DNA from: Candidatus Brocadiia bacterium
GTDB taxonomy: Bacteria; Planctomycetota; Brocadiia; SM23-32
Assembly (NCBI GenBank): GCA_046538485.1
Contig: JBKHIT010000061.1
Coordinates: 1-29,322, forward strand
Length of the DNA stretch: 29,322 bases
Direction of reading: 5' to 3'
Part shown: positions 1-29,322 of the stretch, piece after piece
Position numbering within the stretch: the stretch's first letter is position 1
How the letters are laid out: every line of letters starts with the position of its first letter
The notes under the pieces: model-generated
Databases searched by the model: none
What the model was told of the DNA's origin: nothing
What the model saw: the letters and a program-made list of their open reading frames with translations, nothing else
Program-made: the position numbers and the translations under genes

Positions 1-2
1 TG

Positions 3-107
3 GATTTTAAAAGAAATACTGGAAATAGAAAGATAGATGAGGTGAGTTGGGCAGGCAACGTGCCGGGGAACATCGAAAAGTTCAGAAAGATTGCCGAGGT
101 AAAGTAA
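3..107 (+). CDS. possible 3' end of an upstream gene (partial)
   Basis: Frame is open from the window edge (DFKRNTGNRKIDEVSWAGNVPGNIEKFRKIAEVK) to TAA 105-107, 1 nt before the next ATG; no recognisable motif. Confidence 0.3.
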   Translation, partial: DFKRNTGNRKIDEVSWAGNVPGNIEKFRKIAEVK

Positions 108-108
108 A

Positions 109-513
109 ATGGGGAAACTTGAGGACCGGCTCAGACGGGGGCCCCTATTTATCACCTTAATATATCTGTGTTTGGGATTTGCGTGGATACTTCTGAGTGA
201 CCGTTTTGCGGAACAGTTTGCGGTGGGCGAAAGAGCCCTTTCTTTTCTGCAATCGGTTAAAGGTTTTCTGTATGTGGTCGGGACGGGACTGATTCTTTAT
301 CTTCTTCTTCGGAGTTGGCGAAGTCAACTCGAGAATGCGACACTCGAAAACCGGCGGGCCAACCGTTCGCTTCGGATGCTGACCGATTGCAATCAAGCTT
401 TAATGCGAGCTGAAGAATCGGGGGAACTTGTACAAGATCTTTGCCGGATTATCAGCGAAATCGGGAGATATGAGGCCGTCTGGGCGGCAGAGGTGAAAAA
501 GGAGAAGAGGTGA
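109..513 (+). CDS. N-terminal part of a hybrid sensor kinase (2 TM helices, coiled coil, start of GAF domain), cut by an apparent frameshift
   Basis: GAGGT RBS at 96-100; two hydrophobic segments; 'RANRSLRMLTDCNQALMRAEESGELVQDLCRII..GRYEAVW' is a typical GAF entry that continues in the -1 frame. Confidence 0.7.
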   Translation: MGKLEDRLRRGPLFITLIYLCLGFAWILLSDRFAEQFAVGERALSFLQSVKGFLYVVGTGLILYLLLRSWRSQLENATLENRRANRSLRMLTDCNQALMRAEESGELVQDLCRIISEIGRYEAVWAAEVKKEKR

Positions 514-2423
514 GAATCAAAACCGTTGCTCAGTCGGGTCTTCAGGACATCGGCAACGAAAAGCTCAATGTTTCCGTCGACAGCGAAAGTGATGTCCGCC
601 AGGTTTTTGAGTCTTCGGATCGAGAATTGCCAAAATCTCTTCTGGAAATGGCGGATCCTGAATTTGCGGAAGAAATCGCCCGTCAAATCGGATCCAAAGC
701 GGTTGTCTCCCTGATCTACAGAAGTGAAAACAAAAAGGTGGACATACTCAGCGTCTATGCGAAGTCCCCGGATCGATTTACATCCCGGGAGATGAATCTT
801 CTGAAAGAGATGAGCGCGGATCTGGAGTTCGGACTTCGCTCTCTTGAAGACCGAAAAGAGCGCGAGCGGGTAGAGAGGGCCCTGCGAGAATCCGAGCAGC
901 AGAAGAGCGCCATCCTGGATACTATGTCGGAACTCGTGGTCTACCAGAAACCTTCAGGCGAGATCGTCTGGTCCAATCAAGCCGCCCGGGAATCCGTCGG
1001 GATGGCGGCCGAACAAATGGTGGGCAAGCGCTGTTACGAAGTCTGGCACGGACGCGACGAACGGTGTCCCCTCTGCCCGGTTCCTGCGGCCCGGCGCACA
1101 GGAGATTCTGTTTCGAAAGAGGTTGAGACGCCGGACGGACGCACGTGGCTCATCAGTGTTGATCCCCTCACGGATCACTCAGGAGCGATCACGGGTTTTG
1201 TGGAAGTCACAAGCGAGATAACGGAGCGGAAAAAAGCGCGAGAAGAACTGAAACGAACAAACAGACGGCTGCAACGGGCAATGGAAGAATTACAGGATGC
1301 CCAGCAACGTATGATACAGAAGGAAAGACTCCAGGCTATCGGGGAAATGGCAAGCGGTGTCGCTCACGATTTCAACAATGCCCTGACTCAGATACTTGGG
1401 TTTACAGAATTGCTTCTGGAAAGTCCCGATACACTCAGGGATACCGAGAAAGCGCGGCGCGACCTGGAACTCATTCGTTCGGCAGCCCTCCACGCAAGCG
1501 ATGTGGTTCGGCGAATGCGGGAATTTCATCACGAAACCGAGGAACATCACGTCTCCGAGCCGGTTGACATCACCAGGGTCTTAAAAAACGCCGTTTCGTT
1601 CACAAAACCCCGTTGGGAAGATCAGGCGCAGGCCAAAGGCGCCCGTATTGAACTCCGGACCGATCTTAAAGACGTGCCGATGGTTTCGGGTAACGAAGTG
1701 GAGTTGCAGGAAGTTGTTACAAATCTCCTCGTCAATGCCATCGATGCGATGCCCGGCGGCGGTACTATCGGTGTTCTTACTGAATCCGACTCCGATGAGG
1801 TTCATCTGGAAGTCTCAGATACGGGTGAGGGGATGTCCAGTGAGGTGCAGGAGCACTGTTTCGATCCGTTTTTCTCCACAAAAAGCGAACACGGAAGCGG
1901 AATGGGACTGTCGATTGTCAAACGGGTTGTGAAAGATCACCAGGGCCGCGTGACAATACAGAGTGCCCGAGGAGAAGGTACTACAGTGCGAATCAGCTTG
2001 CCCCTGCCCAAAGATGCGGAACAGGCAGGAATTATGAAGGAAAAATCACCGGAAATCGACCGGTCTCTGCGTATTCTCGTTGTTGAAGATAGCGACCAAA
2101 CGCGGGAAATTCTCTCCACATTCCTGCGTTCCGACGGCCACCAGGTCGAAATGGCAGCAGATGGCGAACAAGCCCTGGAGTACTACGAAAATGGCAACTA
2201 CGATGTGGTTATTACCGATCTGGCTATGCCCCGCATGAGCGGTGATCAGCTGGTGGACGAAATCAGAGATATGGATGATGAAATTCCGGTTCTCATGTTG
2301 ACCGGTTTCGGCCATACAATGTCCGTGGAAGGGGATGCACCCGAAGGGGTCGATTGCGTCATCCCTAAACCGGTTACCCGGGAGACGCTCCGTAATGCCG
2401 TTGCGCGAGCGGTTTCCGAATAG
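510..2423 (+). CDS. hybrid sensor histidine kinase/response regulator (rest of GAF, PAS, HisKA, HATPase_c, REC)
   Basis: H-box GVAHDFNN, N-box NLLVNAIDAM, G1 DTGEGM, F-box FDPFFSTK, G2 GSGMGL, receiver ILVVED...TDLAMP...LTG...KP. Confidence 0.92.
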   Translation: MRIKTVAQSGLQDIGNEKLNVSVDSESDVRQVFESSDRELPKSLLEMADPEFAEEIARQIGSKAVVSLIYRSENKKVDILSVYAKSPDRFTSREMNLLKEMSADLEFGLRSLEDRKERERVERALRESEQQKSAILDTMSELVVYQKPSGEIVWSNQAARESVGMAAEQMVGKRCYEVWHGRDERCPLCPVPAARRTGDSVSKEVETPDGRTWLISVDPLTDHSGAITGFVEVTSEITERKKAREELKRTNRRLQRAMEELQDAQQRMIQKERLQAIGEMASGVAHDFNNALTQILGFTELLLESPDTLRDTEKARRDLELIRSAALHASDVVRRMREFHHETEEHHVSEPVDITRVLKNAVSFTKPRWEDQAQAKGARIELRTDLKDVPMVSGNEVELQEVVTNLLVNAIDAMPGGGTIGVLTESDSDEVHLEVSDTGEGMSSEVQEHCFDPFFSTKSEHGSGMGLSIVKRVVKDHQGRVTIQSARGEGTTVRISLPLPKDAEQAGIMKEKSPEIDRSLRILVVEDSDQTREILSTFLRSDGHQVEMAADGEQALEYYENGNYDVVITDLAMPRMSGDQLVDEIRDMDDEIPVLMLTGFGHTMSVEGDAPEGVDCVIPKPVTRETLRNAVARAVSE

Positions 2424-2441
2424 GAAAGGCCCCGGGCTGTT

Positions 2442-3836
2442 TTACCAATCAGGATTCCGCTCCGGAATTTGCGCTTCAATCGAATCCCGCCAATCCTTCA
2501 ACATTCCATGCATTCTTTCCACGCGTTCGGGCTGAAGTTCGGCGATATTGTGCTCTTCGCTGATATCCTCGCGGAGGTTGTAAAGTTCGAGATGTCCGTC
2601 TTCGAAGAATTCGATCAGTTTGTAATCGCCTGAGCGGATGCTCGAGCCGGGTGTTCCTCCCTGGTTCCCGTAGTGTGGGTAATGCCAGAAGATGGCTTCC
2701 CGGTCGATCGATCTGGCACCTTTCAGCAAAGGCACAAGGCTGATGCCGTCGGTGTGCTGTTCGGGCAAGGGGCCAAGCCCGGCCATCTCGAGGAGGGTCG
2801 GGTAAAAATCGGGGCTTGTAACAGGTTCGCAGCAGACGGAACCGGGTTCGGTAACTCCAGGCCATTTGACGATGAGTGGTTCCCGGACTCCGCCTTCGTA
2901 CATCCAACCTTTACCTTCGGCCAGCGGGCTGTTGCAGGTGGGCGACCCTTCGGCGGTGGCCAGACCGCCATTGTCGGATGTGAAAACAACGACCGTGTTG
3001 TTTTCTTCGCCTTCGTCTTTTATAGCTTCCATAAGATGCCCGATGTTTTCGTCGAGACTTTGAATCATCGCGGCGTAATCGGGATCCGACTGGACGAGAC
3101 GCCGTTTGATCTGCCGGTCCTTTTTGCCTTCGATAGGGAACGGACCGTCAACCTCGAAGGTCTTGACAGTGTCGAGGCCCAATTCCTTGACCTTCTTTTC
3201 GTATCGTTCGACCAGTGCCTTTTTCGCCTGGATGGGACCATGGACGCAATAATAGCACATGTTGAGATAGAACGGTCGCTCGTCATTTTCTCTGATCAGG
3301 CGAATGGCCTCATCGGTAAGGTGGTCGGGCAGGTATTTGCCTTCTTCTGCGTTTTCCATCGTCGGGTTGTTCCAGGGGCTGAAATATCCGTTTGTGGGCA
3401 GACCCCACTCACAGCCGCCGATATTTTCTTCGAACCCGTGTTTGTCAGGATAATAATCCTCTTTGCCAAGATGCCATTTGCCGAGGTGCCACGTGGCATA
3501 TCCCGCTTCATTGAGAGTTGCAGCGAGGCTTTTCTCCCCGCTCGGAAGATGGTCGATGTAAGGCGCGTCAACCAGGACACCCCGTCGTGGATGGCAGAAA
3601 CCACCCCAATCGATCCAGTCTGTAACTCCTACTGTGGCCGGGTATTTTCCGCTGAGAATGCTGGCCCGGGTGGGCGAGCAAACGGGGCAGGCGGCGTAGC
3701 CATCGGTAAACTTCATCCCCTCTCCTGCGATTTGATCGATGTTCGGGGTCTCGTAGAAGGTGCTTCCGTAACATCCGATATCTTTCCATCCCATATCATC
3801 AATCAGGATGAAGACAAAATTTGGCGGTTTTGGCAT
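2442..3836 (-). CDS. sulfatase (Cys-type, formylglycine-dependent S1 family)
   Basis: Start MPKPPNFVFILIDDMG with RBS GGAAAGGA; CSPTRASILSG signature, GKWHLG, SDNGG motifs; no signal peptide. Confidence 0.93.
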   Translation of the reverse strand: MPKPPNFVFILIDDMGWKDIGCYGSTFYETPNIDQIAGEGMKFTDGYAACPVCSPTRASILSGKYPATVGVTDWIDWGGFCHPRRGVLVDAPYIDHLPSGEKSLAATLNEAGYATWHLGKWHLGKEDYYPDKHGFEENIGGCEWGLPTNGYFSPWNNPTMENAEEGKYLPDHLTDEAIRLIRENDERPFYLNMCYYCVHGPIQAKKALVERYEKKVKELGLDTVKTFEVDGPFPIEGKKDRQIKRRLVQSDPDYAAMIQSLDENIGHLMEAIKDEGEENNTVVVFTSDNGGLATAEGSPTCNSPLAEGKGWMYEGGVREPLIVKWPGVTEPGSVCCEPVTSPDFYPTLLEMAGLGPLPEQHTDGISLVPLLKGARSIDREAIFWHYPHYGNQGGTPGSSIRSGDYKLIEFFEDGHLELYNLREDISEEHNIAELQPERVERMHGMLKDWRDSIEAQIPERNPDW

Positions 3837-3897
3837 GAGACGTCCTTTCCAGCTCGTGAAAATTCTGAGGCGCAGATTGCGGACCGTGAGCCTGCCT

Positions 3898-3926
3898 AAA
3901 ATACATTGGTGCCGGGATAGCGTCAA
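3898..3926 (-). promoter_or_regulatory. putative sigma70 promoter of the sulfatase
   Basis: Minus strand TTGACG-17 nt-TATTTT, ~60 nt upstream of ATG 3836. Confidence 0.4.
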
Positions 3927-3981
3927 ACCGGGAAGGACGGAAGGGATTTTCGCGTTGGAGCAGGGGAGAACGCCAATGGGT

Positions 3982-4015
3982 TGTAGGTCCGCCTCGCCGA
4001 GGTGGACCTGCCGTT
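3982..4015 (+). repeat. GTAG-type REP-like palindrome (module 1)
   Basis: TGTAGGTCCGCCTCGCCGAGGTGGACCTGCCGTT; near-identical copies at 23532-23565 and 28432-28465. Confidence 0.8.
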
Positions 4016-4045
4016 TGACGAGTTTGTTGAACGCGATTGTGTAAT

Positions 4046-7000
4046 TCACTCCCCGGTGATTTCATGCAAGGCATCGGGGGCAACATCTTCGGGGAGTTTT
4101 TCGGTGACTGCGTGGATGTCCTGCAGGCACCGGACTTCCAGCTCGCCGGTCCGCAGAGCCTGCACGGCTTCGGCAGCAGCACGAGCGGCAGCGATAGTAG
4201 TGATCAACGGTAATTTGCGCTTGACGGCCTCTCCGCGGATGAAGATTTCATCGTGGCGCGGAACCGGGCCACTCGGCGTGTTGATCAAGAGGCCCACGTC
4301 ACGGCTTTTTATGAAATCGATGATATTCGGTCGGCCCTCGGAAAGTTTTGGTACTTGAGTAGTTTCTACGCCTGCGTTCTGTAGCGCTGCGGCGGTACCG
4401 GAGGTTGCGATCACCTCCAACCCCATCTCGGAGAACTGCCGTGCAACCGGCAAGACGGCTTCTTTGTCAGCGTCTTTGACGCTGATGAATACCTTTCCTT
4501 CGACCGGCAGAGTTTGGCCGGCTGCGATTTGGCTTTTGGCAAATGCACCTCCGAAAGTGTCGTCGACCCCCATACATTCGCCCGTGGATTTCATCTCGGG
4601 TCCGAGGACCGGATCGACTCCGGGGAACCGATCGAATGGCAGAACTGACTCTTTGACGGCGTAGAATTTCGGTTTTGGGTCTGCGGTTACGCCTTGTTCC
4701 TTGAGACTCACCCCGACCATGACTTTGGACGCTATCATTGCCATGGGGAGCCCGGTAGCTTTGGAGACAAAGGGAACGGTTCGGGATGCCCGGGGATTGA
4801 TCTCCAACACGTAGATCTCGTCATCTTTGACGGCATACTGAATGTTCATCAGCCCCACGACTTCGAGTTCCAACGCCAGTTTTCGGGTTTGTTCGCGAAT
4901 ACGCTCGATTATTTCCTCTTCGAGCGAGAACGGCGGTAGCACCATGGCGCTATCTCCGCTGTGCACGCCGGCCTGCTCGATATGTTCCATCACACCTGCA
5001 ACCACAACGTTTTCCCCGTCGCTGACGGCATCGACATCGACCTCGATTGCATCGTCCAGGAATTTGTCGATCAGGATGGGGCGGTCGGGCGCGGCCAGAA
5101 GAGCTTCGTTTACCATCCGTTCCAAATCTTCTTCTTTCCAGGCGATTACCATGGCACGCCCCCCCAGCACGTAGGAAGGGCGTATAAGGACCGGGTAGCC
5201 GAGTTCCCCGGCGATTTTATGGGCCTGTTTGTAGGACGTGGCTGTATCACTCGGAGCCTGCTGAAGGCCCAGTTTCTGGATGAGTTCGCGGAACAGTTTG
5301 CGGTCTTCCGCGCGGTCAATGGCCGCCGGACTCGTTCCGAAGATGTTCACACCGGCTTTGGCCAGCGGCACAGCGAGGTTCAACGGAGTCTGTCCGCCGA
5401 GTTGGACTACAATCCCTTCCGGTTCCTCGCGTTCGGCGATATTCAAAACATCCTCGTAGGTCAGAGGCTCGAAATATAAGCGATTCGAGATATCATAATC
5501 TGTCGAGACAGTTTCGGGGTTCGAATTGACCATTATGGTCTCATACCCAAGTTCCCGGAGGGCGAGTGAAGCATGCACACAGCAATAGTCAAATTCCAGC
5601 CCCTGCCCGATTCGGTTCGGCCCACCTCCCACGATAAGCGCTTTGGGTTTATCACTGGAGCGGCTTTCATCTTCGGTCCCATAGGACGAATAAAAGTACG
5701 GAGTATAGGCTTCGAATTCTGCGGCGCAGGTGTCCACGAGTTTGTAGACAGGAGTAATCCCGGCTTCTTTGCGTTTCTGTCGGATATCAACCGGTTCCGC
5801 CCCGATCAGCGACGCAATTTGGGCGTCGGAAAAACCCCTTCGTTTCGCGTGGGCGAGCTGGCGGTCGCTCAATTCTTCCTCGGATGCATGCGAGGCGAGC
5901 CGGCGTTCTTCGGTAACGATTTCTTCCACATTATGAATGAACCAGGGATCGATCCGGGTGAGTTCCGCGATTTCCTCGGGTGTCATGCCTTTTTTCAGTG
6001 CATATTTGATGTAGAACATGCGCATCGGATTCGGGCGTTTGAGGTTTTCGCGCACCGCTTCATGATCGATCTTGCGTTCTCCGATCGTATCAAGTCCACT
6101 CAGACCAATTTCGAGTCCACGTAGCCCTTTTTGAAGCGATTCTTTGAACGTGCGTCCGATGGCCATGGTTTCGCCGACGGATTTCATGGAGACCGTCAGA
6201 TCATCGTCGCAGCCCGGGAATTTTTCGAAGGTGAAACGCGGAATCTTCGTGACGCAATAATCGATCGTTGGTTCAAAACAGGCCGGCGTCTCCTGGGTGA
6301 TATCATTTGGGATTTCATCGAGACTGTAACCGCAGGCCAGTTTCGCGGCGAATTTTGCGATCGGGAAACCGGTGGCTTTGCTGGCGAGGGCGGAGGAGCG
6401 GGAGACTCTGGGGTTCATCTCGATGGCAACCATCCGCCCGTCTTCCGGGTTGACGGCGAACTGGATGTTGGATCCTCCCGTTTCCACGCCGACCCGCCTG
6501 ATGATATCGATCGCATCGTCCCGCATGCTCTGATACTGTTTGTCGGTGAGGGTCTGGGCGGGGGCAACAGTTATGGAATCGCCGGTGTGGATACCCATCG
6601 GGTCAATATTTTCAATGGAACAGATGATGACGACGTTATCGTTGTGGTCGCGCATCACCTCGAGTTCGTATTCTTTCCACCCGATGACCGATTCCTCGAC
6701 AAGTATTTCGTCGATGATGCTGAGTTCGAGCCCGAGGGTGGCGGCATCTTCAAATTCCTCGGCGTTGTAGGCTATCGAAGCGCCGGTTCCTCCAAGGGTG
6801 AAACTGGGGCGGATGAGCAGAGGGAACCCGAATTCTTCGGCGGCCTCGCGGGCTCCTTCGAGATTATGGGCGGGGCGACTTTCGGGAATCGCCACTCCAA
6901 TTTCCTGCAGCGCAGTCCGGAACAGCTCCCTGTCCTCCGCGCATTGAATGGCATCGTAGTTCGCCCCAATCATCTCGACACCGTATTCCTCGAGGTATCC

Positions 7001-7315
7001 GGCTTCTGAGGCCTGGACGGCGACATTCAGGGCGGTCTGACCGCCGAGGGTGGCCAGAAGCGCATCTGGCTCCTCCCGCTTGAGGACCTTTTGAAGAACC
7101 TCCGCCGTTATGGGTTCGAGATATGTGCGGTCCGCCATAACGGGATCGGTCATGATGGTGGCGGGGTTGGAATTGAGGAGAATGACTTCGTAGCCTTCCT
7201 CGCGAATAGCTTTACATGCCTGAGTACCGGAATAGTCGAACTCACAGGCTTGTCCGATGATGATCGGTCCAGATCCAAGAATCAAAATCTTTTCAATGTC
7301 GGTTCTTTTCGGCAT
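4046..7315 (-). CDS. carB: carbamoyl-phosphate synthase large subunit
   Basis: [30 protein letters not shown]; duplicated ATP-grasp halves ([30 protein letters not shown]); C-terminal MGS-like domain. Confidence 0.98.
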
Positions 7316-7321
7316 AGTTCC

Positions 7322-8080
7322 TCAAAGTCTGACGTGAACATTTCTTTGAGCGAGGTACGACTTGACCTCGCTGACACTGTATTCTCCGTAGTGGAATATC
7401 GATGCTGCGAGAGCGGCGTCGGCCTGACCTTCTGTGAGCACTTTGAAAATATGTTCTGGTCCCCCGGCGCCGCCGGAGGCGATCACAGGGATCTCAACGG
7501 CTTCTGAGATAGCGGCGTTGAGCTCGATATCATATCCCGTTGTTTGTCCATCTGAATCGATGGATGTCAACAAAATTTCGCCGGCTCCGTATTCTTCCAC
7601 GTGGCGCGCCCAATCGACCGCCTTGTGCTCAGTCGGGGTCCGGCCGGATTCAACATAGACCTCCCAGCCGCCGTCGTCGGAGCGTTGTGCATCGATTGCT
7701 ACAACAATGCACTGACAGCCGAAACTTCGGGAGGATTTTTCGATCAGTTCGGGGCTGCGCACGGCGGCCGTATTGATTGAAACTTTGTCGGCGCCGGCGC
7801 TCAGCAGCTGGTTGATGTGTTGTTCGCTGCTGATTCCACCACCGACCGTGAAGGGAATGGAAATACACTCTGCGATCCGGGTAACCAGCCCGCGAATCGT
7901 CTCGCGGGCCTGGAGGGTAGCCGTGATATCGAGAAAAACGAGTTCATCAGCGCCTTCTTTGCTGTAGGTCGCCGCGCACTCCACCGGATCACCTGCGTCA
8001 CGCAGCTGTCCGAACGAGATACCTTTCACAACCCGGCCGTTTTTGACGTCGAGACAGGGGATGATACGTTTGGCTAACAC
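7322..8080 (-). CDS. hisF: imidazole glycerol phosphate synthase cyclase subunit
   Basis: [61 protein letters not shown]. Confidence 0.97.
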
Positions 8081-8083
8081 AAA

Positions 8084-8695
8084 TCAGTCCTCTTCACAGA
8101 GGCAGCAAAAATTCGAAAGCATTTTCAGTCCGACGGCGCCGCTTTTTTCGGGGTGAAACTGGGTACCAAAAACATTGTCCCGGCTGGCCACCGAAGTGAA
8201 CGTCCGTCCGTAATCAGTAGACCCCACACTGACTTCTGATTCAGCCGGCAAAGTGTAGTAGGAATGCGCGAAATAGAAAAACTCGCCGGATTCAATATCC
8301 TCAAAAAGAGAGCAGGCGGCGGTCTGGTCGACCTGATTCCAGCCCATATGCGGGACTTTCAGTCCGCGCTCAAACCGCACAACCTGGCCCGGCAGCAGAT
8401 TCAGACCCCCATGGCGACCGTGTTCTTCGCTTTCGGAGAACAACAGTTGGTGCCCGAGGCAGATCCCGAGCAACGGCCGCCCGGAATCGGCGAACTGACA
8501 GACGACATCGTCGAGTCCCCTCTCCCGCAACTGGTCCATGGCGGGAGCAAAAGCGCCGACGCCGGGCAGTATCAAACCGTCTGCGCCCTGCAGCAGTGAA
8601 GGATTATCGGTCAACTCGGCATCCCGCTGCAATCGTCTCAGGGCAAAAAGCACACTGCGGATGTTCCCCACATCATAATCGACCACCGCGATCAT
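8084..8695 (-). CDS. hisH: imidazole glycerol phosphate synthase glutaminase subunit
   Basis: [27 protein letters not shown] (catalytic Cys), [14 protein letters not shown]. Confidence 0.96.
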
Positions 8696-10299
8696 CTCTC
8701 GCTGCTCCTTTCGCCTGCGGCCCGGACAAAATCCCGGAACAGAGGGTGGGGATTTGTTGGGTAAGACTTGAATTCAGGATGGAACTGGGTCGCCAAGAAC
8801 CAGGGATGGTCTTCCAATTCCAGAATTTCGACGAGATCCAGCTCGGGGTTTATTCCGCTGAAGACCATTCCGTTTTCTTTGAAGATTTGCCGGTAGTTGT
8901 TGTTGAATTCATAGCGATGTCTGTGCCGTTCTTGAACCTCTTCGGCCTGGTAAGCCTCACCGGCACATGTGCCGGGCTGGAGTGTACAGGGCTGTGCGCC
9001 AAGACGCATCGATGCGCCTTTTTGAGTGACCTCCTTCTGTTCTTCCAGCAGACATATGATTCTATGTTCTGTGTTTCCGTTAATTTCGGTGGTGTCGGCG
9101 CCTTCCAGTCCGCAGACGTTCCGTGCAAATTCAATGGCGGCGCATTGCAGGCCCAGACATAAGCCAAGAAAGGGGATATTGTTTTCCCGGGCGTATTTTA
9201 CCGCTTCAATTTTCCCTTCCACGCCGCGCGAGCCAAATCCGCCCGGCACCAGGATTCCGTCGGCGCCGCCGAGAGTGTCTTCGGGTCCGTTCTCCTGGAC
9301 GTCTTCGGAGAGAACTTTTCGGATATTTATTCTGGCTTCGTTGGCAGTACCGCCGTGTTTGAGGGCTTCATAAATCGATTTGTAGGCGTCCTGAAGCTCC
9401 CCATATTTGCCAACGACCGCCACCTCCACTTCCGATGTGGGGTTCAGCATCGTTTCGAGAATGTCCGGCCAGGGGCCCAGATCGAGTTCTTTGGCGGGCA
9501 GATCAAGTCTATCGATTATCAGTCGATCAAAACCTTCATCCAGAAATATGAATGGAACTTCGTAGATAGTCTGATCGACGTCCGGTTCCTCGATGACGGC
9601 TTTTTTCTCGACGTTACAAAAGAGGGAGATTTTGTCTTTTGCGGATGCGGTCAGCGGCTTTTCAGTCCGGCAGATGATGGCGTCCGGTTCGATCCCCAAT
9701 TCGCGAAGCTTTATGACCGAGTGTTGCGTTGGCTTGGTTTTAATCTCCTGCGCGGCCCGGATGTACGGTACAAGCGAAACATGGACATACATTGCGTTGT
9801 CACGGCCTTCATCAAGACGGATCTGGCGGATGGCTTCGAGAAAAGGCAGCCCTTCAATATCACCAACAGTTCCGCCGATTTCACTGATGACGACATCGAC
9901 TTCCGGTGAGACGAGGCGCCGCACGCAATCCTTGATCTCGTCTGTGACGTGGGGGATGAGCTGGATGGTCTGTCCAAGATAGTCGCCTTTTCTCTCTTTC
10001 GTCAGGACGGACCAATAAACCTGTCCGGACGTGAAATTGCAGTTCTTATGGGTGGGCTCGCCTGTGAACCGCTCGTAGTGGCCGAGATCGAGATCGGTTT
10101 CCTCACCGTCTTCGGTTACATAGACCTCTCCATGTTGGTAAGGATTCATCGTGCCCGGATCGACGTTCAGATATGGATCGAATTTTTGCAGTTTAATCCG
10201 GAGTCCCCAGGCTTTGAGAAGCATGCCGATCGAGGCGGCGGTAATCCCTTTCCCCAGCGAAGAGACGACACCGCCGGTGACGAAGATAAATTTTGTCAT
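8692..10299 (-). CDS. pyrG: CTP synthase
   Basis: [60 protein letters not shown]. Confidence 0.98.
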
Positions 10300-10332
10300 T
10301 TTTTGCGCTTTTAGTGACAGTAGTACGGGATT

Positions 10333-11448
10333 CTACGTTCGGTTGTCTTTCATCATATCTTTGAATTCCTGGAACAGGTGCTGTGCATCGTGCGGACCGG
10401 CCGAAGCTTCGGGGTGGTACTGAACACACATTATGGGCATGTCTTTGTGCCGCAGTCCTTCCAGTGTCTTATCATTGAGATTCTTGTGGGTCAGCTCGAT
10501 TTGATCCTGATCGAGTGAGTCAATATCGACGCAGAAACCGTGATTCTGACACGTAATATCGATTTTCCCCGTTGTAAGGTCTTTCACCGGGTGGTTGGCC
10601 CCGCGGTGACCGAATTTCAGTTTATAAGTTTTGCCCCCGAGGGCGAGACCGAGGAGCTGGTGGCCGAGACAGATGCCAAAAATCGGTTTTTCTCCGAGAA
10701 GCTTTTGGAGCTCTTCCACAACGTAGGGAATTCCCGCCGGATCTCCCGGCCCATTTGAAAGCATGATTCCATCCGGATCTATGGCCTGCACGTCTTCAGC
10801 TTTGGTGCTGGCAGGAACCAGTGTGATATGGCATCCGGCTTCGGCCAGGCAGCGAAGAATGTTGTATTTTGCACCGAAATCATACACCACAACCCGCGCA
10901 TCGGCGGAATCCGCACGGGGGCTGCCTTCCCACTCGTAGGGTTTATCGCAGGTGACCTCTTTCACAAGATCGCGACCGATGAGCCCCGGCGCCTGGCGTG
11001 CGCGTTCAACGAGATCGTCACGTTCGAACTCGCCTGCAGCCAGCGCCGCCCGCATGGCGCCGGCCTCGCGGATATGACGTGTCAGAGCCCGCGTATCTAC
11101 TTCGCTGAGGGCGACGATATCGTGATCTTTCAGGTAATCTCCGAGTTGCCCCTGGGACTCGTTATTGGAGGGGTAGGGACAGTATTCTCTGACGATAAAT
11201 CCTTCGGCCTTTGGAGCTGCGGATTCGATATCCTGGCCATTCACTCCATAGTTTCCGATCAGGGGGTAGGTCATTGTGACGATCTGGCCTTTGTAGGAGG
11301 GATCCGTCAGAATCTCCTGGTAGCCTGTCATGCTGGTATTGAAAACGACTTCACCGGTTTTTATCCCGGGTGCGCCGAAGGATTCCCCTTCCAGGAAGAA
11401 GCCGTCTTCCAGGGCGATAGCCCCGCGGGGCGGCATGTTTTGGCTCAT
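10333..11448 (-). CDS. carA: carbamoyl-phosphate synthase small (glutaminase) subunit
   Basis: GEVVFNTSMTGYQEILTDPSY, LSNGPGDP, FGICLGHQ, FGHRGANHPV, QYHPEA. Confidence 0.97.
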   Translation of the reverse strand: MSQNMPPRGAIALEDGFFLEGESFGAPGIKTGEVVFNTSMTGYQEILTDPSYKGQIVTMTYPLIGNYGVNGQDIESAAPKAEGFIVREYCPYPSNNESQGQLGDYLKDHDIVALSEVDTRALTRHIREAGAMRAALAAGEFERDDLVERARQAPGLIGRDLVKEVTCDKPYEWEGSPRADSADARVVVYDFGAKYNILRCLAEAGCHITLVPASTKAEDVQAIDPDGIMLSNGPGDPAGIPYVVEELQKLLGEKPIFGICLGHQLLGLALGGKTYKLKFGHRGANHPVKDLTTGKIDITCQNHGFCVDIDSLDQDQIELTHKNLNDKTLEGLRHKDMPIMCVQYHPEASAGPHDAQHLFQEFKDMMKDNRT

Positions 11449-11533
11449 GAGTGCCTCTCAAATTATGATTGTCACTTTTTTGTTGAACTTTTATGCGGAA
11501 GCAAACGGCCACGAGTCTGTTTCAACCGGGGCT

Positions 11534-12340
11534 TTACCAGTTTCGATAAATTTCGGGCAAAGTTCGTTTGTGTTGCGCTTTTTCGATCATAGATCGCACT
11601 TTTTTAACAGCGTCGGGATCAGCCTGTGGTTCACGGCCGGTCTGCAATGCATCAACGATTTCGTCGATCACGTCGTAACTGAGCCCGATTTCACTTTCGT
11701 CTGTTTGACCCGGCCAGAGCCCGGCGCTTGGCGGTTTATTGATTACAACTTCCGGAATGCTCAGTTCCCGGGCCAGTTCCCGGACTTCTGATTTAAGGAG
11801 TCCGCCGATCGGCAGAATATCGGCGCCGCCATCGCCGTATTTCGTGAAATATCCCAGAGCCAATTCGGTCCGGTTTCCTGTTCCGGCCACAAGGTTGTTG
11901 CGAACGTTGGCAAAGAAATAGAGGGACGTCATCCTCAATCGCGGTTTTATGTTGGCTCGCGCGAGACTCGAGTCTTCTTCCGGGAGCTGCTCGAGAAAAT
12001 CCTGGTAAATTTTATCGAGCGAGACCGTTTCGGTTTGAACCCCGAGACTATCGGCAACCAATTGCGCGTGTTCGGTGTCCTGGTGTTCGCTTTCACAGGG
12101 CATTATTATTCCCAGGCTTTCATGACCGACGGCGTTTTTCGCGAGACCCAGCACCACGGCCGAATCAACGCCACCGCTCAGGCCAACGACAATCCCTTCC
12201 GCACCGGCTTCGCGCGTTTTCTGTTCAAGCCAGTCCGCGATTTTTTTTGAGATGGCTGTAAAATCCCTTTTTGTCGGATTTCTGGAAATCAAGTTTATTT
12301 TTGAACCGCGCACTCCTTTTTTCAGGTTTTGAGAGCCCAT
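11534..12340 (-). CDS. nadE: NH3-dependent NAD+ synthetase (no fused glutaminase domain); start uncertain (12340 or 12355)
   Basis: GLSGGVDSA PP-loop, ANIKPRLRM, GTGNRTE..LGYFTKYGDGG, KPPSAGLWPGQTDE; ~270 aa. Confidence 0.93.
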   Translation of the reverse strand: MGSQNLKKGVRGSKINLISRNPTKRDFTAISKKIADWLEQKTREAGAEGIVVGLSGGVDSAVVLGLAKNAVGHESLGIIMPCESEHQDTEHAQLVADSLGVQTETVSLDKIYQDFLEQLPEEDSSLARANIKPRLRMTSLYFFANVRNNLVAGTGNRTELALGYFTKYGDGGADILPIGGLLKSEVRELARELSIPEVVINKPPSAGLWPGQTDESEIGLSYDVIDEIVDALQTGREPQADPDAVKKVRSMIEKAQHKRTLPEIYRNW

Positions 12341-12383
12341 TTCATTTCTCAGCATTAGAGTATAGCGGATTTCTGCCGGCTCG

Positions 12384-13904
12384 TCAGGTCTTCCGCTCCA
12401 GGGCCTCGCGTCGCATGTCGTTGTCGACTGATACGGGATAATTTCCCGTGAAGCACGCAAGGCAATATTCGCTTCTCTCTGCCTGTGCTGCTCCCAAAAG
12501 ACCTTCCACAGTTTGATATCCCAGTGAGTCGACGCTGAGGAAGTCCGCGATTTCACTGACCGAACGCCGGGCGGCAATGAGCTGTTCGGTATCGGGGAAG
12601 TCGATGCCGTAGTAACAGGGATGCCGAATCGGCGGGGCGCTGATTCTCATGTGCAGCTCGCGCGCACCCATCTCCCGCAGCATCGAAAGACGTCCGCGGC
12701 TCGTCGTCCCGCGCACGATTGAGTCGTCCACCACCACCAGCCGTTTCCCTTTAACGACATCTTTCACGACGTTAAGTTTGATTTCGACGTGGTCGCTACG
12801 ATTTTCTTCCGGCGGGATTATGAAAGTCCGGCCAATGTACCGGTTGGAAATAAAGCCGAAATCGAGGGGGATGCCGGACCGACGCGAATATCCTAATGCG
12901 GAAGAATCTCCGGAATGCGGGATGCTCATCACGAGGTCGGCTTCCACAGGATGGGTTTCGGCGAGTTTTTCCCCCAACCGGAGACGGACATTGTGGACCG
13001 TCCGGCCGAACACGCGGCTGTCGGGTCTGGCAAAATAAATATGCTCGAATATACACCGCGCCTGATTTTCCGGAGGGGAGGCGACAAACTGCCAGGAACG
13101 TAACCCGTCATCGTCAATGCATACGATCTCGCCCGGTTCGATATCACGAATATATTCCGCCCCGAGCAGATCAAACGCGCACGTTTCGCTGGCAACGACG
13201 TATCCGCTGCCGAGTTTGGCCAGAGAAAGCGGTCGGAATCCTTGGGGGTCGCGGGCCGCCATCAGACGCGAGGAAGTCATCATGGCAAGGGAATACGCGC
13301 CCCGGACGTGATGCAACGATTCGCCGAGTGGGTCGGCCACGCCGATGTGTTCGGGGTCGGCCAGCAGATGGACGATAATTTCGCTGTCGGTCGAGGTCTG
13401 GAATATGGAACCGCGCGATTCATACAGTTCCCGAAGCGACCGGGCATTGGCGAGGTTGCCGTTGTGAGCGACCGCCACGATCCCCTGGGAGTATTCAATC
13501 ACCAGAGGCTGGATGTTCTGGACCCTTTTGGCACCGGTTGTTGAGTAACGGGTGTGGCCGACGGCGATGTGGCCCGGGAGGTTCTGAAGGTCTTTGTGCC
13601 CTATTGCCTCCGTGAGAAGTCCCAGACCTTTGGCGCTCTGGATTTGCCGACCGTCGGAGGCGACAATGCCGGCCGATTCCTGCCCCCTGTGCTGAAGGGC
13701 GTGGAGACCGGCATGGGCTTTTCGAGCGGCGTTGCTGACCCCGTAGAGGCCAATGACCCCGCAATGGTGACGGAGCTCGGAGCCCCGGGCGTCAGAAGTT
13801 CCTACCGATCCGCTGTCTGCGGGTCGAGAGCTACAGAATGAACAAGAAGAACAGCGAACCATATTGGGCTTTGCTTCCGTTTCCAGAACCTGGGGATTAT
13901 TCAT
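12384..13904 (-). CDS. purF: amidophosphoribosyltransferase, [4Fe-4S] (B. subtilis-like) type with long propeptide
   Basis: Ntn start HHCGVIG, LQHRGQESAGI, GHTRYST, HNGN, PRT motif VVVDDSIVRGTT; Fe-S Cys in RCIFE, HPCYYG, YCLACF; AGGAG just upstream of the ATG. Confidence 0.96.
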   Translation of the reverse strand: MNNPQVLETEAKPNMVRCSSCSFCSSRPADSGSVGTSDARGSELRHHCGVIGLYGVSNAARKAHAGLHALQHRGQESAGIVASDGRQIQSAKGLGLLTEAIGHKDLQNLPGHIAVGHTRYSTTGAKRVQNIQPLVIEYSQGIVAVAHNGNLANARSLRELYESRGSIFQTSTDSEIIVHLLADPEHIGVADPLGESLHHVRGAYSLAMMTSSRLMAARDPQGFRPLSLAKLGSGYVVASETCAFDLLGAEYIRDIEPGEIVCIDDDGLRSWQFVASPPENQARCIFEHIYFARPDSRVFGRTVHNVRLRLGEKLAETHPVEADLVMSIPHSGDSSALGYSRRSGIPLDFGFISNRYIGRTFIIPPEENRSDHVEIKLNVVKDVVKGKRLVVVDDSIVRGTTSRGRLSMLREMGARELHMRISAPPIRHPCYYGIDFPDTEQLIAARRSVSEIADFLSVDSLGYQTVEGLLGAAQAERSEYCLACFTGNYPVSVDNDMRREALERKT

Positions 13905-14157
13905 ACTCCTGACAGCTCAGCACTTTCCGGTTGGGTTTCGTGAAACGGCATGCCCGGCGCTTTCCGCAGTTCCGACACAGACCGATCCCGGTATCTCCAT
14001 GGGATCTGGAAATGCCGTTGGCGGGAGTGCGACTTGTCGATCGGCCAGCGCGGGTTTCAAAAGGCTGGAATTCTTTGCACGTCAGCACCGCCGCGTGCCC
14101 ATTCCTGTGGAGACACTCCGGTGATTCGGTGCAACTTTTGCAGAGAAGGTATTGCAT
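13897..14157 (-). CDS. small Cys-rich hypothetical protein, two CxxC-x5-C-x11-C-x-E[FY] repeats
   Basis: 86 aa; purine-rich RBS AAAAAGGGG; overlaps the purF start; two identically spaced 4-Cys units. Confidence 0.8.
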   Translation of the reverse strand: MQYLLCKSCTESPECLHRNGHAAVLTCKEFQPFETRAGRSTSRTPANGISRSHGDTGIGLCRNCGKRRACRFTKPNRKVLSCQEYE

Positions 14158-14200
14158 AATTTTTCCCCTTTTTATGTGTAAAACCTGCGAATATATGCTT

Positions 14201-15799
14201 CTATCCGCGGATTATTTCCATGGCTTCCTCGCGGTAGGCATTCTGGATATAAGGCAGTCCCGTGATCTCGGCCGCTTCGTTTGTGAGGGCCGCCAGGTCT
14301 TTCCGACTGATGGCTTCAATGTTGAAGTTCCTCGAACCGGCCATCAACTGCTGGAGACCGACTTTCAGTTTGTCGACGAAGGTGTACATGGCAATGGCGC
14401 CAAGAGGCATTTCTTTGACCGTATCTTCCCCGAACTCATCGCAGAGATCTTCGTAGTCAAGGAATATTTGTTCCGGTCTATCTCCATGCTGTTTGATGGT
14501 TTTCGGCAAATCCTCGCCGTTCTCCAGCCAGTTTTCCAGGTTTTTCCCCACCATCCCCGGGATCATAATCGCGCGCCCCATACATACGGCTTTGAAGTAG
14601 GGCGCTCCGAGTGCCAGCACTTTGAAAATGTGGTCTTCGGTTGAGAGCCCACCGGCCATGGCAAGGTCCGGCACATACGCGTCCTGGTCGTCGAGTTCCC
14701 GGGCAAGTTCACAGGCCATGGATTGCAGGTAGATGGTTGGAATACCCCACTCGTTCATCATGCGCCAGGGGCTCATGCCGGTTCCACCGGGCGCACCATC
14801 AATCGTCACAAGATCGAGTTTGGCGTCGGATGCCCATTTGAGAGCCATAGCAAGTTCACGCATCGGGTATGCTCCCGTTTTCAGCGTGACGCGTTTGGCC
14901 CCCAGATTGCGCAGGCGTTCGACTTCAGCGTGGAATCCTTCTTCATCAACAAAACCAAGACGGGAGTGCCTTTCAAAGTGCTTAATTTCACCTTCTTTGT
15001 AGGCTTTTTGATGGGACGGAGACGAAGGATCGGGTGTTACCAGATATCCTCGATCCTGCAGCTGGAGGGCGCGATCCAGGTTGTCGATCTGAATCTCACC
15101 CCCGATGCATTTCGCGCCCTGACCCCACTTGAGTTCGATTGTTTCGACACCCAGTTCTTGAATAGCGTATTCGGCAACCCCCAGGCGCGTGTCTTCGACA
15201 TTCATCTGGACGATCAGGTCGCCATAGCCGTTGTGAAACTTCCTGTAAATCTCGACACGATGACGCATCTCGGGGGATTCGACCAGTTTGCCGTTTTCAT
15301 CGCGTTCCAGTTGCGGGTCGACGCCGCAGACGTTTTCTCCGCAGACGAGTGTGATGCCGCTGATAGCGGCGCCCACGGCGAAATGGTCCCAGTTTTTCGC
15401 GGCGACTTCGGTTGAACCCAGAGCCCCGGTAAAAACAGGGGCCTGCATCCGAACTTTGTCATTGCCCGCACCATACTCGGTTTCGGTATCAATATCGGGG
15501 AAAAGAGTGGTATTAGGTCCAGCCTCGGCTCCTTCAGGCAGTCCGCGGGCCCCCATAGCGTAACCCATGATGTTGAGATGCGAATAATCGACCGGATAAT
15601 CTTTTTCGGCTCCGGCCGTCATGCTCCCGAATGGCCCCGGATAAAGAAGCTCGCGACCTCGCATGGACGCCTGAAAGACGTCACAATTGCCGCGGCATCC
15701 GTCAACACATCGGGTGCAGATTCCCGATTGTGGCACGACATCCCGACTTCTATTTCGTGTACCCGTTGCTTCGTTTGAGTTAGGTTGCTGCAAATTCAT
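14201..15799 (-). CDS. stand-alone FMN-binding glutamate synthase family protein (GltB domain 2-like, archaeal/anaerobe type)
   Basis: IELKWGQGAKCIGGE, DLVTIDGAPGGTG, EWGIPT, AMAGG....IFKVLALGA; N-terminal CTRCVDGCRGNC; RBS GAGGAG. Confidence 0.9.
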   Translation of the reverse strand: MNLQQPNSNEATGTRNRSRDVVPQSGICTRCVDGCRGNCDVFQASMRGRELLYPGPFGSMTAGAEKDYPVDYSHLNIMGYAMGARGLPEGAEAGPNTTLFPDIDTETEYGAGNDKVRMQAPVFTGALGSTEVAAKNWDHFAVGAAISGITLVCGENVCGVDPQLERDENGKLVESPEMRHRVEIYRKFHNGYGDLIVQMNVEDTRLGVAEYAIQELGVETIELKWGQGAKCIGGEIQIDNLDRALQLQDRGYLVTPDPSSPSHQKAYKEGEIKHFERHSRLGFVDEEGFHAEVERLRNLGAKRVTLKTGAYPMRELAMALKWASDAKLDLVTIDGAPGGTGMSPWRMMNEWGIPTIYLQSMACELARELDDQDAYVPDLAMAGGLSTEDHIFKVLALGAPYFKAVCMGRAIMIPGMVGKNLENWLENGEDLPKTIKQHGDRPEQIFLDYEDLCDEFGEDTVKEMPLGAIAMYTFVDKLKVGLQQLMAGSRNFNIEAISRKDLAALTNEAAEITGLPYIQNAYREEAMEIIRG

Positions 15800-15906
15800 T
15801 CAAGCGCTCCTCTTAATCGATCAGAAAAAAGTGATTTTGTTCGCGTAACTCCGCTGCACAAATATTGATCAAAGTGGATATCCTAATTACCGCACAGTTA
15901 TAAATT

Positions 15907-15922
15907 TGCAAACCGTGTGCCG
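15907..15922 (-). promoter_or_regulatory. sigma54 (-24/-12) promoter of the glutamate synthase/amidotransferase operon
   Basis: Minus strand CGGCAC-ACGGT-TTGCA against consensus TGGCAC-N5-TTGC(A/T), ~110 nt upstream of ATG 15799. Confidence 0.85.
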
Positions 15923-16035
15923 ACTCTGTAATACGCGGGGTTAAGAAGCGGGATAAATATCACAAATCGCTGCTTAAAAAGGCTTTACATGAAGAGCATG
16001 CGATTGTTGCCCGAGCCGCTACTCCAGATGAGGCC

Positions 16036-16070
16036 TGCGCAAAATGTGTGCAGTGATCTGTAACTGTGCA
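16036..16070. promoter_or_regulatory. putative enhancer (UAS) pair for a sigma54 activator
   Basis: TGCGC-AAAATGT-GTGCA (16036-16052; NtrC-like TGCAC-N7-GTGCA) and TGATC-TGTAACT-GTGCA (16054-16070), 115-150 nt upstream of the -24 box. Confidence 0.55.
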
Positions 16071-16221
16071 TTGTCTGGTTGGCGGCGCTGGCGGCAGGTG
16101 CGATTCGGTCGGGGCGGGAAATGGCGAATCAGGTGGTCAGGAGCCGTGCGGGGGGGGGCTGCGGATTCTCCCCCGGGGTGGCACACAAAAAGGCACATGC
16201 ACAAAAACGGCACTGGGCAAT

Positions 16222-16250
16222 TTGACACAGACGTTCCAGCGAGGTACTAT
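16222..16250 (+). promoter_or_regulatory. sigma70 promoter of glutamate dehydrogenase
   Basis: TTGACA-17 nt-TACTAT, 80 nt upstream of ATG 16331. Confidence 0.7.
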
Positions 16251-16330
16251 ATTTTGACTTTAGCCAAATAAAATGGGATCGGTGATGATTCAGGTGATTC
16301 CGAGCAAATCTGGCGATAGGAGTGTTGTTT

Positions 16331-17578
16331 ATGGTATTTAACCCTTTCAAAATGGCGCAGGATCAGTTGGCTGTTGCGGCGGAGAAACTGAATTTAGATG
16401 CGGCGGTTCACGAGTTTTTGCGGTGGCCGTTGAGAGAATTGTGGGTGACACTGCCGGTAAAAATGGATGATGGGTCGACGGAAATTTTTCGGGGTTTTCG
16501 TGTGCAGTACAACGATGCCCGAGGTCCTTGCAAGGGCGGCATCAGGTTCCATCCAGAAGAAACTATTGAAACAGTACGGGCTTTAGCCGCCTGGATGACC
16601 TGGAAGACAGCTGTCGTTGATATTCCCCTGGGCGGAGGCAAAGGTGGAGTGGTTTGCAATCCGAAAAAGATGAGCCGGAACGAACTTGAAAGATTAAGCC
16701 GCGCCTACATACGGCAGGTTGGCCGGATTGTGGGTGATCACAAAGACGTGCCGGCTCCGGATGTTTACACGGATCCGCAGATTATGGGCTGGATGATGGA
16801 CGAGTACGAAGCAATGAATGGGGGGCGTCATGAACCGGGCATGATTACGGGGAAACCGATCCCACTGGGGGGTTCATTAGGGCGTGGCGATGCGACGGCA
16901 CGGGGCGGCTGCTACATCGTCCGCGAAGCAGCGAAATCGCTCGGTATTGATACGAAGGGATCAACGGTTGCGATTCAGGGGTTCGGTAACGCCGGTCAGT
17001 ACGCTGCTCTGCTGGCGGATTCGATACTTGGCTGTAAGATTATCGCCGTCAGCGACAGCCGTGGTGGTATTATCAACGAAGATGGTTTTGATTCCGAAGC
17101 TCTTGTGAAGCATAAGCTCGACACCGGAGCCGTGGGAGATTTTCCGGAATCGGAACCAATCACAAACGAGGAACTTCTTGAGCTACCGGTTGATATACTG
17201 TTCCCCGCGGCGCTGGAAAATGTGATAACAAAGGACAACGCTCCTGAAATCAACGCCAAAATATCATGCGAATTGGCGAACGGCCCACAAACCCCGCAGG
17301 CCGACGAAATCCTTCATGAAAATTCAGTGCTGTTTATCCCCGATTTCCTGGCGAATGCAGGCGGAGTGACAGCCAGTTATTATGAGATGGTTCAGAATAT
17401 CACAAACCATTACTGGACGGCCGATGACGCGAATGCGGAACTCGATCAGAAGATGACAGCTGCTTTCCACACGGTCTATCAGGTCGCCCAAAACGAAAAC
17501 GTCCACATGCGCCTGGCTGCTTATATGGTTGCCGTGGAACGCGTAGCAGAGGCCGTCAAACTCCGCGGGTGGGTTTGA
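16331..17578 (+). CDS. gdhA: Glu/Leu/Phe/Val dehydrogenase, most likely glutamate dehydrogenase
   Basis: RGPCKGGIRFHP, MTWK, LGGGKGG, DVPAPD, ITGKP..LGGSLGR, QGFGNAG, PDFLANAGGV, LRGWV; RBS AGGAG at 16318-16322 favours ATG 16331. Confidence 0.93.
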   Translation: MVFNPFKMAQDQLAVAAEKLNLDAAVHEFLRWPLRELWVTLPVKMDDGSTEIFRGFRVQYNDARGPCKGGIRFHPEETIETVRALAAWMTWKTAVVDIPLGGGKGGVVCNPKKMSRNELERLSRAYIRQVGRIVGDHKDVPAPDVYTDPQIMGWMMDEYEAMNGGRHEPGMITGKPIPLGGSLGRGDATARGGCYIVREAAKSLGIDTKGSTVAIQGFGNAGQYAALLADSILGCKIIAVSDSRGGIINEDGFDSEALVKHKLDTGAVGDFPESEPITNEELLELPVDILFPAALENVITKDNAPEINAKISCELANGPQTPQADEILHENSVLFIPDFLANAGGVTASYYEMVQNITNHYWTADDANAELDQKMTAAFHTVYQVAQNENVHMRLAAYMVAVERVAEAVKLRGWV

Positions 17579-17585
17579 GTTAAAT

Positions 17586-19913
17586 TTAGTGCTGGGAAAT
17601 CCCTAAATCCTTGATTTTTCTGCGCACAGTATTGCGGCTGACCCCGAGTTCTTCCGCCGCCTTCGTCTGGGTAAAGTCTGTACTTTCAAGCACCTGCTGA
17701 ATCAGTGATCTTTCGACCCGAGACATGATTCTATCGTAAAGATTGTGTTTGGTGCCGGATTCTCGGAGGCTTTTCACCAACCGAGGAATGACGTCCTCGG
17801 GTTCACCAACAATATCCTTGCTGCGACGACCTTCCGGCAGCATGCGAATGTTGATGGGGAGTAGTTTCAGGGGGATTGTGCCGGTCTGGGTCAGGACAAC
17901 AGCTCTTTCGATACAGCTTTCCAGCTCTCGGACATTCCCGGGCCAGGAGTATTCCATGAATGTGTCCAGAACTTCGCGGGATATTTTGGAAACATCTTTG
18001 TCATACTGTTTGCTGTATTTCTCCAGAAAGTGATCGACAAGGAATGGAATGTCATCGGTACGCTCACGGAGCGGAGGGATAAAAATCGGGATGACGTTGA
18101 GGCGGTAAAATAGATCTTCCCGGAAAGTCCCTTTGCTCATGTGCTCTTCAAGATCGACATTTGTCGCGGCAACCACGCGTACATCCACGCTTATTGTTTT
18201 TGTTCCGCCGACTTTTTCGAATTCTTTTTCTTGAAGAACGCGCAGCAGTTTAACCTGTAGGCGTTCGCCTATGCTTCCGATCTCGTCCAGGAAAATCGTT
18301 CCTTCACCGGCGAGTTCAAAGCGCCCTTTGCGATTCTCGATGGCTCCGGTGAATGCTCCTTTCACGTGTCCAAACAGTTCACTTTCCAGCAGGTTCTCCG
18401 AAAGTGCGCCGCAGTTGACCTTGACGAAGGGGCCGTCTGATCGGTCGCTGTTGTAATGGAGCACGCTCGCGATCAGTTCCTTCCCCGTTCCCGTTTCTCC
18501 CTGGATGAGAACGTTGGCATCGCTTTTGGCGACGGTCGAGGCCGTGGCCACAACATCCTGCATGGTCCCGCTGGCGGCAACGATGTTGCCGAATTTGTAC
18601 TTCGATTCCAGATCTTTTCGCAGCCGTAGATTCTCAGCGACAAGCTCTTCCCGTTGCACCATCACCATCCGGTTAATTTTGATGGCCTGGCTGACCAGCG
18701 AGGCGATAATTTGCAGGAGGCGTTGGTCCTTGGCGAGAGTCTCTTCGTCCACAAATTCCCTGTCAACGCTGATCGCTCCAACAATTTCTTCGTCGACCCG
18801 AAGGGGAACGCAGACGAAGGAAACAGGACGACCTTCTTCCGTCCGACCGCGTGCACCTGTCCTGTTCAGAAAAAACGGGTCTTTGCTTATGTCCGCGATT
18901 GAAAGCGGTTGACCGGTTTCGACGACCCGGCCGGTGACGCCTTCTCCGATTTGATATTCTCCCCGTTCTTTTTCCGTAACACTCAGGCCATGGGCGGCTT
19001 CGATCTTGAGTCGACCCGATGACGGATCACGCAGCACAAGGGTTCCTCTCTTCAGTTTTAGTTCGCGTGCCAGGATATCCATCGTTTGCTCAAATACCCG
19101 TTCCAGCTCAAGTGCTCCGCCGATGGCATCCGACATCTCGCTCAGGACGGATAGCTCAAGTTCTTCTCGATGGGCGGGGGCAAACTCAAGTCCGTCTTCT
19201 GCGATGACGAAACGTTGTGGGATTCCAATACGTGGTGCTGCACGTCCCTCGCATTTTTTCAGTGCGACTGTGGCCTCTCCTTCTTCCACAGAGAGTTCCA
19301 GAACTACCTGAGTAATGTGCCGCAGGTTGGCCAGCAGCTGGCCCGAATGAGCTTCCCGTTCCAGAATCCAGTAGGCGACCGTGTTAAGATCGTAAAGGCG
19401 TGGACACATGTACGCGAAGAAATTGAGTGCCTGACGCTCTTCGTCCCATAATTCCAACATGCCCGTAATGCTATCAAAAACATAAAAAGGATTGTTGCCG
19501 GCCTCCCGCTCAAGTTCTTCCAGCGATTCAGAAACCTGGTCCGGATCGGGAGACGGGCAGCGTGCCACCGTTTTAACGGACGATTTCTGGGAATCCCCGC
19601 CGCCGTTGTAGAAATCGGAAAAAACTTTATCTCCCGATCCTTTGCCGCCCGTAAAGCAATCCAATAAAAGAAAATTGTCTTCCGGGAGCGTATCTCCATA
19701 CTTGGTCAGAATTGCGTTGGGAGACCTGTTAAAACTCACGTATATGACAGGTCTTTGGGATTGTTGAGAACTCCCAAAAAGGTTGCGGATAAAAACGCTT
19801 ATGGGAGCTCCGCTGTCGATTTCCCACACCACGTTATCGCCCGGCCGCAAAGAGCCGATCAGCCGGTCTATTTGCTCTATCCCGGTGCTCAAAAATGTGT
19901 CATGTCTACTCAT
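17586..19913 (-). CDS. sigma54-dependent activator: degenerate KaiC/RecA-like N-domain + GAF + AAA+ + Fis-type HTH (NifA-like C-terminal two thirds)
   Basis: [74 protein letters not shown]...FLNRT; N-terminus [22 protein letters not shown]...YVSF...VFDSITG. Confidence 0.92.
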
Positions 19914-20563
19914 ATTTGTGCTTCCGAAAAGAGATCATGTCGAGCCAAACCGTATTATTCTAAGAGAAATAAAGTTGTTAAGAAAGCGAGTGAGTGCTTT
20001 TTCTGCTGGTGTAGTGTCAAAGAAAGTGGGATTTCAAGCCGGTTTTGCGGGCTTCGGCCATTTGCAATAAAAAGGATACATCGGCTGATTCCACTTGTTT
20101 TAAGAAAAACCAGAAGTGCGACTGTTCCTGGAGAGTATTCGTCTCTGTAACTTGCATGATGTTTGAGCAGCCGCGATCAGAGGTAGATCAAATCGCGTTC
20201 AGGAGTTGCGTATTCATGAGTAAGAAAAACTGATTCCCGGGTGTGGTTGAGGACTTTGAGGGGTTTTCTCGGGTGAGTGATTATGTTATTTGTTCGGAGG
20301 GGATTTCGGCATCCAAGGAATTAATGTGATCTTTTCTACCTGGAGTTTTGGTCGAGAAGAGCGGTGAACGGTATTCAGTAGACATACAGCTACAGGACTG
20401 GGTATGATGGTCTAAACTGCCCGTAGGATCAGGCAGGGAATCCCCTCTTTCGCCACCAGAGTCTACCTTGACGGGGAGGTATAATGGCGGTAGCCTATTG
20501 ATAGTTGAAATCACAGATAGGCGTAAAATTGTTTTTGCAATTTGCAGAGGGGAGGAAATAAAA

Positions 20564-21478
20564 ATGTGGAACTGGCTGGCTATAATCTTGCTTATCGTGG
20601 GGGCGGTTGCCGCAGTAGTGAAAGGAATGAATGAAGATCGGCCATGGGGTGCTCCCGTTCTCGGAGCGTGTATCGTAGGGATTATATTGGGGCTTATCAG
20701 TCCGACCGTTTTGTATTATTACATTCTGATTGCTCTGCTTGTGGGGGCGCTTGTCGGGTATGTCAAAGGACATCAAAAGAAGAAAGAATGGGGTGCGCCT
20801 CTTATCGCGGCCTGTACCATTGCGATTATCGTGATGGTTCTGGGAAATCAAGTTGTTCCGGAAAAAGCAGCCGCCAGGAAGGAAGTAAAGCAGGCCCACA
20901 GAAAACAGATTCTCTACGATCAGGCGAAAATGCAGTATATCGGAGAATATATCGAAAAAAATTATCCCGATCACAAAGTGCTTCTGCTGATGCATTATGC
21001 GGGCAGGGATTTTGCGAAAAAGCGCCAGAGCGCGATGATAAGCGCATTGAAAAAGGGATTTGGCGATGATGTCACACTGGAAGCTCAGGAACATATGCCG
21101 GTGCCGGAAGGGGATCCGGACGACCCGATGATGATGATGGAAGAGCCTATACTCACCCGGGAAAAATTCGATCAGATAACTAAACCACATCCTGAATGCG
21201 ATTTCATTATCTCCATTATTGGTCTTCCTTATGAGTACGAAAAAACGGCTATCTGGCAGATGCCGCCGGAGAAAAGGCCAAAAATTTTTGTTGCGTCTTC
21301 CCTTAGAGAAGATCTTCTTGAAAAGGCAATGAAAGACGGACCTGTGGTGGGCGCGGTTGACACGAAAAGGGATTTTCGTTTCAATCCCCAGGCTTCAGTG
21401 CCAGCAGATTACAAGGAAGCTTTCGAGCAAAGATGGAAGATTGTTGATAAGGAAAATTTGAGTGAGCTGAACCCGTAA
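20564..21478 (+). CDS. hypothetical membrane protein (4 TM helices as a duplicated hairpin + soluble alpha/beta domain)
   Basis: RBS GGAGG before ATG 20564; four hydrophobic segments with repeated KG..x..WGAP(V/L)..AC motif. Confidence 0.8.
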   Translation: MWNWLAIILLIVGAVAAVVKGMNEDRPWGAPVLGACIVGIILGLISPTVLYYYILIALLVGALVGYVKGHQKKKEWGAPLIAACTIAIIVMVLGNQVVPEKAAARKEVKQAHRKQILYDQAKMQYIGEYIEKNYPDHKVLLLMHYAGRDFAKKRQSAMISALKKGFGDDVTLEAQEHMPVPEGDPDDPMMMMEEPILTREKFDQITKPHPECDFIISIIGLPYEYEKTAIWQMPPEKRPKIFVASSLREDLLEKAMKDGPVVGAVDTKRDFRFNPQASVPADYKEAFEQRWKIVDKENLSELNP

Positions 21479-21628
21479 AGCAATAATCATCATCGGTTGA
21501 TCCCTGGCCAGAAACCTTACAGCGAGCACTTCGGTAACTTCCACGAGAGTGTTCTGATTCACGTCGTTTCCCCCCCCGAAAGTTTCTCCCTTCTTTTAGT
21601 TTAAGCATCTCTCCAGAAAGGCGTTCCG

Positions 21629-23005
21629 ATGGCAAATACAGATCAAAAACCAAACGTAATTCTGATCAACTGTGACGATCTGGGCTACGGTGACCTCGGC
21701 TGTTACGGTTCCGGAGTCCATAATACACCCTTCCTGGATCAGATGGCCCGGGACGGCACCCGGCTGACAGATTTCTATATGGCCGCGCCGGTCTGCTCGC
21801 CCTCCCGCGGGGCGATGATGACCGGTTGCTACCCCCGACGCGTCGGATTCGGCACCTTCGATAACGGAGCCGCGGTCCTTTTCCCGGGACACGGCACGGG
21901 CCTTCACCCGGATGAAACGACGATCGGAGACCTGCTGAAAGAACAGGGCTACGCCACAAAAATCGTCGGGAAATGGCATTGTGGTGACCAGCCCCAGCAT
22001 CTGCCCACCAAACACGGGTTCGATAGCTATTATGGCCTGCCTTACAGCAACGACATGGGCCGGCAGGCCGGAGGGCGCGAGGAAGGGCCACCTCTGCCGC
22101 TTCTGCGCGATGATGAAGTCATCGAACTGCAACCCGACCAGTCGGGCATTACCGAGCGGTACGTCGAGGAATGCGTCCGGTTCATCCGTGACAACAAAAA
22201 CAACCCGTTTTTCCTGTACTTCGCTCACATGCATGTCCACCTGCCGCTCTACGCGCCGGAGCGATTCCTCGATAGCTCGGAGAACGGCCGTTACGGGGCC
22301 ACCGTCGAATGCATCGACTGGAGCGTGGGCGCCCTGATGCATGAAATCCAACGTCTCGGACTCGAAGAAGATACACTCATGATCTTCACATCCGATAACG
22401 GGTCCCGGGTGGCGGAGGGAGGATCCAACGATCCTCTGCGCGGACGGAAAGGGCAAACCTGGGACGGGGGAATGCGCGTCCCGTGTATCGCGCGATGGCC
22501 CGGCGTCATCCCGGAAGGTCAGGTCTGCAGCGAACTGGCCACCGCCATGGATATGTTGCCGACCTTCGCGGGTCTGGCCGGCACCGAACCGCCCGATGAT
22601 CGTATCATCGATGGACATGACATCTTCCCGCTTTTCCTGGGTGGACAGGAGGCATCCAGTCCATATGATGTCTTCTATTATTACTGGAAAGACGACCTGG
22701 AAGCCGTCCGCAACGACCGCTGGAAACTGCATATATCGCGGCGCCGGGATGAGGTCGTGGAACTCTATGATCTACGCGAAGATATCGGTGAGACGACAAA
22801 CGTGGCCGAAGATAACCCGGAGATCGTGCGTAAGCTGATGGACGAAGTTGAGAACGCCCGGGAGGACCTGGGAGATGCCGTGGTGGATGAGGAGGGGGCG
22901 AACTGCCGTCCCGCCGCTTTCGTGGAAGATGCCGAAGTGCTGGCCGAATACGATCCGGACCATCCCTACATCATCGCGATGTACGACCTGCCCCAGATTG
23001 GGTGA
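21629..23005 (+). CDS. sulfatase (Cys-type arylsulfatase-like, S1 family)
   Basis: KPNVILINCDDLG, CSPSRGAMMTG, GKWHCG, PYSNDM, SDNG; RBS AGAAAGG; no signal peptide. Confidence 0.93.
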   Translation: MANTDQKPNVILINCDDLGYGDLGCYGSGVHNTPFLDQMARDGTRLTDFYMAAPVCSPSRGAMMTGCYPRRVGFGTFDNGAAVLFPGHGTGLHPDETTIGDLLKEQGYATKIVGKWHCGDQPQHLPTKHGFDSYYGLPYSNDMGRQAGGREEGPPLPLLRDDEVIELQPDQSGITERYVEECVRFIRDNKNNPFFLYFAHMHVHLPLYAPERFLDSSENGRYGATVECIDWSVGALMHEIQRLGLEEDTLMIFTSDNGSRVAEGGSNDPLRGRKGQTWDGGMRVPCIARWPGVIPEGQVCSELATAMDMLPTFAGLAGTEPPDDRIIDGHDIFPLFLGGQEASSPYDVFYYYWKDDLEAVRNDRWKLHISRRRDEVVELYDLREDIGETTNVAEDNPEIVRKLMDEVENAREDLGDAVVDEEGANCRPAAFVEDAEVLAEYDPDHPYIIAMYDLPQIG

Positions 23006-23128
23006 GGGTGGGCGAAGGGACTTAAGGGCCGGAAGTGACTTCAATTCCGTGGACGTGCCGTTTTTCGTCGGCTCTGGAACGGCATATGTTGCGTGCCGGA
23101 CAATCGCCTCAGCACCGGTTCGTGGATG

Positions 23129-23960
23129 AACCCCGCCGGCGGAGCCGGCTATGGAGTGCGGCGGCCGCGAGTCGCGGTGAACTACCTGGAAGGGGGTATG
23201 CCAATGCCAGTGATATTTAAAATGGCAGGCACCTCTGCCCAACGAATCCCCCACAGGGGGCGGCGCTGTGCCGTTGTCTTTCGTCGTTTTGTGGTGGGCC
23301 TTCAGCCCACTATCATTTCATGCATATCTTTACCCCAGGGCTCCGACGACCTTCAGCCGTCTGTACCCCGGGCTGGTATGTTATGCCCTTTCAGGGCATG
23401 AGACGGTAGGGCGCACTCGGCGATCACGCCCTGCATGCGCGTCGCATCGCGGATACGTAAGGCCGGAGGTATATTCTGGGAAGTTTCCAAAAGCCGGGAG
23501 CTGTTGCGAGTTCGGGACAATACTTGAGAGCTGTAGGGCCGCATCGCCGAGGCGGATCTGCCGTTCGTTGTTGGTCTTCGTGCTGCGAGGTCTGGAGGTT
23601 TCTGCGCCGCGTTCTGAACTCCAGCCCCGCAAAGCGGCGCTGAAGTCCAGTCCGCTCCTGTCGCGTCTGAGGGAGCCACTCCATAAGCGTGAGACCTCCC
23701 TGGTAGAAGGGCGGGGTATCCTGTGTGGTGCAGGCCGGCGGGCAGGCAGGTTGAAACATAAGGATCCCCACCGCGAGAGTGGGGTGTTTCCCGCTCACGG
23801 GGATTGAGACTCGAGTTCAGCTGAGCCCGCCACTGAGCGGGCGAAACTGGACTTGAGGCGGGCAACCGTTGGAAAATGCCAGCACGCACTTAACTGCCAA
23901 CAAATTCATCCGCGTTCTGAACTCCAGCCCCGCAAAGCGGCGCTGAAGTCCAGTCCGCTC
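23129..23960 (+). repeat. mosaic of palindromic REP-like modules (copy A)
   Basis: Modules at 23129-23163, 23167-23185, 23245-23268, 23286-23458, 23526-23565, 23607-23657, 23791-23877, 23910-23960, each with a counterpart in 28427-29281. Confidence 0.85.
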
Positions 23961-24031
23961 GTGTGCGGGATCAAGGAATGCGACAGGGAAAACCGAGTTC
24001 CTTGCGTCCCATCCCCGCCCAGAGCGGCTAT

Positions 24032-27000
24032 TCATTCCCCTACCCCGTACCCCAGCCCATCCTCCAGTGGGAGCCCGTATTTATCTCCCAGCCGGAAATA
24101 GAATGACCAGCCTTCCCAACCGTTTGCGGATTTTACCAGAATCTTATTCTTACCTTTCTTCAGGTGGATCGGCGTTCTGTCCTGATCGGGGGCGGCGGCG
24201 CGGTAGACGATTCGGCGTAGAACCAGTTCGTTGTTCACCCACACCACCAGACACTGATCGCTTCCGGTGTAGAGCGTGACGTCCCGTTCGCGATCGGATG
24301 TGATCTCCGTGTACGCATAAGCTATGCCTTTTTTGTTCGGCTGGAGATGTTCGGCCAGCACGACCGGTCCTTCGCCGAGCCCATCTTCTTTGTCGGCACC
24401 CAGATGTTGCCATTTGATCTGCTTTGGTTTCGCTTTACCGTCCACGCGATCGAAACCTTCGTAGGTAGCGTCCAAATCGACTGTTTCTTCCGGAGGGTAG
24501 TGGTCCAGCTTGTGGGTCCACAGTGCGCCACCTTCGGTGTTCTGGAACGGGCCGACGACCTGCCAGTTATGCACGAAGGTCGGTTTATAGTCGTCCTTGC
24601 CCTGAACCTGCAGGAGCTTCTGCGCCGCGGCATAGCGCTCGGGCAGACCTTTGAGCGCTTCTTCGACCGGTCGTTCGTCCAGAGGGAGCACGTATGCCTT
24701 TTTGTCGCCGATGGATACTTCCCCAAGTTTTGGGCTGTAATCTTTGTCATTGAGCCTGATCTCAGGTTTTTCGTCGCGGCCGAAGATAAGCAGCGCCCGC
24801 GCGGCGCCTATGACGTCGCGGCTTTTTCGGGCGTGCGAGATTTCGAACCGGTTCTCTTTCTCATGGCCGACCACCCGGAGCAATCCGACTCGGCCGTCGG
24901 ACCGGACGCTTGCCCCGCCGGGAAGTTCCAGCGCCCAGATAGTGGGATCGGGCAGGGGGTTCCAGCCGCACACCGTCCCGCTGATCGGTTCGGTCTGCAG
25001 GTAGGCCATGCGCCCGTATTCGGACCGCAGAACCGCGCCGTTTTTCTCCAGTCGGCCGGTATCGCCCTGCTGGGTCAGATTGCTGTCCCGGTAAATCCCA
25101 TCTTTCAGGTAAGGCCATTCGCCGTTCACGCGCCGGTGCGTAAAACACTGATCCGTGGGGATTCCCCGGTGCCGGAAGACCTGGTATTCGGGTTTGAAAC
25201 CGACCTCCAGAAGATCGTCCCCGCTGCGATAACTCACGTCGAGCGTGGCATCCCCGGCGTCCCAGTTCGTCTCGAGTTTCACCGTCTGCATATGCTTCTG
25301 GAAGGCCGGGAAATTCTTGTACTCATGCCGATCGCCCACTTCCATGATGAACCCGCCGTAGGCTTTGTCGATTTCTTCCGTGCTGAGGTCCGATTCGCTG
25401 AGGGGTTTTTCGGAAAGATAGTTGTAGGAATGGATCAGGAGGGTGGGAGCGGCCTTGCCGCCGCCCTGAAGTTTCCGTTCCCTGGCCTGGTCAGTGATCA
25501 CAACCTGCTTCGTCCGCCCCAGGTCCGTCGCCGGGACCGGAATCAGACCGAGATACGTGACGCCGTCCTCAAGCGTGATGAGCTGGCCGGGTTTGAGTTC
25601 AACCGGGAAGGTTTTGACCGTTTTCCCGTCGATCCGGAGCGTCCAGGAAGGTTCATCCTGGAAGGTGAAGAGCCCGACGGTGCTCTGGAGACTCGTGGTT
25701 TCCTCCGGTTTCGCGCCGGGCAGGCGTTTGAGGGGACTTGTCAGCATCACGATTTTGTTCTCGTGCTGCAGGGAGATCTGGTTACCCGCGTTCAGCAGCC
25801 CGCTGCCGCCGTGGGTGGTGACGAGGTTCGGCTCATTGGCCGTATAGCGTGCCAGGAGGGTGCCGAGCTGCTGGACATGCTCGACTTTCTTCTCGCCCCG
25901 GCGCCACTGGATCATGAGCGGGACGCTGCCCTGGCGGCCGACGTCGACCGATGCCACGCCGTAATTATTCCCGAGATACGACTGTACCCAGAGGGGGGTT
26001 CGGGCGAAATGGCCCCATTCCATCCCGGCCACCGTCATGTGGTAGGGGATTGGTTTTTCATCGACCATGTTCGCGGCCCAGTCGGGCGCCCAGGGCTGCT
26101 TGATTGTCTGAAGCGCGATCCGTCCGGGCGGGGCGTCGTGGCCGAAACGCGGCATGCCGGCTCGTTTGTCATTCTCAAGATCGTGCAGCGCGCCGCTGTG
26201 GGAGAGCGTGTGCACGATGTGCTGAAGACCGTCCTGAATAACCCACAGGTAGCTGATTCCGGTCCGGCCGGAGGTGTTGATGAAGTGCCGCAGCCGGGGG
26301 TGATAACTCGAAGTCAGTTCCTCAACCGATTTGGCGAGGATGCTCTGTCCCATCAGCCGGTCGAGTCTGCGCGGCCCGAAATCGGCGAACATTTTCTGTC
26401 CACTCAGCGTAATCGCGTAGTAATAGTGATCGATGGACTCCTGCGTGGTGCCGTCGTACCAGGCCCAGAGCCGCATCGGCAGGTATTCCAGGCCGTGTCG
26501 CCCGTCGGCCATGGCGCGTTCGGAATTGATAATGTTGCCGCCCAGCAACGCGCCCATGGCGGCGGTGTGGTTGAAGTTCATCGTGCTGATCGTGTAGTTG
26601 TAGCCGTCGCGGAAGAAGGATTTGCGCCCGCGCCAGTTGCCGGTTTCCTTCCAGTAGGTGCGATTGCGTTTGCTCTGAGCGTGAAAAAAACGCCGCGTCG
26701 GCATATCCGGCATCAGCCAGGCGTCCCAGTAGGCGCGTATGTGGTCCCGCACCGGCGCCGGGAGCATGTCGCGGTAGAGATACCACAGAAGCAAATCATC
26801 CTGAATGCCCCAGCCTTTCCAGTAGCGGGGGACGGTACGGAGGATGTTCTGGACGACTTTCTCGTATTGTTTGGGATCGCCGGATTCCAGGGCGTCGGTC
26901 CAGCGGCTGATATGCCCGCCGCCGAAACTGCGCAATTGTCGGACCCGTTCCCATTGCCAGTCCGCCATCCAATCGGGCTGGCGGAGACGGTGCTTCTCGA

Positions 27001-28081
27001 CGAGTTTTGCGAGCCGGTCCCGGTTGGGCATCACGGCCGTGGCGTCGCCGGCCACTTCGGATTTAAGACGGCGGGTCAGAGAGTCGAGGTCCGTCGGCCG
27101 CGGAAGCTCGATTTCGCGGGTTCGATCGGCATCGCTGAGGGTGAGGACGAGACGGGGGCCCTTGAATGTCAGTCCATGTCCGCCGGTCGCTTTGGCCCAT
27201 TCGTAAGAACTCCAGTAGTCATCGTAGCGTTGATCCCAGAGTTCCCATTTTTTCAGAAGAAGTCCGTTCTCCTCGAGCCGGCGGAGTCGCCACCCGAGGG
27301 TTTGGCCGAAAACCTGGCTTGTGAGGAGTTTGGTGATATCGAGCCGGCAGGTCGGATTTTCTTTGCTCAATTCGGCCGGGCCGAGCCGGTTTGGGAACCG
27401 GTCTTCACCGGTATCACGGGCGCCGAATTTCGTCCAGTACCCGGTGCCTTTGATGTAGGCGTTGAAGGTCGGACCCGTGTCTTTGCCGGATTCCCAGGGT
27501 CGTCGCAGCAACCAGCCGACGATGTGCCAGCGCGGAGGATTTTTCCATTTCTTCTGGTAGTTTCGCTGTGTGTAGCGCCGCGGCTTTACCTCGTACCCAT
27601 CGTAAGTGAGAACCAGTTCCGCTTTTTCGATGCGTTTGCCCGCAGAAAGGGCTTTAGCGATCCGGGGAGCGGCACCGGGGAAACGGACGAGGATCGACCG
27701 GTGGACGGCATCGACGGTCCGCGCTTCAGGGAACGTTTTGGCCCATTGCAGTCCGCTGATCCCGCAGCTTTCCACTTCGTCGATAGTGATTTTTTCGGCG
27801 GCTCGGGCGGGGGAGCACAGGAGCAAAAACACAGCACTCAGAAGGGCGACTAATATCGGGTATCCTTTAACCATGCGGGGAGATAGCCGTTTGTGCTGGC
27901 GTGTCTTTGCGAGGCGACCCGCGAAGCGGGGTGCCGCGGCAATCTCGCCGTTGGGTGGACAAAATGACGAGATTGTTTCGTTCACTTTACGGTGGGTTCG
28001 CAATGACCTGCGCAGGTGGCTTTTGCGGTTCAACACACTCAGTATCTGAGACGTGGTTGTCCGGCGGGTTGTGTGGCTCAT
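24032..28081 (-). CDS. large secreted hypothetical protein, probably carbohydrate-active (C-terminal PA14/galactose-binding-like beta-sandwich); start 28081 or 27874
   Basis: 1349-codon ORF; signal peptide MVKGYPILVALLSAVFLLLCSPARA/A from 27874; Trp/Tyr-rich helical middle; C-terminus WQVVGPF...YAYTEI...GSDQ..VVWVN...LKKGKNKILVK; RBS-like AGAAAGGT before 28081. Confidence 0.85.
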   Translation of the reverse strand: MSHTTRRTTTSQILSVLNRKSHLRRSLRTHRKVNETISSFCPPNGEIAAAPRFAGRLAKTRQHKRLSPRMVKGYPILVALLSAVFLLLCSPARAAEKITIDEVESCGISGLQWAKTFPEARTVDAVHRSILVRFPGAAPRIAKALSAGKRIEKAELVLTYDGYEVKPRRYTQRNYQKKWKNPPRWHIVGWLLRRPWESGKDTGPTFNAYIKGTGYWTKFGARDTGEDRFPNRLGPAELSKENPTCRLDITKLLTSQVFGQTLGWRLRRLEENGLLLKKWELWDQRYDDYWSSYEWAKATGGHGLTFKGPRLVLTLSDADRTREIELPRPTDLDSLTRRLKSEVAGDATAVMPNRDRLAKLVEKHRLRQPDWMADWQWERVRQLRSFGGGHISRWTDALESGDPKQYEKVVQNILRTVPRYWKGWGIQDDLLLWYLYRDMLPAPVRDHIRAYWDAWLMPDMPTRRFFHAQSKRNRTYWKETGNWRGRKSFFRDGYNYTISTMNFNHTAAMGALLGGNIINSERAMADGRHGLEYLPMRLWAWYDGTTQESIDHYYYAITLSGQKMFADFGPRRLDRLMGQSILAKSVEELTSSYHPRLRHFINTSGRTGISYLWVIQDGLQHIVHTLSHSGALHDLENDKRAGMPRFGHDAPPGRIALQTIKQPWAPDWAANMVDEKPIPYHMTVAGMEWGHFARTPLWVQSYLGNNYGVASVDVGRQGSVPLMIQWRRGEKKVEHVQQLGTLLARYTANEPNLVTTHGGSGLLNAGNQISLQHENKIVMLTSPLKRLPGAKPEETTSLQSTVGLFTFQDEPSWTLRIDGKTVKTFPVELKPGQLITLEDGVTYLGLIPVPATDLGRTKQVVITDQARERKLQGGGKAAPTLLIHSYNYLSEKPLSESDLSTEEIDKAYGGFIMEVGDRHEYKNFPAFQKHMQTVKLETNWDAGDATLDVSYRSGDDLLEVGFKPEYQVFRHRGIPTDQCFTHRRVNGEWPYLKDGIYRDSNLTQQGDTGRLEKNGAVLRSEYGRMAYLQTEPISGTVCGWNPLPDPTIWALELPGGASVRSDGRVGLLRVVGHEKENRFEISHARKSRDVIGAARALLIFGRDEKPEIRLNDKDYSPKLGEVSIGDKKAYVLPLDERPVEEALKGLPERYAAAQKLLQVQGKDDYKPTFVHNWQVVGPFQNTEGGALWTHKLDHYPPEETVDLDATYEGFDRVDGKAKPKQIKWQHLGADKEDGLGEGPVVLAEHLQPNKKGIAYAYTEITSDRERDVTLYTGSDQCLVVWVNNELVLRRIVYRAAAPDQDRTPIHLKKGKNKILVKSANGWEGWSFYFRLGDKYGLPLEDGLGYGVGE
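27903..28007. repeat. GTCATTGCGA-type long palindromic element
   Basis: Ends GTCTTTGCGA ... TCGCAATGAC (9/10 inverted) and inner CAATCTCG ... CGAGATTG. Confidence 0.7.
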
Positions 28082-28177
28082 CGAGGAAACCTTTCTGCAG
28101 GAGATTGTTGTTAGCCCCCGATCCTAACGGCAACACAGAAATCTTAAGTAGGATTCAGCATGCAGCTTTAGAAGGTG

Positions 28178-28206
28178 TTTATACGAGGAGGAGCGCAATC
28201 TGTCAA
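28178..28206 (-). promoter_or_regulatory. sigma70 promoter of the large secreted protein gene
   Basis: Minus strand TTGACA-17 nt-TATAAA, ~100 nt upstream of ATG 28081. Confidence 0.65.
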
Positions 28207-28328
28207 CGTGGTGAGGGATTTGCACCGTCGGTCCTTCAGGGGTTCAGCGGCTATAGATTCTCTCCAAGCTGCCGTCCGTTCCTGATTCCTATCGGCGACC
28301 GCTTAAGCGAACGGATGCGGCCGACCGA

Positions 28329-28364
28329 GTCCCTTTCGTCCCTTAACGTCCTTTCCGTCCCTTC
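28329..28364 (+). repeat. short degenerate tandem repeat (GTCC(C/T)TT.. x4)
   Basis: gtccctttc gtcccttaac gtcctttcc gtcccttc; related reverse-complement units at 23014-23039. Confidence 0.6.
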
Positions 28365-28426
28365 CCCGGCAATCTTGAGCAGCTTATCCGCATTGGCGGG
28401 CAATCCTGCGCTTCGAAAAATGCACA

Positions 28427-29281
28427 AGAGCTGTAGGTCCGCATCGCCGAGGTGGACCTGTCGTTGGTCGTTCTGCTGTTTTGCTCCGAGACCTGTCGGT
28501 TTTTGGTCCGCGTTCTGAACTCCAGCCCCGCGGGAGCGGTTCTGAAGTCCAGTCCGCTCACGGGGAATTGAGACTCGAGTTCAGCTGAGTCCGCCAGGTG
28601 GCGGGCGAAGGGGGACTTGAGGCGGGCAACTGTTGAAAAATCCCCGAGAGCTGTAGGTCCGGACACGGCCCGGTGCCGCCGAGATTCCGGGGTTCCGGAA
28701 GACGGTTGCCGCCGTGGGACGCAACAACAATCAGCGATTATGTGAAACCCGCCGGCGAAGCCGGCTGTGGAGTGCGGCGATTCTTCGCCGCTATGTCGTT
28801 GTCGTTCGTTGTTGCCGTTCTCCGTTGTCTTTGGATGAGATGTCACGATATCGGACGCAAGCCGCAACGACACAGCGGTGAGTAAAACGTCCCGTCGGTC
28901 CGTTTTAACACACCGCAATCCACAGCGAGTCGCGGTGGACTACATTAAGGTTGCTGCAGTGTACTTAGTGAGCTCTGATGGCGAAACTGGTATTCCCGGA
29001 AATTGTATCCCCCGCGGGGGGCGCCGCTGGCGCGCGGGACACTCCGGGGGCAGGTGCCGTTGACATCCCTGGTTTGCGGGAAATGTCTCGTGCCGCAAGA
29101 CGTAGCAGTTTTGTGGTGGGCCTTCAGCCCACTTTTTTCTCAATGCACACCTGTACCCCAGGGCTCCGAGGGCTTTTAGCCCTCTGCGCCTCGGGCTGTT
29201 ATATGCTGTCCTTTCAGGGCAGTGAACGGCAGGGCGCGCTCGGGGATCACCCCCTCCATGGGCGTGGCATCCCGGATACGT
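28427..29281 (+). repeat. mosaic of palindromic REP-like modules (copy B)
   Basis: Modules at 28427-28465, 28508-28559, 28554-28641, 28646-28661, 28745-28791, 28925-28943, 29007-29029, 29108-29281. Confidence 0.85.
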
Positions 29282-29322
29282 GGAGACCTGGTGGTCCATT
29301 CCACTTGATGTTGTGGGTTCAG

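What the first reader, a model, noticed from the sequence alone, without database searches (positions are those of the whole stretch)
4046..15922. Cross-pathway nitrogen-transfer operon: gltB-like, Cys protein, purF, nadE, carA, pyrG, hisH, hisF, carB
Seen: nine co-oriented genes with overlaps or gaps of only 3-85 nt, headed by a sigma54 promoter. Known: each enzyme is the glutamine/ammonia-consuming step of a different pathway (purine, NAD, carbamoyl-phosphate, CTP, histidine), and these genes normally sit in separate pur/pyr/arg/his operons. No other gene of those pathways is in the window. Catalytic Cys/His-Glu residues are intact. Inference: genes were grouped by chemistry (amide-N donation) rather than pathway, forming a nitrogen-status-controlled operon, possibly a second isoenzyme set.
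Basis: partly seen in the sequence, partly recalled or inferred. Interest (0 to 1): 0.88.

Follow-up and report, generated by a model that had tools for sequence, protein, structure and literature searches.

The report
Nitrogen-switched glutamine versus ammonia enzyme sets
An uncultured planctomycete groups the glutamine-using enzymes of several unrelated biosynthetic pathways into one operon, probably switched on with its ammonia-scavenging genes, and keeps second copies with dead or missing glutamine-splitting parts elsewhere, so it most likely swaps enzyme sets as ammonium rises and falls.

Summary
The operon is real: nine co-oriented genes behind a sigma54 promoter (16 of 18 family loci) and a tandem palindromic enhancer. 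Cross-pathway clusters recur, shuffled, in 21 of 26 family genomes and in distant phyla. CarA, HisH, PyrG and PurF have intact glutaminase sites. Elsewhere the genome holds a glutaminase-dead set: CarA without Cys/His plus CarB2, a synthetase-only GMP synthase, Ser-start PurF and a lone HisF, each in about two thirds of 30 relatives. The same promoter and enhancer precede glnA-GOGAT and amtB-glnK, not the dead set. Best reading (0.7): glutamine route under ammonium limitation, direct ammonia route in excess, driven by the neighbouring KaiC-like/GAF/AAA+ activator. Corrections: NadE is ammonia-only; nadE, pyrG and hisH are single-copy; a conserved internal sigma70-like promoter precedes nadE. 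No expression data exist here. The principle is known from the Bacteroides high-affinity ammonium locus (PMC8121099); the gene set, dead CarA and regulator differ. This scan earlier noted glutaminase-less operons and the GltB-like family on other DNA.

The parts
16036..16070 (.). Tandem 17-bp palindromes (consensus TGCRCA-N5-TGYGCA, two copies 1 bp apart), 113 bp upstream of the -24 box: predicted enhancer
   Evidence: Found in 13 of 16 family loci at 75-114 bp. With a matrix built without the window it is the top tandem site in 5.18 Mb, 31.5 bits vs 15.4 for the next.
15907..15922 (-). sigma54 -24/-12 promoter
   Evidence: conserved in 16 of 18 family loci; rpoN is in the genome.
15855..15871 (.). 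Third, single palindrome in the 5' leader (possible feedback site; inference)
   Evidence: 13.7 bits.
14201..15799 (-). Stand-alone glutamate-synthase-like FMN barrel (532 aa). No glutaminase domain and no C-terminal 3Fe-4S motif; invariant N-terminal CxxCxxxCxxxC
   Evidence: Pfam PF01645; alignment of 89; fold closest to Synechocystis GltS 1OFD, E 9e-10, TMq 0.47; QGAK and GGTG motifs align to GltB.
13897..14157 (-). 86-aa protein with two Cys-x2-Cys-x4-5-Cys-x10-11-Cys repeats; function unknown, probably metal-binding
   Evidence: No Pfam/NCBIfam hit; one- or two-repeat homologues near the gltB-like gene or purF in 9 family genomes' loci.
12384..13904 (-). purF, glutamine type (catalytic Cys at 13763 after a propeptide)
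   Evidence: TIGR01134 504 bits vs cut-off 350.
12359..12387 (-). Internal sigma70-like promoter (CTGACG-17-TATACT) at the purF end, ahead of nadE-carA-pyrG-hisH-hisF-carB
   Evidence: such sites are at chance level overall, 12 vs 10. The same hexamers and spacing occur in G005 and G023.
11534..12340 (-). nadE, ammonia-only type (synthetase domain only; start uncertain, 12355-12292); only copy found
10333..11448 (-). carA with intact glutaminase triad
8692..10299 (-). pyrG, CTP synthase; only copy found
8084..8695 (-). hisH glutaminase; only copy found
7322..8080 (-). hisF (second copy on contig C90 has no hisH neighbour)
4046..7315 (-). carB (second copy, 58% identical, on contig C60)
16222..16250 (+). 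sigma70-like promoter (TTGACA-17-TACTAT) of the divergent gdhA
   Evidence: a consensus match only.
16322..17578 (+). gdhA, glutamate dehydrogenase, divergent from the operon
17586..19913 (-). Predicted activator: KaiC/RecA-fold N-terminal domain with degenerate P-loop + GAF + sigma54 AAA+ (GAFTGA) + Fis-type HTH
   Evidence: N-domain fold closest to Sso2452/PH0284/KaiC, E 7e-13; the only one of 9 sigma54 activators in the genome with the S-R-N-T-[VL]-R helix, kept (S/T at the first position) in 17 orthologues.

Best explanation
This is the glutamine-donor arm of a nitrogen-status switch. When ammonium is scarce, the neighbouring KaiC-like/GAF/AAA+ activator binds the tandem palindromes and drives sigma54 transcription of this operon together with glnA-GOGAT (contig C87) and amtB-glnK (C80). 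Ammonia is then fixed into glutamine and passed on by PurF, CarAB, HisHF and PyrG (GuaA in kin). When ammonium is plentiful, a separate set without sigma54 sites does the same reactions with free ammonia and spares the ATP of glutamine synthetase: CarA* (no catalytic Cys or His) with CarB2, a synthetase-only GMP synthase, PurF* (Ser at position 1) and a lone HisF2, with GDH alongside. A weak internal sigma70 promoter keeps the single-copy nadE and pyrG, and the genes behind them, expressed at all times. The gltB-like protein is probably an FMN/4Fe-4S glutamate/2-oxoglutarate redox enzyme without a glutaminase. SHOWN: gene content, residues, paralogues, motif conservation, shared motifs. INFERRED: co-transcription, which activator binds, direction of regulation, ammonia use by the dead set, role of the gltB-like protein.
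For: (1) Second set in this genome: C60 GMP-synthase-B/carA*/carB2, C57 purF*, C90 hisF2 without hisH. (2) Family-wide: carA* in 22 of 30 relatives and both carA types in 19; Cys and His lost in 23 of 23 carA* loci with the site in view (L139-L161, incl. this genome and G032); carA* is one clade, SH-aLRT 100. purF* in 20 of 30, all starting M-S-G, both types in 18. Synthetase-only GMP synthase in 21 of 30. Two hisF in 19 of 30 but never two hisH. (3) Clusters in 21 of 26 examined relatives; in G004, G006, G009, G010, G003, G028, G029 and G030 glnA or GOGAT sits inside or beside them. (4) A combined sigma54+enhancer scan ranks this operon 1st, glnA-GOGAT 2nd and amtB-glnK 8th among 407 sigma54-like sites. 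In kin, sigma54 precedes glnA in 13 of 24 loci, with the best palindrome at 116-118 bp in 8 of them, but precedes the dead set in 0 of 16 (GMP-synthase-B) and 0 of 20 (purF*). (5) Distant lineages: two Aerophobetes-titled genomes have glutamine-type clusters and a second carB beside a lone hisF. A Desulfobacteraceae genome has GOGAT-carA-carB-purF(Cys) at one site and gdh-purF*-carB2 at another. (6) Experimental precedent in B. thetaiotaomicron (PMC8121099).
Against: No expression or enzyme data. The operon's NadE is itself ammonia-only, and pyrG and nadE have no second copy (genome 88% complete). In G011, G016, G018 and G027 the Cys-type purF lies behind gdh-dapF with no sigma54 site found (0 of 4), and in G006 gdh itself is under sigma54. 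amt had a sigma54 site in only 4 of 15 loci, and only 6 of 24 glnA loci passed the stricter enhancer threshold. In G004 and G030 the dead set is led by a second glnA, without a sigma54 site. purF* may be inside an operon, so a missing promoter just upstream is weak evidence. guaA in this genome is outside the operon with no sigma54 site. The gltB-like gene sits with gdh and purF*/carB2 in some Desulfobacterota, so it does not mark one side only. Relatives are kin, not independent trials.
Confidence: 0.7

Rival explanations
1. A mostly constitutive housekeeping cluster. The sigma54 promoter serves only the gltB-like gene, the Cys protein and purF; the rest is read from the internal sigma70 promoter, and the duplicates divide work by end product (e.g. 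arginine vs pyrimidine), not by nitrogen supply.
For: Conserved internal promoter in 3 genomes; single-copy essential nadE and pyrG; purF upstream of the sigma54 promoter in several kin.
Against: The duplicates differ specifically by loss of the glutaminase in four unrelated enzymes. In many kin carA-guaA-carB follow the sigma54 promoter and gltB-like gene, and no carA-upstream sigma54 site was found. No terminator-like site at the purF/nadE junction on the minus strand.
Confidence: 0.12
2. Opposite polarity or another signal. The activator responds to glutamate/glutamine abundance (amino-acid feeding), and the gltB-like flavoprotein deaminates glutamate to supply ammonia to NadE and the synthetase domains.
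For: NadE is ammonia-only. The gltB-like protein lacks a glutaminase and often sits with gdh. gdh is under sigma54 in G006.
Against: The same promoter architecture precedes glnA-GOGAT and amtB-glnK, which are limitation genes by established knowledge. NrpR, PII, Amt and ANTAR genes neighbour the gltB-like gene elsewhere.
Confidence: 0.08
3. The dead paralogues do not use free ammonia but borrow a glutaminase in trans (CarA, HisH, TrpG-like) or act as regulatory pseudo-enzymes; the operon is simply the main set.
For: HisH could pair with either HisF; other class I glutaminases exist in the genome. No assay was possible.
Against: PurF* cannot borrow an N-terminal nucleophile. CarB2 has its own dead small subunit, kept in frame at 46-59% identity in 22 relatives. 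The orphan B. thetaiotaomicron CarB2 is needed only with ammonium and has no co-fit glutaminase.
Confidence: 0.1

Closest known systems
Bacteroides thetaiotaomicron high-affinity ammonium (HAA) locus with CarAB/CarB2 and DapLF/Ddh switching (Liu et al. 2021, PMC8121099)
   Same: Glutamine/glutamate-donor enzymes of different pathways clustered with nitrogen-assimilation genes; ammonia-using alternatives elsewhere. carAB is needed only without ammonium and carB2 only with it; purF BT0555 is co-fit with carB at 0.91. dapF joins the cluster in 6 relatives here.
   Different: Different phylum and members (hisHF, pyrG, nadE, guaA; no asnB/glmS). The ammonia-type CPS keeps a dead CarA rather than none. 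Adds synthetase-only GMP synthase, lone HisF and Ser-PurF. Control by sigma54 and a KaiC-like/GAF activator. Ddh not found in this genome.
NtrC/NifA sigma54 nitrogen regulons of Proteobacteria
   Same: sigma54 promoter, palindromic enhancer about 100 bp upstream, targets glnA and amtB-glnK. The palindrome resembles the NtrC box (recalled, no call).
   Different: No receiver domain; N-terminal KaiC-fold domain plus GAF. Below the NifA cut-off (501.7 vs 528.85); no TGT-N10-ACA site in the intergenic region. Targets include biosynthetic amidotransferases.
Mitochondrial ammonia-dependent CPS I
   Same: Glutaminase part retained but catalytically dead (passage; residue detail recalled).
   Different: Here two separate genes, Cys replaced by Gly and His lost; paired with a live CarAB in the same cell. 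Acetylglutamate activation not tested.
Glutamate synthase FMN domain (GltB; PDB 1OFD, 1EA0) and split archaeal-type GOGAT
   Same: FMN barrel fold with QGAK and GGTG motifs.
   Different: No amidotransferase, central or GXGXG domain; no C-terminal 3Fe-4S motif; its own N-terminal Cys cluster; no sequence hit in PDB. A complete split GOGAT exists separately on C87.

Membership tests
sigma54-dependent operon | -24/-12 GG-N10-GC promoter, conserved | tested here: met
   (16 of 18 family loci; 0 of 76 other genome-contig loci and 0 of 4 other class members).
sigma54-dependent operon | rpoN and an AAA+ activator with GAFTGA; enhancer about 80-150 bp upstream | tested here: met
sigma54-dependent operon | One transcript from the sigma54 site through all nine genes | not testable with these tools
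   No RNA run was listed; an internal sigma70-like site is present.
Glutamine amidotransferases (class I/II) | Cys-His-Glu triad (CarA, HisH, PyrG); N-terminal Cys (PurF) | tested here: met
Glutamine-dependent NAD synthetase | Fused nitrilase-type glutaminase domain | tested here: not met
   Only NAD_synthase domain; glutamine-type score 134.7 vs cut-off 479.
Glutamate synthase GltB | FMN barrel with 2-oxoglutarate-site motifs | tested here: met
   (weak similarity; hhalign probability 94.6).
Glutamate synthase GltB | Amidotransferase domain and 3Fe-4S cluster motif | tested here: not met
NifA | TIGR01817 cut-off; TGT-N10-ACA upstream sites | tested here: not met
NtrC | N-terminal receiver domain | tested here: not met
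   KaiC-like + GAF instead.
Bacteroides HAA-type locus | Cross-pathway glutamine-donor enzymes clustered, with glutaminase-less alternatives elsewhere | tested here: met
Bacteroides HAA-type locus | GS/GOGAT/Amt in the same locus | tested here: inconclusive
   Separate but sharing motifs in this genome; co-located in G004, G009, G029 and others.
Bacteroides HAA-type locus | Induced at low ammonium; alternatives needed at high ammonium | not testable with these tools
   Needs expression or fitness data.
Ammonia-dependent CPS (CPS I-like), for CarA*-CarB2 on C60 | Glutaminase nucleophile lost | tested here: met
   23 of 23 loci.
Ammonia-dependent CPS (CPS I-like), for CarA*-CarB2 on C60 | Activity with NH4+ and not glutamine; acetylglutamate activation | not testable with these tools
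   Needs enzyme assay.

The most novel reading that the evidence does not exclude
A cell-wide nitrogen-donor switch. One previously undescribed KaiC-fold/GAF sigma54 activator turns on GS-GOGAT, Amt and every glutamine-type amidotransferase together, while a parallel, vertically inherited set of glutaminase-dead enzymes, including a bacterial CPS I-like pseudo-glutaminase CarA, runs purine, pyrimidine/arginine, GMP and histidine synthesis on free ammonia. The KaiC-fold domain would be a new nitrogen sensor, since it recurs on XRE-cupin regulators and PPDK-like proteins beside the same genes. The gltB-like protein would be a glutamine-independent, Fe-S-driven glutamate-forming enzyme.
Probability: 0.4. 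Interest if true: 0.85.

Novelty: new variant of a known kind. Interest (0 to 1): 0.7.

Why it matters
[quoted passage not shown] Here four amidotransferases come as matched glutamine and glutaminase-dead pairs across a whole family, with a predicted regulator, operator and regulon. That makes ammonia-dependent bacterial CPS, PurF, GMP synthase and HisF directly testable by expression in E. coli. It suggests that ATP-limited anaerobes bypass glutamine synthetase when ammonium is abundant, and it corrects annotation: many 'duplicate' purF, carA, guaA and hisF genes would be ammonia isoforms. It also points to a candidate new nitrogen-sensing domain.

Tried and rejected
Rfam scan of the window: no match. 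PDB sequence searches for the gltB-like protein and the regulator N-domain: nothing, or only designed TIM barrels. HTH search: Fis and designed repeats only, so the NtrC likeness stays recalled. Complex prediction of the gltB-like protein with the regulator N-domain: no answer. No RNA holder was listed for window 10300-16400. The ESM Atlas only named the gltB-like family automatically; the Cys protein could not be run there. Ddh not found in this 88%-complete genome. Four nitrilase-family genes exist, none next to nadE; a trans glutaminase for NadE is untested. Rejected: NifA/nif control; loss of glutamine synthetase as the reason (two GS genes); chance adjacency. The carA tree is the quick IQ-TREE search, not the finished one; 50 rows of at least 280 aligned residues, shorter fragments dropped. 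Literature searches listed no paper on this operon, this regulator, Ser-start PurF or dead CarA; subscription papers and the Iakiviak 2017 dissertation were not seen and may cover more.
Full report
OBSERVATION. The window is contig C2 of a 5.19-Mb, 88%-complete genome. Its family belongs to class Ca. Brocadiia, judged from the title of locus L047, whose upstream DNA matches that of family member G023. Nine minus-strand genes run from 15799 to 4046: gltB-like, Cys protein, purF, nadE, carA, pyrG, hisH, hisF, carB, with junctions from -8 to about 90 nt. CarA, HisH and PyrG keep the Cys-His-Glu triad and PurF its N-terminal Cys. NadE is the short ammonia-only type.

A SECOND SET. The genome has paralogues of purF, carA, carB and hisF but not of nadE, pyrG or hisH. 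All are glutaminase-less. On C60, carA* has Gly at the nucleophile position and has lost His-Pro-Glu; it lies between a GMP synthase with only the synthetase half and carB2. On C57, purF* begins Met-Ser-Gly. On C90, hisF2 has no hisH neighbour. Among 30 family relatives (64-96% complete), carA* is in 22 and both carA types in 19. Cys and His are lost in 23 of 23 carA* loci with the site in view, and carA* forms one clade apart from live carA (quick tree). purF* is in 20, all Ser-start, and both types in 18. The short GMP synthase is in 21. Two hisF occur in 19, while hisH is never duplicated (25 have one). pyrG is single throughout, apart from split contigs. The 21 genomes of families f5 and f8 show single copies only.

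SYNTENY. Of 26 family genomes for which I fetched loci (the other 4 were not examined), 21 have glutamine-type amidotransferases of at least two pathways in one co-oriented run. Order and membership vary: glnA-GOGAT-purF-nadE-carA-guaA-pyrG-carB (G004); activator-gdh-purF-glnA-carA-guaA-hisH-hisF-carB (G006); gdh-dapF-purF-activator-gltB-like-carA-guaA-carB (G016, G018). The five below the bar are mostly short contigs. Family f6 (G035, G038) has purF-carA-pyrG-guaA-carB near PII and gdh. Among 80 distant loci of the gltB-like gene, 8 had such enzymes within reach (L048, L079, L085, L086, L095, L105 and, with purF*-carB, L090, L091), besides scattered nadE hits. So the gltB-like gene is not a general marker of the cluster. 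In five distant genomes tested, two Aerophobetes-titled ones have a second carB beside a lone hisF (one starts at a contig end). A Desulfobacteraceae genome has GOGAT-carA-carB-purF(Cys) at one site and gdh-purF*-carB2 at another. Two showed only the glutamine set. No dead carA was found in those five.

REGULATION. The sigma54 site is conserved upstream of the gltB-like gene in 16 of 18 family loci and in none of 76 other genome-contig loci. Two adjacent 17-bp palindromes lie 75-114 bp upstream in 13 of 16. A matrix trained without the window puts the window's pair first in the genome (31.5 vs 15.4 bits). Combined with a sigma54 matrix, the window ranks 1st, the glnA-GOGAT operon 2nd and amtB-glnK 8th of 407 sites. 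None of the dead-set genes has such a site. In relatives, sigma54 precedes glnA in 13 of 24 loci, 8 with the best palindrome at 116-118 bp and 6 passing 9 bits. It precedes amt in 4 of 15, the short GMP synthase in 0 of 16 and purF* in 0 of 20 (loci with under 300 bases upstream dropped: 1, 1, 1 and 1). Against a clean split: gdh-dapF-purF has no site in 4 of 4, gdh has one in G006, and a second glnA without sigma54 leads the dead set in G004 and G030. The neighbouring activator is the only one of 9 in the genome with the S-R-N-T-[VL]-R helix, kept in 17 orthologues, and single palindromes lie just upstream of its own gene in several kin. That it binds these sites is inference. Its N-domain has a KaiC/RecA fold with a degenerate P-loop. 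The same domain is fused to XRE-cupin regulators or PPDK-like proteins beside the gltB-like gene in other phyla, where NrpR (17 loci), PII, Amt and ANTAR genes also occur. An internal CTGACG-17-TATACT element before nadE recurs in G005 and G023, one genus. It would give basal expression of the single-copy nadE and pyrG.

THE GLTB-LIKE PROTEIN. It is a conserved FMN barrel (89 sequences; model pLDDT 86) closest in fold to GltS. It keeps the QGAK and GGTG motifs, lacks the glutaminase domain and the 3Fe-4S motif, and has four invariant N-terminal Cys. It neighbours NuoE/NuoF/NuoG-like or ferredoxin-like genes in 8-9 distant loci. Most likely it is a glutamate/2-oxoglutarate redox enzyme using free ammonia or a partner in trans (inference, about 0.55); a sensor or GDH-control role is not excluded.

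MECHANISM. At low ammonium the activator and sigma54 turn on Amt, GS-GOGAT and the glutamine-type amidotransferases. At high ammonium GDH and the glutaminase-dead set take ammonia directly. Glutaminase-dead amidotransferases generally keep ammonia-dependent activity (recalled; stated for CarB and mitochondrial CPS). Raising an ammonia-only NadE under limitation would be compensatory (recalled parallel: enteric nadE/nit mutants fail on poor nitrogen). Confidence 0.7. Anatomy is shown; direction and activities are inferred.

COMPARISON. PMC8121099 (read: passages, section 13 whole, search of 9 supplement files) shows in B. thetaiotaomicron that carAB and dapLF of the high-affinity ammonium locus are needed without ammonium and orphan CarB2 and Ddh with it; purF BT0555 is co-fit with carB. 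The locus here works like that one but differs in gene set, regulator and lineage. PMC3369931 (passages only) links ANTAR regulators to nitrogen genes generally. Other papers were seen as listings only. Searches listed nothing on this operon, the dead CarA, Ser-PurF or the activator; subscription literature and the cited 2017 dissertation were not seen. Earlier notes of this scan describe glutaminase-less operons and the gltB-like family in other genomes. I reached the two-set reading before seeing them, and they are not independent support.

VERDICT. Real, conserved and mechanistically coherent; a new variant of a known kind; interest 0.7.

Noticed in passing
window:13763-13904: PurF has an unusually long propeptide (33-47 aa) containing C-S-S-C-S-F-C; close kin have shorter ones without it.
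   Followed up: partly
window:13897-14157: Cys-repeat protein occurs as one-repeat and two-repeat forms near the gltB-like gene or purF in the family; no family match.
   Followed up: partly
G000:C87:4534-11475 (L136): glnA followed by a five-gene split (archaeal-type) glutamate synthase, with sigma54 site and palindrome 117 bp upstream.
   Followed up: yes
G000:C101:7942-9351 and C67:175234-176436: A second glutamine synthetase and a second GDH-family gene, neither with sigma54 site or palindrome.
   Followed up: partly
L033-L035, L038, L054, L055, L090, L091, L095, L100: gltB-like gene next to a PPDK_N (ATP-grasp) protein, some with a receiver-like domain, usually followed by gdh; related proteins carry the KaiC-like N-domain. 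Possible GDH regulator.
   Followed up: partly
L098:8409-9671, L045:11751-13097 and about 18 more loci: KaiC-like + XRE HTH + cupin regulators directly beside the gltB-like gene in Nitrospirota and Desulfobacterota.
   Followed up: partly
L195-L197, L288: A further PurF subtype (M-x-x-N-C-G start) keeps the Cys but is closer to purF* than to the operon's PurF.
   Followed up: no
L071, L074, L075, L082, L102: Two divergent gltB-like paralogues in tandem or close together.
   Followed up: no
window:109-2423, 2442-3836, 21629-23005, 24032-28081: Hybrid PAS histidine kinase with an upstream membrane ORF that overlaps it by 4 nt (possibly one split sensor), two sulfatases, and a 1349-aa secreted-looking protein without Pfam match; unrelated to the operon.
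   Followed up: no
window:23000-24100 and 28100-29322: GC-rich non-coding stretches with repeated ORF-like text at about 23500-23900 and 28400-28900, suggesting a dispersed repeat or mobile remnant.
   Followed up: no

Follow-up and report, generated by a model that had tools for sequence, protein, structure and literature searches.

A Predicted and Conserved Sigma-54 Promoter With Activator-Type Sites Between a gltB-Like Gene and gdh in a Candidatus Brocadiia Bacterium

Results

A Conserved Sigma-54 Promoter Is Predicted in the gltB-Like/gdh Intergenic Region

Judged from its sequence and from related loci, the 530-bp gap between the gltB-like gene and gdh of this Candidatus Brocadiia bacterium contains a genuine, evolutionarily conserved sigma-54 promoter together with activator-type sites. 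The explanation that we favor, and consider likely to be correct, is that a sigma-54 activator encoded nearby drives a leftward transcription unit from this promoter under nitrogen limitation, and that gdh is transcribed from a sigma-70-type promoter of its own. The analyzed stretch of DNA (hereafter the window; 29,322 nucleotides) is a complete contig from a 5.19-Mb genome, which is 88% complete. The gap holds two divergent control regions, one for the gltB-like gene (14201..15799, minus strand) and one for gdh (16322..17578, plus strand), whereby gdh and the activator gene (17586..19913, minus strand) are convergent. The host genome encodes RpoN (417 bits in the profile search, above the model cut-off), and the sigma-54 interaction domain is matched strongly by nine of its proteins.

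The leftward control region harbors the −24/−12 box CGGCACACGGTTTGCA (15907..15922, minus strand), with the GG at 15921-15920 and the GC at 15909-15908. The GG-N10-GC spacing is kept, and the first base is C instead of the T of the consensus TGGCAC-N5-TTGCW. From the spacing, transcription would start at ~15896. The exact motif GGCAC-N5-TTGC occurs a single time in the window, at precisely the place where the earlier note had located a sigma-54 box. When one mismatch is allowed, 11 matches are found in the window compared to 6.8 expected, so that only the exact box stands out. Orthologues of the 532-aa product of the gltB-like gene were identified in 27 of the 41 genomes searched, the own genome counted, and, within the family to which the window belongs, 14 of 15 loci have a −24/−12 box 90-188 nt 5′ of the orthologue ATG. 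The one exception (L011) shows a poor box match only and was dropped from the array count described below, as it provides no anchor. In a more distant family (f5), four of seven loci also have a sigma-54 box before the orthologous gene.

Four TGYRCA Hexamers Form a Putative Enhancer Upstream of the Sigma-54 Box

Upstream of the box, the earlier note had reported two 17-bp sites of the types TGCGC-N7-GTGCA and TGATC-N7-GTGCA. Both were found again, as site A (TGCGCA-N5-TGTGCA, 16036..16052) with its centre at about −148 from the inferred start, and as site B (TGATCT-N5-TGTGCA, 16054..16070), which is 18 bp from site A and centred at about −166. Together, the two predicted sites span −140 to −174 relative to the inferred start. 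Each of them can be described as a pair of TGYRCA hexamers, so the putative enhancer consists of four hexamers with offsets 0, 11, 18, and 29. The earlier site list was incomplete in that it overlooked a third copy (TGATCA-N5-TGTGCA on the minus strand, 15855..15871), which lies in the early transcribed region at about +26 to +42.

The pattern TGMDC-N7-GTGCA has four matches in the window compared to 0.37 expected, a count that was reached by none of 100 shuffles, and three of the four matches are the sites starting at 15855, 16036, and 16054. Of the 23 perfect TGYRCA hexamers of the window, five lie inside 15800-16330. On the genome scale, 16036-16052 is the sole 17-mer that matches 12 of 12 positions in the 5.19 Mb, and 16036-16070 is the top four-hexamer array (21 of 24; the runner-up score of 19 is found at five positions), whereby the motif was partly defined on 16036-16070 itself and the independent support comes from the orthologous sites. 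When 620 nt upstream were scanned, the best array (17-24 of 24) was found 112-149 nt 5′ of the box in 12 of 14 family loci, and in seven of these 12 the distance between array and box is 146-149 nt. The other two loci (L120 and L130) lack a canonical array, and inspection by eye revealed half-sites or related sites with a different spacing in them. The phylogenetic footprinting that the earlier note had proposed has thus been carried out, and it yielded a conserved box, a conserved array, and a conserved spacing between them.

In 10 of 14 family loci, a perfect TGYRCA hexamer is also present 40-75 nt past the box start. This amounts to 11 hexamers in 1,676 nt, or 6.6 per kb compared to a background of 1.22 per kb. 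A riboswitch-like reading of this leader hexamer was considered and dropped, since an alignment fold of 13 leaders yielded 0 conserved pairs and no Rfam family reached its gathering score anywhere in the window. Within 15600-16500 the sole sub-threshold match was to a vertebrate lncRNA model (19.9 bits, cut-off 40), which was taken as chance. As the leaders show neither a shared RNA structure nor an Rfam family, the conserved downstream hexamer is best read as a DNA site.

The Neighboring Gene Encodes a Candidate Cognate Activator With an Unusual Sensor End

The product of the activator gene (775 aa) was characterized by domain and profile matches, fold search, synteny, and co-occurrence. It consists of a KaiC/RecA-like domain with a degenerate Walker A motif (residues 1-245), a GAF domain (269-411), an AAA+ domain (445-610), and a Fis-type HTH (732-769), the latter having Fis as its closest solved relative by sequence. 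It contains no Response_reg domain, and its score with TIGR01818 (356 bits) is under the cut-off of 558.6. Residues 246-685 have their best solved-structure sequence match in a Nif-specific regulatory protein (9qq6_C, E 1.4e-107). A reading of the protein as NifA was rejected, since the score with the NifA model TIGR01817 (501.7 bits) is under the cut-off of 528.85, no TGT-N10-ACA is present in 15800-16330, and no nifH passing its cut-off was found in the 88% complete genome.

The first 245 residues of the activator are conserved across the family. Their predicted model (pLDDT 79.3) retrieved 2w0m in a Foldseek search (E 8e-13, TMq 0.68), and the matches also included KaiC CI domains and FlaH. 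At the presumed P-loop, which was placed by eye, there is an invariant D-S-G-A-P without lysine, and an intact GxxxxGK[ST] is missing. Thus, the KaiC-like domain is probably not an active ATPase; on the basis of the predicted model it would present a RecA-type fold that acts as a non-hydrolysing sensor or docking module. Domains of this kind are also fused to PPDK_N proteins, which in two other genomes are encoded beside gdh and a gltB-like gene. Further fusions, with XRE-cupin and histidine-kinase proteins from other phyla, came up in a structure search and are to be taken as leads only.

In 11 relatives, the end of the activator gene lies directly 5′ of the enhancer and on the same strand as the target. 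An insertion of gdh, in divergent orientation, between activator and target is found in the window and in L117 and L121 (one other genus) only. Among 24 other genomes of the family, 14 contain both the activator, scored by its unique N-terminal 245 residues, and the target, one contains the target alone, one the activator alone, and eight contain neither; since these genomes are related and incomplete, the co-occurrence has to be read as a pattern and not as a statistic. Within the HTH, the motif SRNT[LV]R is present in all 13 aligned activators of the family, including that of the window, and absent from the other six sigma-54 activators with an HTH that the genome encodes. The recognition helix reads RDR or RAR in three orthologues versus RRK in the rest, and in one of these three the site is altered. 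Upstream of the activator gene itself no activator-type site was found, the sole match there being a sigma-70-like one at 19954-19981. The conserved box, sites, and spacing, the adjacency in the 11 relatives, and the co-occurrence make it very probable that the neighboring activator acts on the leftward sigma-54 promoter, as had been proposed before, and from the same data we infer that the sites are bound by this protein.

gdh Has a Predicted Sigma-70-Type Promoter of Its Own

The gdh ORF opens with a GTG at 16322, whereby the likely start is the ATG at 16331 behind an AGGAG. Its product matches PF02812 (187 bits) and PF00208 (267 bits), the ELFV dimerisation and catalytic domains, and scores 615.8 bits with the GdhA equivalog model NF040817, which is under the cut-off of 750. 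The sigma-70 promoter that the earlier note had recognized (TTGACA-17-TACTAT, 16222..16250, plus strand) lies as described, matches 10 of 12 positions, and suggests a start at ~16257. Since two promoter-like sites were found in 15500-16600 compared to 1.1 in shuffles, this match alone is weak evidence. The promoter type is, on the other hand, conserved before gdh: TTGAC-N17-19-TAnnnT is found 79-100 nt 5′ of the gdh alignment start in five of eight family loci, the remaining three show weaker matches by eye only, and the −35 sequence TTGAC is invariant in a three-way alignment of the window, L117, and L121. A sigma-54 box before gdh was found in none of the eight family loci examined.

Next to this promoter there is a cluster of four GCAC-core hexamers (16180..16214, with starts at 16180, 16192, 16198, and 16209). 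Its best 17-mer (16198-16214) matches 10 of 12 positions and leaves 7 nt to the −35 hexamer; in L117 and L121, blocks of the type TGCGCA-N5-AGTGCA are aligned with it. In the other five family gdh loci, no activator-type sites were found 5′ of the gdh promoter. L118, where gdh is located elsewhere, has a single activator-type site, which lies downstream of its gdh promoter. The earlier suggestion that the activator may modulate gdh from the same region is weakly supported: a site block adjoins the −35 hexamer in all three loci with divergent gdh, but has no counterpart upstream of the gdh promoter in the other five.

The Leftward Genes Encode a GltB-Like Protein and Several Amidotransferases

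The first leftward gene encodes a GltB-like FMN-barrel protein of 532 aa with an N-terminal CxxCx3Cx3C motif, the cysteines of which (C28, C31, C35, and C39) are invariant. It matches PF01645 with 61.6 bits and none of the NCBIfam models, a domain search detected neither an amidotransferase domain nor a GXGXG domain, and a sequence search against solved structures returned nothing at E 0.01. The predicted model (pLDDT 69.7, which is mediocre) shows an FMN-type TIM barrel, for which the fold search retrieved generic FMN barrels, with the glutamate synthase GltS in tenth place (TMq 0.37). Its orthologues in Desulfobacterota, Actinomycetota, Chloroflexota, and Planctomycetota share 65-75% identity, and the name used in public sources is "FMN-binding glutamate synthase family protein." Among 80 gltB-like loci from these phyla, many of which are short, 32 contain a gdh-family gene and 14 a glnA-type gene. 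The gene had been taken for a GOGAT gene, an assignment that we do not uphold: beyond the weak PF01645 match the other GOGAT domains are missing, and the true split GOGAT of this genome is encoded on another contig (C87; see below). The GltB-like protein is an uncharacterized enzyme of nitrogen metabolism and not a demonstrated GOGAT.

The stop of the gltB-like gene is followed after 43 nt by a small Cys-rich ORF (13897..14157, minus strand, 86 aa), whose end overlaps the purF ATG at 13904. By tblastn, this ORF was located directly 3′ of the gltB-like gene in eight related loci, whereby two of the eight represent one and the same contig; it belongs to no Pfam family. Gene and profile calls then assign, all on the minus strand, purF (12384..13904), nadE (11534..12577, the real start being probably later), carA (10333..11448), pyrG (8692..10299), hisH (8084..8695), hisF (7322..8080), carB (4046..7315), and a sulfatase gene (2442..4049). 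The downstream genes (2442..13904) are tightly packed and either overlap slightly or are separated by no more than ~100 nt. Crude consensus scans yielded no more promoter-like or terminator-like sites in this downstream operon than in shuffles, and none at all in 13600-14300. The packed amidotransferase genes would probably be co-transcribed from the sigma-54 promoter.

In other genera, the gene order behind the gltB-like gene varies. In G011, carA, guaA, and carB follow the gltB-like gene and purF is located upstream of the activator, and the latter position of purF is also seen in L112, L115, and L116. Elsewhere in the genome of the window there are one further carAB set and one further hisF, whereas pyrG, nadE, and the only model-passing purF are single-copy. 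As these three genes are single-copy, with the genome being 88% complete, it is impossible that they depend solely on an inducible promoter. Either internal promoters were missed by the crude scans, or the operon is shorter, or the sigma-54 promoter merely boosts a basal level.

Related Sites Occur at the amtB-glnK and glnA Promoters

A strict scan of the genome yielded three sigma-54 boxes in apparently non-coding DNA, among them those of the window and of amtB-glnK. When 295 loose sigma-54-like boxes were searched for arrays at −175 to −95, the top two were those of the leftward promoter (score 21, at −148) and of amtB-glnK (score 18, at −147). A score of 18 was also reached once among downstream control windows, so that the support for amtB comes from the matching position and not from the score. 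The glnA operon on contig C87 is preceded by a sigma-54 box, and 134 nt upstream of this box lies a site that matches 11 of 12 positions. The same operon encodes the split GOGAT, with an amidotransferase gene, a gene for a protein with ferredoxin and FMN domains (PF01645, 477 bits), and a pyridine-nucleotide oxidoreductase gene. When the amtB promoters of genomes that have the activator were compared with those of genomes that lack it, a box within 450 nt was found in just six of 17 loci, one of them without activator. The related sites at amtB-glnK and glnA/split GOGAT suggest that these promoters probably belong to a nitrogen-limitation regulon, and nitrogen limitation is, from these sequence data, probably also the inducing condition of the leftward promoter.

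Discussion

According to the explanation favored here, the sigma-54 promoter at 15907-15922 would direct transcription from ~15896 through the gltB-like gene and the small Cys-rich ORF and probably onward into the packed amidotransferase genes. RNA polymerase with sigma-54 would be unable to open this promoter alone and would depend on the neighboring activator, dimers of which are proposed to bind the dyads 16036-16052 and 16054-16070, to form the active ring there, and to reach the promoter by looping out ~120 bp of A/T-rich DNA. Within the early transcribed region, the site at 15855-15871 would probably tune the leftward output. The activator is most likely the nitrogen-limitation regulator of this lineage and may sense a metabolite via its GAF and KaiC-like domains rather than respond to phosphorylation; the direction of the signal is presumed from the target genes' context. 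In the rightward direction, gdh would be transcribed from its sigma-70-type promoter at 16222-16250. Counted against this explanation were the two loci without a canonical array (L120 and L130), the one control window that matched the amtB score, the few usable cases in the amtB comparison, the five receiver-type activators of the genome as possible binders of NtrC-like sites, and the single-copy state of pyrG, nadE, and purF.

Alternatively, the protein that binds the TGYRCA sites could be a classical NtrC-type activator of a two-component system encoded elsewhere, and the GAF activator would then serve another promoter or be no more than a co-regulator. The enteric NtrC dyad is TGCACC-N5-GGTGCA, to which the TGYRCA sites bear a likeness, the related sites at amtB and glnA lie at classical NtrC targets, and the genome has five receiver-domain sigma-54 activators. 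We nevertheless regard this as improbable, since it is the GAF activator whose gene lies beside the enhancer in 11 relatives and is found together with the target gene, the four receiver-type activators with an HTH have different recognition-helix motifs, and the full array is unique to the leftward promoter in the genome. A different alternative concerns the extent of the leftward transcript, whereby the sigma-54 promoter would drive the gltB-like gene and the small ORF only and the amidotransferase genes would form a separate constitutive unit. This would suit pyrG, nadE, and purF as single-copy and essential genes, and it would suit the gene order that differs between genera, with purF relocated in L112, L115, and L116. 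The short gap to the small ORF and the overlap of its end with the purF start speak for a continuous unit, as do the lack of promoter-like or terminator-like sites in 13600-14300 and the glutamine amidotransferase genes that are found behind the gltB-like gene also in other genera (G011). Thus, we see a separate unit as a possibility to be taken seriously, if not as the more probable arrangement.

An addition to the favored explanation would be a reciprocal switch, in which the activator, bound at 16180-16214 and at the enhancer, represses gdh while activating the leftward promoter. The 17-bp block next to the −35 hexamer, conserved in all three divergent-gdh loci, could be understood in this way, and the offsets of the cluster (0, 12, 18, and 29) nearly repeat those of the enhancer. 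An experimental precedent is the repression of gdhA by GnfM in Geobacter (PMC2995071), and this precedent keeps a reciprocal control of gdh plausible. The sites lie, however, 5′ of the −35 hexamer and leave the core promoter free, five other family loci have no sites upstream of the gdh promoter, and the three supporting genomes come from just two genera. Moreover, the cluster at 16180-16214 could equally constitute distal enhancer sites for the leftward promoter, and in many Desulfobacterales loci a gdh-family gene lies 3′ of the gltB-like gene on the same strand, which gives no hint of a general antagonism. With sites that do not extend into the core promoter and supporting genomes from two genera, we regard the reciprocal switch as possible but less likely than not. 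An activator-driven leftward unit beside an independently transcribed gdh stays the explanation that we prefer, and any effect on gdh would come on top of it.

In enteric bacteria, NtrC activates the sigma-54 promoter glnAp2 from tandem 17-bp dyads with the outer bases TGCAC...GTGCA, which are located more than 100 bp upstream, and glnAp1, a sigma-70 promoter in the same control region, is repressible by NtrC. The window resembles this system in its sigma-54 promoter, the tandem upstream 17-bp dyads, the nitrogen-assimilation targets, and the presence of a sigma-70 promoter in the region. It differs in that its activator has no receiver and carries a KaiC-like pseudo-ATPase and a GAF domain instead, the sites are 18 bp apart, the targets are GltB-like and amidotransferase genes, and the sigma-70 promoter is that of the divergent gdh. 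With NifA, the activator shares the order of GAF, AAA+, and HTH, but it has the extra N-terminal KaiC-like domain and stays under the TIGR01817 cut-off.

A parallel for the arrangement at gdh is the GnfL/GnfM system of Geobacter sulfurreducens. GnfM activates nitrogen genes from about −131 to −91, and its repression of gdhA via sites at −77 to +7 is experimentally supported (PMC2995071). Common to both systems are a sigma-54 activator with sites upstream of nitrogen genes and extra sites at a glutamate dehydrogenase promoter. GnfM is, however, a phosphorylated response regulator, and the Geobacter gdhA has a sigma-54 promoter that is overlapped by the sites (PMC2995071), whereas the gdh of the window has a predicted sigma-70-type promoter with putative sites that stop before the −35 hexamer. 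For Geobacter, RpoN promoters have already been predicted before genes for GS and GOGAT (PMC2725144), including one before an operon with a "glutamate synthase-related protein" (GSU1235-1239). Such split GOGAT operons share with the window a predicted sigma-54 promoter before a glutamate-synthase-type gene, but the PF01645 relative of the window is far more divergent and has no GltB-type amidotransferase partner beside it. Our literature search returned no account of the activator, its site, or the leftward operon, and no description of such a system was found in passages of a 2025 sigma-54 regulon survey (PMC12316311), whose supplements may list predicted promoters. The regulatory logic is textbook, as in enteric NtrC and in Geobacter GnfM, so that the interest lies in the parts and not in the principle. 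The new parts are the sensor architecture of the activator, the content of the operon, and the uncharacterized enzyme.

A bolder reading, to which we would give little weight at present, is that, in this planctomycete lineage of the class Brocadiia, the role of NtrBC as master regulator of nitrogen has been taken over by the KaiC-like/GAF activator, that a region of ~360 bp switches a glutamine-economy operon on and GDH off, that the GltB-like Fe-S/FMN protein is a new glutamate-forming enzyme without an amidotransferase domain of its own, and that the KaiC-like domain is a widespread input module for nitrogen status. If this were true, the operon would combine a GltB relative and its small Cys-rich partner with nearly every glutamine-dependent amidotransferase of the cell, and the KaiC-like pseudo-ATPase would be an unrecognized input module, fused elsewhere to PPDK-like, XRE-cupin, and histidine-kinase outputs. 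Nitrogen control in Planctomycetota has hardly been described. The locus offers a defined regulatory module for this phylum, with a predicted promoter, a putative four-hexamer enhancer, and a candidate cognate activator whose sensor part is unusual, and two more promoters are candidate targets. It also points to a widespread and highly conserved enzyme whose gene has, in many phyla, gdh, glnA, or amidotransferase genes as neighbors.

Genes Behind the gltB-Like Gene

Immediately 3' of the gltB-like gene, which is the first gene of the leftward unit with the sigma-54 promoter, we found an unannotated ORF on the minus strand (window 13897-14157) that encodes a cysteine-rich product of 86 aa with two CxxC...C...C repeats and overlaps the start of purF. 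No Pfam family was assigned to this product, and a tblastn search located the ORF at the equivalent position in eight related loci, two of which represent one contig. This product may act alongside the gltB-like enzyme as a partner that binds metal or carries an Fe-S cluster. The overlapped purF ORF (window 12384-13904, minus strand) carries an N-terminal extension with a short cysteine-rich stretch, whereby the match to the purF model begins 47 residues inside the ORF. This extension could be a long propeptide; it could also be that the true start lies further downstream.

With purF, the genes carA/carB, pyrG, hisH/hisF, and nadE form a tightly packed string on the minus strand (window 4046-13904), which includes, besides nadE, almost every amidotransferase in central biosynthesis that depends on glutamine. 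In another genus the string is joined by guaA, and elsewhere in the genome of the window the carAB set and hisF each occur a second time. A sulfatase gene (window 2442-4049, minus strand) shares a 4-nt overlap with the carB stop and is placed as if it were the final gene of the operon; around 90 tblastn matches to this sulfatase were obtained across the genome. At the right of the window, two long, competing candidate ORFs oppose each other, one of 1349 aa without Pfam family on the minus strand (24032-28081) and one of 1168 aa on the plus strand (24347-27853).

Promoter Regions and the KaiC-Like Domain in Related Genomes

The G+C-rich spacer that separates the enhancer from the gdh-proximal sites contains a run of nine G (window 16150-16158), which may either serve as an insulator or be a homopolymer prone to assembly error. 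In loci L014 and L016, which belong to another family, a pattern search detected no sigma-54 box upstream of the gltB-like gene. By eye, repeated GGCAA...TTGCC-type motifs surround a TTGACA-type promoter there, and this sequence arrangement suggests that the gltB-like gene is under a different regulator in that family. An AT-rich family was represented by seven loci from complete genomes (L019-L025), and in four of them a sigma-54 box lies at -166 to -173; a conserved TTGACA-17-TATATA-type promoter was seen by eye downstream of the box. A window-derived query for the KaiC-like domain of the sigma-54 activator matched none of these seven genomes.

In two other genomes, the activator's KaiC-like N-terminal domain is joined to PPDK_N, the pyruvate phosphate dikinase AMP/ATP-binding domain, in proteins of approximately 870-890 aa (L118, 7690-10296; L123, 1325-3988; both minus strand), whose genes either separate gdh from the gltB-like gene or lie next to this pair. 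The KaiC-like domain seems to travel with nitrogen-assimilation loci.

Follow-up and report, generated by a model that had tools for sequence, protein, structure and literature searches.

Which signal does a sigma54-dependent activator receive when a KaiC-like domain without its P-loop precedes a NifA-like protein, and which genes does it control? The question is raised by a gene in a 29,322-nucleotide stretch of DNA (hereafter the window) from a Candidatus Brocadiia bacterium of the Planctomycetota. Nitrogen control is textbook knowledge for Proteobacteria (NtrBC/PII), Firmicutes (TnrA/GlnR), cyanobacteria (NtcA) and some archaea (NrpR). To our knowledge, little of it has been charted in Planctomycetota, Verrucomicrobiota, Acidobacteriota and Nitrospirota, phyla that are dominant in many soils, sediments, mats and nitrifying systems.

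Domain architecture of the regulator

The regulator gene and its features were delimited as follows:

17586..19913, minus strand: regulator gene, 775 aa, with pseudo-KaiC N-terminal domain, GAF, sigma54 AAA+ and Fis-type HTH domains (open reading frame and Pfam)
19164..19913, minus strand: N-terminal pseudo-KaiC domain, residues 1-250 (AlphaFold2, Foldseek, VIA-align, profile alignment, conservation)
18681..19109, minus strand: GAF domain, residues 269-411 (PF01590, E 4.6e-17)
17841..18581, minus strand: sigma54-interaction AAA+ domain and lid, residues 445-691 (PF00158, 239.6 bits; PF25601, 91.8 bits)
17607..17720, minus strand: Fis-type HTH_8 DNA-binding domain, residues 732-769 (PF02954, E 2.3e-13)
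19954..19981, minus strand: sigma70-like promoter candidate of the regulator gene, TTAACA-16-AATAAT (consensus scan, 10/12)

Judged by its motifs, the output module of the regulator appears intact. In Pfam, Sigma54_activat matched residues 445-610 (E 1.9e-71, 239.6 bits against a cut-off of 20.2) and AAA_lid_14 matched residues 616-691; the GAFTGA motif as well as the Walker A and B motifs of the AAA+ domain can be read from the translation. With the HTH domain, an rpoN gene in the same genome (contig C84, 206.4 bits) and a plausible target preceded by a -24/-12 promoter, the features by which a sigma54 activator is recognised are present. The sigma70-like promoter of the gene is a weak candidate (two sites found against a shuffle mean of 0.6).

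The best NCBIfam match of the regulator was the nifA model (TIGR01817), of which positions 2-529 of 534 were covered by residues 252-772; the score of 501.7 bits is below the cut-off of 528.85. NtrC was not recognised in the protein, which had no Response_reg match and scored 356.2 against 558.6 bits with the ntrC model (TIGR01818). Many homologues carry the JGI label 'Nif-specific regulatory protein'.

Fold, pseudo-active site and family of the N-terminal domain

Residues 1-250 were modelled by AlphaFold2 with a pLDDT of 91.4 and a pTM of 0.90. The model matched PH0284 (2dr3) both in Foldseek (E 3.4e-14, TM 0.75) and in VIA-align (Z 23.1, rmsd 2.6 over 217 residues); further VIA-align matches were Sso2452 (2w0m; Z 21.8), KaiC (9ofh; Z 21.4), Elp456 (Z 19.6) and FlaH (Z 18.6). 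As modelled, the N-terminal domain is a KaiC/RecA-superfamily fold. At the sequence level, the KaiC family PF06745 matched residues 9-211 below threshold (19.3 bits with the whole protein and 15.1 bits with the N-terminal domain alone, cut-off 26.6), and its cut-off was passed by some homologues (P0123, 34.6 bits; P0025, 34.0 bits; P0074, 33.3 bits). A search of PDB sequences with the single sequence of the domain returned nothing meaningful (best E 0.078, a peptide deformylase) and was uninformative, so that a profile search was needed; a profile of 13 sequences of the domain matched KaiC chains with an E value of 4.1e-12.

In the profile alignment, the family sequence 'weidsgtaae' lies over the KaiC Walker A motif 'SGTSGTGKTV', such that 'EIDSGAPIS' of the regulator (within 'WEIDSGAP') stands opposite 'GTSGTGKTV'. 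At the site of the catalytic glutamates 'FnrsP' ('FNRSP' in the regulator) replaces 'FEESP' of KaiC, and at Walker B 'ryvfDslTgm' ('YVFDSITGM' in the regulator) is aligned with 'RVVIDSITAI'. According to this alignment, the Walker A lysine and the catalytic glutamate pair are absent while the Walker B aspartate (D147) is retained. The first-pass annotation had described a sigma54 activator composed of a KaiC-like N-terminal domain and a NifA-like GAF-AAA+-HTH part, with EIDSGAPIS and no GKT at the Walker A position. Open reading frame, Pfam and fold model agree with that architecture, the profile alignment to KaiC places the segment where it had been read, and the fold check that it had called for yielded a KaiC/RecA fold (AlphaFold2, Foldseek, VIA-align) with a dead active site (profile).

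Among 53 aligned sequences, 28 positions of the N-terminal domain were invariant, many of them polar. D147, S64, P65 and the loop G90-K91-G92 belong to these, and N62 is nearly invariant; the motifs of the pseudo-active site rank among the best conserved positions of the domain. This strong conservation in spite of the lost catalytic residues points to selection for a non-catalytic function. A complex prediction with two copies of the domain scored 0.00 against a mark of 0.42, which gives no answer either way on self-association.

The module is not unique to this regulator, a fact missed by the first-pass annotation: it belongs to a large family with many output domains. At E<=1e-3 the family comprised 498 representatives, with 'GDNVVW' as its signature. 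The P-loop was absent from every representative aligned over that site, where Gly-Lys-Thr is lacking and a conserved acidic residue, D or E, stands ahead of SG. The GKG loop and the Walker B Asp-Ser (D147, S148) are kept in the subfamily whose outputs are HTH or sigma54; the GKG loop is missing from the branch with PPDK_N, kinase and GGDEF partners. Fusion partners were XRE-HTH with or without cupin, sigma54-AAA+ with or without GAF, Ser/Thr kinase, histidine kinases, GGDEF-EAL, ANTAR and PPDK_N. A module that stands ahead of such unrelated outputs shows the pattern expected for an input domain, and this dead-ATPase KaiC-like module appears to be a hitherto undescribed input domain that is widespread among bacteria. 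Its relatives are without exception derived from metagenome-assembled genomes and known from sequence alone. In the literature searched, which did not extend to Makarova et al. 2017, no description was found of a sigma54 activator or XRE-cupin regulator bearing a KaiC- or RAD55-like domain, nor of a link of such a domain to glutamate synthase. The accessible part of PMC12316311 discusses sigma54 regulons of Planctomycetia and does not mention a KaiC-domain architecture.

Promoters, candidate enhancer and nitrogen genes

The surroundings of the regulator gene contain the following features:

15908..15921, minus strand: sigma54 -24/-12 promoter (cGGCACacggtTTGCA; GGCAC-N5-TTGC), which the gltS-like start codon follows at a distance of about 108 nt
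16036..16052, no strand assigned: candidate enhancer (UAS), a palindromic box of the form TGCGCA-N5-TGTGCA that precedes the sigma54 promoter by about 115-130 nt
16179..16213, plus strand: GGCAC / TGCACAAAAA repeat cluster adjoining the -35 element of the gdh promoter (read from the sequence)
16222..16250, plus strand: sigma70-like promoter candidate of gdh, TTGACA-17-TACTAT (consensus scan, 10/12)
16322..17578, plus strand: glutamate dehydrogenase gene, likely ATG at 16332 (PF00208, PF02812; GdhA_Arch, 615.8 bits)
14201..15799, minus strand: gene for a 532-aa divergent FMN-binding glutamate-synthase-family protein, gltS-like (PF01645, 61.6 bits)
13897..14157, minus strand: 86-aa Cys-rich ORF between the gltS-like gene and purF (tblastn)
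4046..13904, minus strand: same-strand run purF, nadE, carA, pyrG, hisH, hisF, carB, mostly glutamine-dependent amidotransferase-pathway genes (Pfam)

The gdh gene is convergent with the regulator gene and divergent from the gltS-like operon, an arrangement also seen in locus L004. The intergenic region 15800-16330, to which the first-pass annotation had pointed, holds both the sigma54 promoter and the candidate enhancer. The former is the only exact GGCAC-N5-TTGC in the window, and counterpart sigma54 promoters precede the gltS-like gene in L004, L006 and L007. The 17-bp box occurs once in the window against 0.21 expected matches and was found at least once in 18 of 100 shuffles, which makes it weak when taken alone. 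Among the relatives, the box is present at -131 in L006, at -135 in L007 and twice in L004; one copy in L005 stands without a scanned promoter. For gdh a sigma54 promoter was sought and not found; the GGCAC repeats at 16179-16213 lack -24/-12 spacing. The sigma70-like site of this gene draws its support from position only (one found, shuffle mean 1.1). The repeats have 9-mers in common with the upstream region of amt-glnK and possibly represent a second binding region.

No other neighbour of pseudo-KaiC regulators is as conserved as the gltS-like gene, which is probably a direct target of the regulator. Its product falls into Atlas clusters titled 'FMN-binding glutamate synthase family protein'; a PDB sequence search with the protein gave no match. 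The 86-aa Cys-rich ORF behind it was detected by tblastn in L004 (E 3e-10), with partial matches in L005 and L006, and directly after the regulator gene in the Acidobacteriota loci L029, L030, L034, L045 and L047. Neither a terminator nor a sigma70 promoter was found at 13650-14260, and the run of amidotransferase-pathway genes may possibly be co-transcribed with the gltS-like gene. A look-up of public sequencing runs returned six DNA runs from two studies, two of which contained at least half of the sequence words, and no RNA run. The reading of 12384-13904 as a GATase II glutamate synthase subunit was rejected; this gene encodes PurF (477 bits to 1gph/1ao0).

Across related loci, the gltS-like gene was located within 6 kb of the regulator gene in 33 of 47 short-type loci, mostly just downstream, which corresponds to 33 of the 37 informative ones (those with at least 1.5 kb of downstream DNA). 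Within the same distance it was found in 4/22 GAF-sigma54 loci, i.e. the four closest relatives, and was absent from the other 18. When 12 further loci were scanned by Pfam, nine neighboured FlpD-MTHFR-GltS-type operons, amtB, GSIII-NadE-GltB or gdh; clear nitrogen genes were not found at the remaining three (L013, L020, L031), and nif genes at none of the 12. A -24/-12 match on the same strand within 500 nt downstream of the regulator gene was present in 16 of 30 sigma54-type loci, as compared with about 0.02 expected per locus, and no such match in the other 14. The linkage of pseudo-KaiC regulators to nitrogen genes is strong, independent of the type of output and spans several phyla.

The genome of the organism (5.19 Mb, 88.3% complete) was searched for further sites. 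The sigma54 promoters of the gltS-like operon, of glnA-GOGAT (glnA-GATase_2-GltS; contig C87) and of amt-glnK (contig C80) have one upstream box in common. Its half-box occurs in five exact copies in the 5.19 Mb, three of which sit 113-134 nt upstream of these three promoters; since the pattern was derived from the same promoters, independent evidence lies only in its rarity elsewhere and in the fixed spacing. The other two copies (C26, C67) have no queried nitrogen gene within 5 kb and look like chance matches.

Two points of the first-pass annotation are borne out: homologues are linked to nitrogen genes across phyla and outputs (gltS-like, gdh, GSIII-GltB, amtB), and Pfam agrees that the window contains no nif genes. 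Its suggestion that the regulator could replace NtrBC is consistent with the genome of the organism: none of the five REC-type activators found there reached the NtrC cut-off, and glnA-GOGAT and amt-glnK show the same design of promoter and box. As a general substitute in the phylum the regulator does not qualify, as the domain was present in only 5 of 121 sampled genomes, its own included.

Proposed mechanism, alternatives and comparison with known systems

We consider it fairly probable that the regulator is an active sigma54 enhancer-binding protein with a pseudo-KaiC input and, most likely, a one-component regulator of nitrogen assimilation working as follows. The signal would enter through the N-terminal KaiC-fold pseudo-ATPase, followed by the NifA-like GAF domain. 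The dead KaiC-like domain would report nitrogen status, either through a metabolite bound in the altered nucleotide pocket or through a docked partner protein, and would gate assembly of the AAA+ ring or its ATPase activity, as other N-terminal sensors of this activator class do. The Fis-type HTH is predicted to bind the palindromic box 16036-16052, from where the regulator would activate the sigma54 promoter 15908-15921 and with it the gltS-like gene, possibly together with the amidotransferase genes that follow. Activation by the regulator probably extends to glnA-GOGAT and amt-glnK, two operons with the same box-plus-promoter design, and the divergent gdh promoter may be affected.

It is somewhat unlikely, though it merits attention, that the regulator controls the adjacent gltS-like operon only and that the box of glnA and amt-glnK is read by another, NtrC-like activator of the REC type. 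Five REC-AAA+-HTH proteins are encoded in the genome, one of them adjoined by a PAS-HisKA kinase, and the shared box is one that we take to resemble the enterobacterial NtrC site. However, none of the five reached the NtrC equivalog cut-off (best 419.7 against 558.6 bits), the kinase scores AtoS-like (121.5 against 240 with the NtrB model), and in L004, L006 and L007, too, the box accompanies the gene of the pseudo-KaiC regulator.

An unlikely reading of the N-terminal domain is that of a protein-docking module, the signal being carried by PII (GlnB/GlnK) or by the gltS-like enzyme acting as a trigger enzyme. It would be in keeping with the role of KaiC-family proteins as interaction hubs and of the inactive Elp4/5/6 as scaffolds, and with the constancy of the gltS-like neighbour; two PII genes are present in the genome, one of them beside amt behind the same box and promoter, and some NifA proteins are under PII control via their N-terminal domain. 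The adjacency of the enzyme gene is, however, equally explained if this gene is a regulatory target, and Acidobacteriota and Kiritimatiellia loci without the 532-aa enzyme still have the domain.

Non-canonical nucleotide binding, e.g. with G90-K91-G92 providing a relocated lysine, by which the domain would report energy charge (ATP/ADP) instead of nitrogen, is rather improbable. While D147, S148 and the invariant GKG loop are kept in the HTH/sigma54-output subfamily and the fold is otherwise complete, the P-loop position is acidic, the catalytic glutamates are replaced by N-R, and the PPDK_N, kinase and GGDEF branch does without the GKG loop. We regard it as decidedly improbable that sensing resides in the GAF domain, as it does in NifA or NorR, and that the N-terminal domain is a scaffold serving only oligomerisation or stability. 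Similarity to NifA extends over all of the C-terminal 520 residues, GAF included, and members of this activator class are known to sense through GAF domains (PMC2941729). Against this, Acidobacteriota relatives without GAF keep both the N-terminal domain and the nitrogen neighbourhood, XRE-type relatives also lack GAF, and the pseudo-active-site motifs count among the best conserved positions. Finally, that the regulator is an ordinary NifA for nitrogen fixation genes elsewhere in the genome is scarcely credible and was rejected in spite of the best NCBIfam match and the names of its homologues: the nifA cut-off is not reached, 250 residues are additional, nif genes are missing from the scanned neighbours, and no homologue of nitrogenase component 1 (PF00148) was found in the 88.3%-complete genome, whereas NifA controls nif genes and a nitrogenase would be expected in the genome or nearby.

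The one-component nitrogen regulator remains the preferred reading. A bolder version of it is plausible, though we would not count on it: the GDNVVW domain may be an unrecognised bacterial sensor that reads nitrogen directly (glutamine, glutamate, 2-oxoglutarate or PII, in the remodelled pocket) in one-component regulators, of the sigma54 type in Planctomycetota, Verrucomicrobiota, Kiritimatiellia and Acidobacteriota and of the XRE-cupin type in Nitrospirota/Thermodesulfovibrionales. These would do the job of NtrBC there, and the wider family would serve as input for kinases, c-di-GMP enzymes and PPDK-like enzymes. The loci point to a single conserved sensory module that precedes two different DNA-binding outputs and has glutamate-synthase, GS, gdh and amt genes as neighbours, in Planctomycetota and Verrucomicrobiota as well as in Acidobacteriota and Nitrospirota. 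It is therefore a concrete candidate for a nitrogen regulator of those phyla, with predicted promoters and an operator in the window. The repertoire of sigma54 activators gains a new class of input domain, and attention is drawn to an uncharacterised 530-aa FMN-binding enzyme of the glutamate synthase family as the most constant target.

Compared with known systems, the regulator is like NifA (TIGR01817) from residue 252 to 772, end to end with the model, and in GAFTGA, Walker motifs and Fis-type HTH. It differs in the 250-aa pseudo-KaiC domain before GAF, whereas GAF is the N-terminal domain of NifA, and in its neighbours, which are gdh and glutamate-synthase-like genes and not nif. With NtrC (NR-I) it would share the probable sigma54-dependent activation of glnA, amt-glnK and glutamate-synthase genes, and a palindromic site about 110-135 bp upstream of the promoter. 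Unlike NtrC, it has neither a receiver domain nor a partner kinase, and it would receive its input directly, as a one-component regulator, and not through phosphorylation.

With KaiC/RAD55-like ATPases (PH0284, Sso2452, FlaH/ArlH; PF06745) the N-terminal domain has the fold in common over nearly its whole length (Z 18.6-23.1), as well as profile-level homology and the Walker B aspartate. It differs in the family-wide replacement of the Walker A Gly-Lys-Thr and the catalytic glutamate pair, and in bacterial fusions to transcription and signalling outputs. Elp4/5/6 of Elongator likewise combine a RecA/KaiC fold without ATPase motifs with a scaffold role, and PAXNEB/Elp4 was weakly matched by 5 of 13 family members; these proteins are eukaryotic, form a tRNA-binding hetero-hexamer and are not known to be linked to transcription factors or to nitrogen genes.

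Closest in concept is the archaeal 'iKaiC', a KaiC-like domain inactivated by loss of the ATPase motifs and joined to signal-transduction domains, as described in the accessible part of PMC5847659 with reference to Makarova et al. 2017. The nearest Atlas clusters are archaeal RAD55/KaiC-like proteins with DUF7125, DUF7504 or DUF7090 (score 0.95). DUF7090 matched the regulator below threshold (15.7 bits, cut-off 27) and 5 of the 13 family members at E<=1 (best 5.8e-4; P0039, 28.3 bits). In contrast to iKaiC, the pseudo-KaiC family is bacterial, carries a signature of its own (GDNVVW), shows linkage to nitrogen genes and has sigma54-AAA+, XRE-cupin and PPDK_N as partners. For bacteria, it offers a parallel to the view developed for archaea that proteins of the KaiC type, dead ones included, act as signalling hubs.

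A NifA-like activator with an inactivated KaiC-like domain

The ORF that the first-pass annotation had read as a sigma54 activator translates exactly as quoted there. Its output modules were delimited with Pfam:

17586..19913 (-): regulator ORF, 775 aa
Regulator aa 269-411: GAF domain
Regulator aa 445-610, lid up to aa 691: sigma54-interaction AAA+ domain
Regulator aa 732-769: Fis-type HTH

The AAA+ module, in whose translation the GAFTGA and Walker motifs were read, looks functional. The top NCBIfam model was nifA (501.7 bits over aa 252-772, slightly below the cut-off of 528.85); the NtrC model scored 356.2 bits against a cut-off of 558.6. The regulator belongs to the sigma54 activators and resembles NifA over its C-terminal 520 residues. 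NifA itself was ruled out because the cut-off was missed, an additional domain is present and no nif context was found in the window, the genome or the neighbours scanned, and NtrC because there is no receiver domain.

The window's own genome encodes rpoN, one copy of the N-domain (regulator aa 1-250), two PII proteins and two copies of glnA; its sequence, 88.3% complete, yielded no nitrogenase component. Nine strong Sigma54_activat matches were obtained: the regulator, five REC types, one PAS, one FHA-GAF and one protein with an unassigned N-terminus. None of the five REC types reached the NtrC cut-off (top score 419.7 vs 558.6 bits), and the sole kinase adjoining a REC type had AtoS as best model (NtrB 121.5 vs 240).

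An AlphaFold2 model of the N-domain, built from a 53-row alignment (A1), had a pLDDT of 91.4 and a pTM of 0.90. Best Foldseek matches were PH0284 (E 3.4e-14, TM 0.75), Sso2452, KaiC and FlaH, in line with the KaiC/RecA-like fold proposed in the first-pass annotation. An independent VIA-align search of 48,161 chains returned PH0284 (Z 23.1, rmsd 2.6, 217 residues aligned), Sso2452 (Z 21.8), KaiC (Z 21.4 and 20.6), PH0321 and Elp456 (both Z 19.6) and FlaH (Z 18.6), with DnaB, RadA and Rad51 ranking below all of these. At the sequence level, the Pfam KaiC match at aa 9-211 scored 19.3 bits, below the cut-off of 26.6, and the single N-domain sequence found no match among PDB sequences. A 13-sequence profile matched KaiC at E 4.1e-12, with the following correspondences between KaiC and the family: (i) Walker A, 'SGTSGTGKTV' and 'weidsgtaae'; (ii) the catalytic site, 'FEESP' and 'FnrsP'; (iii) 'ILDA' and 'lllDC'; (iv) Walker B, 'RVVIDSITAI' and 'ryvfDslTgm'. 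On the basis of this profile alignment the N-domain is a true KaiC homologue with a dead site, in which the Walker B Asp is kept and neither the P-loop lysine nor the pair of catalytic glutamates survives; the absence of GKT noted earlier is thereby confirmed. Judged by the 53 sequences, the domain is strongly conserved despite the loss of catalytic residues, invariant positions including G25, N27, S60, S64, P65, D85, F87, G90, K91, G92, Y144, D147, S148, T150, G151, W156, C170, P171, W182, E185, H189, H199, Q202 and R224.

Family members and their outputs

A word-indexed search returned 562 proteins of 426-1357 aa at E<=1e-3. An exhaustive search of 50%-identity representatives gave 498 at E<=1e-3, 236 at E<=1e-10 and 45 at E<=1e-30. 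When 148 newly returned representatives (P0121-P0268) were aligned to an HMM of the N-domain, all those covering the Walker A position carried a 'GDNVVW'-type motif there, a few with minor substitutions, and none had a P-loop. A 'DCFTxGKG' loop occurred only in the branch whose outputs are HTH or sigma54.

Among 36 members scanned with Pfam, the module was N-terminal in all save P0207. DNA-binding outputs were XRE-HTH (~312-355 aa), XRE-HTH with cupin (~432 aa), GAF-sigma54-HTH (~770 aa) and GAF-less sigma54-HTH (602-608 aa). Other outputs were Ser/Thr kinase, GAF-ANTAR, two kinds of histidine kinase, PilJ-HAMP-PAS, PAS-GGDEF-EAL and, in 11 members (P0202, P0203, P0207, P0211, P0237, P0249, P0251, P0258, P0262, P0264, P0267), PPDK_N. 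This PEP/pyruvate-dikinase ATP-grasp domain is thus fused to a large GDNVVW branch, which is devoid of the GKG loop; the proteins are mostly ~600-912 aa long (range 505-1484).

No Pfam family owns the pseudo-KaiC domain. At E<=1, 8 of 13 members touched KaiC, five PAXNEB/Elp4 and five DUF7090 (regulator N-domain: 15.1 bits on KaiC, 15.7 on DUF7090). The nearest Atlas clusters were archaeal RAD55/KaiC-like proteins with DUF7125, DUF7504 or DUF7090 (score 0.95). Homologues are publicly annotated as 'sigma 54-interacting transcriptional regulator', 'Nif-specific regulatory protein' or 'XRE-family HTH / KaiC/GvpD/RAD55 family ATPase'. Distribution is patchy: of 121 genomes sampled from the phylum, 5 contained the domain, the window's own counted.

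Nitrogen genes in the neighbourhood

One genome per species was scanned, which gave at least 599 pattern matches, at least 556 of them confirmed. The best 80 of at least 556 confirmed loci, all from metagenome-assembled genomes as are the regulator's relatives, carried the labels Brocadiia, Sedimentisphaerales, Phycisphaerales, Pirellulales, Verrucomicrobiota, Kiritimatiellia, Nitrospirota, Thermodesulfovibrionales, Acidobacteriota, Armatimonadota and Desulfobacterales. When the loci were typed by tblastn, with proteins of the window as queries, there were 22 GAF-sigma54 loci, 11 sigma54 loci without GAF and 47 short or other loci (mostly XRE-cupin of ~423 aa, with a few contig-truncated genes).

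A homologue of the window's gltS-like gene (14201-15799, 532 aa, divergent FMN-binding glutamate-synthase family) lay within 6 kb in 33 of the 47 short-type loci; 31 of those 33 had it directly downstream on the same strand (exceptions: L080, opposite strand; L070, at +4.8 kb). Ten of the other 14 had <1.5 kb of downstream DNA, so that 33 of 37 informative loci carry the gene. It was also found in 4 of the 22 GAF-sigma54 loci (L004-L007, the closest relatives among the best 80, N-domain identity 46-63%) and in none of the 11 sigma54-only loci. Pfam analysis of 73 neighbouring ORFs from 12 loci without the homologue revealed other nitrogen genes in nine. FlpD, (MTHFR-like), divergent Glu_synthase and Fer4-Glu_synthase lay downstream in GAF-sigma54 loci L009, L012 and L022 and sigma54-only loci L029, L034, L041 and L048, with an ammonium transporter upstream in L029 and L034; L024 had GSIII, NadE and full-length GltB downstream, and L039 (XRE type) a divergent gdh upstream. 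No clear nitrogen genes were seen among the neighbours in L013, L020 and L031. The predicted link of homologues to nitrogen genes was thus borne out.

In these seven loci the FlpD (MvhD-like)/MTHFR-like/Glu_synthase (~480 aa)/Fer4-Glu_synthase (~533 aa) operon lies at about +2 to +7 kb, counted from the start of the regulator. It resembles a complex of the glutamate-synthase type, though an unusual one, with electron-transfer partners in the style of heterodisulfide reductase.

Features of the window around the regulator were as follows:

4046-15799 (-): gltS-like gene, Cys-rich ORF, purF, nadE, carA, pyrG, hisH, hisF, carB
13897-14157 (-): Cys-rich ORF, 86 aa, two CxxC-type pairs, no Pfam family
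20468-21478 (+): 336-aa ORF adjoining the regulator's upstream region, hydrophobic N-terminal segments, DUF matches all sub-threshold
24032-28081 (-): putative 1349-aa ORF, no Pfam match at E<=1e-3, overlapped by a long opposite-strand ORF
510-2423 (+), 2442-4049 (-), 21629-23005 (+): hybrid PAS histidine kinase with receiver and two sulfatases, flanking the nitrogen cluster

Genomes of the PVC group typically carry sulfatases. The run at 4046-15799 is unusual in consisting mostly of glutamine-dependent amidotransferase enzymes, all behind a sigma54 promoter; no terminator was detected in the stretch that separates the gltS-like gene from purF. Locus L004 repeats the window's order (regulator, convergent gdh, gltS-like, purF, carA, pyrG), and parts of the run's order recur in L004, L006 and L007. 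The Cys-rich ORF probably encodes a genuine small protein belonging to this regulon; tblastn matches followed the gltS-like gene in L004 and were the first ORF past the regulator in Acidobacteriota L029, L030, L034, L045 and L047.

Promoters, a shared box and a proposed role

Candidate regulatory sites were located in the window and on contig C87 of the same genome:

15908-15921 (-): sigma54 promoter, exact GGCAC-N5-TTGC, sole exact window match, ~108 nt before the start codon of the gltS-like gene
16036-16052: candidate box, perfect palindrome TGCGCA-N5-TGTGCA, sole window match (0.21 expected; 18 of 100 shuffles reach one)
16179-16213: GGCAC/TGCACAAAAA repeats, directly before the next site
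16222-16250: sigma70-like gdh promoter candidate TTGACA-17-TACTAT, not above shuffles
C87:7047-11594 (-): glnA-GATase_2-Fer4/FMN GltS cluster behind a perfect TGGCAC-N5-TTGCA promoter

Only the exact, well-placed sigma54 site carries weight, since with one mismatch allowed 11 -24/-12 matches were found in the window against 6.8 expected. When TGGCAC-N5-TTGCW was scanned with at most one mismatch (GG and GC fixed), 16 of the 30 sigma54-type loci for which 500 nt or more of downstream sequence was available had a same-strand match within 500 nt past the regulator stop codon (0.02 per locus expected from background density). Equivalent boxes lay 131 nt (L006) and 135 nt (L007) upstream of promoters; L004 had two, 209-254 nt upstream, and L005 had a box and no promoter match at this stringency.

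Within the own genome, sigma54 promoters also precede the C87 cluster, by gene content an archaeal-type split GOGAT beside GS, and amt-glnK on contig C80. The motif TGCRCAAAAWGTG is common to the upstream regions of the gltS-like, C87 and C80 operons, 113-134 nt from the promoter, and has only 5 exact copies in 5.19 Mb; as the pattern was derived from these same three regions, only how rare it is elsewhere and how constant its spacing is count as independent information. Besides the box, window 15800-16050 and the C87 glnA upstream region share two 9-10-mers at similar offsets, GCATGCTCTT (~-80 and -94, opposite orientations) and TGTGATATT (~-43 and -57), where a bending protein or a second regulator may bind.

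Strong conservation, a position N-terminal to diverse outputs and the company of nitrogen genes whatever the DNA-binding output fit a sensory (input) role for the dead KaiC-like module in connection with nitrogen assimilation. Judged by domain architecture, GAF cannot be the sole sensor, because Acidobacteriota and XRE-type relatives lack it. On these grounds we commit to reading the protein as a putative one-component nitrogen regulator, which would activate the gltS-like operon from the shared box and, probably, glnA-GOGAT and amt-glnK as well. Gating of the AAA+ ring would fall to the N-domain, whose signal may be a metabolite, PII or the GltS-like enzyme, or else a nucleotide held by the invariant GKG loop.

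A full-text literature search found no description of an architecture combining pseudo-KaiC and sigma54 activator. Inactivated KaiC-like domains fused to signalling domains are noted for archaea in PMC5847659; compared with these, the present family would be a bacterial, nitrogen-linked branch of the same idea. Compared with known sigma54 activators, the regulator belongs to an established class, whereas its input domain appears new.
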